A stretch of 63,511 nt of DNA, the filler included. It is 8 parts of 8 records of this genome, joined end to end, with 100 filler letters (N's around TTAATTAATTAA, not from the genome) between each part and the next. Parts side by side here need not be neighbours in the genome. Positions count along the whole stretch, not along the records: positions 8,632 to 15,210 come from SRR31147125_1813; 7 more parts are not named here. One strand, given 5' to 3'. The position numbers were made by a program, and so were the translations under genes. Positions 1 to 63,511 of this stretch are shown one piece after another. Within the stretch, counting starts at the first letter, position 1. The number at the start of each line of letters is the position of its first letter. The notes below the pieces were generated by a model. The model saw only the letters and a list, made by a program, of their open reading frames with translations, did not search any database and was not told where the DNA came from.

Positions 1-42
1 CGCTTAGCGGTTTAGAACCGCTTAGCGCATCCCTAGAGAAAA

Positions 43-3000
43 CTAAAACGAATTAATCCTCACCTCAATCTCATTCACTCCCGGCTCCAAACGAACCGTT
101 CCGAACGATAAATTAACGGTTTCACCATTCAGACTAACAACTGCTGTTTTCGGGAAATCCATTTCAAATTCGGCCACCATATTTGCAGGCAGTTCAATTT
201 TGTATTTTGAAAGACGATTACTCATTTTTTGATAATCGCCTTTAATCTGTCCGCGGATTGTAGGAACCACAATGGAACTGTTTTTCAGGCTTGCCATTTG
301 TGGTTTTATAATGGCTACTCCATATCCCGGAGTTTTAGGCTGAATTCCCCACAAATAACGCGGAACAATGTTAGCCGGCGCTGCTCCCCATGCATGGTTC
401 CAATCTGAATTCGGTTTATATTTCATATCCCAGGCTTCCATGGTAATGGTAGAGCCAACTTTAATCATGTTGAACCAACTACGGTCGTTCGTGGCAGTCA
501 TTAATTCCAGGGCATAATCGGCGGCACCGGCATTGTACAAGGCTTCCATTAAAAACTGTGCGCCGTAAACACTGCATCCCATTCCGCGTGTTTTTATGTA
601 ATCGGCCACCTTTGTTTTATAAGCATCAGGCACAATTCCAAATGCCAGTGGAAGCATGTTTGAATGAATAGCTCCGTGCTCGGTTTCAATGCCGTCTTTG
701 TAAAAACCTTTTTCTTTGTTGAACAGTAATTCATTCATCGATTTTTTCACTCGTGCAGCGCGCATTTCAAAATCGAGAGCCTCCTCAGATTTATTCAGAA
801 CACGGGCAAATTCAGCCATAATTTTCATGTTCTGATAGAAGAAACTATTGATTACTGTGCTTACCGGAGTAAATACAAAACCATCGCGCTCGCCTTGTGG
901 CCAGTCTTTGGGTAATTTCCAACCGGTGTCTTTTTGTGCAGGTGGCCAGTCAACAATATCGCGAACCCGCTGTGTAGTATCGGCAAAACCTAATTTAGCC
1001 ATAAATTCACCATCCATTTTTGGCGATTTTGTGCTGATTAACCCCTGCTCGTATTCCAGCTCCATTAAGGTTTTATGTTTCAGCGGCTCGTAATATTTTT
1101 CAATCAGCTCAGTGTTTCCGGTGTACATATAATCGGCGTAAAACAACAAAGCCATGTGTAATTGCCACTCGGTTGGCCAGGTCGGAAAATCCATAAAATA
1201 TTCAATAGTTTTGCGGGCAATGGAATATTCATTATCCACACAATAATGGCTCAGCTGATTCAGGTATGCATCGGCTTCGTACGGAATACGTTCGCGGTCG
1301 CCATCGACATAATAACCGGCAAACGATGTTGCTTTTTGCGAATATTTACACAGTTCCCAAACCTGATTTAAAATGTCGTCGGAACTTGAAAACGAACTGC
1401 TTTCATCGTCGAAATAATTGAAATAGGCAACCTGGGTTAAATCATCGGCTTGCAGATTCTCTACGCACTCAACCTCGGCATAACGGAAAGGCAGAATAAC
1501 CGGAAAAGTGTCGGGCATAGCCACTGCCATTGATTTTGTGTTTCGTTTGTCGGGCACTAAATCAATCTGATACTCTTTTTTTCCGGGCGACACCTTTAAC
1601 TCAACTTCTGCCGAACGAATTGTTCCACCTGGTTTCATATCAACTTTCCCGTCCAATAATTTTTCGCCCAAACGAATAATTAATGTTTCTTCCTTTTTAG
1701 CCGAATAGTTGATATTTAAAGTTGCAAAAGCATCCTTCCCGAAGTCGGCAAAATAGCTTCCGTCGGTAACCTTTTTAAACGATATAGGTATTATCTTTTC
1801 AATCTGAAACCAGTTGTGCGAGCTTAATTTTTCGCCAAACGCACCGGTAGTAAATTGTTGTGGTTCCGAATATTCTGAAATACGATTGTCTTTGTCAAAA
1901 ATGCGTACTTCCCAGAAATAAGTTTTGTTCTCTTCCAATTCGACACCAATTTCCACGTCCGAAGATTGATTGCTGCGAACATTTCCACTGTTCCAAACAT
2001 CACCAATATTGTTATTAATATTTTGTTTCGATGATGCCACCAAAACCTGATATCCCTTTTGTAAAACCGCCTCTTGAGGTACAATCCAGCTTAGCTCTGG
2101 TTTGCTGTCGATAATTTTTGTTTTCTGCGGTTCGCGAATGTATTCAACGGTTAATCCCGAAGGAATACCCGAATACGGATCGGCAAATCGTTGTCCCAAT
2201 TCATCGTTTTTAGAGCGAAACTCTTCCAGCACTTTTTTGTACTTCGGATTATTGGCGAGGTTGTTTATCTCTTTCGGATCTTTCTTCAAATTATAAAGTT
2301 CCTCGATAGACTTATCGTTTACATAGCGCAAATATTTCCATTCGTTGGTACGTACTCCTTCGCTTGGCGGAATATTTTCGAATTCCCAAAGGTGCTCTAC
2401 CAAAATAGTATCGCGGCCAATTTTTTTTGCTTCTCCGGTAACAACCGGCTTCAAACTTTTCCCGGCATGTTTCAGGAATTTCAACTCCTGCAAAATCCAG
2501 AATTGTGGCCGGAACGTCAATATTCAATCCCATTTCTTCAATATCGCGGTGTTTATTTACACGCGGATCGTAAACAATTAACGGCGTACGAATTGAATTA
2601 TCGTACATCAACCATTTTCCTGAAATTTGTCTTTCTCCGAGGAAAAAACCATTGTCGCCCAGCAGGATAATTACGGTATTTTCATCCAGACCTTTTTCTG
2701 CCAGCTTTTTCCTAATTTTGAAAATCTCCAGGTCAACACCGTAAATCATTCGGTAATAACCCTTTGTGCTATGCTGGTATTTTTCGGGTGTATCGTTTTT
2801 CCAGAACCAACGTTCGCGGTTGAATCCATCTTTTACTATTTTAGGCAGTGCATCAAAATATTTATCGTCCGAAATATCGGCTTTGGGCATTTGCATGTCC
2901 TGGTAAAGTTTATCGGGTTCATCTTGCCAGAAATATTGCAGTGGCGCGCCATCGTGGGCATGAGGCGCACTAAAACATAACGACAAAGAAAATGGTTTAT

Positions 3001-3577
3001 CGCCTGGTGCATTATCGATAAAATCGAGCGCCTTTTGCCCGGTATAACGAGTAAGATGAACAGTGTCGCCATCGAGCATTTTGTAATTGTAACCGCGGTA
3101 ATCTTTGTATCGCCCGTTTCTGTCGTAAATTTCTACCTGATCGAACATTTTCTCTCTTCCCGGCGAATTCACTCCAAATTTCCCGTAAAAACCGGTGTAA
3201 TAACCTGCTTCTTTTAAAAGTTTCGGGTAAGCCACATCCATAAACTCACTTCTAATATTCCCGGTTTGGAAGGTGTATTTGTGTGTGCGTTCGTGCAGTC
3301 CGGTAAAAATACTCGAACGACTTGCCGAACAAATGGGTGTTGTTACCACTGCATTTTTAAAATAAGCACCGGCTTCGGCCAACTTATCCATTTCGGGTGT
3401 TGTTGCCAAAGGATTTCCGGCATAACCAAGTGCACTCCAACGCTGATCGTCGGTTAAAATAAAAATGATATTGGGCTTTTCGCCTGTAACTTTAGTCTTT
3501 TTCTGGCAGTTTGCCTTTTGTACATTTCCGAAGAAGAAAAGACTGATAATAAAAAATAAGACTGAAATTCGTTTCAT
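43..3577 (-). CDS. Sulfatase (S1) fused to GH78 alpha-L-rhamnosidase; one gene split by a 1-nt frameshift near 2460-2470
   Basis: ORF 2312..3577 has a signal peptide, [13 protein letters not shown] and the formylglycine motif [14 protein letters not shown] 43..2520 continues the sulfatase C-terminus (GKSLKP...[12 protein letters not shown]), then FN3-like and GH78 motifs ([24 protein letters not shown]). Confidence 0.85.
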
Positions 3578-3816
3578 TATAATATGGTTGAATTGGTTCT
3601 AAAACAAAGAAAAGTAATTAACAAATTTGTGCATCCCGCATTATCCTGTTTCAAATCAGGATAGTTAATCATTCACGCAGATAGCGCAGATACTCGCAGA
3701 TAAATCCTTTTTGATACTTGTTAGTCAATATTTTCATAATTCTTTTAAACCTATAATGTTCTAATTGATTGTATTAATTTCATTTTTGGTTATCCGAATA
3801 GTAAGATGATGTTTTG

Positions 3817-5205
3817 TCATTCCAACTTCTCAGGTTTCTCATAATCATTTTTCATTGTGTAAGGCAATTTCCAAATATTACCCTCAAAATCGCCAAAATA
3901 AAGTTCGCTTTTACTGAAATTGTGCGAATGTCCGTCGGCCCAAAAGAAACAAAATGGTGCTTTGCCATTAACAACTTTTCTAACGTAAGAATGGCTCATT
4001 TCACTATTTTGAGTGAGTTGTTTTTCTTTTTCCCATGTTATTCCATTATCCGAAGAAATCCAGATTGCCAATTCGCCACCAACTCCCCATTTCTGAGGGC
4101 CGGGCTCTGTAGGGCCAACAATTTTGCACACATTCTTTTCTATGAATAAACTTCCCATATCGTAATTATGGTCCGATTCGGTAATTACAACTGTTTGCCA
4201 ACTATCTCCATTCCACTTTGTAATGCACCATTCGTAAGGTTTGCTAACACCGCCGGGCATATGACCGTAACTTCTTATATACAAACAAACCGGATTTCCT
4301 GCCTCATCGAAAGCCATATCTTTCATGTAAACATTTTTGCTTTTCGACGCATAATCGACAGCGCGTGCAGGCGAATTTTGTAAGGTTACCGGAATTTTCA
4401 CTTCTGTTCCGTCAGCTGTGGTCCAGGTTTTTCCAAAGTCGGCTGTTTGCAGGTAATACAAATCGGTTCGGCGGTCTACAATTCCGTTAGGATGGCGATT
4501 AAAAAACGTTCCCAAAACTTTATCGTTATAGATATTACTGGTTTGGTAATGGCCCGATTTTTCACCCTCGTAAACCGGAATATCAGCTAACAGTTTATCT
4601 TCAGTCCAGTTAGTTCCGTCTTTACTCGTTTCGAAGTACAATTTTCGAACGCCTGTATATTTCGTAAAGAAATGGAAGTATCCCTGATCCGCATTCCAGG
4701 GTTGCGGGTAAGTCATTTCTTCTTCGGTAACTTTTTCAAACTCGTCGATATTTAATGGCTTTTTACTTCGGAGTTTAAAACCCATTCGACGCTGACCACG
4801 ACCACTCACAAACACCCAAATATAATCCTCATCGTCAATCATTATCGATGGATTATCGTGCGGATCGTTTACGCCATTTTTATCGTATACAACGGTTGGG
4901 TTCGATACCATCCCGGTTTTGTGGTCGTATTCGCCAATCATACAAAGCAGGTACTTTTCATTTTCGGCTTTTGTTCCGCCGTAAACATAAAAGGTTTTGT
5001 TGGCTTTTTCGGAATAAATGGCCAGCGGAACATGTTTTGCAGTGTAGGTTCCGAGTGCTCCGGAATATTTATCTCCATCGCGGTATTTTTGGCCGAGTTC
5101 GAACCAAATGGCGCGGTAGCCATCTGTTTTTTTATTGTTGAGGGATTGAGCGCTGGTAACCAGGTTTGATGTTAAGTATAAAAAAATTAGAATCAGGTAT
5201 CTCAT
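3817..5205 (-). CDS. Secreted BNR-4 repeat (beta-propeller) protein, possibly a polysaccharide lyase
   Basis: Signal peptide; DPHDNPSI and TYPQP motifs; Asp-boxes SKDGTNW, TADFGKTW, SSDNGITW. Confidence 0.7.
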   Translation of the reverse strand: MRYLILIFLYLTSNLVTSAQSLNNKKTDGYRAIWFELGQKYRDGDKYSGALGTYTAKHVPLAIYSEKANKTFYVYGGTKAENEKYLLCMIGEYDHKTGMVSNPTVVYDKNGVNDPHDNPSIMIDDEDYIWVFVSGRGQRRMGFKLRSKKPLNIDEFEKVTEEEMTYPQPWNADQGYFHFFTKYTGVRKLYFETSKDGTNWTEDKLLADIPVYEGEKSGHYQTSNIYNDKVLGTFFNRHPNGIVDRRTDLYYLQTADFGKTWTTADGTEVKIPVTLQNSPARAVDYASKSKNVYMKDMAFDEAGNPVCLYIRSYGHMPGGVSKPYEWCITKWNGDSWQTVVITESDHNYDMGSLFIEKNVCKIVGPTEPGPQKWGVGGELAIWISSDNGITWEKEKQLTQNSEMSHSYVRKVVNGKAPFCFFWADGHSHNFSKSELYFGDFEGNIWKLPYTMKNDYEKPEKLE

Positions 5206-5303
5206 AGTTGGTGCTTTTATTATCGTTTATAAATGCGGCTCATGCAACGGGTATTCTTTGTTCAACACAGAAGGATGAGCCTGTTTTATTATATTGTTGT
5301 TGT

Positions 5304-5350
5304 CCCCCGGTTAAAACCGGGGGTTATTCATATTAAACTCCTTCGGAGTT
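5304..5350. repeat. REP-like double hairpin
   Basis: CCCCCGGTT-AA-AACCGGGGG (5304-5323) and AACTCC-TTC-GGAGTT (5336-5350), just after the PL8 stop codon. Confidence 0.55.
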
Positions 5351-5355
5351 CTCCT

Positions 5356-7440
5356 TTATTTATCTCGATTTAATAGTAAAGTTACTGTTTTTCCTGCTTG
5401 TTCGTTTTGTGGTAGAGCAACTTTAATCTTTGTTTTTCCATCCTGTTGCAAGGTGTTTTCACCCGAATAGTTCCCGTTTAATGTGAGGGTAACTTCGTTT
5501 AATTTTTGTGTTGGTTCTGCCACCGAAAACTGTATTTCGTTTTCATGTTTTTTCACCATTACCAAACATGGTTCATTGGTTTCAATTCCGCCAAGAATAT
5601 TCGATTTACCGGCTTCATAAAAAACTATTCCGGCAATATTTCCATCTTTCGAAATCACTTCTTGCCTGTTCTTTTTATTGCTTATTTCAAAAGGCAGTTC
5701 CTTTTCCATTTCTTCCAAATCGGATTTTGTTGCATTCGGAACAAGCATGTATTCGTACGATGCATTTTCAGGATTTACGCCATGTTCGAAATACAGATTG
5801 AATATTTTAGATGAAATCCATTCTTTTGATAAAAGTACAGTTACGTCGGTCCATCTACCTTTTACTACATCGGTTTTTAAAGTCATTTCTGAAGCTTTCG
5901 GGAAAACATATCCAAGCTGATTGTGCAAAATCCACTTGTACTTTTTACTGTCCTTTTTTGTTTCAACCTCGCCATTTAAATATGTTTGATTAACCGATGT
6001 GGTAACAGGCAAATCTTCATCGGAATTTATGCCTGATCCCAAACAAACAATTTTATTGTTGAACATAAACCATGATTTTTTAGCAGATAAACCGAGGCGG
6101 TTGTAATCTAACACCGCAATTCCGTTTTTACCATCGGAAACGCCACCAACAAAATCGCTGGGAATACGATAACCACGCGATGTTAAAACCGGCAAAGGTT
6201 CCTCATCTTGTAAGGTTGTGGTTCCGGGTATTTTTTTCCAATCCCAAAACGGAAATATGTTTTTGTACTCTTTTCCTGTTTGATAAATATAAGTGGCACC
6301 GTCGCCAAGATAATATCCCTGAATATTTTCGGAATTGCACGACTCGGCACCAATTACCCGGTTTGAACTCATTTTTACTGAGAAAAAATAATCGGGCGTG
6401 CGTTGAATCTGAATGTCGGAACGCCAGAAATGTTTATTCCCGACCTGATTTTTATAATCGTTCGCTTTTGTATATTCTTCTGCAAAATCAGAATCGAGAA
6501 CTTCCATTTTCCTGAAATCGGCGGCCAGCTTTTCGGCTTTCTTTTGTGGATCATTGGGACCAATTTGCCGGCCACAGGAACTAATATCCATTTCATTTTT
6601 CCAGACTACCCATTGTTGTCCTTCCAAAAGATAATTGCGCAAAATTTCAACCTTACTCTCGTCGAATTTAAACTGTGTATTTCGTAAAATTGAAATCCAC
6701 TTTATCATATCGCCAATGTAAGAAAGGCCGTAGTTTCCAAATTGCAATTGCGGTCCGTGTTGGTGGTACGACCAATCGGGCTGAACACCTTCGCTGGTGC
6801 TAACCACCAACTCTTCTTTTATCGATGCACTAGCCTTTTCAATCATTTCAGCATTGCGGGTAAGTAAGGAGGTTAGCAAAACATTTCCCGATTGCCAGAC
6901 TTTATTTTGCCCGGTTCGCCCAATTTCGCAGCGGTTTAAAATGGGCATGGCTTTTTTAATCTGTTCCTCCGAAAGCTCGGGTTCCATTAAAAAAAGTGTA
7001 GGTAATAATTGCATAGGTGTACCTATTACCGGATGCCACCAATTGGGACTTACAAAATCATTATTAAGCCAATGATTTAATGCCGCATGGATTTTGATAG
7101 AAACCTCAGGTTTTTGATAAAATTCAGTCTTGGGATTTTGGTAGGCCTTTGCTATGGCCTCCATTCTGTTTAAATGAAAACGTGGCGACCAGTACCCACG
7201 TGTTTTACTCGGATAATCTACATCGGGCCAGGTTCCATCAACGGACAAATCACTCAATAACTGAGCGACTTCCTGAACATCAACATCTTCGTTTAAAAAA
7301 TAAGTAACTACATTTTTATGCAACTGCTGCAACTCGTCGGGATAAACTTTTGTATGTTCGAATAAAACCGGGGAAGTATTTTGGCTACATGCAGCAACTA
7401 CAAACAGACTAATTAATAGAAGGTAAAAGCAAGTTTTCAT
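5356..7440 (-). CDS. Polysaccharide lyase family 8 (chondroitin/hyaluronate lyase-like) lipoprotein
   Basis: Lipobox VAAC; NWWHPVIGTP, TGQN, EGVQPDWSYHQHGPQLQFGNYG, WDWKKIPGTT, AKKSWF motifs. Confidence 0.9.
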   Translation of the reverse strand: MKTCFYLLLISLFVVAACSQNTSPVLFEHTKVYPDELQQLHKNVVTYFLNEDVDVQEVAQLLSDLSVDGTWPDVDYPSKTRGYWSPRFHLNRMEAIAKAYQNPKTEFYQKPEVSIKIHAALNHWLNNDFVSPNWWHPVIGTPMQLLPTLFLMEPELSEEQIKKAMPILNRCEIGRTGQNKVWQSGNVLLTSLLTRNAEMIEKASASIKEELVVSTSEGVQPDWSYHQHGPQLQFGNYGLSYIGDMIKWISILRNTQFKFDESKVEILRNYLLEGQQWVVWKNEMDISSCGRQIGPNDPQKKAEKLAADFRKMEVLDSDFAEEYTKANDYKNQVGNKHFWRSDIQIQRTPDYFFSVKMSSNRVIGAESCNSENIQGYYLGDGATYIYQTGKEYKNIFPFWDWKKIPGTTTLQDEEPLPVLTSRGYRIPSDFVGGVSDGKNGIAVLDYNRLGLSAKKSWFMFNNKIVCLGSGINSDEDLPVTTSVNQTYLNGEVETKKDSKKYKWILHNQLGYVFPKASEMTLKTDVVKGRWTDVTVLLSKEWISSKIFNLYFEHGVNPENASYEYMLVPNATKSDLEEMEKELPFEISNKKNRQEVISKDGNIAGIVFYEAGKSNILGGIETNEPCLVMVKKHENEIQFSVAEPTQKLNEVTLTLNGNYSGENTLQQDGKTKIKVALPQNEQAGKTVTLLLNRDK

Positions 7441-7472
7441 TTTTTAAGTTTTTGGTCGGTTTAAAAAGTTTT

Positions 7473-7498
7473 AAAACCCCGGAGCTCTCTCCGGGGTT
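7473..7498 (-). terminator. Probable intrinsic terminator hairpin
   Basis: AACCCCGGAG-CTCT-CTCCGGGGTT, followed by a short T tract on the minus strand, downstream of the heparinase-like gene. Confidence 0.5.
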
Positions 7499-7521
7499 AC
7501 AAAAATGGAACTCCGTTGGAG

Positions 7522-8531
7522 CTATTTGGTAAACTCAAACGTCAAATTCTCACTGTCGGAAAACGGAATATTCAATTTCCACTTTCCTTTATTCTTGCAC
7601 AGAATTTCCAGTTTTATTTCATTTTCGTTTTTCGAAATAATTTTTGCTTTAACAGCAGGAATTTTCTTTTCAGCAGGAACAAGCAGCCAAACAAAGGTTT
7701 CGTCGCCATTAATTTTAGTTGAATGAAGTACCGCTTTGTTTGGACAAAATTTATTGTATTCCTCGCTGTACCAACCCTGAATTTCAGGTTCTTCCTGTCC
7801 TTCAATCACGTCAACTTCCCAATCGTCTTTTTCAACCGGAATTACAGCCAGGTTGCCGTTTTTATTATTTGTTGAAATTGTTCCGTTTTTGGAAACTTCC
7901 ACAGTACAATCGGGATGCCAGTGCCAAAGTGTTTCAATTTCTCTGGCTTGTTTGGTTTCGATACGATCTACAACCACCCAAAACTTATCGCGTACATACA
8001 TTAATGCTCGCTTGTGTTTCACATTTTTCAGGTCGTAATACTTATCAAAACAATTCCAGGCGTAATCGTACTCCGGTGTAATTTTCCAATGTTTTTCAGC
8101 TAGTGGCTCTTCAATAACTCTCACATCGGGCATTTGGCCTTTACCATCAATTAAAACCGAATTGTGTCCTTGTGTTCCTTTTGCATAAGAACGAAATTTT
8201 TCTGCTACCGCGCCGGTGTAGGCAAAACGTCCGGCATCTACCAGTAAATCTCGTCCATAGGCCGAAATAGAAATATGAAGCTTATCGTTGTGCTGGTGTC
8301 CGCTTCCCCATGGGCCAACATCGAACAACGACCAGTGTGCATCTTTTTCAAAGCCATTTCGTGAGATTAAATGCCCTGCCCAAGGGAAAAAATACGACGG
8401 GCCATTTTTTGGCTTCACACCCGATTTTCCGTTAGTGGCAATGAATTCCCATTCCGGCTTATTAAATTTCTGTGCTCCTCCCAAAATAAATTCCATATCC
8501 GAACCACGGTCACCATCGTTGTTCAAAGCCC
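7522..8531 (-). CDS. Heparinase II/III-like lyase, C-terminal part (5' truncated at contig end)
   Basis: GPWGSGHQHNDKL, LLVDAGRFAY, GHNSVLIDG, FWVVVDRI motifs; frame runs into the spacer. Confidence 0.85.
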
Positions 8532-8631
8532 NNNNNNNNNNNNNNNNNNNNNNNNNNNNNNNNNNNNNNNNNNNNTTAATTAATTAANNNNNNNNNNNNN
8601 NNNNNNNNNNNNNNNNNNNNNNNNNNNNNNN
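8532..8631. other. Artificial contig spacer (N44-TTAATTAATTAA-N44)
   Basis: Identical 100-nt N-flanked six-frame stop linker, repeated seven times in the window. Confidence 0.98.
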
Positions 8632-8632
8632 G

Positions 8633-9070
8633 TCCATTGTCACTTCTGATATAGGCAGGGTACCTGAAGAACTTAATGATAGATTGGCGGATAGCTGGAG
8701 ACCATTATTAGCAATCGCTGATTCAATATGCGCAGAGATTGCATCCAACGCTAAATCTTGTGCAGTTCATCTTGATCGAAATGCTTTGTACAAAACTGAA
8801 GAAAACGACAATATTATAATGGATATAAAAAGAGTATTCGATGAGTATAAAGTAGAAAACATTACATCAATAGAGTTAGTGCAGGAATTGAAAGAAATTG
8901 AGGCCAGTAATTGGGTGGAATATAACGGAAAAGGCTTAAGTACTCATTCGCTGGCGAAAGAATTAAAAGGATATGGTATCCGTCCTAGGAAATGGAATAG
9001 AAATGGAAAAACCCAGCGGGGTTACTGTTTAGCAGACTTTAGGAAACTATTTTGTTCCTATGCTGCATAA
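8633..9070 (+). CDS. DUF3631-like C-terminal domain of a phage/integrative-element replication protein (5' truncated)
   Basis: Open from the contig edge: VPEELNDRLADSWRPLLAIAD...ITSIELVQEL...W.EYNGKGL...LAKELKGYGIRP...QRGY. Confidence 0.7.
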   Translation, partial: SIVTSDIGRVPEELNDRLADSWRPLLAIADSICAEIASNAKSCAVHLDRNALYKTEENDNIIMDIKRVFDEYKVENITSIELVQELKEIEASNWVEYNGKGLSTHSLAKELKGYGIRPRKWNRNGKTQRGYCLADFRKLFCSYAA

Positions 9071-9083
9071 TTTAAGAAAACAT

Positions 9084-9160
9084 AGTGCCACATACTTTTC
9101 AAGTGCCATCATCTAACCTGTTGATTTTACTATTAAATGTCAGTTGTGGCACTTGTGGCA
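9084..9160. repeat. Short converging GTGCCA/TGGCAC repeats (iteron/ori-like)
   Basis: AGTGCCACA 9084-9092 and AAGTGCCA 9101-9108 face TGTGGCACT 9145-9153 and TGTGGCA 9154-9160 across an AT-rich spacer. Confidence 0.5.
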
Positions 9161-9213
9161 GTTATTTCAACTGTATAGTAGGTGATGTCTTGAGTTAACC
9201 CATTATATGTAGT

Positions 9214-9566
9214 GTGCAATCGACTGCACTTTTAAAACTCTAAATGCAAATGTGCAATCGATTACACCACAAAAAAGCCTGATAATGATAGGCTGAAATC
9301 TCTTAAACTACTGACATCACTATGTATTTTTAAGAACGCATTCAAAGAAAATCGGCAATTTTATGTCGATTTTCTCTCGTTTGCCCGAAGAAATGATTGG
9401 CTTCTGGCATGAAAACAGTTCGCATAATGTACAAATTCAGTCAAAAACAGCCTTCAAATAGATAAACGACAGAACATGCGAATACACCATCAACCTCTGT
9501 CAAATTGATTCTGAAGCGATTTCAAAGCTTTTGCACATCATAACATTGGCGTGCAATCGATTGCAC
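9214..9566. promoter_or_regulatory. Three copies of the 16-bp palindrome GTGCAATCGATTGCAC
   Basis: 9214-9229 GTGCAATCGACTGCAC, 9252-9267 GTGCAATCGATTACAC, 9551-9566 perfect palindrome. Confidence 0.6.
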
Positions 9567-9749
9567 TCAGAGGAAATAGATCCAACATGAAACATAAGGT
9601 TAGGCCACTCACTGTAGGAAAATTTTTCTGAATATATAATGGCAAAGATTTTCTAGTCATTTCAAACATTTACAGATTCAATTATACATATTTAAAGTCA
9701 TTACAAATTAGCACAAGGCTTTATTAGTAAATAGATAACTTAAAAAAGC

Positions 9750-9778
9750 TTGACATTTAAAATTACTGTAAATACAGT
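9750..9778 (+). promoter_or_regulatory. Sigma70-type promoter with an overlapping palindrome
   Basis: TTGACA (9750-9755), 17 bp, TACAGT (9773-9778); ACTGTA-AA-TACAGT overlaps the -10; GGAGG RBS at 9847-9851 before ATG 9859. Confidence 0.6.
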
Positions 9779-9858
9779 GACACTAAGAAATAAAGGAAAT
9801 CACCCCCATTTCCTTTCATATCACATCATAATCTGTCGTTATTGCGGAGGATATTGTT

Positions 9859-12800
9859 ATGGTTTACTCTTCTCGGAACCTAATTGCTAAAACTTTCTTT
9901 ATCATTTTGGTTGCTTGCTTTCTGGTTGGCTGTAAAGTCACAATAGTAAGCCCTCTCAGTGGTAGTGTTTTTGAACCTAATCAAGCTGTTTATTTTAAAG
10001 CTGAATTCAGTGGAACTGGGAATATTGCATGGAAAAGTGAGTACACCCAACCAGATGGAAGCAGACATACGCTTGATTCCAACTATTTCACTCAAAATGC
10101 TAAAAGTTTGGGACAAAAGGGTTTTCCATGGGAGTTTGAAATCAAAACCTTACCAAAAGGTAATCATAAAATCACCGCCTATAAAGGCAACGACAATGCG
10201 ACAACAACTATAAAGATCAATTCATTTTGTGAAAAAACAACGACCAATTGTGCCGTCTCTGGTGAATGTATCGAAGGATATTGCGATCTTACTGAAGATA
10301 AATGCAAAACAAGAAACAAAACGAACGGAACAGTTTGTAGCGATGGCAATCCGGCAACTCAAAACGACAGATGTGAAAATGGGACATGCATAGGAGAAAA
10401 CGTAGCTGAGTGTTCTCCAAACGACGGAATTTGCTGTGTTGATGGGAAGATTTCAAATGAAGGTGCTAATTGCCTAAATGACGGAAATGACTGCACAAAT
10501 GATGTTTGCAAACAAGGTGCTTGTGTTCAGGAAAATGTTTTGGCGGGTATAGCATGTGGAGATAGAGAAACAAGATTGTGTAGCGCGCCAGATGAATGCG
10601 ATGGTAACGGAGTTTGTGATCCAAGGCATTTCGATAATTCGATAATATGTAAACATTCTGCTGGTTTATGCGATGTTGTTGAGTATTGTGATGGTAATGG
10701 ATCATGTCAGGAAGACGGATTTAAGCCTTTAGGTGAAGTTTGCCGTACAGCAGGAAGTGAATGTGATGAGGAAGAATCATGTACCGGAGAAAGCCCGCTT
10801 TGTCCTGAAAATGTCTTTAAAGATGCTGGAGTTGAGTGTGGAAATAAAGAGGATAGCATCTGCGATGGAGCGGATACATGTGATGGTTCAGGTGAATGTC
10901 TGAACAACATTAGGCCTCAAGGAACAGTATGCAGAACTAATGGTACCAATGAATGCGATGTAGCAGAAGTTTGTGATGGGTTGGGACATTGCCCACCTGA
11001 TACATATGCTTTAGACGGCACTGAGTGTGATAATGGAACAAATCAATGTTTATCTGGTAGTTGTGTTGATTGTTTGGATATTTCAGGATGTGGAGACCTT
11101 CAGGATGATGGTCTGGAATGTAGCGAACCGGCATGTGACCAAACAACAAACCTTTGCTATCACAAATTGGATGCGCATGAAAACGAGGAATGTACAGATG
11201 ATGGCTTTACATGCACTGGCAACATTTGTAGTGCCGGTGGACAATGTGAATCAACCGTAAAACAGGGAAGTTGTTTGATTTCGGAACAATGCTATGACGA
11301 TAATTCTGTAAACCTAAGTAATCATTGCGAAATTTGCAACTCAGGATCAAGCCAAGATAGTTGGTCTATGGCTCAAGATGGATCAGTTTGTAATGAAGCC
11401 AACCAATGTCTTTCAGGTCAGTGTGTAGATTGTATCGACGATGATGGGTGTAGCGATCTTGCAGACGATGGACTTGAATGCAGTAAACCAGCCTGCAACT
11501 TTACTACAAATGAATGCTATCATGATTTATCAGCAAGTACCGGCAAACCATGTAATGATGATGGAAAATTTTGCACAATAAATTTATGTGAATCTGATGG
11601 AACATGTGGAGATAGTAATCTTCAGGAAGGAACATGTCATATCAATGATGTATGTTATGGACCAAACGAAAGAAATCCAGATCCAACTAAGCAATGCGAG
11701 GCTTGCATATCAGATTTGAGCACGACAGATTGGTCTACAGCTACTAATGACACATCATGTAATGATAGTGATCCATGTACAACAGCAGATCATTGTCAGG
11801 ATGGTGTTTGTATGGGTGGAGGACCCACTTGTACAGGTCAAAATGAAACATGTGATAATGGAACATGTAATTGTTCCGATGGGTATTTCCGAGAAAATGG
11901 AGTTTGTGTTGAAGATCCTTGTTATGGTGTAACATGCTCTTCCAATCAAATATGTCAAGGTGGCAATTGCATCTGCGATAGCTCTCAGGGATGGTATTCT
12001 GGAGCAAATCCGGGTACTTGTGAGTGTAATGCTTTAAGATATTGCTCTGATAGACGCTATAATTGCGGTGAAGTAAACCTACCTTGCGATAGTGGAAATC
12101 CTGTAAGTTGCGGTACATGCGATAGTGTTTCAGAATGTGGAACAGATAATCGTTGTCGTATTGTTGTTCAGCCTACGGAACCTGTAATTCAACCCAAAAA
12201 AGTTGCTCTTCCATATAACATTCACAATACAGCCAAACAAATTTACTCAGGAAACGATAAAGTTCAACACGGAGTAGATGAAGATAAAATTGACACAATC
12301 AGTAGTAGCATCATTAAAGGAAAAATAGAGCAGTCATGTGTAACTGGAAAATGTCCGTTAGCAGGTGTAAAAGTATCTATATTAGATCATGAAGAATATG
12401 GAGTTAGTCTTAGCAGGGATTGTGGAGAATTCGAAATTGTTGTAAATGGAGGAAGTAATCTTATTGTAGATTTTGCTCACAAAGACTACTATAGCACTCA
12501 AAGAAGAATAAAAATCAAACCGGGGAGTTTTAAGCGTTTGGAAAATGTAACTTTGGTCAAAATTGTGGAAGAGTCAACTCCTGTAAATCCATCTACTGCA
12601 ATAAATACCGAAGTTGTTAAAAGTGAATTAATCGCAGATAGCAGAGGAACCAGACAATCCACTTTATTGATTAATCCAGATACTGATGTGATTTTAACAT
12701 ATGAAGATGGCACTAAAAAACCAATTTTGGGAGAAATGAATATAAAAATAAGTGAATTTACTACAGAAGACAACGGTGAAGATTCAATGCCAGGAAATCT

Positions 12801-15210
12801 TCCAACAGCTACTCAATATACATATTGCGCGGAGTTTGATATTGAGGAAGCAAATAATCCAGGTGTTGTTAATACAGAATTCTCAAAACCTGTGTATGTG
12901 TATGTAGATAATTTTTTAGATTTTGAACTTGGTGCATCGGTACCATCAGGATATTACGATAAAAAGTCAGGAAAATGGAATTCTGCCGAAAATGGGATTG
13001 TAATAGGAGTTAAAGGTATAGAGAGCGATAAAGCTATAATATCTTTGGCAAAAAATTCTACTGGAGATATGCTGGATACGCCACAAGAATATCTGGATAA
13101 ATTTGGATTTACTGACAAGGAACTGGAAAAAATCGCAGATTTATATGGAGGGCAGATTGGAAAACCTTGTGGAGAATGCCGTTAAAACATTTTTCTACAT
13201 ATGATTTCAATCCTACAGTTGGACTTGGCGATTATATACCACCTGAAGAATCAATTGGTGGAGGAGGTTCAGGAAGCGATCCAGAAAATCAAACTGGAGG
13301 AGGTACTGCAGGTGGAAGTTCAGGTGGTGGAAGTTCAGGTGGTAATGGATCTGGAATAGGTTCAGGAGGAACTGCAGAAGGTGGCAATAGTGATACACCA
13401 GTTGAGGATCCATGTCTGAAAAAAGGCTCTATAATTGAGTGTGAGAATCAGGTTCTAGGTGAGACAGTGCCAATTACCGGAACGGATATGAGTTTGAATT
13501 ATAGAAGTGATAGAGTAATAGGAAGAAATGCTAGTAGAACTTTAAAAATACCTCTTGTAGGAACAAACGAATTACCGGAAGCACTTACAGGAATAAGCGC
13601 AAAGGTAACTATAGGGGGAGATGGTGTTTTTTATGAAAAACATGGTAGACTTGAACCAAAATCTTCTACAACTTTTGTATGGAATGGCAAGGATGGATAT
13701 GGAAATCAAATGCAATCGGAGCAGACTGCAAATGTAGAAATCTGTTATCATTATCCAAGAATGTGGGCTACTAATCAAACATGTATTGCAACCCAAAATG
13801 GGCAAATTGATTGCGATGAAAATGCTGTGGACCGTTTTGGAGCACCACAATATGACGATGGGTTCATACTCGTAAATTCCGATGAAGAGACAAAGCTATG
13901 CAATCAATATGAATACAAAATAGGTCAAATGGATTTAACCAAAATGAAACTTGGTGGCTGGTCAATTGACAATCATCATATTTATGACCCTTATTCAAGA
14001 ATTTTATACAAGGGAGATGGAACAAAGCGCTATGCAGACACTGAAAACAATAAAATTGTATATACTCACGCTGGAGTAGGAACAAAGTATAAAAATGATA
14101 AAAAAGGAGTTGTTGCAATTAGGGATTCAATGGGAAATCTTGTTATTCATGGTAGAAACTCCTACATGGAAATTTTAGGCGATATTTACTCAATAGTTGA
14201 GGATAATTTAGGTAATATATATTTCGTTGTAAAAGCACCTAAATACTACAATGATAGAGGCGAGCTTATTGAATCAGCTTCCTTTGATACATTATTCAAG
14301 TCATCAAGAAAAGGAGAGCTAACAAAAATTACATTGTACAACGACAATGGTATCGAGGTTGGAGTGCCGAAGGGAGAAGGTAGTGATCCTTGGCAAGCAA
14401 CTAATAAAATGTATATGTATAACAATAAAATATATATTGCTACAAATTCAGACTATCCTGACAGTATGGGTGGCCCAACATACCACAATGCACTAATTTA
14501 TGAGATTGAGTTAAACGATGGCGATACTGCAAAGAGTTCCATTTATGCTGGTGATGCTAACTCAAGAATTTATTCATCACTAGTTTATAAACCAGCAAAA
14601 TACAATAGATCCAAAAGTGATGGAATCTATGAAATAGAAGACATTGCCATAGATAGTGAAGGCAACGTATATTATTCTGATAACAATTATGTAAAGGAAG
14701 ATAATCATAGCGCAACGGCACTGTACAAAATTGAATCTTCGGGAATGATTAACTTATATCACGTATTTGATTACAAATCTATGGATAGATTTGATTTTGA
14801 TGGTCAGAACAATATTTATTACCATGAAAGAAACTGGCCGAACTACGAATTTAAAAAACTGGGAATTGACGGAAAAACGGCTTTGCTAGCTTCCGTTCCT
14901 ATGGATCCTTATGCAAAAATTTTAGATTTTATTGTTGACGATATTGGTATTATTTATTATTCACTTCAAAGAAATGTAGGAAACAAAACCTTTTATGATG
15001 TTCACAAGATTCTAGCAAACGGGACTGATTTAATTCTTGCTGGTAATCCTGAATCAAGCGGACAGGAATATGATATTAGTAAAGACGATGGGACTTCTCC
15101 AATTGGAAAGGATTTAGGAAAAATTGTTGGATTAATGTTAAGCAAATCTGAAGAGTTATTTTTTGTTTCTGGTAATAACAAAATGCTTCAATCGATTAAT
15201 CCTTCTTTAC
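9859..15210 (+). CDS. Giant Cys-rich lipoprotein with a teneurin-like core (TTR/carboxypeptidase-like, FN-plug, NHL); frameshift at 13161-13164; 3' truncated
   Basis: Lipobox LVGC; about 650 aa of Cys-rich repeats; PLAGVKVSILDHEEYGVSLSRDCGEFEIVVNGG, QVLGETVPITGTDMSLNYRSDR, TFVWNGKDGYG and LGGWSIDNHHIYD...LYKGDG resemble teneurin segments. One extra A joins the two ORFs as GKTLWRMPLKHFS. Confidence 0.8.
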
Positions 15211-15310
15211 NNNNNNNNNNNNNNNNNNNNNNNNNNNNNNNNNNNNNNNNNNNNTTAATTAATTAANNNNNNNNNNNNNNNNNNNNNNNNNNNNNNNNNN
15301 NNNNNNNNNN
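15211..15310. other. Artificial contig spacer
   Basis: N44-TTAATTAATTAA-N44. Confidence 0.98.
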
Positions 15311-15379
15311 GGGGTTGTTAAGGCACTATGCAAAACAATTAAATGATAAAAGAGATATTACACACATAAAGGAACCCCA

Positions 15380-16252
15380 ATGAAAGGAATCATCTTAGCC
15401 GGTGGCGCGGGGACGCGGCTTTTTCCGATTACAACGGTTGTGAGTAAGCAACTTTTACCGGTTTATGACAAGCCGATGATTTATTACCCTCTATCTGTGT
15501 TGATGCTGGCCGGGATACGCGATATCCTGATTATCTCCACACCAGAGGATACGCCCAGGTATGAGCAGTTGCTGGGCTCCGGTAGCCAGTGGGGACTGAA
15601 TCTGTCTTACAAGGTGCAGAATGCGCCGAACGGATTGGCTGAGGCGTTTATTCTTGGTGATTCCTTTATTGGTGATGAGCCTGTTTGTTTGATTTTAGGT
15701 GACAATATTTTCTACGGCCATGGCTTTACCGGCATTCTGCACGACACGAAAAAGCGCATCGAGCAAGATGGCGGTGCCACTGTTTTTGGCTATTATGTGA
15801 AAGACCCGGAGCGCTATGGCGTGGTGGATTTTGATGACTCGGGCAATGTACTCAGTATTGAAGAGAAACCCGCGGAACCCAAAAGCAATTACGCTGTTGT
15901 GGGCCTGTATTTTTATGATAACCGGGTGAAGGATATTGCCAAAAACATGACCCCCTCGGCGCGCGGTGAGCTGGAGATCACGGATGTGAACAAGGCTTAT
16001 CTGCAGAACCAGGATCTCTCTGTTGAACTGCTCGGCCGCGGATTTGCCTGGCTCGACACCGGTACTCACGAAAGCCTGCTCCAGGCTGCCAGCTTTGTGA
16101 AAACCATCGAAGACCGCCAGGGCGTGAAAATCGCCTGCCCCGAAGAAATCGCCTGGCGCAGCAAATGGATCTCGGATGAACAACTCATGCAATGCGTGGA
16201 AGCTGTGAATAATAACCAGTACGGTGCGTATTTGCGCAGCCTGGTCGAGTGA
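15380..16252 (+). CDS. rfbA: Glucose-1-phosphate thymidylyltransferase
   Basis: [16 protein letters not shown]...[40 protein letters not shown]. Confidence 0.97.
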
Positions 16253-16257
16253 GGTAC

Positions 16258-16580
16258 CAGTAGGCAGTCGGCAGTGAAGAGACAGTAGGCAGCAAGAGCG
16301 AAGAGCAATAGGTAACCACTGAATACACGGAATACACAGAAAAGAGCAAAGAGCCTTCACCGCAAAGGCCGCCGAGAGCGCAGAGATAACAAAGAACTAA
16401 AAAACAACGGCACCAATTTACCCCTTTGATTGTGCCATATGGCAGTAGTAAACAAGACGTTCGGAAAGTGATCCCCACTTTCTTTAATAAAACCACGTTT
16501 CATACAGGACATCGGCAGACCGCAGTAGCACGACATTCTTTCCACTGCCTACTGCCCATTGGTTTTTCACTGCCTACTGT
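16258..16580. repeat. Intergenic heptamer repeats (CAGTAGG / CCTACTG) in inverted orientation
   Basis: CAGTAGGCAGTCGGCAGTGAA 16258-16278 and ACAGTAGGCAG 16282-16292 versus CACTGCCTACTGCC 16543-16556 and TTCACTGCCTACTGT 16566-16580. Confidence 0.6.
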
Positions 16581-16742
16581 TCCTATTAGTTATTTCTATT
16601 CAAAAACGCAAGCCATTTCACTTATATATGGCACATATGGGGAAAAGTTGATGTTGGGATGGGTGAGGGTTTCCGGGGAGATTCTCATTCCTTTACTAAT
16701 TATTCAAAAATTTATTTTATTGTACGGGGAGGTACTAGCTAA

Positions 16743-17445
16743 TTGAAAGCTGTGATACTGGCCGGTGGATTAGGTGCTCGATTAAGACCTTTTACCGAGA
16801 TTATTCCAAAACCGCTTTTGCCCATTGGCGAAAAAGCAATTATGGAAATTCAGATTGAACATTTAAAAGAGCATGGTTTTGATGAGATTTTTTTAGCAAC
16901 CAATTATAAATCGGAATACATTGAGAATTTTTTTGGTAATGGTACAAAATACGGTGTAAAGCTTTCAATTAGTAAAGAAGAAACACCTTTGGGAACTGTT
17001 GGTCCTTTATCTCTTTTGAAAGAACAACTCGAGGATGAGCCATTTCTTGTTATGAACGGGGATATTTTAACAAAATGCAATCTTTCACAATTATATGAAT
17101 TCGGTTCCAGCGTGGATGCTGATTTGACCGTGAGCATAAAAGAATTTATCACACCGTTCCGCTTTGGTAATATCTATTTTGATGGTGATTATGTGACCGG
17201 TGTTGAAGAAAAAGCCCAATATAAAAACCAACATCCTTGCTGGTATTTATATAATGAAGAAAAATATTTTTGATTATATCGAATATAACAAAAAATACAG
17301 TATGGATACTTTAATTAATGATATGCTTGCTGATAGTAAAAATGTTGGTAAATATTTAATCAAAGAATATTGGCTGGATATAGGTGTAATAGATGACTAT
17401 AAAGAAGTACAGGAAATTTATAATAATCACTTTAAAGGACAGTAA
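16743..17445 (+). CDS. Sugar-phosphate nucleotidyltransferase (frameshift near 17210)
   Basis: KAVILAGGLGARLRPFT...PKPLLPIG, PLGTVG, FLVMNGD; second frame gives KPNIKTNILAGIY...YWLDIG. Confidence 0.85.
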
Positions 17446-17448
17446 ACT

Positions 17449-18423
17449 ATGCAAAAAGTACTTGTAACGGGTGCAGCAGGCTATATTGGATCTGTACTTG
17501 TAAGACAATTATTAAACAAAGATTATTATGTAAGAGGATTAGATATATTAAATTTTGGTGGCGAATCTCTTATCGGCATTTTTAATCATCCCAATTTTGA
17601 ATTTTATAAAGGTGATGTAAGAAAAATAAAAGATTTAAAAAATGCTATTAAAGATATTGATTATGTTGTTCATTTGGCAGCGATTGTTGGTGATCCTGCT
17701 TGTGCAAAACAGCCAGATATAGCTAAAGAAACAAACTGGGATGCATCAAAAATGCTTTTTGACCTTTGCAATGAAAGTGGCCATGTAAAAAGGTTTGTGT
17801 TTGCATCTACCTGCAGCAACTATGGAAAAATGGATGGAAATGGGTATCTCAATGAAGACTCACCATTAAATCCGGTATCCCTCTATGCTGAATTGAAGGT
17901 GAAATTTGAAAAATATCTATTGGAAAGTGATAAAAGAAATGATTTCATAACAACGGCATTGCGTTTTTCTACAGTATATGGTTTATCACCCAGAATTAGA
18001 TTTGATTTGACAGTTAATGAATTTGTGCGGGAATTAGCATTTGGTAAAGAACTCGTTATTTTTGGTGAACAATTTTGGAGACCTTACTGTCATGTTGAGG
18101 ACCTTGCAAGAGCGTGTGTTTTAGTACTCGAAAGTGATGCTGATAAAGTAAACCATAATGTATTTGGTGTAGGGGATTCACAGGAAAATTATCAAAAACA
18201 AATGCTCGCAAATGAATTATTAAAAATTTATCCTCAAGCAAAAATTAAATATGTTCATAAAGAGGAAGATCCTAGAGATTATCGTGTTGATTTCTCAAAG
18301 ATTAAAAATGAATTAAATTATGAAATAACCAAAAATGTAACAGATGGAATGCAAGAAATAGCAGATTTATTGAAATTTGGATTTTTAACAGAGCCATTTA
18401 GTGAAAAATATCAAAATATCTAA
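17449..18423 (+). CDS. NAD-dependent epimerase/dehydratase (extended SDR)
   Basis: TGAAGYIG, HLAAIVGDPAC, FASTCSNYG, YAELK, LRFSTVYG. Confidence 0.92.
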   Translation: MQKVLVTGAAGYIGSVLVRQLLNKDYYVRGLDILNFGGESLIGIFNHPNFEFYKGDVRKIKDLKNAIKDIDYVVHLAAIVGDPACAKQPDIAKETNWDASKMLFDLCNESGHVKRFVFASTCSNYGKMDGNGYLNEDSPLNPVSLYAELKVKFEKYLLESDKRNDFITTALRFSTVYGLSPRIRFDLTVNEFVRELAFGKELVIFGEQFWRPYCHVEDLARACVLVLESDADKVNHNVFGVGDSQENYQKQMLANELLKIYPQAKIKYVHKEEDPRDYRVDFSKIKNELNYEITKNVTDGMQEIADLLKFGFLTEPFSEKYQNI

Positions 18424-18435
18424 AAGAAAGTAATT

Positions 18436-19629
18436 ATGAGTTTTATACCTTTATGTGTGCCATCCATTCAAGGAAACGAATGGAAATATATCAAAGAATG
18501 CCTTGACACGGAATGGGTTTCATCAGCAGGAAAATATGTAGACCTGTTTGAAGAAAAAATAGCCGAATTTACCGGCGCACAACATGCCGTTGCTTGTGTA
18601 AACGGGACAGCTGCGCTACAAATAGCGCTAAAATTAGTAGGTGTTATGCCAAATGATGAAGTCATTGTACCTACTTTAACGTTTATTGCACCTATTAATG
18701 TTGTTAAATATCTCAATGCTTATCCTGTTTTTATGGATTGCGATGACTATTACAACATTAACGGTGATAAAGTTATCCGCTTCCTTGAAGAAGAAACGGA
18801 AATGCGTTCTATAGATACTAATATTCAAAGTGATAGCAAGAATTCCCTGCACCATTGTTTTAATAAAAAAACCGGACGACGCATAGCTGCCATTATGCCT
18901 GTCCATATCTTTGGCAATGCTGCAAATTTCGAAAAACTTGTTCCTGTTTGCAAAGAACGAAATATAAAAATAGTAGAGGATGCAACTGAGAGTTTAGGGA
19001 CATACTATACTAATGGAAGCTATAAAGGCAAATATACAGGCACAGTTGGAGATATTGGCTGTTATTCTTTTAATGGCAACAAAATTATCACTACAGGCGG
19101 TGGTGGTATGATTGTAACTGATAATAAAGATTACGCAGAAAAAGCAAAATATTTGACAACCCAGGCCAAAGACGATCCGGTGCGATATATCCATAATGAA
19201 ATAGGCTATAATTATCGTTTAAGCAATATACAGGCGGCTATGGGGGTGGCACAATTAGAGCAGTTACCGGATTTTATTAACATAAAAAGACAAAATTATT
19301 TTACTTATAAAGAACAAATTGATCTGATTCCAGGTTTGCATGTTGCCGAAACTCCGGATTATGCTTTTAATAATTGTTGGATGTATGTAATGCAGATAGA
19401 TAATGTAGCTTATGGAAAGAACCGGGAAGAATTAATGGCTTTTTTATCTGAGAATAAAATTCAAACACGGCCCGTATGGTATTTGAACCATTTACAGGAG
19501 CCATATAAAGAGTGCCAGAATTACAATATTGAAAAAGCGATGGAATTGTGGGAAAAAACATTGAATTTACCCTGCTCCGTAATTTTAAGCAAAGACAATA
19601 TTAATAAAATAAAAATTACTGTGCGATAA
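18436..19629 (+). CDS. PLP-dependent sugar aminotransferase, DegT/LegC family
   Basis: WVSSAGKYV..FE, NGTAAL, VEDATESLG, SFNGNKIITTGGGG, GYNYRLSNIQAA. Confidence 0.92.
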   Translation: MSFIPLCVPSIQGNEWKYIKECLDTEWVSSAGKYVDLFEEKIAEFTGAQHAVACVNGTAALQIALKLVGVMPNDEVIVPTLTFIAPINVVKYLNAYPVFMDCDDYYNINGDKVIRFLEEETEMRSIDTNIQSDSKNSLHHCFNKKTGRRIAAIMPVHIFGNAANFEKLVPVCKERNIKIVEDATESLGTYYTNGSYKGKYTGTVGDIGCYSFNGNKIITTGGGGMIVTDNKDYAEKAKYLTTQAKDDPVRYIHNEIGYNYRLSNIQAAMGVAQLEQLPDFINIKRQNYFTYKEQIDLIPGLHVAETPDYAFNNCWMYVMQIDNVAYGKNREELMAFLSENKIQTRPVWYLNHLQEPYKECQNYNIEKAMELWEKTLNLPCSVILSKDNINKIKITVR

Positions 19630-20254
19630 TGGAAAAAATTATTGTAATTGGGGGCGGTGGGAATGCAAAAGTGGTTATTTCGATTTTAAAAAAATTGAAT
19701 AAATATAAAATTGTCGGCTATACGGATAATGATAACAGAGGCACTATTTTAGGAGTAAAATACCTGGGGAATGATGATATATTAGAAAAATTTTATAATG
19801 AGGGGGTTAGACATGCTGTAATTGGTATTGGGCAGTTAAAATCAACTAAAATACGGAGAAAGATTTTGAAAAAATTACAAGTATAGGTTACGATTGTCCT
19901 TGTATTATATCCCCTGATTCTATAATTAATGAAGCTGTAGATATCGGTGATGGTACAGTTATTATGGATGGTGTTATAGTTAATTCTGGAACAAAAATCG
20001 GAAAATTTTGCATAATTAATACCAGAGGATCAATTGATCATGATTGCAATATTGGAGACTTTACTCATGTTGCAGGTGGGGTTATATTAGCCGGTGGCGT
20101 TGTAATTGGAAATGATGTTTTTATTGGATTAGGTGTTAATGTTATACAATATAAGCAAATAGTTGATAATTCAATAATTGGCGCTGGTTCAACGGTAATA
20201 GATTCTATTGGCAAAGCAGGAACCTATGTTGGTAATCCAGTGAGATTAGTTTAA
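19629..20254 (+). CDS. Hexapeptide-repeat sugar acetyltransferase, NeuD/PglD/PerB type (frameshift near 19870)
   Basis: IIVIGGGGNAKVV N-terminus; second frame INTRGSIDHDCNIG...IGAGSTV...VGNP. Confidence 0.85.
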
Positions 20255-20285
20255 ATGGTAAAAAAAATAGTATATCGGCTTGCTG

Positions 20286-21646
20286 ATGACAAAAAGAATT
20301 ATTAACAGCATAAATAATTATTTTAAAGGACATGAAAGAACTGTTAAAGCAAAAAAAATATAATTGCCTCATTTGGATTAAAAGGTATAAGTATTTTAAT
20401 TTCTTTTTTATATGTACCATTATTGCTCAATTATCTTGATAAAGAAAGATATGGCATTTGGCTAACTTTAACATCAGTAATTACCTGGTTTAATTTTTTT
20501 GATTTTGGATTAGGCTCTGGTTTAAGAAATAAATTTGCAGAAGCAAAAGCCATAAACAATACAAAATTGGCAAAAGAATATGTTAGCACAACTTATGCAA
20601 TTTTAATAGTAGTTTTTGCAATTATTTTAAGTCTATTTTATCTTATTAATCCATTTTTAAATTGGGCAAAAATACTTAATACAAATCCAATTTTTATTCA
20701 TGAATTATCGCTTTTAGCAATCATTGTTTTTACCTTTTTTGTATTTAGATTTATTGCAAAATTAATAGGACAAATATTGTTGGCTGACCAAAAACCGGCA
20801 GTTAATAATAGTTTTATGCCAATATCTAATATTATTTGTTTACTATTTATTATTGTTTTAATAAAGGTTGACAATAATGGATCTTTAATATTAGCTGGTA
20901 GCATTTTAAGTATTGTTCCGGTTATTGTTTTGCTGATAGCGTCGATTATCTTATTTTCATCCCAATATAAGGAATATACACCCTCAATAAAAAATATTAA
21001 TTTAAAGCATACAAAAGACTTATTAGGTTTGGGTGTTAAATTTTTTATTATACATATTTCGACATTAGTTATATATCAATCGCAGAATTTATTAATTACA
21101 CACATATGTGGCCCCGAAGAGGTTACTGTTTATAATATCGCTTATAAATATTTTAATTTATTTATTATGGTATTTAGTATTATACTTACGCCTATATGGT
21201 CTGCTACTACAGAAGCTTTTGCAATAAAAGACTATAATTGGATAAAAAACATAATGAGGCGACTGCGACAGATAGGTATATTATTAGTAATCGGTGTTAT
21301 TATTGCTTTTATTTTATCAAATTATTTTTACAGATTTTGGATTGGTGATCAAATAACTATTCCGTTTTCAATATCAGGTTCTGTGGCAATAGTTACGATA
21401 GTATATTTACTTTTTTCTCCATATGTATCATTTCTTAATGGTGTTAGCAAGATAAAGTTGAATATAATCTTGGTAATATTTCAAACTTTAATATATATAC
21501 CTATTGCCATTTATTTAGGTAAAAAAATTGGTGTTGCAGGTATAGTATTATCAGGTTTGATTTGTGAATTACCGCTTAGAATAACCCAACCCCTTCAGTA
21601 TAAAAAAATAATTAGTGGAAAAGCAAAGGGAATATGGAATCAATAA
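20286..21646 (+). CDS. Polysaccharide flippase (Wzx/MATE-like); frameshift in the A8 run 20351-20358
   Basis: Reconstructed N-terminus GHERTVKAKKNIIASFGLKGISILISFLYVPLLLNYL, then YGIWLTLTS...FDFGLGSGLRN; many TM segments. Confidence 0.85.
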
Positions 21647-22566
21647 TGGACTATAGTAATCCTACAATATCAGTAATTACTTTAACAAGAAATCGGGCAA
21701 AGATTTTACCAAGAGCAGTTAATAGTGTTTTAAATCAAACTTATAAAAATTTTGAATATATCATTATAGATGGAGCTTCAACAGATGGTACTGAAGAAGT
21801 ATTAAGAAAATATAATGATAAAAGAATCAAATATATAAAACAAGATGTGAATTTGTGGCCACCATTATCAATTGACCAGGCATTTGAAATTGCAGAAGGT
21901 CAGTACATTACTTTTTTAGATGATGATGATGAATATTTACCTGAAAAACTGGAAAAACAATTAGCAAAAATACAAAATTCCCCTCAAAATGTTGGTATGG
22001 TTTATTGTTGGATGGACTATTATGATAATAACACTAATAAATTGCTTAGAATGAACCATGAAACAAGAAGTGGAAATATTTATTATGACTTGATTGAAAA
22101 AGCTGTTGTGGAGGTACTCCGACATATCTATTTAAAAGAGAAGCTTTTGCGAAGGTGGGGGTGGAGTAAAACATTAAAACACCTCTGATTGGGAAATGAT
22201 TTGTAGATTTAGTCAAAAATACGAAATAGATGTAATACCTGAAGTTTTAGTTAAAGTTTATATAAATCATGGCCATTTAAGGCAGTCAGATTTTGTATTT
22301 GATAGAAAAAAATTTTGGATAGAATTAATTTTCATAATCATTTTCTTACTGAATTTAAAGATGGATTTAATTTATTTCCCCAAAAGCAAGTTTATCATTT
22401 AATTAGTCTTATGCGATATTATTCTATGCTCGGTGAACTAAGTAAGACATTTTATTATGCTTTTAATATATTATATCTCGAACCTTTTTCTGTACATAAT
22501 TATAATAAAATAATTAAGAGCACAATAAGATCATTTGGGCGGAAAATAGTAAATAATATTCATTGA
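21646..22566 (+). CDS. Glycosyltransferase family 2 (several frameshifts between about 22100 and 22320)
   Basis: ISVITLTRNR, SVLNQTY.NFEYIIIDGASTDGT, FLDDDD; downstream pieces in other frames continue the protein. Confidence 0.8.
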
Positions 22567-23256
22567 AATTTGTGATTACTATGTATCAAATTATTGCATT
22601 ATTTTTATTAGCTACAAGTTTTTTGGGTAAATTTAAAAAGGTTTTCCCTTTTTTTGTTGCATTATTTTTTGGTTTCAATATCTACTCTGATTTGTGGGCT
22701 ATTAAAATTGGAGGGATGTATTTAGAAATATGCTATTTAATATCTTTTGTATTTCTTATTAAAGCAATAATACTTTTTAAAAATGATATGCGCAATAATA
22801 TCGCAAAAATACTCTTTTACATGGTGATTATTAATTTTATTTATATAGTTATACGTTGGCTTCTTGATGATTTAGATGTGATTTCTGTTTACAAGTTTTC
22901 TCGCACTTTAATTTTGCAGTCATATATTTTTGTTGCTTTTATTTATTGTATGCGATATGACTATAATAAATTAATTTATTATTTTTTTATAGGATCATGG
23001 ATCCACATTATTGTAGTAATATTAAATACTTTCAAAGAAGATCTTGGTTTTTATAGTTTTCATAATGCAACATTAGGAATTGCTATTGGATATATCGTTG
23101 CATATAACTTAATATTTTTAAAAAATGTAAATACATTTTATTTTAAAAAATTATTTTATTATTTAGGTTTTATGAGCATTTTTCTACCGTTATTAGGGAT
23201 GGGGCGAAGTGCAATAATTGGTAGCTTGATTCCTTTTATTCTCTACAATAAAAAAA
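22563..23256 (+). CDS. Polytopic membrane protein, O-antigen polymerase/ligase-like (3' truncated)
   Basis: Very hydrophobic and AT-rich; GRSA motif; position in a wzx/GT locus. Confidence 0.6.
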
Positions 23257-23356
23257 NNNNNNNNNNNNNNNNNNNNNNNNNNNNNNNNNNNNNNNNNNNN
23301 TTAATTAATTAANNNNNNNNNNNNNNNNNNNNNNNNNNNNNNNNNNNNNNNNNNNN
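23257..23356. other. Artificial contig spacer
   Basis: N44-TTAATTAATTAA-N44. Confidence 0.98.
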
Positions 23357-24868
23357 AGGAATTAAACCATTTGCTTTACTTTTTATATAACTTAAATTAT
23401 CATCTAACTTTATTTTGATGAACTGTAAATCTGTGATAACTGTATTTACGGCCATTATTTGTCTAGCAATATGAGCTTCTTTTACATGTAGCCAGCCCAT
23501 TTTTCCAACACCAGAACCTTTACAAGTAAAAAGTAAGTCTCCTCTGTATGCTATTGATTTAGGATTATCAGTCCACCGACCGATAATAACTTTTTCATTT
23601 TGCAAATGACTTGCTCCTGTAATATACGGTAAACCTATTTCCTGTTCATCAGAGTATTCTCTTGGTGTTAAATCTTGACCAGATTTCAAAGTAATCACGT
23701 CCCCCAACCTGCACCAAACCCACCCATCAGGCAACACATAAGGAATTTCCTCTGCTGTAATTTCAGGCAAAGGTTTTTCCTTTTTGATTTTTTTCTCTTT
23801 TATGAGCTGTTCTTTCTCGGCTTTTATTTTTTCTAAAAGAACGGATGCCGATTCGATACCCCCTCTGCCTGCGGCATCTCCCCCTAAAGGGTGAGAAAGG
23901 CGCCAATGAGAAGTCAATTTGCCCTGTACTGCTAATTGCAGAATGCTTTCACGTAGTTTTTTAACGGCATCTTTGGTATTGAAAAAAGCTTTAAAGTGCT
24001 GTTGTAAAAATGCCCATTCTCCATTTGCTTCTTTGGCTTCTGCCAGTTGCTTTAAAGCAGAAGTGACAAAATCTTCTTTTAGCTTAACACGCTCTTTGGT
24101 TTGGGCTTCAAGTTCTTCTACTTCCTTAAACAATTGGTTGACTGTGGCAACAATGGCGCGTTGTTCTTCGAGGGGAGGGATTGGAATAATCCCACTTAAA
24201 AGATTGCTATCATTTATTGCAGGGTAAGCTACACCTTTCATACAGCTTTCTACATAATCTATAAAAAAACGAGAACGGAGAACGTGATAAAGAAATAATT
24301 CAGAATAGCCTGCTACTGGTTTTAGGATTGCAAAAGCAGTACTGGCGATAGCTTCATTTTCAAATTCCCTATTGATAATTGCTATATTCAATAAGTATGG
24401 TCTTACTGTTGAGTAAATTACACAACCCTTTTGAATAATCTTTCTGGCCCGAGATGGAGCCTCTGCTGCTTGAATTATATTTAGAGAATTATTGATAACT
24501 CCCAAGGAATTGTCAATTGATGCCACATCAATATATTCAAATTCATTATCTGGTTTTTTTTGTCCAAAATTATGTGTCAATGTGCCAAGCCTAATCCATT
24601 CCCAAGTTTTAGGCAACACAAAAGGAATTTCATCCTCCGAAATTTCAGGTAGCACCTTCTCCTTTTTTATCTTCTTCTCCTTAACCAATTGCTCTTTCTC
24701 GGCCTTTATCTTTTCCAATAAAACCGAGGCAGGCTCCACATTAGGATTTTGCTCACGCCATTTTTGCGTCAACTTACCCTGAATAGCCAATTGCAATATC
24801 AGCCCTTTAAGTTCTTGAGCGTTTTTAGGGTGTATGGTGAGTTCTTTAAAATGTTCTAGTAGTTGCAT
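23357..24868 (-). CDS. hsdS: Type I R-M specificity subunit (3' truncated)
   Basis: Two conserved repeats ILQLA(I/V)QGKL...ASVLLEKIKAEK...IP..LP..W.W.RLG flanking TRDs; IPPLEEQ. Confidence 0.93.
23859..23896. repeat. REP-like palindromic element inserted in frame in hsdS
   Basis: GC-rich CCCCCTCTGCCTGCGGCATCTCCCCCTAAAGGGTGAGA with two hairpins; encodes SHPLGGDAAGRGG, absent from the paralogous first repeat. Confidence 0.65.
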
Positions 24869-24878
24869 TTGTTATAGT

Positions 24879-24906
24879 GTTGAGACGCGATGAATCGCGT
24901 CTTTAC
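24879..24906. repeat. GTAG-type REP-like hairpin between hsdM and hsdS
   Basis: GTTG-AGACGCGAT-GA-ATCGCGTCT-TTAC; overlaps the hsdM stop codon. Confidence 0.6.
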
Positions 24907-26336
24907 CGGAGGGCTTCGGTTAGTACATTAATAATTTCGTCTTGTATGCTGCTGATTTTGCTTTCGCTTCTGCGGAATTGTTCCAGAATTACTTCAGGAC
25001 TGGCTAAATCGTTGCTTTCCTGATGTGGGTTTTTTATATCCAGATTAAAATTGCGGCTTTTTATTTCATCGGCTGATACTTTCCATGCATGTTTGGCATA
25101 TTTCTCGTTTTCGCGATCTGTCCACCATGCTTTTTCTAAATCGAACTCTTTAATGTTAATGGGCTTGCCCTTGTTATAGCTTTTTACGCCATTAGGATAA
25201 GGGTGTTCAAAATACCAAATGTCTTTAGTGGGTGTTCCTTTCTCGAAAAACAAAAGGTTGGTTTTAATACCTGTGTAGGGATTGAATACCCCATTGGGCA
25301 ATCGTACAATGGTATGCAGATTACAACGTTCCAGCAGTTCTTCCTTAATGCGTGTTTTTACCCCTTCGCCAAATAAAGTACCATCGGGCAAAACTACAGC
25401 ACATCGTCCGCCATCTTTAAGTAAACGAATAATGAGTGCTAAAAACAAATCGGCTGTTTCTTTGGTGCGGAACTTTTGCGGAAAATTAGTTTCTGTTCCA
25501 TCTTCTTCCACACCACCAAATGGAGGATTGGTCAATACAATGTCTAATTTATCTTGCTCCCCAATCGCTGTACGGTTTGCTCAATAAGTTATCGCGCCTT
25601 ACGGCAGGTACATCAAAACCATGCAGCATAAGGTTGGTGGTGCAAAGCAAGTGAGGCAAAGGTTTTTTCTCTACCCCGTTAATTGAAGTATGAAACGTTT
25701 TACGTTTTTCTGGCGTGTTTACCTGTTCTTTCAGATGGTCGATACTGCAAACTAAGAAACCGCCTGTACCGCAAGCTGGGTCTAAAATACTTTCGCCCAA
25801 TTGCGGATTGGTAATATCCACCATAAACTGCGTTACCGCTCTTGGCGTATAATACTCACCCGAAGAACCTGCACTTTGCAGTTCTTTAAGAATAGTTTCG
25901 TAAATGTCGTTAAACAGGTGTCGCTCATTGGTATTGTTAAAATCAATTTTGTTAATCTCGTTTACTACCTGACGGAAAAGTGTTCCGTTTTTCATGTAGT
26001 TATACGTGTCTTCAAATACCGAACGAATAATTTTAGCCTGTGGGCTAATGGTAATATCCATTTCCTTGAGGGCAGGAAACAGTTCGTTGTTCACGAAATC
26101 CATTAGTTGGTCGCCTGTTAATCCTTCGTCATTGGCTGCCCAGCTATCCCATTTAAAGTTATCGGGTATTGGGCTTGCGTAATCATCTATGGTAATTTCC
26201 CATTCTTCTTCCTTATCCGAAAAATCTTCATGAATAACATCCACACCATTTGCGATATGCGCTGCGCGTCTCCGTCTACTCCCGTATCTTTCCGCATAAT
26301 ATCGCGGATGGCTTTTATGTTTGTTGTAATTGACAT
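24903..26336 (-). CDS. hsdM: Type I R-M N6-adenine methyltransferase (frameshifts near 26225 and 25555)
   Basis: MSITTNIKAIRDIMRKDTGVDGDAQRISQ start; GEYYTPRAVT, ILDPACGTGGFL, TNPPFGG, VFNPYTGIKTN. Confidence 0.93.
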
Positions 26337-27539
26337 TTAATGATTTTCAAATTCCTTTTTAATTAATAGAAGCTCCTCTCTATGTTTTATAAATGCGCTT
26401 TCCACTTTTTCAATAATAGGAATATATTCTTCCAACATTGCGTCTAATTTCAGTTCTTGCTCAGCTCCCCAATTTTCCATCATTTTCTCTAAAGCCCAAT
26501 TTTTTGTCTCCACAAAATGACACTTCCATTTTTCTCCTATACTTTTACTAGCACCATCCACAGATCCGATAACTTCAACAAGTTTTTCATCATACTTTAA
26601 AAATCCTTTAGGAGGAGTAATTACCGTTCGGAATGTAAACTTTTTAGCCGTATGAAAATCATACTCAAACAAAAAAGCCTCTTTTTCCGGCCAACCATTA
26701 TACATGTTATATTTAAGTATAAACTCCTTTGTTTTAGGCGTATAAAAACGCACAAAACCCTTATTATTAGATCCAATTCCCCAACCTCTATCCTTGACCT
26801 TTTCTTTAAGCAGATTGGTGAAATTTACAATGAAATCGGGTTTGTTTTCCCAAACAAAATCAAATAATTCTTTATGATTCTTGTATAATTCAACAGCCCA
26901 TTGGTTGACATTATCATTTTTCATTAATACCTGCTTTAATGTTGTTATGTAATCTTGTATATAGGTCAATATGGTGTCATTCATCCTATGCTGCCTAACA
27001 TCAATAATAACCTCCAAAATTTCTATAATCTGGGAATATCCTAAATTGATGTATATATCATGAATAGAAGCCTTTTCGCCATAAGGAGTAAGAAATACAA
27101 ATGATTTTTCATGTTCAGGAAAATGCTTTTCTACAGTATCTTTGTATTTCTTGAGTTGATGCTTACTTTCCTTCGCCCAAATTTTATTTTCTATGCTTAC
27201 TACAAAAGTTTTGGTAATAATTAACAAGTCAATGTTATTCCATTCTCGTCTTACTTCGACATCTTTTGTGTCAATTTTGGCAAGTTCAAATATTGAATTA
27301 CCTCCACTTCTGCTATCCAATAAAACTTCCTTTAAAAATTGAGTAAGGAAAAGGTCGTTAAGTTCATGAGATTCATTCGGATTAAGTAACCATGCTAAGA
27401 AATTAGAATGCCTTAATTCGTTATTACTCATACCTAATATCTTGAAGATATTGGGTTTATTAATATCTAACAATAAACGATCATAATACGGATCTGCCAA
27501 AAGGTTAGCATATAATCTTTTTAAGTTAGCCTCTTCCAT
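26337..27539 (-). CDS. PD-(D/E)XK superfamily nuclease (PDDEXK_4-like) with an extra C-terminal domain
   Basis: ELRHSNFLAWLLNP, VRREWNNIDLLI, IENKI, QLKKY, FVFLTP. Confidence 0.85.
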   Translation of the reverse strand: MEEANLKRLYANLLADPYYDRLLLDINKPNIFKILGMSNNELRHSNFLAWLLNPNESHELNDLFLTQFLKEVLLDSRSGGNSIFELAKIDTKDVEVRREWNNIDLLIITKTFVVSIENKIWAKESKHQLKKYKDTVEKHFPEHEKSFVFLTPYGEKASIHDIYINLGYSQIIEILEVIIDVRQHRMNDTILTYIQDYITTLKQVLMKNDNVNQWAVELYKNHKELFDFVWENKPDFIVNFTNLLKEKVKDRGWGIGSNNKGFVRFYTPKTKEFILKYNMYNGWPEKEAFLFEYDFHTAKKFTFRTVITPPKGFLKYDEKLVEVIGSVDGASKSIGEKWKCHFVETKNWALEKMMENWGAEQELKLDAMLEEYIPIIEKVESAFIKHREELLLIKKEFENH

Positions 27540-29904
27540 TATGCGATTCTATAAATTTCGTTTTCCAATTCTTTTATCGCTTGTTCAAAATCTTTCTTTT
27601 TACCAAATGCCCGTACAAGCTCAACAGGCGATCCTATTTCATTTAAGGGCTTCACACCTAAAACAGAACCTTTTTCTATAGAAACAATGCCTTCGTCTTC
27701 ATATTTATCGAGCAAACTATTTAACACATTTTGAGCCTTTTCGCTGTATTTGCCAAAATAGTTTCGTTTCCGAACATTATTTGCGCGTTCTTTCCGCGTT
27801 AATGCCGGTTGGTCGAACGCCACATGGCAAACTAAATCGAATGCATCCATGTCTTTGCTTACCTCTTCACGAAGGGCTTCCAAAAGTATTCCTTGTTCTG
27901 CTAATTCAGCTATTATTTCCTCTTTTTTATCTGAGTTTTTCCATTTTTGGATAAAAGTATCTAACGAGACAAATTCTTTCTTTATATTATTATAGTGTAG
28001 TCTTTCAACGATTCGGTTATTAACTTGCCATCCTTACCATAATACTGCACACGTTCGTGGGCAACACGTACCGGTATATTGTTCACATAATACTTTCGGG
28101 GTTCTGTTTCTTGTTCATCATCCCAGCCCACATCGGGCGGATTAACTTCTGAACCTGAAGCTTGTACTGTTTCACCGTCAGTTTCCGGAGCATCATCTTC
28201 CGGCGGCACAACATGCTCTCCCGGTTCAGGATTGTAAATTTGAACAGGTTCTCCGTCAAAATCAGGATCGGCAAATAAGTTGGTTGCCTGCCTGAAGTCC
28301 ATTATTGAAAAATAAACCTTTCCTTCCGTCTCGCGAATACGGGTACCACGTCCAATAATCTGCTTAAACTCGGTCATCGAGGCGATGTTGGCTTCCAATA
28401 CCACTACCTTAACCATTTTAGTATCGATACCGGTGGTTAACATTTTCGATGTTGTTGCAATTACCGGGAACCGTTCTTCCACATCAGTAAAATTGTCGAA
28501 TTCCTGCTTCCCGACTTCATCGTCGCCGGTTATTTTAACCACGTAGTTCGAATGTTTGGCAACCAAATCGGCATTTTCGTTAATTAAAGCCATTCGCATA
28601 CGATTGGCATGGTCTATATCAACACAAAACACGATGGTTTTAGAGAACCTTCCGGTAGCTTTAAGGTATTCGCTTACCTTTTGTGCAACAAGCTGTGTAC
28701 GTTCATCTATTGCCAGTTTTCGGTCGTAATCTCTCAGGTTATAAATGCGGTCGACAATTTCATTACCATATTTATCGCGCATCCCGGCTGTTGGTCGCCA
28801 ACCATCATCAACTGTAGTTGAAATGCGTATAACTTTATAAGGCGCCAAAAAACCATCCTCAATACCTTGTTTTAGTGAGTAAGTATAAACAGGTTCGCCA
28901 AAGTATGCAATATTAGAAACGTCGCGGGTTTCTTTAGGAGTTGCGGTCATACCGATTTGCGTAGCAGACGAGAAGTAATCCAAAACCTCTCGCCAGGCCG
29001 ATGCTTCCGAAGCACTTCCCCGGTGACACTCATCAATTACAACCAGATCAAAAAAATCAGGACTAAATTCTTTGTAAGCATTTTTCCACTCTTCGTTCCC
29101 GGTTAACCCCTGGTAAAGGGCAAAATATATTTGGTACGACTTATCTATCTTTCTATGCTTTATAATGTGCATAATATCGTTACCAAAGGGCGAGAAATCT
29201 CCGTTTTTGGTTTGCGTTAACAAGGCATTTCGATCGGCAAGAAAAAGAATGCGTTTTTTTACCCCGGCTTTCCACAACCTCCAGATAATATTAAAAGCGG
29301 TGTAAGTTTTACCGGTACCGGTTGCCATAACCAACAAAATCCGGTCTTGCTGCCGGGCAATTGCTTCTACCGTTCTGTTTATTGCATTTTGCTGATAATA
29401 CCTTGGACTCATACCACTATCATCGGTATAATATTCCTGCTCAACAACCTTCCTGGCTTCTGTCTCTTCAATTCTGGCAAAGCTTAAATATTTACGCCAC
29501 AATTCACCTGGCGAAGGAAACGATTCTAAACCAACCTCCTTTTCTATTTCGCCGGAATTGACTGTTCTATCATGAAAAACAAACGAATCTCCATTGGAAG
29601 TAAACACAAACGGAATGTGAAGAATTTCGGCATATTCCAAAGCCTGTTGCATACCATCGCCAACCTTATGATTGTTGTCTTTAGCTTCAACAATGGCAAT
29701 TGGGACATTGGGTTTATAATAAAGTATGTAATCTGCCCTTTTCTGTCTTCCCCGGGTATGCACCCTGCCTTGTACTATAATACGACCATCGGTGAACGAT
29801 ACTTCTTCGCGTATTTGCTTTTTAATATTCCAACCAGCTTTTTCAATAGCCGGAGTAATATACTTCGTGCAGATGTCTCTTTCTGATAGTTGTTTTTTGT
29901 TCAT
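27539..29904 (-). CDS. hsdR: Type I restriction subunit R, EcoAI/EcoEI-like (frameshift near 27990)
   Basis: LSERDIC.KYITPA, ADYIL..AIVEAK nuclease; MATGTGKT, DECHRG, GMTATP, FKQIIGRGTR; C-terminal DAFDLVCHVAFDQPALTRKERA. Confidence 0.95.
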
Positions 29905-29983
29905 GTCAGGTTAAGGTTTACACTACAGTATTGTATTCATAGGTTCAGCAAATAAACAAAACTTCTTCTGAAATATTATTCCA

Positions 29984-30049
29984 TGAAATGATTTCGATTT
30001 CGAACATCTAAATTAATAAAAATGAAATACGAATGTTCAAAAGGGTGTT
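29984..30049 (-). promoter_or_regulatory. Copy 1 of a ~66-bp imperfect direct repeat containing a Bacteroidota-type promoter (upstream of hsdR)
   Basis: TGAAATGATTTCGATTTC...TGTTCAAAAGGGTGTT; the minus strand reads TTTG-N22-TAATTTAG. Confidence 0.55.
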
Positions 30050-30248
30050 ATTTATTGGGGAAAGAAGGCATTTGTAGTAAAGGAAATGGAAGTGTTATCA
30101 TTATGGTAAACAACAAGATTTCTTATTCCTAATTATTTTGAAATTCCGATCTGAACCACTCAGAAATAGGTGACACCAAATGAACCAGAATAGCCAAACA
30201 CCTATACAATCCACGCTAACCGATGTTCTAATACATCATAAAAAGACT

Positions 30249-30791
30249 TTACAAAATGCAATGCCTAAGAATATCTTTTATTGAAAGTTGAAAGTGAGGT
30301 TTATCTACAAGTCTTGTCCAGTCTCCACCCCAAACCAAACCATGTTTCTTCCCTATACTTCCAATTTCATTCCATCGTTTAGATTTCCAATTAGGATTTC
30401 CATTCTTGTACTCAACAACATCCACAGCCCAACCATAGTTATGATATGACAATCCTGCAGGAGCATTGGTTATAATGCTTCCTTTAATTGTTCTCCCTTG
30501 ATTATAATATTTTTGTTGCGTTGCTATACTTCTATAGCCAACAACCACTCTCAAGTCAATTCCATTTGAATTAGCCTCATTTATAACCTTATTTACTTTT
30601 TCGTATAAAAGTGGATGAACGCCATATTTGTTATCATAGGCTTTTGTTTTTCCTATTGCTTTAAATACTGTTGTCGCAGTAATTCCAGCTCCTTTCATTG
30701 CAGTTGCAGGAGAATAGATATAGACTCCAACCACTAAAACAACTAAAATTAATGAACAAATTATACTCCACTTAAATAATTTTCTTAGCAT
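30249..30791 (-). CDS. M15 family peptidase (L-Ala-D-Glu peptidase, CwlK/endolysin-like) with an N-terminal membrane anchor
   Basis: GYRS...Q...Y.QGRT...IITNA..GLSYHNYGWAVD, GLVWGGDW...DKPHFQ. Confidence 0.9.
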   Translation of the reverse strand: MLRKLFKWSIICSLILVVLVVGVYIYSPATAMKGAGITATTVFKAIGKTKAYDNKYGVHPLLYEKVNKVINEANSNGIDLRVVVGYRSIATQQKYYNQGRTIKGSIITNAPAGLSYHNYGWAVDVVEYKNGNPNWKSKRWNEIGSIGKKHGLVWGGDWTRLVDKPHFQLSIKDILRHCIL

Positions 30792-30883
30792 AAGTTTGGT
30801 TTTAAAAATAATTACGATTCACTATTTATATGACCGCATTTTGTTATAACACTCATTTGGAACTTTTAAATTTAAAAAATTGC

Positions 30884-30951
30884 TGAAATGATTTCGATTT
30901 CTAATAACTAAATTCATACAAATAAAATATAATTGTTCAAAAAAGGGTGTT
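30884..30951 (-). promoter_or_regulatory. Copy 2 of the direct repeat (upstream of the M15 peptidase)
   Basis: TGAAATGATTTCGATTTC...TGTTCAAAAAAGGGTGTT, exactly 900 bp from copy 1. Confidence 0.55.
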
Positions 30952-31596
30952 TAATAATGAAAATTGGTATTTGTTATTGAAAGTCTCCCCATTTCTTTTG
31001 AAAACTTGTACAATTCATTATAAGAAACCCAATTATAATCACGAATAATAATTATATATTTAAACGTAAATAAAGTGTATGATTCCTTAATTATATCAGG
31101 AAGAAACACTATGCCTCATATTTCAACACAATTAGAAACGATGATATTTCCTATTCATTACAAAAATTAATAAGACACTTCTATAAATAAAGGATTGCTA
31201 AATATCATTGCTCTTCTTGTGGTTGTTTCCTTCGTAATTTTGGGAAGTTCAAGAAGAAGGTTCCATTCTTCAAAGTTTTGGTTAAGTATATGAGCCTTAT
31301 TCTTTGTTCCGGGACTTTTGGTTATATTTTGGGAAGGAATTATAATACACAACGAATTATGCTAAGTATAAAAATTAGTAAATTGCAGGTTTACACAAGG
31401 TGTTTTTTGACAGGGATTGATTTTGAAAAACTGCAAAGATCTGCGTCAGGTGGAGAATCACTGGCTACGTATTACAAAATTTGAAAATATTTAGAACAGC
31501 ACTGTGATAAAATATTTGCTTTGCTTAACTTTAACTGAATGAAACTTAAAATGCAATTACATTCGGTAATTTAATAATGAGCGAAATACCCTTATA

Positions 31597-34500
31597 ATGA
31601 AAAGAATTATTATTTGTCAAGTTCTATTGTGTTTCTTGAGTTTAGGGTTATTTTCTCAGAATAATCAAGATGATGTAAAAACTAATGTAAAATCCGTATT
31701 TCAAAAAAATGAAAATGGATTTTGGCATTTCCTTAATGAAGAGAGGCAAAAACCTTTTTATGGGATTGTCTATCAACCTACTAAGGAAAACAAACATATA
31801 AATGATTATCGCCCAAAACTAAGCAGCCTATATTCCGCACTATTACCGATTGAGAAGGGTGGAAAGGATCATGCAAAAAAACTACATGAACTTGGGATTA
31901 ATGTTATTCGTGTATATGAATTGCCTATAGTTAACAAGACTGAAATCGATAGCATAAAAACTATTTTCAAATATTGTTTTGAAAAATACCATATACGCGT
32001 TTTAATTGGAGATTGGGCCGGACTATATTCAAATATTAACTATGACAGAATAGCTATAGGGCAAATTTTGCAAGAGAAACCAAACATGTATTTTATAAGT
32101 CCGTTTTTGAAGACGAAATTAATCTGGAATATGAAAAGATACAAAGACAGATTGAAAAGTTAGTGAAATCATACTGTAGAGAGAATTGGATATTTGGGTG
32201 GCAGATAGGCAATGAAAACAATTATTATGTTAGTGACGGAATGCTGGGTGAGAATATTGGTTTAAGTATGGGACGATACTATAAGTTTATGGATTATTTT
32301 GCAGGGGAATTACGAAATGCATTGACGAAGGAAGGAGTGCAGCAGTTTGTAGCCTTAGGGCAAGGTGATATTTCTTTAGATGAAGCCCGATGGATAAAAA
32401 CAATGAACAATATCGATGCCGTTGGAATAAATTGCTATCGAAATCCTGCAGATTCAATTGGTATGAAAATACTAAGTTTGTTATTGAATTATTTAGACAA
32501 GCCTATTTATTTTGCTGAATTTGGAAAGTCCTCAAAAGATAGTATCGTACAGGAATCTATACAATCCGAATATATAATCCAAATGGCTCAGTGGTTATAT
32601 TCCCAAACCCCTGGAAAATTTGGAGATGGGTATATTCTGGGCGGATTTATACATGAAGCTACGGATGAAAACTGGAAGATTAGGGAACATGGTAATACTT
32701 CTGATGGTTATTATGGTATTTTTGAAAAAGAAGCTGAACGAGAATTGAAAAAATGGATCGATAGACAAAGTGATTTTAATAAAACTATACCAATTAATAA
32801 TTCTCCTGAACATCTACTCTCAACCTGTTGGGAGTTATTGCAGGGGGAGTTTGCCCAAAAGCATGGTGCTGATTATGGGAATAGTATTGCCTTTGCCAAT
32901 CTTCTAATAAATAAATATCGGGCAAAAGCTGATAGCCAACAAATTAGCCTGCAATCTGGCAGTCTCCCAATAAAAGTTGGTGCAAATGATAGTTTATGGG
33001 CGCTAAATAGTGTTGGAACTGCATTCTTTATTAAAGGTAAAAGTAATTATGAATTGGCAAGTAATATCTTCGGTACAGGAGATCGAGATTTGTCAAAAGT
33101 TTTTTATAATGAAGCACAAAAGGATTTTAATTATGTAATTAATAATTATCCATATGCGCACCTAAGAAGTGCTAATGGAAAGCACTTTAGTATAGAGAAA
33201 ACCATCAGAAAGCTGTTCCCTGAATTCTCAGAACCTTATATCAAGAATAGTTACAAGAACCTACTATGGTTTGTTTTGCTTCCATTTTTACTTATCTCAC
33301 ATTTTGGTCGTTTTTTATACTTACAAGCAGGAAAGCTCATTGGTTTATTATCAGGTCGAAAAAAACAAAAAAGCAAAATAGTCGACAAAAATGTTTTGTC
33401 TATTTGGCATAAATTTATTTTCTCACTTTTGCTAATTGCACAATTATATTTTCTATTTATGTTTATCCAATTTTGGTATCATCCAGTCCGGTATGAATAT
33501 TATTTTGTAAGTCCTTTGTTATATTGGACGCTCACGATTATAGGTGCTTCAATAATTATATTTTACCTGTATATATGGTATATTATTTGGGGCATGAAAG
33601 TGCCCCAAAAAATGGTTGCTAAAAATGGAAACAAGGTGGCCATGGCCACCACATTTGTTGCAGGAGAGTCAATAGATATGCTCGAATATACACTAAAAAA
33701 AATAACCCAGGTTACTTATCCACATGATACTTTTTTATTGGATGAATCAAACGACACAAAGATAAAAAAAATATGCAACAAGCTGGACATCAATCATTTT
33801 AGCAGAAACGGGATCGAAAATTTTAATACTTCCGATGGAAAGTATAGAAAAAAAACAAAGGCAGGTAATTTAAATTCATGGCTTGAAACACATGGGGATA
33901 ATTACGAGTTTGTAGTTTTTCTTGATCCTGATCATGCTCCACTACCTCACTTTTTACATTCTACACTTGGGTATTTTCAGGAAAACACAGTAGGATTTGT
34001 TCAAGCTCCTCAAATATTTAGAAATACTTATGACAATTATATAACTAAGGGAGCCGCTGAACAAAGTTTCTTCTTTTTCGGTCCAATACAAATGGGACTG
34101 TATGGTTTAGGTTCTTGCATGCTTAATGGAAGTCATACAACACTAAGGATAGAAGCAATCAAGAAGGTTGGTGAATATGCAGTTCATGATGCAGATGATG
34201 TTTTGATGAGTATCAAACTCAGAACAAAAGGCTACAGAGGAATCTATATTCCCAATATTGTTGCTCTTGGATTAGTCCCTGACACCTGGAAAGCATTTTT
34301 ACACCAACAAAAGAGGTGGGCTGCTTCTGTTTTTAACTTGATGACCTATCATTACCCTATCCAATTTTTAAAACATGGTTGGAATCAGGTTATAACATAT
34401 TATTTCATGGGTTTATTCTACTTAACAGGGATGCTATTTTCGTTATTGTTGATACTCCCAATAATTTCAATTTTCACCAATTGCGCAATTGTCAATGTTG

Positions 34501-34960
34501 TTTTATTTGATTTTCTTAAGCAGTTCTTACCCTATTTTACTATACATTATCTAATCTTATTATTAGGTCAATTTTTTCTAATTAATAAAGGAAGTCATAG
34601 GGGAATTTGGTTTAGAGGAGGTTTATTATGGATCGGTTCTTGGGCACATTTCTCAATGGCTCTTTTTTCTGGAATTTTCAAGAAAAGGGTTGGCGACAGG
34701 GAGATTACAGAAAAGGGGGAAGTGAAAAGCAAAAAAGTAATTCTAAACGGAATGATAATAGTTATCATGAGTTTCTACCACACTTAATCATTGTACTTTT
34801 ATCAATAATAGCAATGATTTATTCTCAATTAAATCCGGAAATGGTTGAACAAACAAGAGGAATGCAGTTATTCCTTATTATAAATATTCTTTTACAAGGA
34901 TTTATTTTTTTCTTAGCCACAAAGAAAACAAAAGTTAAATATAGTTCTAAAAAAAGTTAA
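31597..34960 (+). CDS. Fusion of an exported clan GH-A glycoside hydrolase and a processive GT2 (cellulose-synthase-like) membrane synthase; frameshifts near 32155 and 34715
   Basis: Signal peptide; GINVIRVY, WQIGNENNY, GINCYR, PIYFAEFG; TM segments; LLDE, KAGNLN, FLDPDH, VQAPQ, QQKRW; C-terminal TMs. Confidence 0.75.
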
Positions 34961-35045
34961 GGTATGTTTCTATCTCCAATCACCCCAACCTAATATTTTG
35001 GTTACCAGGGGAAATGTACACAGTAATAATCAAGTTTTAAAAAAA

Positions 35046-35145
35046 NNNNNNNNNNNNNNNNNNNNNNNNNNNNNNNNNNNNNNNNNNNNTTAATTAATTA
35101 ANNNNNNNNNNNNNNNNNNNNNNNNNNNNNNNNNNNNNNNNNNNN
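35046..35145. other. Artificial contig spacer
   Basis: N44-TTAATTAATTAA-N44. Confidence 0.98.
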
Positions 35146-35814
35146 TGGTTTAACGAGGCTGTTACCCTTTTGAATGAAAATCCAACCATTGATGTAGGCA
35201 TTCATTTAACGCTTACCAGCGAATGGGTAAATTATAAATGGAAACCAATTACTTCATGTAATTCAATTACCGACGAACAAGGGAATTTTTATCCCTGGGT
35301 TTGGCCGGTCAAAAAATATCCGGGACAATCGATAAAAGAGGCATCGGGGGATATAGATGAGATAGAAAAAGAATTGCGTGCTCAAATTGAACTGGCATTG
35401 AAGAAAATCCCACAAATAAGTCACATGACCGATCACATGGGATGCCTTGGGCTTTCTGATGAACTGAAGCAACTGGGTGAAAAGCTTTCTGTCGAATATG
35501 GCTTACCACTTTATTTTGATGATTATGAGTTGCAAAGGGCACCCCGTTGGAGTGGCAATAAGTTACTGGGGCAGAGGGAAGAAAAGCTTTGTGAAATGCT
35601 GGAAGAATTATTGCCGGGAACGTGGCTAACAGTGGAGCATCCGGCCTATGGTTACCCCGAGATGCAAACAATTGATGGAAAGGGAATTGTTGCCAAAAAT
35701 CGTCAGGAAGTGGTGGACGTATTTACAAGCAAAAAAGTAGAGAATAAAGCAAAGAATAACAATGTAAAGCTCATTTCTTATAAAGAATTGATTTCAATGT
35801 TTTCTGATAAATAG
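35146..35814 (+). CDS. YdjC/ChbG family carbohydrate deacetylase (5' truncated)
   Basis: DVGIHLTLTSEW, ELRAQIE, SHMTDHMG, EHPA. Confidence 0.85.
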   Translation, partial: WFNEAVTLLNENPTIDVGIHLTLTSEWVNYKWKPITSCNSITDEQGNFYPWVWPVKKYPGQSIKEASGDIDEIEKELRAQIELALKKIPQISHMTDHMGCLGLSDELKQLGEKLSVEYGLPLYFDDYELQRAPRWSGNKLLGQREEKLCEMLEELLPGTWLTVEHPAYGYPEMQTIDGKGIVAKNRQEVVDVFTSKKVENKAKNNNVKLISYKELISMFSDK

Positions 35815-35833
35815 AAAATCAAAATCGAAAAGA

Positions 35834-38101
35834 ATGAAGTTAAAAATTATATGGACATTGAATAAGACTCAGAAAGGAAGTACAGTTATTTCTTTTATTC
35901 TAAAAAAAGTGGCTTACCTGAGTTTTGTTGTTGGCATACTTTTGTTTCCAATTTGTAGCTCCTCACAATCGGCAGCATATTCAACATGGTTTGCATTTAA
36001 TCCTGATGAAGATTATTCCGAAAGTGTAATAAGCACATCTTCATGGCTTGATGCTCCGGCAGGTAAACATGGTTTTCTTCAAATGAATGGCGACGAGTTG
36101 GTTTTTGAAGATGGAACACCGCTAAAGTTTTGGGGAGTTAATATTAGCAGTCAGCGTGCATTTGCAGATAGAAGCGATGTGGATTTATGGATTAAGAACC
36201 TATCGAAGTATGGAGTAAATGGTGTTCGTTTTCACAAATTTACAAAATATGGTTACAAAGAGGGAGCTTCAACTAAGCTTGATGAAGATAAGTATAAGAA
36301 GCATGACTATTTTTTATCCGAACTTAAACAGGCAGGAATCTATTACGGGTGGTCTCATATTTATGGTCATAAAGTAAAACCAGAGGATAGTGACAAGCTT
36401 CTGAATTACGATGAAATTGCTAATCTGACTTATCCATGGAGCCATCTAAATGGTACTACTTCCAGTTTGGTAAATTTTGCCCCCGATTTACAGGATTTAA
36501 GTATTGACTTAACCATAAATATGCTTAATCGTGTGAATACAGTAACAGGAAAACCAAATGCTCAAGACCCGGCATTGGCTTTTATTGAATTGCAAAACGA
36601 AGATAATATTTTCTGGGGGCCAATTGAAAAATCATTAAAACAGGCGCCAAGCTATCGAAAATTATTATGTAAGCAGTTTTCTAATTGGCTAAAGAATAAA
36701 TATAACAATCAGAAAGAGCTGCAAAAGGCATGGGGAAAAAATAATATTCCTGAAGGAGAAAGCCTTGAACAAGGCAATATATATCCTGCTCCGAATCACC
36801 ATAAGTTTTCAGTAGAGTACGAAAGGTCGATAAGTGAGGACAGACCAATGCAACAACATTTTGTGGATAAAATGGAGTTTCTGTACGAAAAGCAGATGGA
36901 GTTTTACGAACGCTTTGTTGTTGCTATTCGGGAGACTGGTTATAAGGGAATAATTGTAGGCTCATGTTGGCAAGCTGGTCATGGCCCATCACACTTTTAT
37001 AATTTGCTTGCAGATTACAACACCGGAATTATCGACCGTCATAACTATTGGGGAGGAGGAACCGGACACCGTATGGAACGCGGAACCATTAAAACACAGG
37101 CAATGGTTTCGGAACCAGGTATTGGTTTACTTAGTACAGGGATGCAACAGGTAGCTGACAGACCATTTTCAATTTCGGAATGGATAAGCAAGATACCTAA
37201 CGAATGGGTAGCTGAAGGCGTACCTATTGTGGCAATGTATGGAATGGGATTGCAGGGTTGGGATGCCTCATTTCAGTTTGGAAGCGATTTGCCGTATTTC
37301 TCGGAAACAATACATACTCCGGGCGTTTATAATATCTCTTCTCCCACGCAAATGACGCTTTATCCAGCCATTTCAAGAATGATTTATCGCAATGATATTG
37401 AAGAAGGGAAATTGGTCTCAATACGAAATATTGCTTTGGATGATTTGAAAGAAGGAGAATTGGGATTTAAAGAATACATTAAACAGGGATATGATGATAA
37501 GAATATAAGCGGAGATGTTCCGGCTGCATCATTGGCGGTTGGAAAAGCCGTTGTAAACTTTTCGGATGTACCAATGAAAACTACTTTGCCAAACCTGGAT
37601 AAATTTTGGAACAAAGAAGAAAAACGGATTAAATCGAATACCGGACAGCTCTTCTGGGATTATTCAGATAAAGGTTTTTTTACGCTCAATACCGATTTTA
37701 CTAAAGCAGCTGTTGGATTTGTGGGAGGGGAAGAACTTCTATTTAAGAATCTGGGAATGAAGATTAAAACACCTTTTGCCATAGTGATAGTTACCCCGCT
37801 TGAAAAAGACAAAAACTTTAAATCATCGAAACATTTATTGCTCACAACAGTGGCAAGGGCAATGAATACCAATATGAAACTTAATAGTGAACGAAATGAA
37901 GTATTAGATACTGGAGAAGCACCTATATTATTAGAACCAGTAAAACTGCATCTTTCATTAAAACGTAGTGGGAATCCTACTGTACATGTACTGGATCATG
38001 TTGGAAGAAGGACAGGGAAAACGATTCCAGTGACCGATAAAAAGGTCATAATAGATGGGCGAAGTACTCAGGCTATCTACTATGAAATTGAATATCAATA
38101 A
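35834..38101 (+). CDS. Exported clan GH-A (GH5-like) glycoside hydrolase
   Basis: APAGKHGF, KFWGVN, GVNGVRFH, ELQNED (acid/base), HNYW, ISEW (nucleophile). Confidence 0.65.
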   Translation: MKLKIIWTLNKTQKGSTVISFILKKVAYLSFVVGILLFPICSSSQSAAYSTWFAFNPDEDYSESVISTSSWLDAPAGKHGFLQMNGDELVFEDGTPLKFWGVNISSQRAFADRSDVDLWIKNLSKYGVNGVRFHKFTKYGYKEGASTKLDEDKYKKHDYFLSELKQAGIYYGWSHIYGHKVKPEDSDKLLNYDEIANLTYPWSHLNGTTSSLVNFAPDLQDLSIDLTINMLNRVNTVTGKPNAQDPALAFIELQNEDNIFWGPIEKSLKQAPSYRKLLCKQFSNWLKNKYNNQKELQKAWGKNNIPEGESLEQGNIYPAPNHHKFSVEYERSISEDRPMQQHFVDKMEFLYEKQMEFYERFVVAIRETGYKGIIVGSCWQAGHGPSHFYNLLADYNTGIIDRHNYWGGGTGHRMERGTIKTQAMVSEPGIGLLSTGMQQVADRPFSISEWISKIPNEWVAEGVPIVAMYGMGLQGWDASFQFGSDLPYFSETIHTPGVYNISSPTQMTLYPAISRMIYRNDIEEGKLVSIRNIALDDLKEGELGFKEYIKQGYDDKNISGDVPAASLAVGKAVVNFSDVPMKTTLPNLDKFWNKEEKRIKSNTGQLFWDYSDKGFFTLNTDFTKAAVGFVGGEELLFKNLGMKIKTPFAIVIVTPLEKDKNFKSSKHLLLTTVARAMNTNMKLNSERNEVLDTGEAPILLEPVKLHLSLKRSGNPTVHVLDHVGRRTGKTIPVTDKKVIIDGRSTQAIYYEIEYQ

Positions 38102-38302
38102 GATTAAATATAGAAAAGAGAATACCATCGGTTTAATTCTAACAACATTGTGTTGGGGTTTACTTTTAACTCGTTACGATGCTCAAGGGCGCAAATTTCT
38201 GGACCTACAATAAAACTTCACGATTAACTGTTGTGCCAGACCATGTGTGCAAATAAAATATGAAGTAAAAGATAAGATTTTAATCAACCTAAAAACAATA
38301 TT

Positions 38303-39097
38303 ATGAAACGCTTTAATTTTCTGGTTACAACACTTGCTATTTTTATTTTTTCATTTGGAATTGTAACAGCGAGTAATACAAGTAATGAAAAAACAGTAAA
38401 AATATTAACCATTGGAAATAGCTTTGCAGATAACGCGTGTACATATCTAACGCAAATTGCAGAATCAGTTGATGGGTGCAATATTATTATTGAAAAAGCC
38501 AATATTGGAGGATGTTTTTTAGAAAAGCATGCCAATTTGATAAAAAAATGTGAGCAGGATCCTTTATTCAAACCGTATATGGAAAAGTATTCTCTCAAAG
38601 ATTTATTGTTGAAAGACAACTGGGATGTTGTTACTATTCAGCAAGTTAGTAATCTTAGTTTTATTGCAGAAACCTATCATCCTTATGCTGATGAAATTGT
38701 TGCCTCTATAAAAAAGCATGCACCTCAAGCTCAAATATATATTCATGAAACCTGGGCTTATGCCCCCGATTGTCAGCGTTTGGAAGCATTGGGAGTTTCA
38801 AGGGGCAAAATGCATAAAAGATTGAAAAAGAATTATAAAGACTTAGCAAAGGATTTTAATGCCCCAATTTTACCTTCCGGAAATGCATTTTATACTGCCT
38901 ATAAACGAGATTCTAAAATCGACTTATGGAACTCAAAGGATCGGTTTCATGCTAATTCAAATGGTTGTTTTTTAGCCGGATGTGTTTGGTTCGGTAAACT
39001 ATTTGATGTTTCGCCCAAAGAAGTACAATTTATACCTAAAGAGATGGATGCTTCAACAGCTGAATTTTTAAAAAAGATTGCTGATAAAACGAATTAG
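38303..39097 (+). CDS. DUF4886 / SGNH-like esterase
   Basis: Signal peptide; KILTIGNSF, WDVVTIQQVS, HETWAY, DRFHA. Confidence 0.75.
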   Translation: MKRFNFLVTTLAIFIFSFGIVTASNTSNEKTVKILTIGNSFADNACTYLTQIAESVDGCNIIIEKANIGGCFLEKHANLIKKCEQDPLFKPYMEKYSLKDLLLKDNWDVVTIQQVSNLSFIAETYHPYADEIVASIKKHAPQAQIYIHETWAYAPDCQRLEALGVSRGKMHKRLKKNYKDLAKDFNAPILPSGNAFYTAYKRDSKIDLWNSKDRFHANSNGCFLAGCVWFGKLFDVSPKEVQFIPKEMDASTAEFLKKIADKTN

Positions 39098-39186
39098 AAA
39101 GTAAGTGGAACTGCCACAAGAAATTCAGGCAAGTTCTGGAATGTAATATAAATAATTAGAAAGCTAGTAATTATATTTTTTTGACG

Positions 39187-40416
39187 ATGAAAAAAGATTT
39201 TGATTTTATTTGGAAAGCCGTAATGCTTATTGCCATGGCGGGTACATTGATGGTTGTTGGTTGTTCTGTTGCGGACAAAGAAGTGCCCATCGAGCAAATA
39301 ATCGATGAAGCTATTGAAGTTTCAATTCAGCATAGTTTATTGATGGCTCAAAAATATGAAGCCCAGGATTCAGTTTTGCCTCGTTCATTTATCGATGGGC
39401 AAATGACAATTTCAGATTCGCGCTGGTGGTGCAGTGGGTTTTTTCCTGGTGTTTTATGGTACTTGTACGAAGATAGCAAGGACGAGGAATTGCTAAAATA
39501 TGCCCGGCAGTACACTTCTCGTGTGGAGAGGGAGAAATATACCACAAACAACCACGATGTTGGTTTTATGCTTTACTGTAGTTTCGGGAATGGGCTTCGT
39601 TTGACCGGCGAGCCGGCATACAAAGAGGTTTTGCTTACAGGGGCAAAATCGCTTGCAACGCGCTACAACAAAAAGTTGGGTTTGATCAAATCATGGGACT
39701 TTAATCAAAAAATATGGCAATACCCGGTTATTATCGACAATATGATGAACCTTGAGCTGTTGTTATGGGCGTCTACCATATCCGGCGACGAAAGCTTTAA
39801 AAACATGTCAGTTTCACATGCCGATAAAACAATGGAACACCACTACAGACCGGACTTGAGTTGTTTTCATGTCGTTTCATATGATACCTTAAGTGCAATG
39901 CCTCATATAAAACAAACATTCCAGGGATTTAGTGATGAATCGGCTTGGAGTAGGGGGCAGGCCTGGGGGCTTTATGGCTACACCGTAATGTTCCGTGAAA
40001 CCCGTGATGTACGTTACCTAGAGCAAGCCAATAAAGTTGCAGACTTTATGATCAACCACCCCAATATGCCCGAAGATTTAATCCCTTACTGGGATTTTAA
40101 TGCACCAAATATCCCGGATGAACCCAGAGATGCCTCAACGGGTGCCTTAATGGCTTCTGCTTTAATTGAGTTGAGTGGCTTCGTTAATGAAGAACTTTCG
40201 CGAAAATACCTGAATGTTGCCCAGAGGCAAATCCGATCCTTGGCATCCCCATCGTATACGGCTAATCCGGGAGAAAATGGAAACTTTATTTTAAAGCACA
40301 GTGTTGGTTCAAAACCCCACGAATCGGAAGTAGATGTGCCGCTAACATATGCCGACTATTATTATGTAGAAGCACTAGTGAGGTTAAAGAAAATGTGCAA
40401 AGAAGATGCTTTTTGA
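39187..40416 (+). CDS. GH88 unsaturated glucuronyl hydrolase (lipoprotein)
   Basis: WCSGFFPG, NHDVGF, VIIDNMMNL, WSRGQAW, PYWDF, RDAS, YADYYY. Confidence 0.93.
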   Translation: MKKDFDFIWKAVMLIAMAGTLMVVGCSVADKEVPIEQIIDEAIEVSIQHSLLMAQKYEAQDSVLPRSFIDGQMTISDSRWWCSGFFPGVLWYLYEDSKDEELLKYARQYTSRVEREKYTTNNHDVGFMLYCSFGNGLRLTGEPAYKEVLLTGAKSLATRYNKKLGLIKSWDFNQKIWQYPVIIDNMMNLELLLWASTISGDESFKNMSVSHADKTMEHHYRPDLSCFHVVSYDTLSAMPHIKQTFQGFSDESAWSRGQAWGLYGYTVMFRETRDVRYLEQANKVADFMINHPNMPEDLIPYWDFNAPNIPDEPRDASTGALMASALIELSGFVNEELSRKYLNVAQRQIRSLASPSYTANPGENGNFILKHSVGSKPHESEVDVPLTYADYYYVEALVRLKKMCKEDAF

Positions 40417-40492
40417 GCAGTACGATTTTAAGGGTAAATGAGATTATTCGAAATATTAAATTATAAGTTAACAGACTATTAGTCAATTAATA

Positions 40493-41404
40493 ATGAATAA
40501 TATGAAAATGAAAAGCAGAAGAGATTTTATTAAGATAAGCTCTGCAGGCGTTGCAGGGACAATGGCGATGGGTTCATTAGTTTCCTGCTTATCACCTAAA
40601 AACGATGCAGATGTTGGCTTGCAATTATATACCATCCGTGATGCTATGGCTGCGGATTCTATAGGATCGCTAAAAAAAGTGGCAGATATGGGCTACAAGT
40701 TTGTGGAATTAGCCGGTTATTCAAACGGCAAGTTTTATGGGATGAAACCAACTGAGTTCAAAAAGCTTGTTGAAGGACTTGGGATGCAAATTATTAGTAG
40801 CCATACCATGGTTGAGGCCAGAGGGATTACCATGGATAATGCCCGAAAAATGGCAGATGACCATGCATTAGTTGGGGCTAAGTATTGTGTACAACCATGG
40901 GTGAACGACGAAGACCGCAGTGTTGAGAAATACAAAAAGATGATTGGCGACTGGAATAAGGTTGGGGAGATCATGAAAGATGTTGGCATTCAGTTTGCCT
41001 ATCACAATCATAATTTTGAGTTCTTGCCTACCGACGGAATAGTCCCATACTTTGATATTTTCTTAAAAGAAATGGATGCAGAATTGATAACCATGGAACT
41101 GGATATGTATTGGGCAACCAAGGCCGGGCACGACCCGGTCGAGATGTTTAAAAAATATCCGGGACGTTTTCAGTTGTTCCACTTTAAGGATGCTTTAGAA
41201 AAAACAGAGCCTTATTTCACTGTAGGAAAAGGTGACATTACCTCGGTAGGTTCTGGCTATATTGACTTTACGCGCATTTACGAAACACGTGAAACTGCTG
41301 GCATGAAATACCTTTTTGTTGAAGATGACAATCAAGGTAATGGGAAACCGTTTGAAGGGATTAAAACTAGTATTGATAACATAAGAAATAAAGTCCTTCT
41401 GTAA
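40493..41404 (+). CDS. Sugar phosphate isomerase/epimerase (xylose isomerase-like TIM barrel) with a Tat signal
   Basis: SRRDFIK, VGLQLYTIR, AYHNHNFEF, ELDMYW, HFKD, FVEDD. Confidence 0.9.
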   Translation: MNNMKMKSRRDFIKISSAGVAGTMAMGSLVSCLSPKNDADVGLQLYTIRDAMAADSIGSLKKVADMGYKFVELAGYSNGKFYGMKPTEFKKLVEGLGMQIISSHTMVEARGITMDNARKMADDHALVGAKYCVQPWVNDEDRSVEKYKKMIGDWNKVGEIMKDVGIQFAYHNHNFEFLPTDGIVPYFDIFLKEMDAELITMELDMYWATKAGHDPVEMFKKYPGRFQLFHFKDALEKTEPYFTVGKGDITSVGSGYIDFTRIYETRETAGMKYLFVEDDNQGNGKPFEGIKTSIDNIRNKVLL

Positions 41405-41563
41405 AATAATTTTAGTGTGATACTTAGCTCGTTATTATAAGATCTTTTTTAAATAAGTGTTCGACAGATAGATAAGGTAAAGTATAGAAAGAGAATTACT
41501 TGATAAGTTAGAACTGGAAATTATTTCTATCTACTCTGTTGGGCATTTTTAAATAAAAAATAC

Positions 41564-43099
41564 ATGATGAAACAATTTATTATTAGTACAATTCTGTTTA
41601 TTACATTTTCATGTGGAACAGAAAATTTAAATGCCCAAACCAAACTTCCCTCAATCCTTTCCGATAATATGTGTTTGCAACAATCAGCAGAGGTAAAAAT
41701 CTGGGGTTGGGACAATCCAGGGCAAACGGTAACCGTAAAACCATCGTGGACAAAAGCTGTAAAAACAGAAACAAGCCAAGATGGAAAATGGCTGGTTAAA
41801 ATTAACACGCCCAAAGCTGGAAAAACAGCAAGCATTAAAGTTACAGGCTCTTCTCAAGAAACCATTAACAACATTCTGTTTGGCGAGGTTTGGTTGTGCT
41901 CAGGGCAGTCGAATATGGAGCGCCAATTAGGATTTTATGGTGGACAAAAACCTATCGTTGGTTTTTGGGAAGAGGCCCAGAAGGCAAATTATCCAAAAAT
42001 TCGAATGTTTCAGGTACCCAGAATACCTTCGGAAACTCCTGTTGAAGACATAAAAGGAGAATGGGTGGAATGTACTCATGAGTCAGCATTAAAATTTACC
42101 GCAGTTGGATTTTTTTATGGAAAAGAACTTCACGAAAAATTGAATACTCCAGTAGGTTTAATACAATCTGCATGGGGAGGAACACCTGTTGAACCCTGGA
42201 CTCCCGAAGAAGATTATGACAAAAAAACATTGGAAAAGATTGTAAAGCTTGAAAAGAGTTTTAAAACCGATAGTGCGTATCATGCGCAGGCAATGAGCTA
42301 TTTTAAAGAAGGAATTACAAAAACGAACCCTATTCCCCCTCCAAGTGTAGGCTACCACAGATGGAAACACGTAAAAAAGGCGGCTTTGTATAATGGTATG
42401 ATTTCCCCATTAATCAACTACTGCATTAAAGGAGCAATCTGGTATCAGGGCGAATCGAATGTTAAAAACTGGAAAGAATACAAAACGCTTTTCCCAAATA
42501 TGATTACGAGCTGGCGCAACAAATGGGGTATTGGTGACTTCCCATTCTATTTTGTCCAAATAGCACCTTATGATTACAAAGACAATAAATTTAGCCAACC
42601 ACAAATTGTAGAGGCACAATGCGAAGCATTAAAACTTGAAAATACCGGAGTTGCTGCAACGCAGGACATAGGTGCTATTTATGATATTCACCCACCGGAA
42701 AAAAAAGAAGTAGGTCACCGTTTAAGTTTGGTAGCTTTAAATAAAACCTATGGTAAAACTGATGTGATTTATTCGGGACCGGTTTTAAGTTCATACAATG
42801 CAAAAGATGACAGCATGATTCTGGAGTTTGAAACTCCCGGTTCGGAACTCATTTCAACTGGTAGCTCAATAAATCGCATTTGGTCATTTTATATGGCCGG
42901 TGAGGACAAAATATTCTATCCTGCCCGGGCAAAGCAAGATGGCAATAAAGTAGTGGTACGCTCAACGAAAGTTAAAAAACCGGTAGCTGTTCGTTACAAT
43001 TGGGCAAATAACGCCAATGCAACTCTTTACAATAGGCAGGGACTGCCTGCAGTTCCTTTTCGTACCGATGATTGGGACGATGCCTTTTACGCTGAGTAG
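41564..43099 (+). CDS. Sialate O-acetylesterase (SASA) family protein
   Basis: SDNMCLQQ, GEVWLCSGQSNME, WGGT, IWYQGESN, DIHP, PFRTDDW. Confidence 0.92.
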   Translation: MMKQFIISTILFITFSCGTENLNAQTKLPSILSDNMCLQQSAEVKIWGWDNPGQTVTVKPSWTKAVKTETSQDGKWLVKINTPKAGKTASIKVTGSSQETINNILFGEVWLCSGQSNMERQLGFYGGQKPIVGFWEEAQKANYPKIRMFQVPRIPSETPVEDIKGEWVECTHESALKFTAVGFFYGKELHEKLNTPVGLIQSAWGGTPVEPWTPEEDYDKKTLEKIVKLEKSFKTDSAYHAQAMSYFKEGITKTNPIPPPSVGYHRWKHVKKAALYNGMISPLINYCIKGAIWYQGESNVKNWKEYKTLFPNMITSWRNKWGIGDFPFYFVQIAPYDYKDNKFSQPQIVEAQCEALKLENTGVAATQDIGAIYDIHPPEKKEVGHRLSLVALNKTYGKTDVIYSGPVLSSYNAKDDSMILEFETPGSELISTGSSINRIWSFYMAGEDKIFYPARAKQDGNKVVVRSTKVKKPVAVRYNWANNANATLYNRQGLPAVPFRTDDWDDAFYAE

Positions 43100-43289
43100 G
43101 TGCTTTAGACGCTGATAACAAGATCTTTGCAATAAATTATTAACAATATTCTTTAGATTGGGTTTGCGCTTTCCATTTTTAGTTGTTTTCGGCTTTAAAA
43201 GGAATGCGACAGAACCATAAATACTTGCTTTAATAAAAAAGTCAATGTTCCCTTCTTGATGCTTGTAACTTGAATCAATTTTTTCAAAA

Positions 43290-43786
43290 ATGAAAAATCT
43301 GAATATAAACAAATGGATTGCCATAGTAGGTCTAATCTTGGGCAGTATAATTATTGGGAAAATTGTTGGTGAAGATGAGAGCCAAAGAACAGGAATAAGT
43401 ATTCTTATCTTTATTGGTGGTTTGTGGATAACTGAATTAGTCCCTTTAGCGATAACGGCTTTCTTGGTTCCTATACTTGCTTACTTTACACATATTTTTA
43501 GTGCCAAGGAGGCTCTTTCACATTTTTCTAATCCGATTATCTATGTTTTTGTAGGTGGTTTCGCTCTTGCTGCTGTGTTACGAGAACATGGCATTGATAA
43601 GTGGATGGCAAGCAAAATTCTAGTACTTACAAAGGGCAATATGTGGATGGCAGTTATTTCATTTTTTGCAACAACTAGTTTTTTGTCTATGTGGATGAGC
43701 AATACTGCAACTACTGCAATGTTACTGCCAATAGCTATGTCCTTGGTAAGCAAAAGATATCCACGTGCCAGAATATTCATGATTTT
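43290..43786 (+). CDS. SLC13/DASS family anion transporter (3' truncated)
   Basis: LWITELVPLAITA, GGFALA, LSMWMSNTATTAMLLP. Confidence 0.9.
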
Positions 43787-43886
43787 NNNNNNNNNNNNNN
43801 NNNNNNNNNNNNNNNNNNNNNNNNNNNNNNTTAATTAATTAANNNNNNNNNNNNNNNNNNNNNNNNNNNNNNNNNNNNNNNNNNNN
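43787..43886. other. Artificial contig spacer
   Basis: N44-TTAATTAATTAA-N44. Confidence 0.98.
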
Positions 43887-43976
43887 CTGGTTGAAATAAA
43901 CCACCGAAACATAGCCACATTCGAAAGCAATTTCTTTAATGGGCAGCTGAATATCACGTAGCAGTATTAGTTTAGG
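43887..43976 (-). pseudogene. Remnant of an AraC-family HTH C-terminus
   Basis: Minus frame PKLILLRDIQLPIKEIAFECGYVSVVYFNQ, preceded by an in-frame stop. Confidence 0.5.
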
Positions 43977-44127
43977 TTAAATCTTTTTGATTCTTTCAGA
44001 CAGTTCTAATCCATAAATTTCATCTGATTTCGAAAAATTTCGTAACTTATATAAGCAAAAGAAACTGCTTTTCAGATAATTAGTGCTGAATCAACGATAA
44101 TAATTATTTAAAAACTTAAAGCAGGTT

Positions 44128-44697
44128 ATGGAAAAGATAAAACTCTTTCTTGCTTCCTCCAACGAATTAAAATATGAACGAGAACGGTTCGAGATTGAAA
44201 TATACCGAAAATGCAAATCCTGGTTTGATAAAGGTATTTTTCTCCATCTCGATATATGGGAAGATATGACGGCTCGCATGTCACAAACTGGTTCACAAAG
44301 TGAATACGATAAATTTGTGAAGGATGCCGACATTTTTATTTTTCTTGCATATTCCAAAGTTGGTATGTATACCGAAGAGGAGTTTGAGCATGCTTTTGGT
44401 CAGTTCACATCCACACAAAAGCCTTTCATTTTTACATATTTTAAAACACTTCCGAATAATGCAGAAGATAGCTTAGCTAACTTTAAAAAGAAACTAAGCG
44501 AACTGAAGCATTTTTATGCATATTTCAACGACGTTAATGATTTATGGAACCAGTTTAATAAAGAATTAGAGCGATTGGAAGTTGTTGGATTCACTGAAAA
44601 CAAAAAGTCAGAGAAAAATACCAGGGATACCATTATCTCGCAAACTGCCGAGAAGATTTACAATATTGACAAAATTGACAATGCAAAATTTGATTGA
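44128..44697 (+). CDS. TIR-like / DUF4062-like protein with a C-terminal 17-aa repeat motif
   Basis: IKLFLASSNELKYER, DIWED, SQSEYD...DADIFIFL...KVGMYTEEEFEHA...PFIFTYFK; ends QTAEKIYNIDKIDNAKFD. Confidence 0.65.
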   Translation: MEKIKLFLASSNELKYERERFEIEIYRKCKSWFDKGIFLHLDIWEDMTARMSQTGSQSEYDKFVKDADIFIFLAYSKVGMYTEEEFEHAFGQFTSTQKPFIFTYFKTLPNNAEDSLANFKKKLSELKHFYAYFNDVNDLWNQFNKELERLEVVGFTENKKSEKNTRDTIISQTAEKIYNIDKIDNAKFD

Positions 44698-44703
44698 TAA
44701 GTC

Positions 44704-46050
44704 ATGGCAGATACAATAAATACAGAAAGTGACAATAACATTTTAATACAGGGTGTTACCGGAAGTTCTATTACTGTAAATATTAATGGGCAAACACAGG
44801 AAATTGAAAAAAGATTAGATGTATTACAGGCTTTAATGGAGCAAGTGGCTGCCAAATCGATTCAATCTGCTGATAAGATATATAACATCGGCAGTATTAC
44901 AAATGCAAATTTTGGATATTTGGTTGATCAGGCAGGATGGAATAAATTATTGCCATCCGAATTATCAGAAAATCTTTTGGAAGGCAAACGTTGGATTGAA
45001 TGCCTGCAACTGGAATTACAGAATAAACAAAAAATATCGGTTGGTAATAAGCCCTGGAATATTTTTCAAAATTATGGCTGGTTAATAGAAACTTTTTTGC
45101 AGAAAATGGGAACTGCTACCGGGCAGGAAAAAAATCTTCGTCGCCTTTCGTTTATGACAGAAGCCTGGTACAGCTCTCTTCGGTACCTTTGTTATATTCA
45201 AATTGCGCAAATTCTCCAGATGGAAAACAAACCAAAGCTGGGCATCATTTCCGACTTTGTTCAAATGGAAGGCAACAGATATGTAGATTTTGATTTTATC
45301 AGTCTTCTACTTACTTCTTCCGACATAGTAGGCCCAAATAGTTTTCTAATAGAAATTAATAAGTTTATTGAGGAACTAACAGATACTGAATCGGCATTAT
45401 ATGGAACGGCTCTGTTTTTAGAAGAGCAGCGAAACAAACTAATGACAAACAGTATAGCCGAAGATGAAAAATTGTCTGGTCTGCTTGATGAATACTTAAC
45501 AGCTCTTGTTTATTGGCTGCGTAAGATTTCTTTTCTGTGCAAATACAGGATGGTTTCCATAAAGGAAATAAATTTGAATTACCGTCTGGGATCAGCAAAA
45601 AACTTTGTGCATCTCTATGGCGAACTACACGGTTTATATAGCGAGCTTGGTTTATCTGATGAAGATTACAATACCAAATCTATTGAAAACTTTTTTACCT
45701 ATAACAAAAGTATACTGTTATTTAAGGGCCGTGATATTTCTTCGGGCATGGACGGATTAAAAAATCAAGATACCTATCTGTCACTTTCTCCACTTATTAT
45801 CGACCAAAGTGTTTATGCCGGAAAGCCAACACAAACTCCCGAAATATTTTATTATACCGGATACGATAAAGCCAAACGGCAGTATAACTATTCTCAATAC
45901 AAGAACGAACTGGCATTTGGTGAGAAAAATAAAATTAGCTCCAACAAGGCATTAAAAGTAATGGCACAAAATAATATGCAGCCTCGATTTGACGAATTGT
46001 TTGAACAACTGGACGATGTTTTTAAACTCCTTAAAATTAAACAAGCATGA
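44704..46050 (+). CDS. Uncharacterised 448-aa protein with N-terminal Asn/Ile-rich motifs (candidate adaptor)
   Basis: Clean ORF, 6 bp after the previous gene and overlapping the next (ATGA); carries NNILIQGVTGSSITVNING and QSADKIYNIGSITNANF. Confidence 0.8.
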   Translation: MADTINTESDNNILIQGVTGSSITVNINGQTQEIEKRLDVLQALMEQVAAKSIQSADKIYNIGSITNANFGYLVDQAGWNKLLPSELSENLLEGKRWIECLQLELQNKQKISVGNKPWNIFQNYGWLIETFLQKMGTATGQEKNLRRLSFMTEAWYSSLRYLCYIQIAQILQMENKPKLGIISDFVQMEGNRYVDFDFISLLLTSSDIVGPNSFLIEINKFIEELTDTESALYGTALFLEEQRNKLMTNSIAEDEKLSGLLDEYLTALVYWLRKISFLCKYRMVSIKEINLNYRLGSAKNFVHLYGELHGLYSELGLSDEDYNTKSIENFFTYNKSILLFKGRDISSGMDGLKNQDTYLSLSPLIIDQSVYAGKPTQTPEIFYYTGYDKAKRQYNYSQYKNELAFGEKNKISSNKALKVMAQNNMQPRFDELFEQLDDVFKLLKIKQA

Positions 46051-47738
46051 GCCAGTCAAAATCACCATTCAAGTTTCTCGACTCGTATCAGCAGTCTGAT
46101 GCAGATGTGTTTTTTGGCCGCGATAAAGAAACGGAAAATCTGTACAATGCCTTAAGTGGAGTAAAACTACTGATGGTTTACGGTCCTTCCGGAGCAGGAA
46201 AAACAAGCCTTATTGAATGTGGCCTGAGAAACCAGTTTTCTGATGCCGATTGGTTTGCTCTTACTATTCGAAGGGGAACAGATATAAATGTATCTGTTTT
46301 TGCAGCCATTAACGATGCTCTGAATGAGAAGATACAGATTAATCAGGAAACCAAAATGCCGGCTGATTCGAATATGGAATTTGGCGATGCCATTGAGAAT
46401 TTATTTGCCGAACGTTACCAACCGGTGTACCTGCTGTTCGATCAGTTTGAAGAATTGTTGATTTCAGGAGAAAAAGAGGAAAAGATAAAATTCTTTACCC
46501 TGATTAATAAATTGATTAGAAACAAAGTTCCATGCCGGATTTTAATCATTATGCGGGAAGAATTTATCGGGCACTTATCGGAGTTCGAAATACTCTGTCC
46601 AAGTATCTTCCAACATCGTTTCAGAGTAGAGAAGATGGGGCGTAAAAATGTGGAGGAAGTTATTTTTAAAATTTTGGAAGCTCGCAGGTATCAGGCTTTT
46701 TTTGATGTAGATGATATTAAAAAGATTATAGAGAGCATATTGGCGAAACTGCCCGATAAAAGAAAAGAAATAGAACTGGCACATGTACAAGTGTTTTTGG
46801 AAGAACTGTGGGATAGGGCGCAAAACAGAAAAAAGGAAGACAGTAAACCGGTACTAAGTTATAAGCTGATAAAAAAGACAGATAATCTGGAAGGTATTCT
46901 GGAGAGTTTCTTAAAAAAACAAATTACCGAACTCGAAAGCATTTACCGAAAAGGTGTGCCGTTGGAATTACTGGCTACATTAATTACAGAACGTTTTACC
47001 AAGCTTCAGTTAAGCGAATTGGAAATAAAGGCCGAGTTAGAACGTAAAGAAATAATAACTGAAAAACCGGTAACCAAACTTTTAAACGAGTTGGTTGAAC
47101 CACGCCGTATTTTACGCACCATAAAAATTGAGAACGAAACAAAGTACGAATTAAGCCATGATGTTTTGGCTCTGGTTGTAGGGCAAAACCTTACCGAAGA
47201 AATGAAAATGCGGGAGAAAGCAGGCGATATCTATAACATGTACAGTGAAAGACAAGGATTGTTTTCACAAGATGATATTGATTACCTGCGGCCTTTTCAA
47301 CAATATTTGGCGTATCCTCAGGATTTGCTGGCCAGGATAGACGAAAGTATTACAGCTATAAAACAGAGGGACAAGCAGGAAAAGGTTAAAACAAAAAAAC
47401 GTTTACGCACTTTATACGCCCTTTCAAGCGCTGCTTTAATTGCTCTTGTGGTTGCTATATTCTTTTATTTTTCGGCAATTAGTGCTAAAGAATCGGCTAT
47501 TGCTGAAAGAAATAAAGCAAATAAGGCTTTGGCTGACTTTAAAAAGGCACAAGCTGCCAAAGATGCACTTGTGTTTTATGATTTAGAAAGCCGGGCCAAT
47601 TTAATAATTGAGGTTGGAGGTTCTCCTATTGATATTGTTGGTAAAATGGATAAACTCTGTTCTGAGCACATAGATAGTGCTCGTTGGCAAACTAAAATAA
47701 AATTGATTAAAGAAAGTCTCAAAAATAATGAAAGATGA
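46047..47738 (+). CDS. nSTAND1-type P-loop NTPase with a C-terminal transmembrane helix
   Basis: SPFKFLDSY...FFGRDKE, Walker A GPSGAGKTS, Walker B LLFDQFEEL, IMREEF, YELSHD; TM LYALSSAALIALVVAIFFYF. Confidence 0.85.
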   Translation: MSQSKSPFKFLDSYQQSDADVFFGRDKETENLYNALSGVKLLMVYGPSGAGKTSLIECGLRNQFSDADWFALTIRRGTDINVSVFAAINDALNEKIQINQETKMPADSNMEFGDAIENLFAERYQPVYLLFDQFEELLISGEKEEKIKFFTLINKLIRNKVPCRILIIMREEFIGHLSEFEILCPSIFQHRFRVEKMGRKNVEEVIFKILEARRYQAFFDVDDIKKIIESILAKLPDKRKEIELAHVQVFLEELWDRAQNRKKEDSKPVLSYKLIKKTDNLEGILESFLKKQITELESIYRKGVPLELLATLITERFTKLQLSELEIKAELERKEIITEKPVTKLLNELVEPRRILRTIKIENETKYELSHDVLALVVGQNLTEEMKMREKAGDIYNMYSERQGLFSQDDIDYLRPFQQYLAYPQDLLARIDESITAIKQRDKQEKVKTKKRLRTLYALSSAALIALVVAIFFYFSAISAKESAIAERNKANKALADFKKAQAAKDALVFYDLESRANLIIEVGGSPIDIVGKMDKLCSEHIDSARWQTKIKLIKESLKNNER

Positions 47739-50323
47739 CACGGAATATTCTAATACTCGTTTGTATGATTGTGTTTGTTACAGTTGCAGCACAAGGGCAA
47801 AGCAATTACACCGAAGCTATAAAGCAAGGCGATAAGGCACGCGATAAAGGAGAATATGAATTAGCAATAAATAAATACTTTGCTGCGGAGGCATTTGCAC
47901 CCTCGCAAAAAAAGAATGTAAAATTAAAAGTAGATACTGTTTTTAATTTAATAAATAAACTAAAGGTAGATGCCGAGAATGCCTTAATTATTGCCAAAGA
48001 ACAAAAAGCAGAAGCTGAAAAACAAACCCAAAAAGCACAGAGCCTTACACTTACAGCTTTTGCGATAGAGCAATTCGATAAAAATCCAACTTTATCCATT
48101 CGTTTGGCAGAATTGGCATGGAAAAGAGCTCCAAGCTTCCCACCTGCCCTTCCGTTACAACGAATTGTCTCTAAAGCATTCTATAAATCTTTGGAGAATA
48201 AGAATATTTTTTATTTTAAAAATTTTGTGCACGGATATGACGTAGCACATGTAGGATTTTCACCTGATGGTAAAAAAATTGTGACGGCTTCTTATCTTGA
48301 AGGAACTATTGTAATATGGGATGTTTTATCTGGTAACAAGATTCATAAATTCACAGGGCACATGGCTGAAGTAAACCAAGCTGAATTTTCACCTGATGGT
48401 AAAAGGATTGTGACGGCTTCTGATGATCATACGGCTAAATTATTGGATACTGAACTGGGAAATGAGTTAACTACATTAATTGGACATAAAGAAGCGGTTG
48501 TTAGCGCTAAATTTTCATTCGATGGAAAAAGAATTGTGACTGCTTCTTGGGATAATACAGCAAAGATCTGGGATACTGAAACTGGGGCTGAACTCAACAA
48601 TCTCAAAGGACATAGCGATATTGTATGGAATGCAAAATTTTCGCCTGATGGGAAAAAGATAGTGACTAGTTCTGACGATAAGACAGCAAAACTATGGAGT
48701 GTTGAATCCGGTAAGGAATTGCATACATTTTTTGGGCATGAAGGATGTATCTGGAGTGTGGCATTTTCTCCTGCATGCATAGATGACCCTAACGGTGGAG
48801 GGAAGATAGTGACAGCTTCTGAGGATGGAACCGTGAGAATCTGGGATGCAAAATCAGGGAAAGTAATCCATAAACTAGCAGGACATAAAGATGATGTTTA
48901 CGACGTTGAATTTTCTCCCAGTGGGAAAAAAATTGTGACGGTGTCAAAGGATAATACAGCAAGGATCTGGGATACAGAATTTGGACAAGAACTCTATATG
49001 TTAAAGGGGCATGTGGACTTTGTTTTTAGTGCAAAATTCTCACCTGATGGAAAAAAAATATTAACTGCTTCTGAAGATGGAACGGCAAAACTATGGGATG
49101 CAGAATCAGGGAAAGAGTTACTTGCTTTAAAGGGGCATGAGGCCTCTCTAACCTGCATAGAGTTTTCATCTGATGGAAAAAAGATTGCAACTTCTTCTTG
49201 GGATAATACGGTGAAAATATGGACTGTGGATTCAAAGAATGTAATTCATACACTGAGGCATGAAGGTTTTGTTAACAACTCATTATTTTCACCAGATGGG
49301 GAAAAGATTGTAACTGCTTCCTATGATAAAACTACAAAGTTATGGGAAGTCGAATCAGGCACAGAGCTCTTTACTCTTTCAGGAAATATGGATAATGTGT
49401 ATGCTGAATTTTCATCAGATGGGAAAACGCTTCTGACTGTTTCGGGAGAAACAAGGCTATGGGATGCAGAATCTGGAATCTGCCTACGTAAGCTTATGGG
49501 GCATAAATCCTATATTGGAAGTGCTGTTTTTTCACCTAATGGAAAAAAGATTGTAACTGCATCTGATGATATAACAGCAAAGGTCTGGGATACTGAATCA
49601 GGTGCAGAACTCCATACTTTAAAAGGACATGAGTCTAGGATTAGTAATTCGATATTTTCACCTGCTGGGAACAAGATTGTAACTTCCTCCTGGGATAATA
49701 CAGCAAAGATATGGGATGTGGAATCAGGTGCAGAACTCCAAACTTTAAAAGGACATAAGTCTTGGATTAGTAATTCAGTATTTTCATCGGATGGAAACAA
49801 GGTTGTGACTTCCTCCTTGGATAATACAGCAAAGATATGGGATACAGATTCAGGGAAAGAACTCTATACGTTATTCCATGAAGGTGATGTATATAAACCA
49901 GAGTTCTCTCCTGATGGGAAAAAGATTATTACTTCCAGCTTGGGAGTAGTAATGGTTTGGGATGTAGAATCTGGCAATGAGATAACTCAACTAAAAGGAC
50001 CTGGGATTTATGTCATTAATCCTAAATTTTCACCTGACGGGAAAAAAATTGTGACAGGAGCTGGTGAAGGTATAGCAGTTATTTGGGAAACAGATTCAGG
50101 GAAAGAAATAATTAGACTCAATATGCACGAGGACATGATTTGTAACACCGCATTTTCTCCCGATGGAAAAAAGATAGTCACAGCTTCCTTGGATAAAACT
50201 GCAAAAATATGGCTTACCCCGGAAGGAATTATAGATTGGTTGGGCAAGCAAAAGAATATTTACAAGCTAACCAATGAAGACCTGAAAGAGCTTGGTATTG
50301 ACTTTATTGATTTAAAAGAATAG
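47735..50323 (+). CDS. Exported WD40 protein (16 repeats) with signal peptide and an N-terminal helical/TPR-like region
   Basis: MTRNILILVCMIVFVTVAAQGQS; 16 repeats of GH...FSPDGKKIVTAS.D.TAKIWD. Confidence 0.92.
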   Translation: MTRNILILVCMIVFVTVAAQGQSNYTEAIKQGDKARDKGEYELAINKYFAAEAFAPSQKKNVKLKVDTVFNLINKLKVDAENALIIAKEQKAEAEKQTQKAQSLTLTAFAIEQFDKNPTLSIRLAELAWKRAPSFPPALPLQRIVSKAFYKSLENKNIFYFKNFVHGYDVAHVGFSPDGKKIVTASYLEGTIVIWDVLSGNKIHKFTGHMAEVNQAEFSPDGKRIVTASDDHTAKLLDTELGNELTTLIGHKEAVVSAKFSFDGKRIVTASWDNTAKIWDTETGAELNNLKGHSDIVWNAKFSPDGKKIVTSSDDKTAKLWSVESGKELHTFFGHEGCIWSVAFSPACIDDPNGGGKIVTASEDGTVRIWDAKSGKVIHKLAGHKDDVYDVEFSPSGKKIVTVSKDNTARIWDTEFGQELYMLKGHVDFVFSAKFSPDGKKILTASEDGTAKLWDAESGKELLALKGHEASLTCIEFSSDGKKIATSSWDNTVKIWTVDSKNVIHTLRHEGFVNNSLFSPDGEKIVTASYDKTTKLWEVESGTELFTLSGNMDNVYAEFSSDGKTLLTVSGETRLWDAESGICLRKLMGHKSYIGSAVFSPNGKKIVTASDDITAKVWDTESGAELHTLKGHESRISNSIFSPAGNKIVTSSWDNTAKIWDVESGAELQTLKGHKSWISNSVFSSDGNKVVTSSLDNTAKIWDTDSGKELYTLFHEGDVYKPEFSPDGKKIITSSLGVVMVWDVESGNEITQLKGPGIYVINPKFSPDGKKIVTGAGEGIAVIWETDSGKEIIRLNMHEDMICNTAFSPDGKKIVTASLDKTAKIWLTPEGIIDWLGKQKNIYKLTNEDLKELGIDFIDLKE

Positions 50324-50328
50324 TAAAA

Positions 50329-50811
50329 ATGGATTCAGAAAAATTTAAAGAATATCTTGAAAAAAGATATTACGACCAGCTAAATTACTATAGAAATTCA
50401 TCGGGCAAGAACCGGAAAAAATATAAGAGTTTTCAATGGGTATTAATTATTCTTTCTGCTATTACACCTGTGCTGGCCGCAATGCATGGCGAGAAACTTA
50501 ATACTCAGTTTGTTGTTGTAATTATTTCAGCCATTGTTGCCATATTAACGTCCGGCCTTAAAACGTTCAAATACCAGGAATTGTGGGCCAGTTATCGCGC
50601 CACTTATGAGCAACTAAAACCAGAAATATATTATTATAATTATAATGTTGGCCCTTATGGTGAACCTGAAGTTAATAAGGAATCTTTGTTTATTTCCAGA
50701 GTAGAAGCAATTTTGGATAAAGAGCACCAGGGATGGCCGCCTGCCCAAAAGCTTCGTGAGGACAAAGATAACCCCGATACAATTTTGGGTGAAGATAGAA
50801 AGCAGCCTTGA
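50329..50811 (+). CDS. DUF4231 / SLATT-like two-TM protein
   Basis: YLEKRYYDQLNYY...KYKSFQ, two TM helices, KYQELWASYRATYEQLK.E, FISRVEAIL..EH..W. Confidence 0.8.
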   Translation: MDSEKFKEYLEKRYYDQLNYYRNSSGKNRKKYKSFQWVLIILSAITPVLAAMHGEKLNTQFVVVIISAIVAILTSGLKTFKYQELWASYRATYEQLKPEIYYYNYNVGPYGEPEVNKESLFISRVEAILDKEHQGWPPAQKLREDKDNPDTILGEDRKQP

Positions 50812-50860
50812 GCTCTAAAATGACTTTCTCGTGCTTCGTCCCTATTAATCAACGATTTTT

Positions 50861-50960
50861 NNNNNNNNNNNNNNNNNNNNNNNNNNNNNNNNNNNNNNNN
50901 NNNNTTAATTAATTAANNNNNNNNNNNNNNNNNNNNNNNNNNNNNNNNNNNNNNNNNNNN
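50861..50960. other. Artificial contig spacer
   Basis: N44-TTAATTAATTAA-N44. Confidence 0.98.
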
Positions 50961-50992
50961 AATCAATGCTCATCTCATCGAACACATATACA

Positions 50993-51144
50993 TATCGACC
51001 AGACCGTCGATATTTTCGACCATTTGGTCGATATATATTAAACTAACGCGTGGTTTACAAAATTCCAACAACTTTTTAATAAAAATAATATCAACACGTT
51101 ACCTCATTCGTCTTAATAAAAACAAGATTTGGCATATACATTGC
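50993..51144 (+). promoter_or_regulatory. Sigma54 promoter with tandem enhancer palindromes and an IHF site
   Basis: TCGAC-N6-GTCGA at 50995-51010 and 51016-51031; TATCAACACGTTA (WATCAANNNNTTR) 51089-51101; TGGCATATACATTGC (GG-N10-GC) 51130-51144. Confidence 0.75.
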
Positions 51145-51207
51145 TTAAGCAAGAGTAGGACCACAAATAGAATTAGTAATATTTTTTTTCATAAAGGAGA
51201 ACCAGAA

Positions 51208-51957
51208 GTGAACTCTTTTCGATTTTACTTTTCACTGTTTTTCTCTCTAATTGTTCTTCTCTCTGTTAATGTATCAACATCCTATGCTCAGGCTAAGGGC
51301 AATAAAGAGACCAGGCATGGCAACAAATTTGTCGATAAAAACGGTGATGGCTACAATGATAACGCACCGGATCATGATGGTGACGGTATACCCAATGGTC
51401 AGGATCCGGATTACGTCCAACCTAAGGAGGGCGATAATAAAAACGAACCAGGATCTATGGATAAAGATGAGAATGAAATAAACGAAAAGGCAATTGATGA
51501 GGAGGATAGTAATTCTGACGGCAAGGATTCTAATCCTGTCAAGACTCAAAATAATAAAAACAAACGTACCAGAGGATTCGTCGATGAAGATGGAGATGGG
51601 ATAAATGATAACGCACCTGACCATGACGGCGATGGCATTCCAAACGGACAGGATCCAGATTATAATAGTACAAATAATAACAATGATACAGGTAAAGGCA
51701 AGGGGCCACAATTCAACGGCTTTATAGACGAGGATGGGGATGGCCTCAATGATAACATGATGGATGCAGATGCTGATGGTATCCCTAACGGCCAGGACGG
51801 TGACTGGGTAAGACCGGAAGACTGCCTTAAAAAAGGTGGACTTGGTCGTGGCCGAAGAATGGGTGATGGGTTTGGTAATAACGATAATACTCAAGACGGT
51901 GCAACTGGAAATGGTAACGATAATGGTAATCGTCAGGGATCAGGAAAAGGAAAATAA
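51208..51957 (+). CDS. Exported acidic low-complexity protein with three Ca-binding-like DxDxDG repeats
   Basis: GTG start after AAGGAG; signal peptide; F(V/I)DxxGDGxNDNxxDxDxDGIPNGQDxD three times. Confidence 0.8.
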   Translation: MNSFRFYFSLFFSLIVLLSVNVSTSYAQAKGNKETRHGNKFVDKNGDGYNDNAPDHDGDGIPNGQDPDYVQPKEGDNKNEPGSMDKDENEINEKAIDEEDSNSDGKDSNPVKTQNNKNKRTRGFVDEDGDGINDNAPDHDGDGIPNGQDPDYNSTNNNNDTGKGKGPQFNGFIDEDGDGLNDNMMDADADGIPNGQDGDWVRPEDCLKKGGLGRGRRMGDGFGNNDNTQDGATGNGNDNGNRQGSGKGK

Positions 51958-52023
51958 AACATTCTGACTATAATAATGATGGCCTAAAAGGCCTTCTTAT
52001 TTAACGATTAAAGGTTTAATATT

Positions 52024-53157
52024 ATGCAGTTTAAATTAGTCAATATCATGCAACTTTTATTGTTGCCGGTTTTATTATATGGCCAGATTGGCTTAAAAAT
52101 TGAAACGGAAAACGGTTATACCAGTAATGCATTTGCCACTTTTGATACTCGTCCTGATTATTATACACGTTTTTCTGCAACATTGAATCAGGATTGGCTT
52201 GGTGAAAGCTATGGCCTGAGAGGATTCTATGAAGGTGATTATAGCGCATTTAATAAATACAAAGACAGAAACTTTTTTAGCCATTATGCCGGAGTTCGTT
52301 TTTATAAATATCTGAAAGATAATGGCAGCAGGCTCAATGCCGGAGTACATCTGGGAACAAGATCTCATACGGAATCCTATGAATGGTATGAGCGCCAGGA
52401 AGCTAATGCCTATTTAAATGTCAAGCTTGTGCTTGCGGATCAGTTCTATGGTTATACCGGAGCAACAATACGCTGGCGAGAATATTCAATCCTGGATGCA
52501 TTTTCATATTGGCAGAATGCTTTGTTTTTAAGATTCAGCCGTTTTTTTAATAGCGGTACGACTTTAATGTTCGAGACAAATCTATTATCTAAAAACTATT
52601 ATCCTGCGAACTCGGTCAGCGACATCGCCTATCTACCGGAAATAGTCACTTTGGGCGAGGGTAATAGCAGACAATTCGTTGGTATTTTTAAAATAGCTCA
52701 GGCTATTACACAAAAAACAGGGCTCAGTTTTCAAGCTCTATTACGAAATAATTTAGAAAACACAATCCGATACCTGGGATCTTCAGATGGTCTCTATTAC
52801 TCGGATGAAGAACTGTTTGATGATGTATTCGGATATAAAAGTCATGAATACATGCTCAATCTTAAAAATCACCTTCCCTGGAAAATGAAATTAAATGCCG
52901 GAAGCGCAGTCGCTTTTAAAAAATATGAGCAGCGCCTGGCTCTGGATCTCGAAGGCAATCCATTTCCGGATAATCGCCTTCGGCAGGATGACAGATGGAC
53001 TTTTTGGCTTTCTTTGGAAAAAAGATTTCATTTCAGCTCAGCTATGCAACCCCTCTCATTTTCAGTTAATTGGACTCTTATTAATAACATTTCAAACGAT
53101 CCATATTACGATTATGAGAGTAATTATATCTCATTTACACTTTCACAGGGTATCTAG
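52024..53157 (+). CDS. Putative outer-membrane beta-barrel protein
   Basis: Short signal peptide; alternating aromatic beta strands; SND.YYDY near the C-terminus. Confidence 0.55.
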   Translation: MQFKLVNIMQLLLLPVLLYGQIGLKIETENGYTSNAFATFDTRPDYYTRFSATLNQDWLGESYGLRGFYEGDYSAFNKYKDRNFFSHYAGVRFYKYLKDNGSRLNAGVHLGTRSHTESYEWYERQEANAYLNVKLVLADQFYGYTGATIRWREYSILDAFSYWQNALFLRFSRFFNSGTTLMFETNLLSKNYYPANSVSDIAYLPEIVTLGEGNSRQFVGIFKIAQAITQKTGLSFQALLRNNLENTIRYLGSSDGLYYSDEELFDDVFGYKSHEYMLNLKNHLPWKMKLNAGSAVAFKKYEQRLALDLEGNPFPDNRLRQDDRWTFWLSLEKRFHFSSAMQPLSFSVNWTLINNISNDPYYDYESNYISFTLSQGI

Positions 53158-53341
53158 TGTTAAACATCGGACATGTATGTCATGTCCATGTAAAAAAACA
53201 CCACTCTGTCAGTGATTATTTATCTAATAATGAGCGCTCACTTTCATTCAGTGATTTTCTCATGATAATGTAAGTGGAGTTAATAAAGCAGAACACGTTC
53301 GGAAACAGAAAAAATAAAATCATATCTTATGGAGCGTAAAA

Positions 53342-54172
53342 ATGCACTCATTCAAATTTAAAGTTAGAGGTTTTACTACATTACTCACAACCTTTTCATT
53401 CATGATATCACTCATTTCAGGCATTATTCTCTATTTTACGCCACAGGGTCGGGTGGCACATTGGACAAACTGGTCTATATGGGGTCTGGATAAAGAAACA
53501 TGGGGGGCATTACATATCAATTCCTCTTTGGTGTTCTTTATTATCATATTTGTGCATATATATTATAACTGGAAACCCCTTGTCAATTATATAAAAAAGA
53601 AAGCAGCCAAAACCATAAACCTCAAATTAGAGCTTTTCCTCGTAAGTCTGATCTCTGTTTTCATCGTCGTGGCGTCAATTCACGATCTGGAACCATTTAA
53701 TACGATCATAAGATGGAATAATAACGTTAAAAATTACTGGGCAGCCAAAGCAGATGCCGAACCTCCAATACCCCATGCGGAGGAGCTGACAGTGACAGAA
53801 TTTATTGCTTCTATGAATATGTCAATGGAAAAATTTGAAAGAATTGCAACATCACAAAAGTGGCACATCCAAAACGGCGATCAAAAAATCAGTGACATTG
53901 CTGAACAAAATAATCTGTCACCATCTGATATCTATCAAAAGCTTCAGGCGACAGCAAGCGCTCAGGGTAAAACTGGTTGGGGACGTAAAACATTACAGCA
54001 AACATGTGATGAATTTAACATTGATATAAATACCGCATTAACGCGCCTCAAGGTAGAAAACATACAAGCCATCGAAAGCCAAACCATCCGAAATCTGGCA
54101 AACAAACTTGGAGTGAGTCCGGTAAAAGTTGTCAGCATTATTAGTAATGGGGCTGTAAAAGCAAGTCACTGA
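53342..54172 (+). CDS. DUF4405-containing membrane protein
   Basis: ISGIILYFTP.G, W..LHI, HIYYNWK.L..Y; C-terminal repeats with G.GRKTL. Confidence 0.75.
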   Translation: MHSFKFKVRGFTTLLTTFSFMISLISGIILYFTPQGRVAHWTNWSIWGLDKETWGALHINSSLVFFIIIFVHIYYNWKPLVNYIKKKAAKTINLKLELFLVSLISVFIVVASIHDLEPFNTIIRWNNNVKNYWAAKADAEPPIPHAEELTVTEFIASMNMSMEKFERIATSQKWHIQNGDQKISDIAEQNNLSPSDIYQKLQATASAQGKTGWGRKTLQQTCDEFNIDINTALTRLKVENIQAIESQTIRNLANKLGVSPVKVVSIISNGAVKASH

Positions 54173-54194
54173 GACATTTTATAAAATTAACCTT

Positions 54195-54345
54195 GAATGA
54201 CGTGCAAAAGTAATAAGCCAAATAGAAGCATCAGATCTGCGCTTTAGCACTTTTGATTCTTTTGTACGTCATTCCATCATATTGCTATATAATGAGCCGG
54301 AATACACCTACCCAATCATTCCGAATGCTCTCACCTGGTCATTCC
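54195..54345. repeat. Degenerate REP-like cluster
   Basis: GAATGACGTGCAAAAG 54195-54210 and CTTTTGTACGTCATTC 54259-54274 form a 15/16 inverted pair; further TCATTCC motifs follow. Confidence 0.45.
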
Positions 54346-54579
54346 GCATATTCTGAGTGGGTATCCCCATAAAAAAAGAGTCCTGTCTATCCCTCATTCT
54401 AATCACATCTTTTGTCACTTTACTAAAGAAAAGTTGTAAACCACTCTTTTTTATCATATATTATTAAATATATTTCTGTACCTGATGATACTTTCAGATG
54501 CAAAAAATTTACGAACTATAACATTTTAGAAAACATATAACAAGCAAGATAAATTCAGACACGGTTGAAATAATTTAAA

Positions 54580-55191
54580 ATGAAACGCTTACAAATACAT
54601 CCTGACAATCCTCAGGGTCGACATATAAAATCTGCAGTAGACGTTTTAAAAGCAGGTGGGCTCATTATTTACCCCACAGATACCATGTATGGTTTAGGCT
54701 GTGATTTGTTTAATAAAAAAGGTGTAGAGCGAATCTATCAGTTAAAGGGTAAAGACAAGCGCATGCGTCTAAGCTTTATTTGTCCTGATCTAAAAGATAT
54801 TGCAAAATATGCCCATGTCTCAACACCTGCCTATAAAATCATGAAACGTTTGCTGCCCGGTCCATACACTTTTATTCTGGAAGCATCACGAGAGGTCCCT
54901 AAAATATTACTCGAAAAGAAAAAAACAGTCGGTATCCGTGTTCCGGACGACGTCACATGCCACATGTTATTGGAAGAATTCGGAAACCCCATTATAAGCA
55001 CAAGTACCAGATTACTTCACCAGGAATATATGAACGATCCCGATGATATTGCCGAACAATTTTACCATTCCGTCGATTTATTTTTGGATGCCGGTTTTTG
55101 TGGACTTTTACCTTCAACAATACTGGATATGACAGAGGATGATCCCCAGATTATCAGAGAAGGTAAAGGAAATCTGGAAATTATTTATTAA
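54580..55191 (+). CDS. Sua5/YciO/YrdC family protein (YciO-like)
   Basis: IHPDNPQ.R, YPTDTMYGLGC, LPGPYTFIL, TVGIRVPD, ISTS. Confidence 0.92.
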   Translation: MKRLQIHPDNPQGRHIKSAVDVLKAGGLIIYPTDTMYGLGCDLFNKKGVERIYQLKGKDKRMRLSFICPDLKDIAKYAHVSTPAYKIMKRLLPGPYTFILEASREVPKILLEKKKTVGIRVPDDVTCHMLLEEFGNPIISTSTRLLHQEYMNDPDDIAEQFYHSVDLFLDAGFCGLLPSTILDMTEDDPQIIREGKGNLEIIY

Positions 55192-55295
55192 TATTTTTTA
55201 TTTTAAAACAACACTCATAAATGTTCGCCAGCATCCTGACCACATCTTCAAAATCAACTGATAACACCATCCATAAAAATCACGCCTGTTACTGC

Positions 55296-55772
55296 TTATA
55301 TTGTTACAATCTCTATATCATTGGACATGGTATCCCATATGGCCAGAGTCGATTTCTCTGTCAGCCAGCCACCTAATTCACCGGGATTCACAACCAATGT
55401 GGGCTCTTTTGTAACCTCAATTTGGTGAAGATGGCCATAAAGAATCAGATCATATTTTTTTGATTCACGTAACGTTTCCAGGATAATGGGATCATGCAAC
55501 ATTAAAATTTGTTTACCATCCAGGGCAATTTCATGCGGTGGATCAAATATTTTATCTTTGAAAACAGTCCGAAGACCATGTTTTTCACCATCATTATTAC
55601 CAAATACAATTGTCAATGGCGCATCAAGATTCTTTAATGCTTTATTTACAAAAGGAGCAACCAAATCACCGCCATGCAACACCGCATCTACTTTATGCTC
55701 ATTACAGTATGTCACGGCACGTGCCAGAGCATCCATATTATCATGACTATCACTCATTAATGCTATCTTCAT
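55296..55772 (-). CDS. YfcE-like metallophosphoesterase
   Basis: SDSHDN, HGGD, FGNND, YGHLH, VNPG. Confidence 0.9.
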   Translation of the reverse strand: MKIALMSDSHDNMDALARAVTYCNEHKVDAVLHGGDLVAPFVNKALKNLDAPLTIVFGNNDGEKHGLRTVFKDKIFDPPHEIALDGKQILMLHDPIILETLRESKKYDLILYGHLHQIEVTKEPTLVVNPGELGGWLTEKSTLAIWDTMSNDIEIVTI

Positions 55773-55803
55773 AACAATATCCTTATTTTTATTGTCCATT
55801 TTT

Positions 55804-56511
55804 CTATGGAGAAACAATAAATCCCTCCCGTATAATTCGGTTCTCTATATCTATCTGCGGTGGCAACCCAACCGTACCAGATGGGCGTTTATTGGATTGT
55901 TTTAAAAGTGTCTCTGCGGATATCGCACACAGCATGGCATCACACTGATCTGTTGTTGGACGTAACACATTCCCCATATCATAACCTCTGAGCTTTAACA
56001 AATTCACCACGAAATCTGCATATTCAACAGGATTCTTTCTCTTTGAGGGTATCCTGGCTTCTGGAACACGTCTTTGCAGAATGCGTCTTGGATAGGTCTC
56101 ACAAACCAGAGTCCTGTTCTCCTGCGCTTTTTCAAATCCATACACCAGATAGTCTTTTGACATATAACATTGCCAGGCCACTTCAATACCGAATTCAATG
56201 AGACCTTTATAAATCTTCCAGGTGACAAGTTCACTTCTGTTCATAGGCAATCTTTTCGTCGGACATGCTGCTTCACGATCACATTTTCGAATAACCGGGT
56301 TAGAACCTTTTTGCGGTAATCCCAGCGGCGCATCGATGGCGATATGCGAAAGTTGGCTAAACCTGTCCGGCTTTGAGGGCAAAATCTGCTCATAGGAGGC
56401 CTGATACAAATCCAGCCAAAATGTTTTATCCTCCAGCCAGGCGATATATGACACCGTATTAAAGGAACCTGGATCAATGCCAGCAACACACATAAATTTG
56501 ACCTTCAACAT
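55804..56511 (-). CDS. DUF429 family (RNase H-fold) protein
   Basis: AGID, AIDAPLGLP, R.CD, ETYP, DQCDAMLCA. Confidence 0.75.
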   Translation of the reverse strand: MLKVKFMCVAGIDPGSFNTVSYIAWLEDKTFWLDLYQASYEQILPSKPDRFSQLSHIAIDAPLGLPQKGSNPVIRKCDREAACPTKRLPMNRSELVTWKIYKGLIEFGIEVAWQCYMSKDYLVYGFEKAQENRTLVCETYPRRILQRRVPEARIPSKRKNPVEYADFVVNLLKLRGYDMGNVLRPTTDQCDAMLCAISAETLLKQSNKRPSGTVGLPPQIDIENRIIREGFIVSP

Positions 56512-56613
56512 TCGATTTAGAGTTTGTTATTCCCTGTGAAAAGCACTCTCACATTTTCCATATTTTTTTAACCTGGATAAACAAAAGTCATTGACAAGAG
56601 AAATTGACGAAAA

Positions 56614-57557
56614 TCATACAAGTCCAAGTGATTTTAAAACAAAAAGTCCCAGTGTTAACGTGATAACAGATCCTAATGTACTCAATAAAATAATATTCCC
56701 GGCAAGTTTTCCGTTACTACCCATAGCTTCTGCCATAATATATGTCGCAACAGCTGCCGGCGCACCGAAAAAGAAAAACATGACGCCCAACTCCGAACCA
56801 CGAAATCCTGCCAGATAGGCCAGATAACCAAGAGAGAGAGGCATTACAACGATCTTTATAATCGCAGCTAAAAACGGTAATCGAAAGTTCTCTTTTATAT
56901 TCGTAAAACTTAATGATCCACCAATGCCTAACAGCGCTAAAGGTAATGTCATGGAAGCCAGATAATCGATCGTTTCAACCAGAATGGAATGAAGGGTGAA
57001 CTGAAAAAATGTAAATGGTAAAGATACAAGAACAGCTATAATAAGTGGATTCTTAATAATATCCTTTAGTGCGTTCCAGGCACTAATTTGTTTCTCTTTA
57101 TGTTGGGGGACCGACAATGATAGAACAGCGAGTATATTGTAAAGTGGCATAACAAAAGCTAAAAGCATGGCTGCATTAGCAAGAGCGGTTTGCCCGAATG
57201 CCTTAAATATCAAAGCAAAACTAAGGATGGCAATATTACTTCTAAAACTACCTTGAATAAAAGCACCCTGATCCCGACCGTTGTTACAAATAAAAAAAGA
57301 GACAATCCACGCAAAAGCACATGCAATTACGATTGCAACATTAACAAAAACGATTTGTCTGAAATTCAGTACTTCTGAAAAATGCGTAGTGGAGATTTTG
57401 AAAAAACAAGTGCCGGTAAGGTGACATTAAAAACAATCTTTGAAGCAACTTTAACAAAATTATCATTAATAATCCCACGTTTTTTTAAAAAATACCCGAG
57501 AAAAACAATGAGAAAAACAGGTGTTACAACGTTTAAAGTAAAAATCAAATTTTGCAT
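56614..57557 (-). CDS. AEC family transporter (frameshifts between about 57240 and 57400)
   Basis: VTPVFLIVFLGYFLKK...VFNVTLPALVF; KNPLIIA, TLPLALLGIG, PAAVATYIMA. Confidence 0.85.
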
Positions 57558-57640
57558 TCATTTCAACTTTCTACGGTACTCAATTTAATAGATTCGCGGT
57601 CTTGACCGTATCAGAGCGGGAATCGATCAGCATATAATTA

Positions 57641-57895
57641 TTAGTCAAAATATTCATCATCCGGATCAAGGGCTGGTACGCCAACAATGATGGCACGCAC
57701 CTCACCCTTAACCTGATGCCGAACCCCGGTTGGTATGTATATACACTGTCCGGGAATCAAAATGACGGATTGATCATCCAAAAACAAGACTCCCTGACCT
57801 TCCAGGATATAATAAACCTCTGTTGTCTTTTTGTGGTAATGGCGTTCAGAATCCTTTATATCGGTCTGATGAAAATTCAGTTTATCCGTATATTC
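57641..57895 (-). CDS. Cupin domain protein (5' truncated; absent from the ORF track)
   Basis: Manual translation EYTDKLNFHQTDIKDSERHYHKKTTEVYYILEGQG...PGQCIYIPTGVRHQVKG...DEYFD*. Confidence 0.8.
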   Translation of the reverse strand, partial: EYTDKLNFHQTDIKDSERHYHKKTTEVYYILEGQGVLFLDDQSVILIPGQCIYIPTGVRHQVKGEVRAIIVGVPALDPDDEYFD

Positions 57896-57896
57896 C

Positions 57897-57996
57897 NNNN
57901 NNNNNNNNNNNNNNNNNNNNNNNNNNNNNNNNNNNNNNNNTTAATTAATTAANNNNNNNNNNNNNNNNNNNNNNNNNNNNNNNNNNNNNNNNNNNN
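57897..57996. other. Artificial contig spacer
   Basis: N44-TTAATTAATTAA-N44. Confidence 0.98.
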
Positions 57997-58023
57997 ATGG
58001 GCAAGTTATTAAAAACCGATTCC

Positions 58024-58827
58024 TTATTTTACAGGACCGAAAAGCCCTTCTCTATATCCGGTGATAAACTCCATACAGAACTCATCCTCTCCCTTAAGGG
58101 CCTCAGTGGCGTAAATGAGTCCCATCATATGTTTGTGCAGCGGATTAATGATGGCGCTGTCCATTCCCGCCCCCATGCATAGAATGAGAAACGCCTGATT
58201 GACAAATTTTCTTGCAGGTAAATTAAAGGAGATATTACTGGCCCCACCGGTAATATGAATGGCAGGGTATTGTTTTTTTATTTCCCGCATGACATCCAAA
58301 ATGGTATTGATACCGTCTTCGGAGGTGCAAAGCATTTCAACCAGTGGATCGATATGAAGGCGGGAGGGATCGATATTGAATTCCTCGGCCCGCTCCATGA
58401 TGGCGGCAAAGACCTCCATACGCTTTTCATAACTTTTGGGAATGCCGGTATCGTCGCAAAGCAGGGCGGCACATTCCCAGCCCGTGTCGGCAATGCGCGG
58501 GAAGATCACATCGATCTTGTCGCCTTCCAGAGACACTGAATTGATAAGCCCCGGTTTGTTGCAAAATTCCATGGATTTCGCACAGATTTCAGCACTTGGG
58601 CTATCCACGGCAATGGGGGTGTCCGTGGCGTCCTGAACCAGATCGATGAGCCACTTCATGGTCTCCAGCTCCACAGACACGTCTGTTGAGGCGCAGACAT
58701 CGATGAAGTGAGATCCTGCATCTGCCTGGGTTTTTGCCAGATTTTCAATGAATGCCGCATCCCGTTTTTCGATTGCTTCCGCAACGGAAGGGATGGCACC
58801 GTTAATTTTTTCTCCGATAATAATCAT
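58024..58827 (-). CDS. Methyltetrahydrofolate:corrinoid methyltransferase (AcsE-like, pterin-binding)
   Basis: MIIIGEKING, FIDV, PIAVDS, GLINSV, IDPLV, GASNISFNLP.R, GMDSAIINP. Confidence 0.9.
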   Translation of the reverse strand: MIIIGEKINGAIPSVAEAIEKRDAAFIENLAKTQADAGSHFIDVCASTDVSVELETMKWLIDLVQDATDTPIAVDSPSAEICAKSMEFCNKPGLINSVSLEGDKIDVIFPRIADTGWECAALLCDDTGIPKSYEKRMEVFAAIMERAEEFNIDPSRLHIDPLVEMLCTSEDGINTILDVMREIKKQYPAIHITGGASNISFNLPARKFVNQAFLILCMGAGMDSAIINPLHKHMMGLIYATEALKGEDEFCMEFITGYREGLFGPVK

Positions 58828-58853
58828 TATGAGTAATTTCCTATTCGCAACAC

Positions 58854-58967
58854 TTCGGACAGTTTTTGTGAATATCTGTTATTATTGAATTTTACCTTTT
58901 GAGACTTAAACTACCAGTTTCAATAACTTATTTTTTCAAAAAACCTGATGTCAAAAAACTGTCCGAA
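58854..58967. mobile_element. MITE-like 114-bp segment with 14-bp perfect terminal inverted repeats
   Basis: TTCGGACAGTTTTT (58854-58867) and AAAAACTGTCCGAA (58954-58967). Confidence 0.45.
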
Positions 58968-59033
58968 CCATTGGTCTAATCCTTGTTTAATGTTACAAAA
59001 AACTCTCCGAACTATTGGCTGATTGGGTCGATT

Positions 59034-60446
59034 TTATGCTGAAATTCCGTCAGGACGTGCCTGCTTCGAAACCGCAGAGGCTCCCCCGACTCTTCCGGCT
59101 GCGATATCTGCTTGTATTTCTTTGTGTTTTTCAGGGGTAATGCGATAGAGAACCAGAATAATAAGAAGGCCGGCACCGATGAAGACAGCCGGTACCAGGG
59201 CGATACCGTTTTTAATGCCGGAAATCAGCTCCGGCGTCGGGGCCATGTCGGCAACGTAACCGGCAGACACCAGAACACTGGTGATCACGATGCTTCTGAT
59301 AAGCACCGCACTTTTAATGGGGAAACTGATCAGGGACATAATAAAGCCTCTGGCGTTTTTCCCGGTTTTCCACTCTCCGTAATCGACTGTAGCCGAGTAC
59401 ATGGCAACACCTAAGGCATCCGGCATTCCATAACCGATGTAAGCCACGAACATCACAACGATGAATGACATATGGTTCATGGGAAGCAGCCAAACGGCAA
59501 TCAATCCGATGATGAAGAGACTGAGTGAAGCGATGTAAGTGTTTCTTTCACCGATTTTCTTGGCAATGGGAGCCGTTGCCATGGCCGCGAAGAAACAGAC
59601 CACATTGAGTCCGGTGAAGAAGACGGCAAGCACCCCCAGATTATTCACAACATATTTGAAGTAATAGAACGCCATACCGAATATGATGAAGCGGCCCAGA
59701 TAACGACCCAGCTCCGCCAGCATCAATCCGATGAGGGGCGGGTTGACGATAATCTGTTTGAGCATTTCTCCGATGCTCATCCTGTCTTTTTCTTCCGCCT
59801 GAGCATTGGCATCGGGATGGTAGGCATACGCTTTGGTAATGGCAAACAGCGCCCAGTAACAGAACGTCAGCATCACACCGGCGGCGATGACGGTAAGGGT
59901 GCATCCCATGGCTTTGTCCCCGGCACCGAGAAGATCAATGCTTTTTGCGCCCACCATGGAGAAAACGATGGCTCCGAGGGCATTGAACATCCCTCTGTTG
60001 GATGCCATGGAGATCCGCTCTTCCCTGACCGTGGTCATGGAGTTGTTCATGGCAATATGCGCGGCATAAAAAATGTTCCAGATTAAATGGGAGATGATGA
60101 AACCGATGGAGATCAATACGGCATTCATGACGGGGTCACCGAATTTGAAAAACTGAAGCGTATAAAACAGTACCGCCACGGGAGGGCCGATCAGAAGCCA
60201 GGATCGATAACGCCCCCAGCGCATCCCGCTTTTTTCCAAAATAACGCCGGCTGTCGGAACCCAGACAATGTCAAAGATACTGGTGACCATGAGTACGGTA
60301 CCGGCCATGGCCACGGGAATTTTTGCGTAGTCGGTCAAGAACGCGGCAAAGAAAAAGATTTCCATACTGACAAAACAGTTGAACCCGAACGAGGGTAACC
60401 CATACAGATTGATGACTGATTTTTTAAGGGCCTTGCTTTTATCCAT
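59034..60446 (-). CDS. MFS transporter, glycoside-pentoside-hexuronide (MelB-like) family
   Basis: ATG 60446 after GGAGG; RWGRYRSW, ER.SMAS.R, VDYGEWKTG; about 12 TMs. Confidence 0.88.
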   Translation of the reverse strand: MDKSKALKKSVINLYGLPSFGFNCFVSMEIFFFAAFLTDYAKIPVAMAGTVLMVTSIFDIVWVPTAGVILEKSGMRWGRYRSWLLIGPPVAVLFYTLQFFKFGDPVMNAVLISIGFIISHLIWNIFYAAHIAMNNSMTTVREERISMASNRGMFNALGAIVFSMVGAKSIDLLGAGDKAMGCTLTVIAAGVMLTFCYWALFAITKAYAYHPDANAQAEEKDRMSIGEMLKQIIVNPPLIGLMLAELGRYLGRFIIFGMAFYYFKYVVNNLGVLAVFFTGLNVVCFFAAMATAPIAKKIGERNTYIASLSLFIIGLIAVWLLPMNHMSFIVVMFVAYIGYGMPDALGVAMYSATVDYGEWKTGKNARGFIMSLISFPIKSAVLIRSIVITSVLVSAGYVADMAPTPELISGIKNGIALVPAVFIGAGLLIILVLYRITPEKHKEIQADIAAGRVGGASAVSKQARPDGISA

Positions 60447-60547
60447 ACAATTTTCCTCCAAAATAAATGCTGACGGAATCCCGGTCGATGGGGTCGTCAT
60501 GGTAATTGGTGTCGATACAACATAAAAAATGACTTCCCCCTTGTATG

Positions 60548-60562
60548 GCAAGAGCTGTGCCA
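60548..60562 (-). promoter_or_regulatory. Sigma54 -24/-12 promoter for the MFS and methyltransferase genes
   Basis: Minus strand TGGCACAGCTCTTGC matches TGGCAC-N5-TTGC. Confidence 0.65.
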
Positions 60563-60756
60563 TCATTGCTTCGTCGTTTAAAACCTTTTAAAAACAGACT
60601 GTTATGATAAGGTTAAAACATGTGGGAAAAGATGATTTTTTTCGACATATCGTAATTCCACTTTATTTAGTATCTACAATTCGGGATTTGGCACCTGGTT
60701 AATAATTCAAAGGCTCTTGAATATCAGCCATACCCATAATAATATGGTGTTCTAAC

Positions 60757-60875
60757 GAGTCTGTAAAATAAGTCCTGCTTCAAGGGAAAACGTGATTTCC
60801 CATTTTTATAACCACTTGATTTTATTAATTTTGAAAAATCAAATTTTCAAAAAAACGCACTTGTTCTACAGGCTC
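60757..60875. mobile_element. MITE (119 bp) with 17-bp imperfect TIRs and AAC on both flanks
   Basis: GAGTCTGTAAAATAAGT and ACTTGTTCTACAGGCTC (14/17); AAC at 60754-60756 and 60876-60878; internal IHF-like site 60809-60821. Confidence 0.6.
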
Positions 60876-60988
60876 AACGAGATGCTGCTGTGCCCCCCAA
60901 CACCCCAGGTACCTTTCATCAAATGCTTGTTTGTTGCTACAGAAATCAAGATGTAAGGTACAAATGGACGAGATTAATGAGAGGAAAA

Positions 60989-63354
60989 ATGAAATCACTT
61001 GCGTCATTGGAGTTACGAAAACAATTGCTGATCATCGTTGTTTTGAGTGCTGCCCCTATGGTTGGAATTCTGTTGATTTTTTCCGATTTCAAACATTTGA
61101 CAGTGACACATGGCATTGTATTGATTCCAGCTGCATTCTTATCTCTCATTGTTGCCTGGTTTCTGATCGGGCGATTGATTTTAAATCCTGTCAATCATTT
61201 GTTGGAACAAATTCTGCAGATCCGGAATGGGGAATTTCACAGCCTTGACTCCGATATCTCTTTGCCGGGTGAACTTCAAATTGTATCCAACGCGTTAACC
61301 GATATGGTCGTCACGCTTTTACAAAAAGAAAAAGATAAAGAAGAAGTTTATACCATTCTCGACACCAGTCCTTTGGTGGCTTTTGTCTGGGAGAACTCAG
61401 ACGGGTGGCCCGTAGAATTTGTGTCGAAAAACATTCTCAAGGAGTTCGGGTATCATCCCGACGAATTATTGAATGGGACCATCAAATTTGACCGGATGGT
61501 CCACCCGGATGACCTGGAACGAGTGGGAGAAGAGGTGACGACATTCAGCTCGGAAAAAGGGAGAAAGACATTTGTCCATAAACCCTACCGCATCTTTACA
61601 AAAGCAGGGGAAATCCGATGGGTGGATGACCGGACCTACATCAGAAGGGATCAAACCGGAAAGATTACCCACTATTGCGGTGTTCTTCTGGATATTACCG
61701 ATCGGGTAGAAGCGAGTGAGGCGCTCAAGAGAAATGCCAATTTTATCAGTGCCCTGTTGCATGCCGTTCCCACACCTGTCTTTTACAAGGATCATCACGG
61801 GGTGTATCAAGGGTGTAATGAGGCATTTTCAGATTTCATGGGTGTCACTGCCGTTGACATCAAGGGAAAAGGAATCGATGAGCTGTGGCCTGACAATCGA
61901 GACGGACTTTATCATCAAAATGATCTCGAATTGATGAAGAATCCCCGGCATCAGGTTTATGAATCTCAAATCAAAGATAAAGACGGCCGAATCAGACCGG
62001 TGATATACGCGAAAGATGTTTTTTTTGATGAAGAAGGAAAAGTAGCCGGTATCGTTGGGTCCTTTTTAGATATTTCCCAAGTCAAAGCGTCTCAAAAAGC
62101 CGCCAAAAAAGCCCATGACTTCATAAAACTTGTCTTGGATAATATTCCGATTCGGGTGTTCTGGAAAGACCGGAACTGTATCTATCTGGGATGTAACCGG
62201 CCATTTGCCGAAGATGCGGGGTTGAACTCTTCCGACGAGATTGTCGGAAAGACGGATTTTGATCTGGCATTTGCCGAGCAGGCAAACCAATTCCGACAAG
62301 ATGACATGGAAGTCATGGAATCCGGCCAATCCAAACTGTCGATAGAGGAACCCCAGGACAGACCCGATGGAAGCACCCGTTGGGTATTGATAAATAAAGT
62401 GCCCATGCGGGACGACATACAGAATGTCATTGGTGTGCTGGGGACCTATCAGGACATTACCGAGCAGGTTCGACTGGAAGAGATGATGGTTCAATCGGAA
62501 AAGATGCTCTCGGTTGGCGGTCTGGCTGCAGGGATGGCCCATGAAATCAACAATCCCCTGGCTGCCATGATTCAAACCGCCAATGTCATGAAATTACGAC
62601 TCTCCCAAATGGAGATGGTTGCAAATGTCCGGGCTGTCGAGTGCATCGGAATCACCATGGACGATATCAAGGCCTTTATGGAAAAAGAGAAATTTTCCGG
62701 ATGTTGGAGGCCATCACCGTATCTGGCCGACGCATAGCGGAAATCGTACAAAATATGCTCAGCTTTGCAAGAAAGTCCAATGCCGTCTTCTCCAGCCATC
62801 AGCCCGAGACGTTGATCGACCAGATCATCGAACTGGCTGCTACGGACTATGACCTGAAAAAGCAGTATGATTTCAGATCAATACATATCATCCGGGAATA
62901 CGATGAAAATCTTCCCATGGTTCCCTGTGAACGGGCCAAAATTCAGCAGGTACTGCTCAATATTCTCAAAAATGGTGCCCAGGCCATGCAGAAAAAACAT
63001 GCCAAAGCCCCGTCGACGCCTTGCTTTAACATAAGAGTCGGGGTTGACCGGGATAAAAAAATGCTGAAGATCGAAATTGAAGATAACGGTACGGGAATGG
63101 ATAAACAAACGCAATCCCGTGTTTTTGAACCGTTCTTTACCACAAAACCGGTGGGTGAAGGTACGGGCCTGGGGTTATCGGTGTCCTATTTTATCATCAC
63201 GCAAAATCACGGCGGCACAATGGAGGTGGAATCCACGTTGGGCGTAGGCGCGACGTTCATCATTGGTTTGCCTTTGGAGCGAGACAGAAATAAGCATGAA
63301 ATTAGGGGACTCATAAGAAATAACTTATCCAAATCCGGGAAAGCCCCTAGATAA
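60989..63354 (+). CDS. Membrane sensor histidine kinase (2 TM, HAMP, three PAS/PAC, HisKA, HATPase); frameshift near 62685
   Basis: VHPDD, three PAS domains, QSEKMLSVGGLAAGMAHEINNPL; second frame QQVLLNILKNG, DNGTGM, FEPFFTTK, GTGLGL. Confidence 0.92.
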
Positions 63355-63368
63355 TACCGGATGCTTTA

Positions 63369-63397
63369 TTCAAAAATAGCACTTGTTCTACAGACTC
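63369..63397. mobile_element. Second copy of the MITE/IS right end
   Basis: TTCAAAAATAGCACTTGTTCTACAGACTC followed by AAC; near-identical to 60846-60878. Confidence 0.55.
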
Positions 63398-63511
63398 AAC
63401 ACCGGGAATCCAAAATCAAGGATATCTTGACACCCCTCAGCCGATCGACGGTACCGTGGAAACCGAAACGACTGTCTTTGTAATAACGGTCATGTCAGGC
63501 CACCTGACACA

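Follow-up and report, generated by a model that had tools for sequence, protein, structure and literature searches.

A divergent bacterial teneurin-like protein gene with a predicted lipoprotein signal and a long cysteine-rich stalk, probably from candidate division KSB1

Introduction

Among the bacterial teneurin-like proteins (TLPs), the nearest solved structure by sequence to the protein described here is BiTLP of Bacillus inaquosorum (PDB 9ifo and 9pt5), in which the TTR, TIP (teneurin insertion protein), FN-plug and NHL domains follow one another in the same order. BiTLP comes from a Gram-positive bacterium, has an SPI signal and Ig-like N-terminal domains, and carries a self-cleavage site at G723|S724 in its FN-plug (PMC13018210). 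According to Raoelijaona et al. 2026 (PMC13018210), the TLPs of Gram-negative bacteria have lipoprotein signals of the SEC/SPII type and adhesion modules of many kinds at their N-termini. Almost all TLPs (96%) contain a TIP domain. The metazoan teneurins (PDB 6fb3, 8r54 and 8fia) span the membrane in type II orientation and have a domain in the cytoplasm; they carry a MopE-like Cys-rich motif besides their eight EGF repeats, and TIP is missing from most of them.

Two further systems resemble the present one in part. The Tc toxin TcB-TcC and the T6SS Rhs effectors share the principle of a YD-shell cocoon around a toxin, together with self-cleavage (PMC6425310, PMC13018210), but they have no FN-plug or TTR and are delivered by TcA or VgrG/PAAR. 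In Myxococcus TraA, tandem Cys-rich repeats have been proposed as a stalk that displays a surface head domain (PMC6372800); that head is PA14-like rather than a YD-shell, the protein bears a MYXO-CTERM sorting tag, and its likeness to the protein studied here is one of description.

The gene reported below is a divergent TLP whose family, lipoprotein anchoring and kind of stalk are already on record from other bacteria. We put a probability of roughly 0.85 on the reading that it encodes a bacterial TLP, predicted to be a polymorphic toxin carrier at the cell surface, that its frameshift is most likely an assembly error, and that its host is probably a KSB1 bacterium.

Overall organization of the gene

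The window, which is the whole stretch of 63,511 nucleotides analysed (filler included), consists of eight contigs with N/TTAATTAATTAA linkers between them. The TLP contig spans window positions 8632-15210 (6.6 kb) and carries one gene that starts at 9859 and is still open at the contig end. It holds the front 60% of the TLP gene, the N-terminal ~1,790 residues, over two reading frames: ORF1 (9859-13185, 1108 amino acids) and ORF2 (13167-15209, 681 amino acids, without a stop before the contig end). The order read along the protein is an SPII-type lipobox, an Ig-like segment, the stalk, TTR, TIP, a Gly-rich linker, the FN-plug and a six-bladed NHL-type propeller (Table 1). At its end (15210) the contig has reached the last blade of the propeller; the expected YD shell is missing, as the first-pass annotation had stated. 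No YD shell was found elsewhere in the window by tblastn with two YD shells as queries (best E 0.78), and the genome and metagenome contigs searched contained no close relative of the gene.

That annotation had also taken the protein to be prokaryotic, and this reading, of a prokaryotic TLP with a predicted lipoprotein signal, TTR, FN-plug and NHL, is supported. A Shine-Dalgarno-like sequence, on which it drew, is present ahead of the start codon. The sigma-70 promoter that it cited carries no weight by itself, since the region holds 5 sigma-70-like sites against 5.8 ± 2.4 in shuffled sequences and the site listed is therefore no better than chance. Upstream, the DUF3631 fragment found no match in PHROGs.

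Table 1. Features of the TLP contig in window coordinates.
Feature	Coordinates	Strand	Evidence
DUF3631 gene, 3' part, cut by contig start	8684..9070	+	Pfam DUF3631, 79.2 bits (cut-off 24)
Sigma-70-like site TTGACA-17-TACAGT	9750..9778	+	10/12 positions matched
Shine-Dalgarno-like GGAGGA	9846..9851	+	7 nt ahead of ATG at 9859; direct reading
Predicted signal peptide MVYSSRNLIAKTFFIILVACFLVGC with lipobox L22-V-G-C25	9859..9933; lipobox 9922-9933	+	Translation, pattern only
Probable bacterial Ig-like domain, residues 26-123	9934..10227	+	Two sub-threshold matches
Cys-rich stalk, residues 124-766 (643 residues, 90 Cys)	10228..12156	+	Cys count
Five ~31-residue disintegrin-like 4-Cys repeats, residues 226-382	10534..11004	+	Repeat layout; Pfam Disintegrin
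Two tandem ~120-residue Cys-rich modules, residues 383-633	11005..11757	+	60/117 identical, E 4e-35
Two EGF-type Cys spacings, residues 651-721	11809..12021	+	Hint only
Teneurin-type TTR domain, residues 815-898	12301..12552	+	Pfam TTR_TEN1-4, 55.3 bits (cut-off 27)
TIP domain, across frame break	12553..13226	+	9ifo/9pt5 alignment and motif
A-run with one-base frame shift	13161..13164	+	Sequence; one Logan contig has one more A
Gly/Ser-rich linker, ORF2 residues 31-78	13257..13400	+	Translation; pLDDT <50
FN-plug, ORF2 residues 79-295	13401..14051	+	phmmer to 9ifo/9pt5
Divergent six-bladed NHL-type propeller, ORF2 residues 296-681	14052..15209	+	Custom HMM, blade motifs, model

The frame break between ORF1 and ORF2

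A frameshift is genuinely present in the window sequence at the A-run 13161-13164. The only independent contig that crosses it, from Logan, has one extra A (depth 3.1 of 3.1), and the homologues continue through this position, none being split there. Because of these two observations the two ORFs are read as a single gene, and not as the two separate genes that the first-pass annotation had named as a refuting outcome. The frameshift itself probably stems from a faulty assembly at low coverage, since the independent contig carries the additional A; the gene is contained in one run, with a coverage of 1.4-5.5x wherever it is covered. The shift may still be real, as the extra A comes from one contig at depth 3.1 that may share its sample with the window.

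If so, the locus would be a pseudogene, from which only a lipoprotein of 1,108 residues with the stalk, TTR and most of TIP is made while the superfold stays untranslated. The shift lies in the window sequence itself, the coverage in a single run leaves neither assembly secure, and the gene adjoins a DUF3631 fragment, a setting in which decayed accessory genes would be common. Against this stand the extra A in the spanning contig, the unbroken homologues and the state of ORF2, which has no stop in its 681 codons up to the contig end and keeps its conserved motifs; we consider the pseudogene unlikely and treat ORF1 and ORF2 below as one gene.

TTR, TIP and FN-plug domains

The TTR-like domain proposed earlier is recognized by Pfam TTR_TEN1-4 above its cut-off, and the score reaches 57.9 bits when the sub-region is scanned alone. 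ORF1 residues 776-1097, which comprise TTR and TIP, align with residues 360-672 of BiTLP (9ifo/9pt5) at E 4.6e-47, and the motif LWRMPLKHFSTYDFNP fits the TIP consensus LWRVPxxHFxPWDxNWP. Thus TTR is followed by TIP, and both lie upstream of the FN-plug. The TIP domain, a hallmark of bacterial TLPs, had been overlooked in the first-pass annotation.

Compared with BiTLP, the protein has a long Gly-rich linker, to which the linker of the protein P0147 is similar. The FN-plug strings quoted in the first-pass annotation fall in ORF2 residues 95-285, and their assignment holds: phmmer places ORF2 residues 79-310 on residues 715-939 of the 9ifo/9pt5 chain with E 3e-32 and gives weaker matches to 16 teneurin sequences, from E 2.6e-11 (fly teneurin, the best) to 5.8e-8, while the Pfam FN-plug_TEN1-4 model did not match the products of the gene. 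C83, G87 and S88 of ORF2 align with C719, G723 and S724 of BiTLP; in an alignment of 26 sequences S88 is invariant and G87 is at least 90% conserved. The Cys and the Gly-Ser pair of the predicted self-cleavage loop are therefore conserved. With ORF2 as the query, 2,059 cluster representatives match at E<=1e-10, and all 150 of the 150 matches listed run through the FN-plug region.

The NHL-type propeller

The earlier assignment of an NHL propeller is upheld by a custom profile, blade motifs and an AlphaFold2 model, although the Pfam TEN_NHL and NHL models did not match this region. The region scores 20.8 bits against the custom profile, which was built from 62 TLP NHL regions; taken as a single target this is E 5.5e-9, and none of 500 shuffles reached the score. 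Six blade motifs were found. Compared by hhalign with 16 NHL regions of TLPs, the propeller gives a weak match (E 0.0042, probability 8%). The AlphaFold2 model of ORF2 has a mean pLDDT of 63.4, with most propeller blocks at 70-89 and the FN-plug part of middling confidence.

In a Foldseek search with this model, a comparison that had been proposed earlier, teneurins fill 12 of the 13 best-ranked places and the bacterial TLP the remaining one (E 2e-19 to 7e-15). VIA-align gives Z 24.1-27.1 for teneurins over 391-434 residues, and Z 21.6-23.5 with an rmsd of 2.4-3.4 for NHL propellers over model residues 292-681. Because a TLP alignment underlies the model, its resemblance to teneurins is only partly independent. 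The modelled fold directly after the FN-plug is a six-bladed NHL-type propeller. TTR, FN-plug and NHL are homologous to those of the metazoan teneurins, with E of about 1e-11 to 1e-8.

A T6SS Rhs effector or a Tc toxin BC component was also considered and rejected, as neither ORF has a matching N-terminal Pfam family: PAAR, VgrG-binding and SpvB/TcB N-terminal domains all failed to appear at E<=0.1.

The N-terminus and the Cys-rich stalk

The lipobox LVGC named in the first-pass annotation is present by pattern at residues 22-25, behind a positively charged n-region and a hydrophobic core. The protein thus has a predicted SEC/SPII-type lipoprotein signal, as in Gram-negative TLPs, in place of the SPI signal of BiTLP; this predicted 25-residue cleavable signal also differs from the type II anchor and cytoplasmic domain of teneurins. 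Of the Ig-like segment reported earlier, the bacterial Ig character is favored by two matches, to Big_7 (E 0.01, 16.9 bits, cut-off 24.1) and to the bacterial Ig domain 9kvu of the PDB (E 0.062), but both fall below threshold, and the domain is kept as probable.

The ~650 residues of Cys-dense repeats noted earlier were confirmed by count: the 90 cysteines fall in 652 residues counted from residue 124 (13.8%), from C124 to C766, against only 6 cysteines in ORF2. Homologues carry Pfam Disintegrin and Dicty_CTDC. Pfam Disintegrin (PF00200) scores 23.5 bits on the whole protein, under its cut-off of 35.1, and 46 bits in four stretches when residues 124-399 are scanned alone, the best covering model positions 36-75 of 75; the repeat is a disintegrin-like Cys repeat, not an ADAM-type domain. 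The ~120-residue module that follows is rare, being common to only three other proteins (609-1939 amino acids), one of which, P0351, is another lipoprotein.

The stalk had been called animal-like, a description that reduces to analogy at most. In its strongest form, homology would join the stalk to the EGF/Cys-rich region of teneurins, and the gene would resemble the donor of a whole ectodomain or be of animal origin. Several hints point that way: two EGF-type Cys spacings, expected at 0.49 ± 0.65 in shuffles and reached by 75 of 1000 of them; an EB module at E 0.0011, below the Pfam cut-off; one lone EGF chain at E 0.27; and a single-sequence model of residues 651-721 (pLDDT 58.7) whose best Foldseek rows are tandem-EGF proteins (E 0.013-0.05). 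None of them is significant. Searched alone against solved chains, the stalk matched no teneurin and, at E<=0.1, no other chain, that EGF chain being its sole match. No Pfam EGF family matched either ORF, and the teneurin MopE-like motif ExxCx(D/N)xxDx(D/E)xD...CC was not found in the stalk. The conserved parts are much nearer to bacterial TLP than to teneurins, and the protein has two bacterial traits, a TIP domain and a lipobox. On the TLP tree (FastTree, weak support), moreover, no fewer than 15 changes are required to explain the Cys-rich stalks, which marks them as shuffled modules. We regard homology of the stalk with the teneurin region as extremely improbable.

At the level of general design, the protein and the metazoan teneurins have in common a membrane tether, a disulfide-rich spacer and the superfold. 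It is very doubtful, though slightly less so, that a design of lipid tether, disulfide-rich and partly EGF-like stalk, TTR and superfold predates teneurins among TLPs, with the stalk as a structural counterpart of the EGF region. Were this true, the stalk could be a relative of that region and might dimerise the protein in cis like the teneurin EGF repeats, and the animal ectodomain layout would have been inherited or copied rather than invented by eukaryotic fusion.

Stalked relatives and predicted function

Of 322 candidate stretches taken from species genomes, 296 encode relatives. In a survey of N-termini, which the first-pass annotation had called for, a Cys-rich module stands ahead of TTR in 22 of 194 TLPs, about one in ten, so the architecture is not unique. 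Nor does the layout specially copy animals, as had been claimed: SPII signals and variable N-termini are on record, and a lipobox, Cys-rich repeats and the run from TTR to the YD-shell are combined in TLPs of Sorangium cellulosum So ceGT47 (L043) and Polyangium sp. y55x31 (L032) and in the metagenome proteins P0031, P0136 and P0223. The stalks of the Sorangium and Polyangium proteins are short (about 120-190 residues), and that of P0031 is similar in length to ours with another repeat type; these three are only 26-32% identical to the window protein. The Cys-rich modules are scattered over the TLP tree, and stalks therefore appear to have been swapped in and out. The presence of the ~120-residue module in another lipoprotein, together with the Cys-rich modules 5' of TTR in the surveyed TLPs, suggests that the stalk acts as a spacer.

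A lipid attached to C25 would anchor the protein at the cell envelope. By analogy with TraA, oxidation would stiffen the stalk into a rod and so keep the head of TTR, TIP and superfold off the surface, where the head would meet neighbouring cells and a toxin would be let go upon a trigger. From the family as described in PMC13018210, the part 3' of the contig would encode a YD shell and the RHS core that closes it, the core would cut off a small C-terminal toxin kept inside the shell, and an immunity gene would follow. All of these would lie outside the window, so the toxin role is read from the family alone.

As the window does not show the toxin part, the protein could also be a non-toxic adhesin or kin-recognition receptor, whose superfold would, like its animal counterparts, do no more than bind and would carry no active toxin. 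The Discussion of PMC13018210 allows TLPs a role in cell-to-cell communication, and the TraA stalk used as an analogy derives from a recognition receptor (PMC6372800). TLPs, however, as a rule have motifs for self-cleavage and a toxic C-terminus paired with an immunity gene, and the FN-plug cleavage residues are retained here; a receptor without toxin is thus distinctly unlikely, and a toxin carrier remains the preferred reading.

Divergence and host

The gene adds a very divergent TLP that sits on a long branch of the TLP tree; its source is probably KSB1, a phylum without cultured members. Among ~1.8 billion cluster representatives none exceeds 39% identity to it over the stretches that match, which all fall in the FN-plug region. 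It also widens the range of N-terminal display modules, here a rod of 643 residues and 90 cysteines compared with the beta-sandwich repeats of the main texts on TLPs. This is useful background on how TLPs are presented at cells and leaves the account of teneurin origins unchanged.

The probable assignment of the host to candidate division KSB1 comes from TsaC on another contig of the same record: the four organism-named matches of the window TsaC are three KSB1 and one Calditrichaeota (68-72% identity). The tetranucleotide correlation of the TLP contig with the other contigs is 0.63-0.87, the second-lowest of the eight. In contrast to the myxobacterial TLPs, the gene is AT-rich.

Frame break and upstream region of the TLP gene

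The eight contigs of the window are separated by N runs and a TTAATTAATTAA linker, and the second (8632-15210) carries the front part of a gene for a bacterial teneurin-like protein (TLP), read as two open reading frames, ORF1 and ORF2 (see the table). The two frames differ and overlap by 19 bases, and the frame change was located at the A-run 13161-13164. Full-length homologues as well as fragments that span the break are continuous. One public sequencing run, X1, covers 67% of the words sampled from this stretch, and its single contig across the A-run has one extra A (depth 3.1 of 3.1), which places both ORFs in one frame. X1 is without cover at 9884-10251 and 15036-15210, and a second run, X2, yielded nothing from this stretch. 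The first-pass annotation had asked for a repair of the frameshift and allowed for two separate genes; the extra A and the unbroken homologues favor a single gene, and we put the probability that it is intact across the break at about 0.8. This estimate takes into account that the read depth is low and that the run is possibly the window's own source; a true pseudogene with a real frameshift is unlikely.

Coordinates of features in the window
Feature	Position	Location	Remarks
DUF3631 gene, 3' part	8684-9070	contig start	Pfam 79.2 bits
ORF1	9859-13185		1108 aa
ORF2	13167-15209		681 aa; no stop up to contig end
N6_Mtase, Pfam model positions 130-306	24903-25535		
N6_Mtase, Pfam model positions 2-120	25549-26244		
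nSTAND1 NTPase	46047-47738	contig part 44128-50811	
WD40 protein	47735-50323	contig part 44128-50811	862 residues
SLATT/DUF4231 two-TM effector	50329-50811	contig part 44128-50811	

Upstream, an AT-rich spacer of 788 bases lies between ORF1 and the DUF3631 gene, whose ORF had no PHROGs match. The SD sequence that had been reported is present as GGAGGA, 7 nt 5' of the ATG. The sigma70 promoter, offered as evidence of a prokaryotic gene, loses that value: TTGACA-17-TACAGT at 9750 is one of five such sites, and shuffled sequences hold 5.8 ± 2.4. One X1 contig agrees with the window as far as 9754, within the -35-like hexamer, beyond which it has 156 bases of unrelated sequence that was found nowhere else in the window. 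Strain variation or an assembly tip at the border of the DUF3631 element could explain this divergence. At position 12160, where the window has A, the X1 contig reads G (depth 3, at 41 bases from its end); the mismatch could come from a strain difference or from an error. No NCBIfam match was obtained for the ORFs or five sub-regions of them, and the window holds no Rfam match and no tRNA (ARAGORN).

TTR, TIP, FN-plug, and propeller

[quoted passage not shown] 2026 (PMC13018210). In ORF1, a teneurin-type TTR domain spans residues 815-898 (55.3 bits; cut-off 27), and residues 776-1097, comprising TTR and TIP, align to residues 360-672 of the Bacillus TLP with an E-value of 4.6e-47. The first-pass domain list was right on the TTR and left the TIP domain unnamed. 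ORF2 opens with the end of the TIP, LWRMPLKHFSTYDFNP against the consensus LWRVPxxHFxPWDxNWP, followed by a Gly-rich linker and then the FN-plug. The FN-plug, also proposed before, gave E 3e-32 with the solved Bacillus inaquosorum TLP (BiTLP; 9ifo/9pt5); 16 teneurin sequences matched it at E 2.6e-11 to 5.8e-8. The Pfam family FN-plug_TEN1-4 gave no match to the TLP gene product. Cys83 of ORF2 is situated at the position of BiTLP Cys719, and Gly87 and Ser88 at G723|S724, the self-cleavage site of BiTLP (PMC13018210).

Residues 296-681 of ORF2 have no Pfam match, including TEN_NHL and NHL. Six blade motifs exist within this region, and a custom profile of 62 TLP NHL regions scores it at 20.8 bits, a value reached by none of 500 shuffles (highest 4.9); hhalign of the propeller against 16 NHL regions was weak (E 0.0042). 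An AlphaFold2 model of ORF2 was built on a clean 26-row alignment drawn from TLPs; an alignment of full-length homologues was dropped since it spread the query across the YD shell, and one of fragments was used for the locus scan only. The mean pLDDT of the model is 63.4, and most propeller blocks reach 70-89. Foldseek ranked 12 teneurins together with the bacterial TLP as the 13 best PDB matches of the model, with E-values of 2e-19 to 7e-15. VIA-align of the model gave Z-scores of 24.1-27.1 over 391-434 residues for teneurins and 21.6-23.5 over residues 292-681 for the NHL-type propellers Pizza6, PknD, Brat, and TRIM2. Because the alignment came from TLPs, the teneurin likeness of the model is support and not independent proof; sequence and model together point to a propeller at residues 296-681.

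The contig ends at the last blade, where relatives continue with LPGF...GRHL and the YD shell. Toxic C-terminal domains of TLPs are located inside the shell and immunity genes downstream, as described in the accessible text of PMC13018210, and we infer a YD shell, a toxin, and an immunity gene for the window TLP. For all features open to testing on this contig, the assignment to the TLP family holds.

The Cys-rich stalk

Residues 1-25 of ORF1 show the pattern of a textbook lipoprotein signal with L-V-G-C at its end, as annotated; SEC/SPII lipoprotein signals are described for Gram-negative TLPs (PMC13018210). The Ig-like segment assigned to residues 26-123 drew two matches, both sub-threshold (Big_7, E 0.01; PDB 9kvu, E 0.062), and it is probably a bacterial Ig-like domain, judging from these sequence matches. 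The Cys-dense stalk stands, with 90 cysteines across residues 124-766, and is a composite of several repeat types. It contains five four-Cys repeats of ~31 residues, and residues 124-399 scanned alone match Pfam Disintegrin at 46 bits against a cut-off of 35.1. Two tandem modules of ~120 residues are 51% identical (E 4e-35 in pairwise comparison); this module is rare, being shared by only three other proteins of 609-1939 aa, one of them likewise a lipoprotein but bearing a head of another kind. The last part of the stalk has two EGF-type Cys spacings, which are not significant (75 of 1000 shuffles reached this count).

The animal-like character claimed for the stalk was not borne out. Searched alone against the PDB, residues 124-639 gave nothing at E ≤ 0.1, nor did residues 640-815, for which a single EGF chain appeared at E 0.27. 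A single-sequence model of residues 620-780 has a pLDDT of 58.7 and no Foldseek match at E ≤ 0.001, its weak top rows being tandem-EGF proteins. These signs, all below significance, hint at EGF folds in residues 651-721. Since the stalk has neither a teneurin match nor the MopE-like motif of teneurins, which was not found in it, the likeness to teneurins is one of design only: a tether, a disulfide-rich spacer, the TTR, and the superfold. A Cys-rich stalk has likewise been proposed as a spacer in TraA (accessible text of PMC6372800), and the window TLP resembles TraA in this idea.

A bacterial TLP from the MAG Deltaproteobacteria bacterium RIFCSPHIGHO2_02_FULL_40_28 (L069:51-5759, MGRJ01000019.1) carries two Pfam Cu-binding_MopE motifs just upstream of the TTR (61.4 bits; cut-off 27), at the position where teneurins carry a Cys-rich motif, for which Tucker et al. 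2012 (PMC3278476, accessible text) proposed an origin in a diatom or alga. This TLP aligns collinearly to Teneurin-3 from the MopE motif through the TTR (phmmer, E 1.1e-17); its Cys-rich part alone matches MopE only (E 9e-4) and no teneurin. In the motif search, this motif was rare, occurring in 1 of 28 loci and in 1 of 48 cluster representatives (P0112).

Recurrence of Cys-rich stalks among TLPs

The N-terminus of TLPs is described as bearing 'diverse adhesion domains' (PMC13018210), and beta-sandwich repeats are described upstream of the TTR (Jackson et al. 2019, PMC6425310). Cys-rich stalks go without mention in the accessible parts of both main texts, and the supplements of the former, which list N-terminal modules for the 139 genomes, may show them; a literature search found no paper combining three or more of teneurin, disintegrin, Myxococc, and cysteine-rich repeat.

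At E ≤ 1e-10, ORF2 has matches in 2,059 cluster representatives, and a pattern scan of species genomes gave 296 relatives in many phyla; no close relatives were found in genome contigs or metagenome contigs. In the stalk-based search, TTR_TEN1-4 is present in 6 of 77 long proteins among the matches listed, 4 of these 6 also having Disintegrin or Dicty_CTDC. The metagenome protein P0031 (2828 aa) has TTR, TEN_NHL, and YD shell together with a lipobox and seven stretches of Dicty_CTDC. Among the best 80 genome loci, five have at least 12 Cys in one or more 200-residue segments upstream of the match. Two of the five come from myxobacteria in culture, Sorangium cellulosum So ceGT47 and Polyangium sp. 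y55x31; each has a lipobox and a Dicty_CTDC hit, at 38.1 and 26.6 bits, respectively (cut-off 27). Another of the 80 loci, L023 (DATKKD010000039.1), is titled Thermoplasmatota archaeon MAG; an archaeal TLP would be unexpected, and this candidate may reflect mis-binning.

The survey of N-termini suggested earlier found a Cys-rich region ahead of the TTR (at least 10 Cys per 150 residues) in 22 of the 194 TLPs that align to the window TTR-TIP; four of the 22 were found via the stalk itself, and without this bias the figure becomes 18 of 190. In a FastTree tree (weak support, odd composition), the Cys-rich trait must have changed at least 15 times across the 160 rows whose state is known, and the branch of the window protein is long (1.44; median 0.37); this protein is at most 38% identical to any row. 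The layout recurs among TLPs as a variant of which the window TLP is a divergent representative with a long stalk.

Host and other contigs

The four organism-named matches of the window TsaC, encoded on another contig than the TLP gene, are three sequences from candidate division KSB1 and one from Calditrichaeota (68-72% identity), and tetranucleotide correlations of the TLP contig with the other seven are 0.63-0.87. The probable host is candidate division KSB1, which probably corresponds to Zhuqueibacterota; the one paper that a literature search gave for this group shows no mention of RHS in its listing.

The nSTAND1, WD40, and SLATT/DUF4231 genes all run in one direction, an arrangement that resembles a STAND system of the conflict or defence type. 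Window positions 43-8526 and 35170-43099 hold a dense set of glycosaminoglycan- and polysaccharide-degrading genes, including sulfatase, PL8 lyase, heparinase II/III, rhamnosidase, GH88, and DUF4886, along with a SASA domain (sialate O-acetylesterase-like). In ORF 43-2520, which overlaps the sulfatase ORF 2312-3577, an SGSH_C sulfatase tail is fused in-frame before rhamnosidase domains, and this fusion may be another frameshift of the low-coverage window assembly. The N6_Mtase domain of a type I restriction-modification methylase is divided between two adjacent ORFs, a split again suggestive of either a single-base error in the assembly or a broken gene.

Follow-up and report, generated by a model that had tools for sequence, protein, structure and literature searches.

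The cell-death machines of animals, plants, and fungi probably descend from bacterial STAND/NLR-like systems, in which the attachment and activation of effectors are mostly inferred from domain maps. In the fungal HET-S/NWD2 pair, the NLR itself carries the motif, at its free N-terminus, and the effector is a pore-former, unlike the TIR-like domain of the operon described here. In this pair from Podospora, an element on the NLR side templates or engages elements on the effector side, and the effector side may bear two pseudo-repeats (Dyrka et al., bioRxiv 2020.01.06.895854); in both respects it resembles the operon as we read it.

Coupling through effector-associated domains (EADs) has been described for NTPase-centred conflict systems: the core component bears a small nonenzymatic element at its N- or C-terminus, an effector from an adjacent gene often carries a further copy, other genomes fuse these effectors straight to the core, and nSTAND1 NTPases, TIR, caspase, and EAD11 belong to that network (Kaur et al. 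2020, PMC7159879; Kaur et al. 2021, PMC8195603). The system analysed here shares these features, except that the effector repeats only part of the element. One member, EAD10, has been reported as the N-terminal element of TPR-GreA/B-C-PIN proteins (PMC7159879; PMC8195603); its slot in Agp is filled by BASS11, a motif that is experimentally amyloid (Ibarlosa et al., bioRxiv 2024.11.07.622273).

BASS1-10 have been described on Bell/NLR pairs (Dyrka et al., bioRxiv 2020.01.06.895854). The layout of BASS pairs, in which the products of adjacent genes share a short motif, C-terminal in the effector and close to the N-terminus in the receptor (bioRxiv 2020.01.06.895854; 2024.11.07.622273), is also that of our operon, as are the TIR and CHAT/caspase carriers, the all-in-one fused alternatives (bioRxiv 2020.01.06.895854), and the N- and I-rich, strand-prone sequence; this likeness is one of layout and composition. 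The nSTAND1-EAD8 and trypsin-EAD8 proteins at DGR loci are likewise nSTAND1-based, with a short adaptor element common to a nearby effector gene that is thought to assemble sensor and effector; there, however, the NTPase protein itself includes an entire EAD and the sensor has a C-type lectin/FGE fold (bioRxiv 2023.09.22.558884), whereas here we find a peptide tag, a separate constant receptor, and a WD40 protein as the presumed sensor. The EAD and amyloid-signaling-motif literatures thus describe like gene layouts in different terms, and the system may be a bridge between them. Within the collection of papers searched, we found nothing specific on the motif or the system; the supplements of the BASS and EAD papers may list related motifs.

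The operon and its shared 17-residue motif

The window, that is, the whole stretch of DNA that was analysed (63,511 nucleotides, filler included), consists of eight parts of eight records of one genome joined end to end. One part carries the complete operon; because linker runs with TTAATTAATTAA bound both of its ends, genes beyond 43887–50861 are not true neighbors. The features are as follows.

43887–50861, no strand: contig with the complete operon; both ends are N-run/TTAATTAATTAA/N-run linkers
44128–44697, + strand: TIR-like (NPHP3/DUF4062-type) putative effector, 189 aa; a variable polar linker, then the C-terminal tag
44641–44691, + strand: C-terminal tag, a copy of E2; 33.7 bits with the 17-column HMM
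44704–46050, + strand: adaptor, 448 aa; N-terminal E1-helix-E2 module, then a conserved core of ~370 aa
44734–44793, + strand: element E1 (NNILIQGVTGSSITVNINGQ), adaptor residues 11–30 (alignment A1)
44794–44862, + strand: amphipathic helix-like spacer from E1 to E2 (alignment A1); the helix is predicted from the sequence pattern alone
44863–44913, + strand: element E2, the adaptor-side copy of the motif; 37.3 bits with the 17-column HMM
46047–47738, + strand: nSTAND1 NTPase, 563 aa; Pfam PF20703, E 8.7e-39, 134.7 bits vs a cut-off of 27.1
47735–50323, + strand: WD40 repeat protein, 862 aa; Pfam WD40, E 2.4e-136, 15 stretches
50329–50811, + strand: SLATT_1/DUF4231 two-transmembrane protein; Pfam PF14015, E 5.2e-22, and PF18181, E 1.6e-14

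The adaptor and NTPase genes overlap by 4 bp, as do the NTPase and WD40 genes. The nSTAND1 match spans residues 7–374, and the P-loop GPSGAGKTS is present in the translation. The WD40 protein is the presumed sensor of the system. The last protein scores well above the thresholds for SLATT (PF18181, 54.4 bits vs 26.3; NCBIfam NF033634, 113.6 bits vs 41) and is a candidate membrane effector. The NTPase has a hydrophobic segment close to its C-terminus, and the N-terminus of the WD40 protein is signal peptide- or transmembrane-like.

The tag QTAEKIYNIDKIDNAKF is encoded by 44641–44691 (residues 172–188 of the 189-aa ORF at 44128–44697) and is followed by a single further residue (D) and the stops TGA TAA; the adaptor copy QSADKIYNIGSITNANF is encoded by 44863–44913 (residues 54–70 of the 448-aa ORF at 44704–46050). 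The first-pass annotation had reported these stretches as 11/17 identical in otherwise unrelated proteins, and their coordinates and identity are confirmed by translation and by BLASTP of the two proteins: the 17-residue stretch (11/17 identical, 13/17 positive, 26.6 bits, E 5e-4) is the sole significant match between them, with a second-best segment at E 0.65 only. By eye, the DNA of the two copies is identical at 37 of 51 positions; the codons differ for 5 of the 11 shared residues (A, I, Y, N, I), in line with the several such cases first noted. The charged linker that the same annotation placed ahead of the tag is real as well, and it is the most variable part of the TIR-like family.

In an alignment of 10 tags and 10 adaptor copies, the motif is N- and I-rich and Q1, N8, I9, and F17 are invariant. 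Position 10 is D, E, or Q in the tags vs G in 9/10 adaptor copies, and position 13 is D in 10/10 tags vs T, N, or D in the adaptor copies. The tags therefore differ systematically from the adaptor copies, that is, the members of a pair are complementary, not merely identical. In the same rows the tags are, by eye, closer to the tags of other loci than to the E2 of their own partner, and they have class-specific residues (D at position 13) that their partners lack. This speaks against a feature described for EAD systems, namely that copies from neighboring genes resemble one another more than copies elsewhere (PMC7159879).

The label ‘TIR-like’, which was given before any database search, is roughly right. 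The window protein matches only NPHP3 in Pfam, below the cut-off (E 0.033), and neither TIR family (PF13676 / PF01582) above the gathering score; among 35 TIR-like homologues, the matches at E≤0.1 are to NPHP3 in 24, to DUF4062 in two, and to TIR_2 in one. UniRef gives the name DUF4062 to two homologues, and the related domains that are fused to the adaptor in other loci come near TIR_2 (26.7 bits vs a cut-off of 28); a PDB sequence search with the profile of the TIR-like protein returned noise only. The label therefore rests on sub-threshold NPHP3/DUF4062 matches and on the homology of the protein with the N-terminal domains of fused adaptors.

Conservation, portability, and alternation with fusion

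The TIR-like protein has 813 homologues and the adaptor 339 (227 representative clusters). The tag is the C-terminal end of 109 of the 120 listed TIR-like homologues, always within 4 residues of the C-terminus; in the 120 listed adaptor homologues, E2 scores ≥12 bits at a fixed internal site in 97, never in two copies, and E1 scores ≥8 bits in 116. The likeness goes beyond chance: across the window and 50 loci (5189 six-frame ORFs, 468,790 aa), the 17-column HMM, built from 103 unique instances, has no off-target match ≥9 bits. When the 20-row motif alignment (A4) was scanned over three whole genomes (4.5, 6.1, and 5.2 Mb), it matched the tag and E2 sites that were expected and nothing else, apart from a weak site belonging to a third, divergent system of this type. 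A search with the homologue P0175 identified Bacteroidota clusters only; tblastn of the module against plasmids and phages matched nothing, and a search of genome contigs with a single protein query, which has a shorter reach than an alignment, identified one locus.

Of 40 evaluable loci, 39 have an nSTAND1 ORF downstream of the adaptor. The 448-aa adaptor has no match in Pfam, NCBIfam, PADLOC, or PDB, and a PDB sequence search with the adaptor profile returned 0 matches at E≤10; as judged by these databases, its core of ~370 aa belongs to no known family. Such a constant core beside nSTAND1 is absent from the EAD descriptions on which we drew (PMC7159879; PMC8195603). An assignment of the core to EACC1, which is described as a single-transmembrane-helix domain, was rejected. 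The analysis points to a partner of nSTAND1 NTPases that is constant and had not been named before; on the best reading, adaptor and NTPase together make up the core that stays constant in a STAND-type conflict system (immune or cell-death).

The module is N-terminal in the adaptor, the companion of nSTAND1, that is, on a core component, as in EAD systems. The first-pass annotation had considered it unusual for the partner motif to be on a separate adaptor instead of the STAND protein. In the window the adaptor is indeed separate, and it is the constant neighbor of nSTAND1; elsewhere, however, the same module is directly on NACHT/nSTAND5- and NB-ARC-type NTPases, at the extreme N-terminus (P0345, P0383), and the receptor of the published Bab/Agp amyloid pair (BASS11) likewise is not a STAND protein (bioRxiv 2024.11.07.622273), so the arrangement is less exceptional than supposed. 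The module of P0383 exceeds the cut-off of Pfam EAD10 (PF19954; 26.8 bits vs 24.1) and is the one such case among 40 module-bearing proteins, two of which match at E≤1; the window adaptor has no EAD10 match even at E≤1, and over 401 genomes of the phylum EAD10 has 0 matches above the cut-off. The module thus differs from described EADs in having no Pfam family of its own, with one relative that reaches the EAD10 cut-off.

The tag is not restricted to TIR-like proteins. One caspase (Peptidase_C14, E 8e-18) and three proteins with EAD11 (E 3e-18 to 5e-21) end in it, each encoded directly upstream of an adaptor gene, and so do further caspases and a second TIR-like subfamily; in one locus (L015), two tagged genes occur in succession. 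Across these TIR-like, caspase, and EAD11 proteins the effector repeats part of the module only, either E2 or, in some tails, an E1-like element and E2 with no helix between them; described EAD systems differ, in that here the effector bears a 17-residue sub-element and no full copy of the module.

Tagging alternates with fusion. A tagged ORF adjoins 9 of the 15 adaptors with a bare module and none of the 25 with a fused N-terminal domain (Fisher 1.8e-5); in the loci examined and the three scanned genomes, tagged genes were seen only immediately upstream of bare-module adaptors. Many relatives of the adaptor carry a TIR-like, EAD11, or caspase/CHAT-like domain fused at the N-terminus. The fused domains are from the same families as the tagged proteins (TIR-like, phmmer E 1e-22 to 2e-32, and EAD11), and TIR-like or EAD11 fusions were identified in 11 loci and in 55 of the 120 listed adaptor homologues, as is described for EADs. 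The E1-helix-E2 module is retained even in fused forms of the adaptor; in 12 related loci, EAD11, a published coupling domain, is found in place of the whole module, and the module therefore occupies an EAD slot.

L017, L018, and L031 have bare-module adaptors, and no tagged ORF was found in the DNA examined; these three are probably one sequence (identical lengths and coordinates). In L024 an upstream TIR-like gene is present with a tail too diverged for the motif HMM, and the EAD11 protein encoded upstream in L027 and L028 terminates with an E1-like instead of an E2-like element.

Fusion is also accompanied by a weaker E2: its median score is 31.4 bits in 54 short forms vs 18.7 bits in 55 long (fused) forms (p 2e-9), with the same outcome when the HMM is built from tags alone and with no difference in E1 (p 0.16) or the core (p 0.15). 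After phylogenetic correction the relaxation of E2 is not significant (11 independent pairs, sign test, median p 0.22). E2 is kept in 39 of the 55 fused forms, so it must have an added role that is independent of a separate effector.

Possible roles of the tag

The reading that we prefer, and to which we give about an even chance, is that the 17-residue tail is a noncovalent coupling tag that follows the EAD principle. The N-terminus of the adaptor would be a slot for attaching an output; in the window this slot would bear the small module only (strand element E1, helix, strand element E2), with the TIR-like effector encoded separately just upstream and its tail serving as a copy of E2. Through strand pairing, this copy would dock to the module at roughly stoichiometric levels and so substitute for a covalent link between effector and adaptor. 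The WD40 sensor would then trigger oligomerization of the NTPase, which would gather the docked effectors and switch them on. We infer the physical binding of tag and adaptor, its geometry, and activation by proximity from the following observations: the tag is locked in position (109/120 listed homologues) behind a variable linker; the adaptor copy is at a fixed site (97/120 listed homologues); the tag is portable across TIR-like, caspase, and EAD11 proteins; tagging alternates with fusion (9/15 vs 0/25); EAD11 takes the place of the module in 12 loci; E2 is less conserved where an effector is fused (not significant after phylogenetic correction); nSTAND1 follows the adaptor in 39/40 evaluable loci; and the logic fits the EAD principle as published (PMC7159879; PMC8195603). 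The points against a coupling tag are the untagged loci L017, L018, and L031, the diverged tail of L024, the E1-like tails of L027 and L028, the retention of E2 in 39/55 fused forms, and the differences between tags and adaptor copies.

This layout suggests that the tag may let separately encoded effectors plug into a common signaling core. A 17-residue peptide appears to do the work of covalent fusion, in a compact and testable example in which the natural fused and split gene versions are built-in controls and three types of cargo (TIR-like, caspase, and EAD11) are represented; if the tag is sufficient for recruitment, it would be usable as a small docking handle in protein engineering.

Amyloid-like (prion-like) templating of the effector tails is a possible but less likely explanation. 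Upon activation of the NTPase, the E1 and E2 elements of several adaptors would stack into a cross-beta or beta-solenoid nucleus that templates the effector tails, so that the TIR-like or caspase domains polymerize and become active. The first-pass annotation had proposed such a pair of effector C-terminus and receptor N-terminus. The conserved, position-locked pair stands, but the receptor copy is inside a strand-helix-strand module and not at a free N-terminus: the paired motifs expected of amyloid signaling motifs (BASS/FASS) are present, with the receptor copy starting at residue 54, after E1 and the helix, and, unlike the receptor copies described for BASS, it is followed by a large conserved core, so that E2 has no free end. 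In its use of the effector C-terminus, its adjacent genes, and its ‘all-in-one’ fused alternatives, the layout fits the published parallels (HET-S/NWD2, Bell/NLR BASS pairs, and Bab/Agp); the carriers described there include TIR2 and CHAT (bioRxiv 2020.01.06.895854), and the motif is N- and I-rich with Q1, N8, I9, and F17 invariant. The tails with E1-like and E2 elements without a helix recall the effector-side pseudo-repeats of HRAM and BASS1/6; the module is found at the extreme N-terminus of NTPases (P0345, P0383), and that of P0383 exceeds the cut-off of EAD10, whose slot is that of BASS11 in Agp. Against templating, fused forms retain the entire module, though templating would be unneeded there, and an EAD10 match (E≤1) is found in only 2/40 module-bearing proteins, the window adaptor having none. 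Pfam, as searched, contains no BASS profile. The shared element is also shorter than described for BASS (17 vs ~25 aa), the tags abound in the charged residues K, D, and E, in contrast to BASS, which are described as K-depleted, and the phylum here is Bacteroidota, for which the main text of Dyrka et al. gives 0 occurrences (Bacteroidetes; bioRxiv 2020.01.06.895854).

As a tentative elaboration, no more probable than templating itself, E1, E2, and a related linker element (I-x-A-G-G-D-V-x-I-G-D) might be rungs of a new Bacteroidota family of beta-solenoid or amyloid signaling motifs, distantly tied to EAD10 and perhaps to BASS11, in which a bipartite E1-helix-E2 nucleus, borne by a dedicated protein that acts together with nSTAND1, would template effector tails of one or two rungs. 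If this is true, some ‘effector-associated domains’ and ‘amyloid signaling motifs’ would be one device, and a TIR-like enzyme and a caspase would be activated by amyloid templating in a Gram-negative, non-actinobacterial lineage.

We consider it very unlikely that the tail is a C-terminal signal for another target (membrane or secretion, degradation, or effector self-association) with a likeness to E2 that reflects common descent. Its extreme C-terminal position, the membrane-linked parts of the operon (SLATT, the hydrophobic segment of the NTPase, and the signal-like N-terminus of the WD40 protein), and the persistence of E2 in fused forms would agree with such a signal. In Pfam, neither the window protein nor 35 homologues match a domain for secretion or sorting, and a T9SS or other sorting domain was rejected; moreover, tagged genes are found only directly upstream of bare-module adaptors (loci examined and three genomes), and E2 is specifically relaxed where an effector is fused (not significant after phylogenetic correction).

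That the tail is a functionless relic of gene fission or fusion, a duplicated junction segment left over when a fused effector-adaptor gene split or as two genes are repeatedly joined, is extremely unlikely: the core tree does show at least 16 switches between fused and split forms, and 7 of 10 tagged ORFs are in frame with the adaptor ORF, but a relic would decay, and the tag is kept in 109 of 120 listed clusters with invariant positions behind a freely varying linker, occurs on unrelated domains (caspase, EAD11), and in the window encodes 5 of 11 shared residues with different codons. Six of the in-frame pairs have a single stop codon between tag and adaptor, and the window has two. Stop-codon readthrough joining both ORFs was rejected; the stop is TAA at 6 of 9 adaptor-adjacent junctions, and in the window TGA is followed by TAA.

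The motif pair and its operon

The 189-residue TIR-like protein ends in a 17-residue tag, a copy of which (E2) closes the N-terminal E1-helix-E2 module of the 448-residue adaptor encoded next; a core of ~370 residues forms the remainder of the adaptor.

Features of the operon and its contig
43887-50861, no strand: assembly contig with the operon genes alone; N/TTAATTAATTAA/N linkers at both ends
44128-44697, +: TIR-like protein, 189 aa (Pfam: only NPHP3, E 0.033)
44641-44691, +: tag, residues 172-188 of the TIR-like ORF, then one residue and two stop codons
44704-46050, +: adaptor, 448 aa; no family matches
adaptor residues 11-30, +: E1, conserved strand-like element
44863-44913, +: E2, adaptor residues 54-70
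46047-47738, +: nSTAND1 NTPase (Pfam, E 8.7e-39)
47735-50323, +: WD40 protein (Pfam)
50329-50811, +: SLATT_1/DUF4231 protein (Pfam, NCBIfam)

By BLASTP, the sole significant similarity between the TIR-like protein and the adaptor is the tag/E2 stretch (11 of 17 residues identical, E 5e-4); the runner-up segment has an E-value of 0.65. Read by eye, the DNA is identical at 37 of 51 positions, with different codons at five of the 11 identical residues. The first-pass annotation had placed both stretches correctly, as the ORF translations confirm, and its description of them as 11/17 identical in otherwise unrelated proteins, with identical residues encoded differently, stands. An HMM of 17 columns, derived from 103 unique copies of the motif, gave no off-target match of 9 bits or more among 5189 six-frame ORFs (468,790 aa) from the window and related loci; a second scan, with a 20-row alignment against three whole genomes, matched the tag and E2 sites only, apart from a single weak site that belongs to a divergent system of this type. 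Because both scans are nearly free of other sites, the tag/E2 match is more than chance. Across 10 tags and 10 adaptor copies, position 10 is D, E or Q in the tags and G in nine of the copies, and position 13 is D in every tag and T, N or D in the copies; since the two sides differ systematically at these positions, the predicted pairing is complementary, not strictly homotypic.

The genes lie in the order TIR-like protein, adaptor, nSTAND1 NTPase, WD40 protein and SLATT_1/DUF4231 protein, with 4-bp overlaps among the second, third and fourth. The adaptor has no match in Pfam, NCBIfam, PADLOC or PDB; homologues of the TIR-like protein match NPHP3 (24/35), DUF4062 (2/35) or TIR_2 (1/35) in Pfam at E≤0.1. 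By eye, a single hydrophobic segment lies ~85 residues from the C-terminus of the nSTAND1 protein, with a K/R-rich stretch ahead of it, and the WD40 protein has a signal-peptide-like N-terminal hydrophobic segment; because of these segments, the presumed WD40 sensor may lie outside the cytoplasm. A SLATT-type two-transmembrane protein is found in three loci (the window; L010, 9241-9765; L024, 6446-6967, minus strand) and might, speculatively, be a second, membrane-acting output, perhaps triggered by a product of the TIR-like enzyme. The word TTAATTAATTAA occurs seven times in the window (at 8576, 15255, 23301, 35090, 43831, 50905 and 57941) vs 0.07 expected, and N runs flank it at 43831 and 50905, the two occurrences inspected; the window appears to be a series of assembly contigs connected by six-frame-stop linkers, which makes any gene neighbourhood that spans one of these seven points artificial.

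Fused and separately encoded effectors

The comparison covered 45 loci, 42 of them metagenomic; the other three are the window, a genome contig and a second system in the genome of that contig. In 40 loci at least 100 nt lie downstream of the adaptor, and an nSTAND1-type ORF follows the adaptor in 39 of these, adjacent or overlapping in 38. The adaptors differ at their N-termini.

Adaptor N-termini in the 45 loci
15/45: bare E1-helix-E2 module
11/45: TIR-like or EAD11 domain fused before the module
12/45: EAD11 replacing the module
2/45: domain with a caspase/CHAT-like His...Cys pattern (by eye only)
5/45: missing

The two adaptors with the His...Cys pattern (L039, 385-2166; L040, 3727-5508) have 594 residues, and in them a domain of ~245 residues abuts the core without a module. 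Among the loci with a domain fused before the module, L025 (793-2565) has an EAD11-module-core adaptor gene with a single in-frame stop, placed after E1 and ahead of the helix; it may reflect a sequencing error, a pseudogene or ongoing fission.

Of the 15 bare-module adaptors, nine have a separate tagged ORF directly upstream; of the 25 whose N-terminus carries a fused domain, none does (Fisher 1.8e-5; since the loci share ancestry, this p value overstates independence).

The 10 tagged ORFs in the nine bare-module loci
TIR-like, complete (five): window, L001, G001 (the genome containing L001) contig 14, L015, L022
5'-cut ORF: L009; 60 residues match the TIR-like C-terminus, making six TIR-like in total
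Peptidase_C14 caspase: L015 (E 8e-18), in tandem with the tagged TIR-like gene
EAD11 proteins (three): L021, L041, L046 (E 3e-18 to 5e-21)

A region-restricted protein search yielded further tagged caspases (P0389, P0390 and P0394) and a tagged member (P0393) of another, usually fused, TIR-like subfamily. No tagged ORF accompanies the bare-module adaptors of L017, L018 and L031 within the available locus DNA; L024 has a TIR-like gene upstream with a diverged tail, and in L027 and L028 the EAD11 protein encoded 1.2 kb upstream ends in an E1-like, not an E2-like, tail. Several effector tails have two elements, an E1-like one and then E2, and lack the helix. Tag and adaptor ORFs share a frame in seven of the 10 cases: six junctions (L001, L004, L009, L015, L021 and L041) have a single stop and one to four sense codons before the ATG, and that of the window (44692-44706) has two stops. 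These junctions probably record repeated fission and fusion. Stop-codon readthrough across them is unlikely, because the stops are mostly TAA.

Conservation of the tag, E1 and E2

There are 813 homologues of the TIR-like protein with a comparable length; among the 120 listed, 109 carry the tag at 12 bits or more, each within four residues of the C-terminus, and the remaining 11 have diverged, N/I/V-rich tails. The linker ahead of the tag is the most variable region of the family. For the adaptor, 339 homologues were found (227 representative clusters in a library of 1.8 billion); in the 120 listed, E2 is single-copy at a fixed site in 97 and E1 is present in 116, and the spacer of ~23 residues between them has an amphipathic pattern that suggests a helix.

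Among the listed adaptor homologues, the median E2 score is 31.4 bits in 54 short (split) vs 18.7 in 55 long (TIR-like-fused) forms (p 2e-9), and the contrast recurs when scores come from an HMM made only of effector tags (11.9 vs 2.3 bits, p 5e-9); the two forms do not differ in E1 (33.9 vs 33.8 bits, p 0.16) or the core (634 vs 620 bits, p 0.15). The hydrophobic-[YF]-N-hydrophobic centre of E2 is intact in 43/54 short vs 20/55 long forms. This pattern fits a putative role of E2 in docking a tag that a separate gene encodes. On a FastTree phylogeny of the core (109 sequences, P0121-P0240), at least 16 switches between the fused and the split state occur; the mode of effector attachment, fusion or tag, appears evolutionarily fluid. 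With phylogenetic control (11 independent pairs, averaged over 200 random pairings), 4.5 pairs go in the expected direction, 0.9 in the opposite direction and 5.6 show no difference (sign test, median p 0.22), so relaxation of E2 in fused forms is a trend with the right sign, not an established effect.

Proposed coupling, possible templating and a possible tie to EAD10

We favour, at about even confidence, the reading that the tag is a non-covalent coupling tag on the EAD principle. We infer that it binds the adaptor: the tag would dock on the module by strand pairing, substituting for the covalent fusion of relatives, and NTPase oligomerisation would then activate the gathered effectors by proximity. 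The general logic is already published, in the texts describing EAD coupling (PMC7159879; PMC8195603), amyloid signalling pairs (bioRxiv 2020.01.06.895854; bioRxiv 2024.11.07.622273) and nSTAND1 with EAD8 (bioRxiv 2023.09.22.558884). In the running text of that literature we found neither the 17-residue motif nor the E1-helix-E2 module, the ~370-residue constant core partnering nSTAND1, or a module sub-element serving as a peptide tag.

The main alternative, amyloid-like templating as in BASS or HET-s, is possible, and we entertain it tentatively: the layout of genes and motifs, the N/I-rich invariant positions, the tails with two elements and the module at the N-termini of NLR-type proteins all agree with it. 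However, E2 is internal, flanked by a helix and a folded core, fused forms still keep the module, K, D and E are abundant in the tags, and the shared element is short. The tag is improbable as an unrelated C-terminal signal and still more so as a functionless relic of fission.

The module alone also matches a 1282-residue NACHT/nSTAND5-type NTPase (P0345), an AAA_16/NB-ARC-type fragment (P0383) and a second protein family of ~455 residues, whose G001 member is followed by an nSTAND1-type NTPase and then a WD40 protein, as in the adaptor loci. The module of P0383 matches Pfam EAD10 (26.8 bits vs a cut-off of 24.1). Because only two of the 40 proteins with the module reach E≤1 against EAD10, and the window adaptor does not, the module would be at best a distant relative of EAD10. 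This weak tie also favours templating: EAD10 is reported, in the text of PMC7159879 and PMC8195603, from a slot of TPR-GreA/B-C-PIN proteins that in Agp, as described in bioRxiv 2024.11.07.622273, holds the experimentally amyloid BASS11 motif.

G001 has three adaptor-nSTAND1 systems. The third (L061; contig 14, 88000-99500) encodes a divergent 446-residue adaptor, an nSTAND1-type NTPase and a WD40 protein, and adjoins a 541-residue protein with a TIR-like N-terminus and a second nSTAND1-type NTPase (domains by eye); the region resembles a defence island. A third short element, I-x-A-G-G-D-V-x-I-G-D, occurs in the linker of 21/55 TIR-like-fused adaptors (P0121, residues 191-201, and 20 other long adaptors) and also in EAD11-tag proteins; P0215, P0222, P0238, P0364, P0383 and L021 (347-811) have it too, and in L021 it gives a weak Pfam EAD10 match (18 bits). 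Its glycine run recalls BASS11, by the description in the text of bioRxiv 2024.11.07.622273.

Follow-up and report, generated by a model that had tools for sequence, protein, structure and literature searches.

Do five tightly spaced genes on a 7-kb contig form one fixed immune system, in the sense of the five-gene candidate of the first-pass annotation, or a smaller unit with exchangeable parts? Comparison with related loci speaks against a fixed five-gene set and indicates that the system is a two-gene core, made of a 448-aa module (p2) and an nSTAND1 ATPase (p3), around which effector heads, sensors, and accessories are interchangeable. In this light, the products of the locus (p1 through p5) probably make up a disassembled, membrane-spanning NLR-like (STAND) conflict system. 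The features on which the argument rests are as follows, with positions counted from the first letter of the window (i.e., the whole stretch of 63,511 nucleotides that was analysed):

43887..50860, no strand, contig with p1 through p5, 6,974 bp, with an artificial join (N44-TTAATTAATTAA-N44) at both ends
44128..44697, + strand, p1, 189 aa, of which about aa 1-155 are a divergent domain of the DUF4062/TIR-like (flavodoxin-like) type
44641..44694, + strand, C-terminal tail of p1, aa 172-189, QTAEKIYNIDKIDNAKFD, a copy of the p2 motif
44704..46050, + strand, p2, 448 aa, putative constant effector-carrier module of no known family, in three domains: small N-terminal beta/helix (about aa 10-72), helical (about aa 67-280), and beta-rich (about aa 281-400)
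44863..44916, + strand, motif in the N-domain of p2, aa 54-71, QSADKIYNIGSITNANFG, mirrored by the p1 tail
46047..47738, + strand, p3, 563 aa, nSTAND1 NTPase (aa 7-374), TM helix, and 83-aa tail
47430..47486, + strand, predicted TM helix of p3, aa 462-480 (Kyte-Doolittle, 19-aa window, score 2.41)
47735..50323, + strand, p4, 862 aa, signal-like N-terminus at aa 1-22 (ending VAAQGQ), module at about aa 23-160, WD40 region at about aa 165-830
47801..48214, + strand, N-terminal module of p4, also present in LRR, WD40, and OmpA proteins whose genes come after short-tailed nSTAND1 genes
50329..50811, + strand, p5, 160 aa, predicted membrane effector of the SLATT_1/DUF4231 type with TM helices at aa 34-52 and 59-77

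The window consists of contigs strung together, with 14 N-runs of 44 bases paired about TTAATTAATTAA at seven joins, and p1 through p5 are the sole occupants of theirs, which leaves 241 bp before p1 and 49 bp after p5. Because the contigs were joined artificially, the truncated CitMHS gene upstream and the ORFs of no known kind downstream are not true neighbours. Since the contig is only 7 kb long, possible further members and the true context are out of view, and the set could extend past the contig ends. The host belongs to the Bacteroidota. The ORF listing returns five plus-strand ORFs (189, 448, 563, 862, and 160 aa), each with an ATG start, at exact intergenic distances of 6, -4, -4, and 5 bp, matching the intact, co-oriented genes and gaps reported by the first-pass annotation. 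Terminator-like sites are no more frequent than chance (2 observed vs 4.3 expected). Judged by these spacings and the terminator count, the five genes are probably one operon.

Searches of Pfam, NCBIfam, PADLOC, and PHROGs placed the central piece, p2, in none of their families, and it returned no PDB sequence match at E ≤ 1 and no Foldseek match at E ≤ 0.001; its AF2 model has a pLDDT of 72.4 and a pTM of 0.82. Its own family comprises 472 representative clusters (50% identity) at E ≤ 1e-3. HEPN chains (Roquin, HI0074, Csm6, RnlA, HepS, and sacsin) align with its helical domain in VIA-align at Z scores of 4 to 6.6, which are usual for helical bundles, and reading of that domain did not reveal the conserved R-x4-6-H of the HEPN motif. 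The p2 module is also not EACC1, the “constant component” of the Kaur et al. conflict systems, which, in the part of the literature consulted, is a small domain with a single TM and has a caspase as its partner.

In 42 of 43 related genome loci, a p3 homologue starts directly after the p2 homologue, and the sole miss (L030) is a sequence that stops about 200 bp past p2. The pattern extends to a distant clade whose p2-like module bears a fused CHAT protease: there, 80 metagenome loci yielded 66 full-length matches, 59 of them with more than 600 nt downstream, and an nSTAND1-like gene starts within 700 nt downstream in 53 of these 59, being absent nearby in the remaining 6. This neighbourhood survey, which the first-pass annotation had suggested, thus shows p2, as far as gene pairing goes, to be an obligate partner of p3, presumably in the cytoplasm. 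The two proteins may also bind physically, to which the structural modelling lends weak support: the predicted complex of p3(1-445) with p2 scores 0.52, against 0.00 for the best of three controls. Of 78 solved complexes, 51 attain that mark, as do 2 of 108 mismatched pairs; those that attain it at 0.60 or less include only 5 of the 78 solved complexes, together with all 4 mismatches that passed. The prediction runs share at least 43% of their contacts, with a partner pLDDT of at least 68. Among longer proteins, a search that counts as weak evidence found no fusion of p2 with nSTAND1.

The p2 module appears to be the effector-carrying subunit, given that CHAT, TIR, DUF4062-like, or EAD11 domains are fused to it in relatives. 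Among 44 family members scanned, the N-terminal head is CHAT in 23, TIR_2 in 3 (one weak), and EAD11 in 1. Across the 43 genome loci, EAD11 is part of a fusion in 4 and a protein of its own in another 4 (8 in place of p1), a true TIR_2 domain is fused in 2, and a p1-like domain is fused to the p2 module in 9 and encoded by a separate gene in 8. The N-terminus of the 651-aa fused relatives is 40% identical to p1 (E 2e-37). The first-pass annotation had cast the 448-aa protein as a relay; the comparison supports its tie to the STAND gene, but a module that carries effectors would not be a neutral relay.

What, then, is the enzyme that p2 would carry here? Because p1 lacks a Pfam match of its own to TIR, the earlier “TIR-like” label is weaker than supposed: p1 itself has no match to TIR (PF13676 or PF01582) at E ≤ 0.1, none to DUF4062 (PF13271), and nothing above a Pfam threshold, the only similarity being to NPHP3 (E 0.033). 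Within its family (n = 19), TIR_2 matches occur in 10, DUF4062 matches in 10, and NPHP3 matches in 9, all sub-threshold, with best E values among relatives of 3.2e-5 for TIR_2 and 8e-4 for DUF4062. A PDB sequence search with p1 gave nothing relevant, and hhalign of the p1 profile against two true TIR_2 domains also gave nothing (probability 2.3%). The AF2 model (pLDDT 71.4, pTM 0.70), compared with 48,161 chains in VIA-align, is closest to two TIR domains, 4c6t_A (Z 11.9, rmsd 3.1, 134 residues aligned) and 7fcl_A (Z 10.8); Z scores of about 10 are also reached by many unrelated flavodoxin-like folds, and the best Foldseek rows are flavodoxins and Ras, none of them TIR.

The alignment of all 19 p1 family members shows no variation at F7, S10, S11, E13, R18, W44, E45, Q57, Y81, T82, and E85. 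F7, W44-E45, Q57, Y81-T82, and E85 agree with the DUF4062 motifs as described in the consulted part of 10.64898/2026.06.25.731849 (F11, an acidic-SYT region with E87, and Q/W/E), and by this comparison of descriptions E85 is a candidate catalytic Glu. Defence-associated DUF4062 domains are described as having Glu-dependent NADase activity in the portions consulted of 10.64898/2026.05.01.722283 and 10.64898/2026.09.04.749371, and by analogy with these recent papers we infer that p1 may be an NAD+ hydrolase of the DUF4062/TIR-like type. The predicted fold and the invariant Glu may fit the earlier label, but a divergent DUF4062/NIR-like domain, still short of the Pfam gathering scores, describes p1 better.

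A short motif connects p1 to p2. The p1 tail is identical to aa 54-71 of p2 at 11 of 18 residues, and in 9 of 9 loci the tail and motif share 10 to 14 of 18 residues; none of 2000 shuffles was as good, either here or in any locus. The tail is found at the C-terminal end of stand-alone p1 orthologues and of two stand-alone EAD11 proteins. In the AF2 models, p1 residues 158-189 are disordered (pLDDT below 50), and the p2 motif lies inside a small folded domain with pLDDT in the 80s. Together, the fused relatives and the paired motif show, at the level of sequence, that p1 and p2 are linked, and we propose that the tail could act as a docking or templating peptide for the p2 N-domain. The arrangement resembles BASS pairs, where a short motif stands at the effector C-terminus and in the N-terminal region of the adjacent gene's product, as it does in p1 and p2. 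In the part of 10.1101/2020.01.06.895854 consulted, Bell/NLR pairs with BASS use an N/G-rich, beta-prone motif and include TIR2 and CHAT effectors as well as “all-in-one” fusions. The likeness is one of description; unlike in BASS, the p2 motif is predicted to lie in a folded domain, and the receiving motif is on p2 and not on the NLR itself, with the exception of P0258, an all-in-one STAND protein of 1282 aa that has a p2-type N-domain at its head.

The switch protein, p3, matches nSTAND1 (PF20703) at 134.7 bits against a gathering score of 27.1, and has a Walker A motif (GPSGAGKTS, aa 46-54) and a Walker B motif (LLFDQFEE, aa 129-136); K52, D132, E135, and E136 are invariant in 18 orthologues. 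Two points of the first-pass annotation hold: p3 has no N-terminal effector of its own, its nSTAND1 domain beginning at residue 7, and it is a predicted membrane protein, with a single TM helix after the NTPase and more K/R upstream. A single TM helix at about aa 445-520 is present in 34 of 36 orthologues of at least 500 aa (L015 and L018 have none), flanked in the family by 3 to 9 K/R upstream vs 1 to 5 downstream; in the distant clade, 9 of 38 nSTAND1 partners of at least 580 aa have no TM helix. By a crude prediction from a hydropathy scan and the positive-inside rule, p3 is N-in/C-out, which would place its 83-aa tail outside the cytoplasm. Long-tailed orthologues have FGE-sulfatase, Lcl_C, pYEATS, LRR, WD40, or TPR domains after the helix.

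In p4, Pfam recognises 14 WD40 stretches (E 2.4e-136), enough for two propellers. The claim that it is exported is borne out as a prediction, in that its N-terminal signal-like segment, like those of its family, closes with A-Q or G-Q, in the manner of Bacteroidota Sec-type signals and of the Q-rule that the parts consulted of PMC5837995 and PMC10653852 give for Bacteroidetes signal peptides. A blastp search with the p4 N-module gave 21 matches, of which 20 are separate proteins and one (L014) is a fusion with nSTAND1, a single TM helix, and WD40 in one 1323-aa chain, where aa 87-160 of p4 align past the TM helix. Moreover, among 14 complete p3 orthologues with at most 136 aa after the TM helix and a next gene in view, 12 are followed by a co-directional gene with a signal-like N-terminus at a gap of -4 to +18, and in both exceptions (L034 and L037) p2 itself is broken. 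The fused form and this strict co-occurrence suggest that the p4 N-module is the dock for the p3 tail.

The last gene product, p5, passes its profile cut-offs and has two TM helices, as expected of the SLATT 2TM protein first annotated (DUF4231 PF14015, 78.7 bits; SLATT_1 PF18181, 54.4 bits; NCBIfam SLATT_1 NF033634, 113.6 bits with a cut-off of 41). A SLATT gene occurs in just 2 of the 43 related loci (L005 and L006), where the p5 orthologue is last in the gene array, in L006 after a 363-bp gap. In Hufsiella arboris (L049), an orthologue with 55% identity directly follows a different pair, encoding a TIR_2 protein and an nSTAND1-TM-propeller protein. The p5 homologues of at least 54% identity that were located, in these three loci, all end nSTAND1 arrays with a TIR or TIR-like protein or a cut upstream end. 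SLATT genes are found alongside nucleotide-related effectors, according to the main text of PMC7159879. The protein is weakly similar to the PADLOC 2TM Effector (3.6e-7) and PycTM models, recalling the SLATT 2TM effectors of CBASS, Pycsar, and systems of the retron/DRT type; unlike in those, there is no cyclase or SMODS partner, and p1 is the sole candidate signal generator.

How does the set compare with known systems? No named system in the PADLOC-DB v2 (2023) models or the literature searched matches p1 through p5, and the first-pass annotation likewise recognised none: PADLOC gave generic or weak matches, none at all for p2, only HEAT-ARM_XIII for p4, and no Avs or NLR model for p3 (best match mad8, E 1.9e-4). 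In Avs, bNACHT, and NLR/APAF-1 proteins, as in the accounts consulted, a STAND P-loop NTPase likewise stands between an effector and repeat sensors (here WD40, LRR, TPR, or FGE-sulfatase), and ligand-induced oligomerisation leading to a death effector would be expected here too. Those proteins are single cytosolic chains, whereas here effector, carrier, NTPase, and sensor are four polypeptides, the NTPase is predicted to cross the membrane, and the sensor to lie outside. Similar by family are the nSTAND1/EAD conflict systems that Kaur, Burroughs, Iyer, and Aravind described (PMC7159879 and PMC8195603), whose nSTAND1 family includes p3 and which, in their main texts, share heads swapped between close relatives and SLATT with nucleotide-type effectors; the EAD11 of relatives is a further likeness, although the term is absent from both main texts, and EAD11 (PF19964) is absent by Pfam from all five window proteins. 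The main texts also do not describe the 448-aa module, its obligate nSTAND1 pairing, the tail motif, or exported docking sensors, which the supplementary tables may list. The DUF4062/NIR NADase systems (Swarozyc, Vulcan, Vesta, Evangelion, and PsAvs2), as far as consulted, resemble p1 in its predicted TIR-like fold, in weak DUF4062/NPHP3/TIR_2 similarity, and in an invariant Glu in a Y-T-acidic stretch, and the three kinds of part seen here also come together in human NWD1 and TEP1, as DUF4062, a NACHT NTPase, and WD40; unlike in these, p1 is below every Pfam threshold, is free-standing, and would reach the NTPase through p2.

These comparisons suggest how the system might work. Exported through Sec and signal peptidase I, p4 would sense outside the cytoplasm with two WD40 propellers, and its conserved N-terminal module would fasten it to the short tail of p3 beyond the membrane. 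By analogy with STAND/NLR proteins, an outside ligand would trigger nucleotide exchange and oligomerisation of p3 inside. Cytoplasmic p2, possibly bound to p3, would bear the effectors, with p1 joined to its N-domain by the 18-residue tail, and clustering of p2-p1 on the oligomer would turn the NADase on. In addition, p5, a putative pore former, may damage the membrane, perhaps under the control of a nucleotide product, and a cell sensing a foreign entity (phage or another invader) at its envelope would stop growing or die. The envelope-sensing, trans-signalling NLR pathway of the first-pass annotation is thus largely supported by comparison, except that its unit is a core with swappable parts.

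The same architecture could instead serve a purpose other than phage defence, as a transmembrane signalling or programmed-death pathway for envelope or extracellular cues (kin/non-kin contact, periplasmic toxins of competitors, predators, damage to the cell wall, or, in Bacteroidota that glide or form filaments, developmental signals), which we regard as rather unlikely. The sensors are predicted to lie outside the cytoplasm, away from the intracellular phage proteins seen by Avs and bNACHT, and several are lectin-like or ligand-binding (FGE-sulfatase, Lcl_C, and LRR, with RicinB nearby). Cell-wall genes follow some arrays (GH19 in L002 and L007; Peptidase_M15_3 and LysM in L009), PG_binding_1 is upstream in L014, and the main text of PMC7159879 ties such systems to a multicellular habit. 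Neighbours of related loci are mostly housekeeping genes; of the 141 neighbour proteins, 13 match PADLOC models at E ≤ 1e-20, a count that has no baseline, and only 9 of 40 loci contain such a match. Against a non-phage trigger, the heads (CHAT, TIR, and DUF4062-like) and SLATT are typical of death-type conflict systems, some loci have neighbours of the AbiE, PDC, and nuclease type (AbiEi/AbiEii immediately upstream in L008), and paralogous systems with different sensors, two or three of which adjoin in L010 and L020, resemble receptor diversification. The two readings differ in the trigger only, and the data do not separate them.

It is improbable that the hydrophobic segments are mere anchors or tethers on a membrane-attached but otherwise ordinary cytosolic receptor of the Avs type. 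The consulted part of 10.64898/2026.01.04.697583 gives WD40, LRR, and TPR as the sensors that cytosolic STAND proteins usually have, the topology comes from a hydropathy scan, and the TM helix is absent in some relatives. However, every listed orthologue has more K/R on the side of the helix that faces the NTPase, the separate sensors have the short n-region, h-region, and conserved A/G-Q site of exported Bacteroidota proteins, the L014 chain places its single TM between NTPase and WD40 region, and OmpA, Lcl_C, and FGE-sulfatase in the sensor position are typical extracytoplasmic domains. Least probable of all is a system of p1 through p4 (or of p2 and p3) only, with the SLATT gene an independent neighbour and p1 a non-catalytic scaffold: the rarity of SLATT, the gap in L006, the sub-threshold family assignment of p1, and the lack of in vitro NADase activity that the consulted part of 10.64898/2026.05.01.722283 reports for human NWD1, NWD2, and NPHP3 DUF4062 domains would fit it, but p5 begins just 5 bp after p4 in the window, its located homologues close nSTAND1 arrays, and E85 and the other motif residues of p1 do not vary in the family.

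Returning to the membrane-spanning conflict system, its layout invites an analogy. Toll-like receptors sense outside the cell with repeats, cross the membrane once, and signal inside by a TIR-type output; the present set has no overall homology to them, relays through a STAND ATPase, and divides its parts among separate chains. We offer only as an unlikely conjecture that the system is a bacterial counterpart of Toll-like receptors built on an NLR engine, with exported, swappable sensors (WD40, LRR, or lectin-like) on the outer tail of a membrane-spanning STAND ATPase and effectors recruited and switched on through a short self-matching beta motif, common to the effector tail and the p2 N-domain, by either templated (amyloid-like) or strand-complementing assembly. 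If true, invaders would be detected at the envelope before entry, and the motif would be a new signalling-motif family in Bacteroidota.

Relatives of the system occur in cultured strains (Hufsiella arboris HMF7647, Arenibacter certesii DSM 19833, Ulvibacterium marinum, and Lutibacter citreus), and these questions are therefore accessible to experiment. The bacterial STAND/NLR-type receptors studied each consist of one cytosolic protein, which detects phage proteins within the cell. The system described here would differ in that its STAND engine is split into separately encoded sensor, switch, carrier, and effector, in that this engine spans the membrane and reads signals from outside the cytoplasm, and in that effector heads and sensors are exchangeable via simple docking modules. 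At its centre is p2, a widespread domain family without annotation that is defined here, as is the short paired motif.

The ORF listing places five co-oriented genes in the window, with intergenic spacings of 6, -4, -4, and 5 bp, confirming the gene order and spacing seen in the first-pass annotation.

44128-44697, + strand: p1 ORF, ATG start
44704-46050, + strand: p2 ORF, ATG start
46047-47738, + strand: p3 ORF, ATG start
47735-50323, + strand: p4 ORF, ATG start
50329-50811, + strand: p5 ORF, ATG start

Runs of 44 N flank TTAATTAATTAA at both ends of this region, and a script found seven joins of this form, which makes the window eight concatenated contigs.

8532-8631, 15211-15310, 23257-23356, 35046-35145, 43787-43886, 50861-50960, 57897-57996: artificial joins, N44-TTAATTAATTAA-N44

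The five genes lie alone on their own contig piece (43887-50860). Since the window is a chain of contigs, gene order across the joins is meaningless, and the flanking annotated genes are not neighbors and are uninformative on the context of p1-p5; they were dropped as context once the linkers were recognized. Several ORFs are cut at joins (e.g., a CitMHS fragment at 43290-43838). A promoter and terminator scan of the region, using a sigma-70 consensus unsuited to Bacteroidota, gave no signal above chance. A separate contig (23357-35045) carries parts of a type I restriction-modification system and a nuclease, all on the minus strand.

23309-24868, - strand: HsdS-like, by domain annotation
26337-27539, - strand: PDDEXK_4 nuclease, by domain annotation
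27982-29904, - strand: HsdR-like, by domain annotation

Positions 20001-24000 are low in GC (0.275-0.279 vs ~0.37 elsewhere) and hold polysaccharide-synthesis genes (Polysacc_synt and Glycos_transf_2, with DegT and an epimerase nearby); this stretch resembles an O-antigen or capsule gene cluster.

The first-pass annotation had treated the five genes as one unit and had proposed a gene-neighborhood survey of the 448-aa protein, p2. A scan that took a single genome from each species gave 43 loci, almost all of them in Bacteroidota and mainly in Chitinophagaceae, Saprospiraceae, and Flavobacteriaceae. A p3 homologue starts directly after the p2 homologue in 42 of these loci, often with the same 4-bp overlap, and in the remaining one the contig terminates after the p2 homologue. 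Judged from gene content, the conserved core of the system is thus two genes, p2 and nSTAND1, with modular heads and sensors; co-occurrence holds for this core and not for a fixed five-gene set, in which the SLATT gene is also optional. We also aligned distant p2 relatives (~25-30% identity to p2), all of which have an N-terminal CHAT domain with a conserved His/Cys dyad, and used this alignment to fetch 80 metagenome loci. Sixty-six gave a full-length match, and 59 of these extend more than 600 nt downstream; 53 of the 59 have the start of an nSTAND1-like gene no more than 700 nt away. No fused p2-nSTAND1 protein was found among the longer proteins searched, a search that is weak evidence. 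Five related loci (L034, L037, L039, L041, and L042) are decayed copies, with p2 and/or nSTAND1 broken up into a number of short ORFs; L037 also has a PDC-S02-type gene, located between its p2 fragment and its nSTAND1 gene.

Complex prediction for p3(1-445) with p2 gave a score of 0.52, against 0.00 for the best of three controls, with at least 43% contact agreement between runs and a partner pLDDT of at least 68. Among solved complexes that mark is attained by 51 of 78, and among mismatched pairs by 2 of 108; in the range up to 0.60 it is attained by only 5 of those 78 complexes, together with all 4 passing mismatches. The prediction therefore lends weak support to physical binding between p2 and p3.

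p2 itself has no family match in Pfam, NCBIfam, PADLOC, or PHROGs. Its predicted fold has no Foldseek match at E≤0.001, its best VIA-align match reaches only Z 6.6, and a profile search against the PDB returned nothing at E≤1. HEPN rows recur in VIA-align and are too weak for an assignment, and no Rx4-6H motif was seen; identity with EACC1, the "constant component" of Kaur et al., was rejected since EACC1 is small, single-TM, and caspase-paired. A protein atlas search returned unnamed clusters and one EAD11 cluster only. By a word-indexed search, p2 has 339 relatives at E≤1e-3; the 120 best fall into length classes of ~447, ~550-566, and ~630-650 aa. A full HMM search across 1.84 billion representatives gave 472 clusters at E≤1e-3, 67 of them at E≤1e-30.

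Domain scans of 44 family members identified CHAT in 23, TIR_2 in 3 (one weak), EAD11 in 1, and nothing recognizable in 16; the remaining member, P0258, is a 1282-aa STAND protein whose p2 portion is limited to residues 1-80. Of the 43 loci, nine have the p1-like domain as part of p2 and eight have it as a separate protein; EAD11 is fused in four and a separate small gene in four, and a true TIR_2 is fused in two. By this comparison, effector heads are exchanged at the N-terminal end of the p2 module. In addition, p1 of the window matches the N-terminal part of P0001, a 651-aa fused relative, at 40% identity (E 2e-37). p1 and p2 are therefore the two parts of a protein that many relatives make as a single chain. 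p2, earlier proposed to be a relay, is better recast as the effector carrier; in relatives, heads are fused at its N-terminus. A gene for a Uma2-family putative endonuclease lies directly upstream of the p2 homologue in two related loci (L022, 4180-5259, where p2 is EAD11-fused; L037, 3068-4066, where it is a broken fragment) and may serve as a further effector head, brought in in trans.

All eight stand-alone p1 sequences aligned (that of the window and those of seven orthologues) terminate in a near-invariant 18-residue stretch preceded by a variable linker. This tail copies p2 residues 54-71, with 10-14 of 18 positions identical in nine of nine loci, a value reached by 0 of 2000 shuffles per locus. 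The same tail terminates two stand-alone EAD11 proteins (in loci L011 and L028); hence, it goes with separateness from p2 and not with the type of head. Conservation of the p2 N-domain with this motif extends through the family, and in P0258 the domain is attached directly to a STAND NTPase. The pairing of an effector tail with a motif in the next gene is the gene-pair signature of bacterial amyloid signaling motifs, as described in the available part of 10.1101/2020.01.06.895854, and the p1 tail and p2 motif show this signature. Since the p2 motif lies within a folded small domain in the AF2 model, simple strand complementation would be an equally good reading.

The first-pass annotation called p1 TIR-like. 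The AF2 model (pLDDT 71.4, pTM 0.70) is a five-stranded alpha/beta fold with a disordered tail, and among 48,161 chains compared by VIA-align, two TIR domains lead (4c6t_A, Z 11.9, rmsd 3.1, 134 aligned; 7fcl_A, Z 10.8), followed at ~Z 10 by many unrelated flavodoxin-like folds; Foldseek gave generic flavodoxin and Ras matches only. Profile comparison by hhalign with two true TIR_2 domains found no relation. In Pfam, p1 has only a sub-threshold NPHP3 match, and 19 aligned family members scanned singly match TIR_2 (10), DUF4062 (10), and NPHP3 (9), all sub-threshold; a sequence search of solved structures gave chance Musashi rows only. According to excerpts of three 2026 preprints, DUF4062 is a TIR-like, Glu-dependent NADase in phage defense and in human TEP1, and one of them names an N-terminal Phe, an acidic-SYT stretch containing the Glu, and Q/W/E as conserved in the family. 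The invariant residues of the p1 family (F7, Y81-T82...E85, W44-E45, and Q57) would fit these motifs, assuming equivalence. We therefore predict that p1 is DUF4062-like, a family assignment that is sub-threshold.

As for p3, its nSTAND1 match is well above threshold and begins at residue 7, which agrees with the earlier claim that the STAND protein has no N-terminal effector of its own. Its Walker A (GPSGAGKTS) and Walker B (LLFDQFEE) motifs are invariant in 18 orthologues. A single hydrophobic helix (aa 462-480) is followed by 83 residues; among orthologues of at least 500 aa, 34 of 36 have a single helix similarly placed, and in each of them K/R residues are more numerous on its N-terminal side. 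From this bias and a simple hydropathy scan, the NTPase is predicted to face inward and the C-terminus outward. In the distant CHAT clade, such a helix occurs in 29 of 38 nSTAND1 partners of at least 580 aa.

Beyond the helix, p3 orthologues carry a fused FGE-sulfatase, Lcl_C, pYEATS, LRR, WD40, or TPR domain, or else a short tail. Fourteen complete short-tailed orthologues have a gene after them, and in 12 cases this next gene is co-directional, lies at -4 to +18 bp, and encodes a product that begins with a signal-like segment; in the other two, the locus has a broken p2. p4 has 14 WD40 stretches and an N-terminal module shared by twenty proteins that begin in this way (up to four per locus), which bear WD40, LRR, OmpA, or no known domain. 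Their hydrophobic segment closes with A/G-Q, the Bacteroidetes Q-rule pattern of signal peptidase I substrates (PMC5837995 and PMC10653852, in the portions available). A single 1323-aa chain in locus L014 joins nSTAND1 to one TM helix, the latter half of the p4 module, and WD40 repeats. For a STAND protein targeted by a diversity-generating retroelement, a sensor domain in the periplasm has been proposed (10.1101/2023.09.22.558884, in part). Separately exported, docking sensors are a predicted feature of the window's system. No description of such sensors was found in the accessible parts of the literature searched, and supplementary tables of Aravind-group papers may list the neighborhoods. 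Two or three paralogous p2-nSTAND1 systems stand side by side in L010 (1014-19984; sensor ends Lcl_C, OmpA, and WD40) and L020 (1724-13995; WD40 and FGE-sulfatase).

p5 is a SLATT_1/DUF4231 protein above the Pfam and NCBIfam cut-offs, with two hydrophobic helices. Its place in the system stands only as an option, given that an orthologue occurs in 2 of the 43 loci (L005 and L006), last in the array in both. A search of five of the genomes found a 55%-identical orthologue in Hufsiella arboris, 21 bp after a different TIR_2/nSTAND1 pair.

7166-13099 (L049, contig C6, Hufsiella arboris): second, analogous three-gene system of TIR_2 (462 aa), nSTAND1 (1335 aa; TM helix aa 571-589, propeller/TPR region), and SLATT_1 (168 aa)

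The C-terminal part of this TIR protein shows no detectable relation to p2 by hhalign against the p2 profile (probability 0.2%). SLATT is therefore an accessory recurring with TIR-type nSTAND1 systems, in line with its reported association with nucleotide-related effectors (PMC7159879, available portion).

The first-pass annotation did not recognize the combination as a named system, and p1-p5 indeed have no system-level match in PADLOC-DB v2. We scanned 141 of 333 neighboring ORFs against PADLOC (at most the five closest in each locus, with nine of more than 900 aa removed); 27 match at E≤1e-8 and 13 at E≤1e-20, the latter in 9 of 40 loci, a count without baseline. For example, L008 has AbiEi/AbiEii immediately upstream, L019 has PDC-M26 together with a DUF262-type gene, and L027 has an HNH-type effector; most neighbors are housekeeping genes. 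The L008 pair (cultured Hufsiella arboris, 7157-8513; E 2.9e-81 and 3.5e-76) is a toxin-antitoxin pair ~900 bp upstream of the p1 orthologue. Cell-wall-related genes (GH19 lysozyme/chitinase-like, RicinB lectin, Peptidase_M15_3, LysM, and PG_binding_1) stand at array ends in L002 (8460-9068), L007 (13789-15401), L009 (14002-15927), and L014 (7985-9265), and may act as alternative effectors or point to a trigger related to the envelope.

Altogether, comparison largely bears out the envelope-sensing, NLR-like pathway proposed at first, with four corrections: the core is two genes, p2 is the effector carrier, p1 is DUF4062-like, and SLATT is optional. The mechanism of the p1-p5 system is a prediction from sequence. 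A death-type conflict role is argued for most strongly by the effector repertoire of CHAT, TIR, DUF4062-like, and SLATT domains, and the system would represent a variant of the STAND/NLR-like conflict systems.
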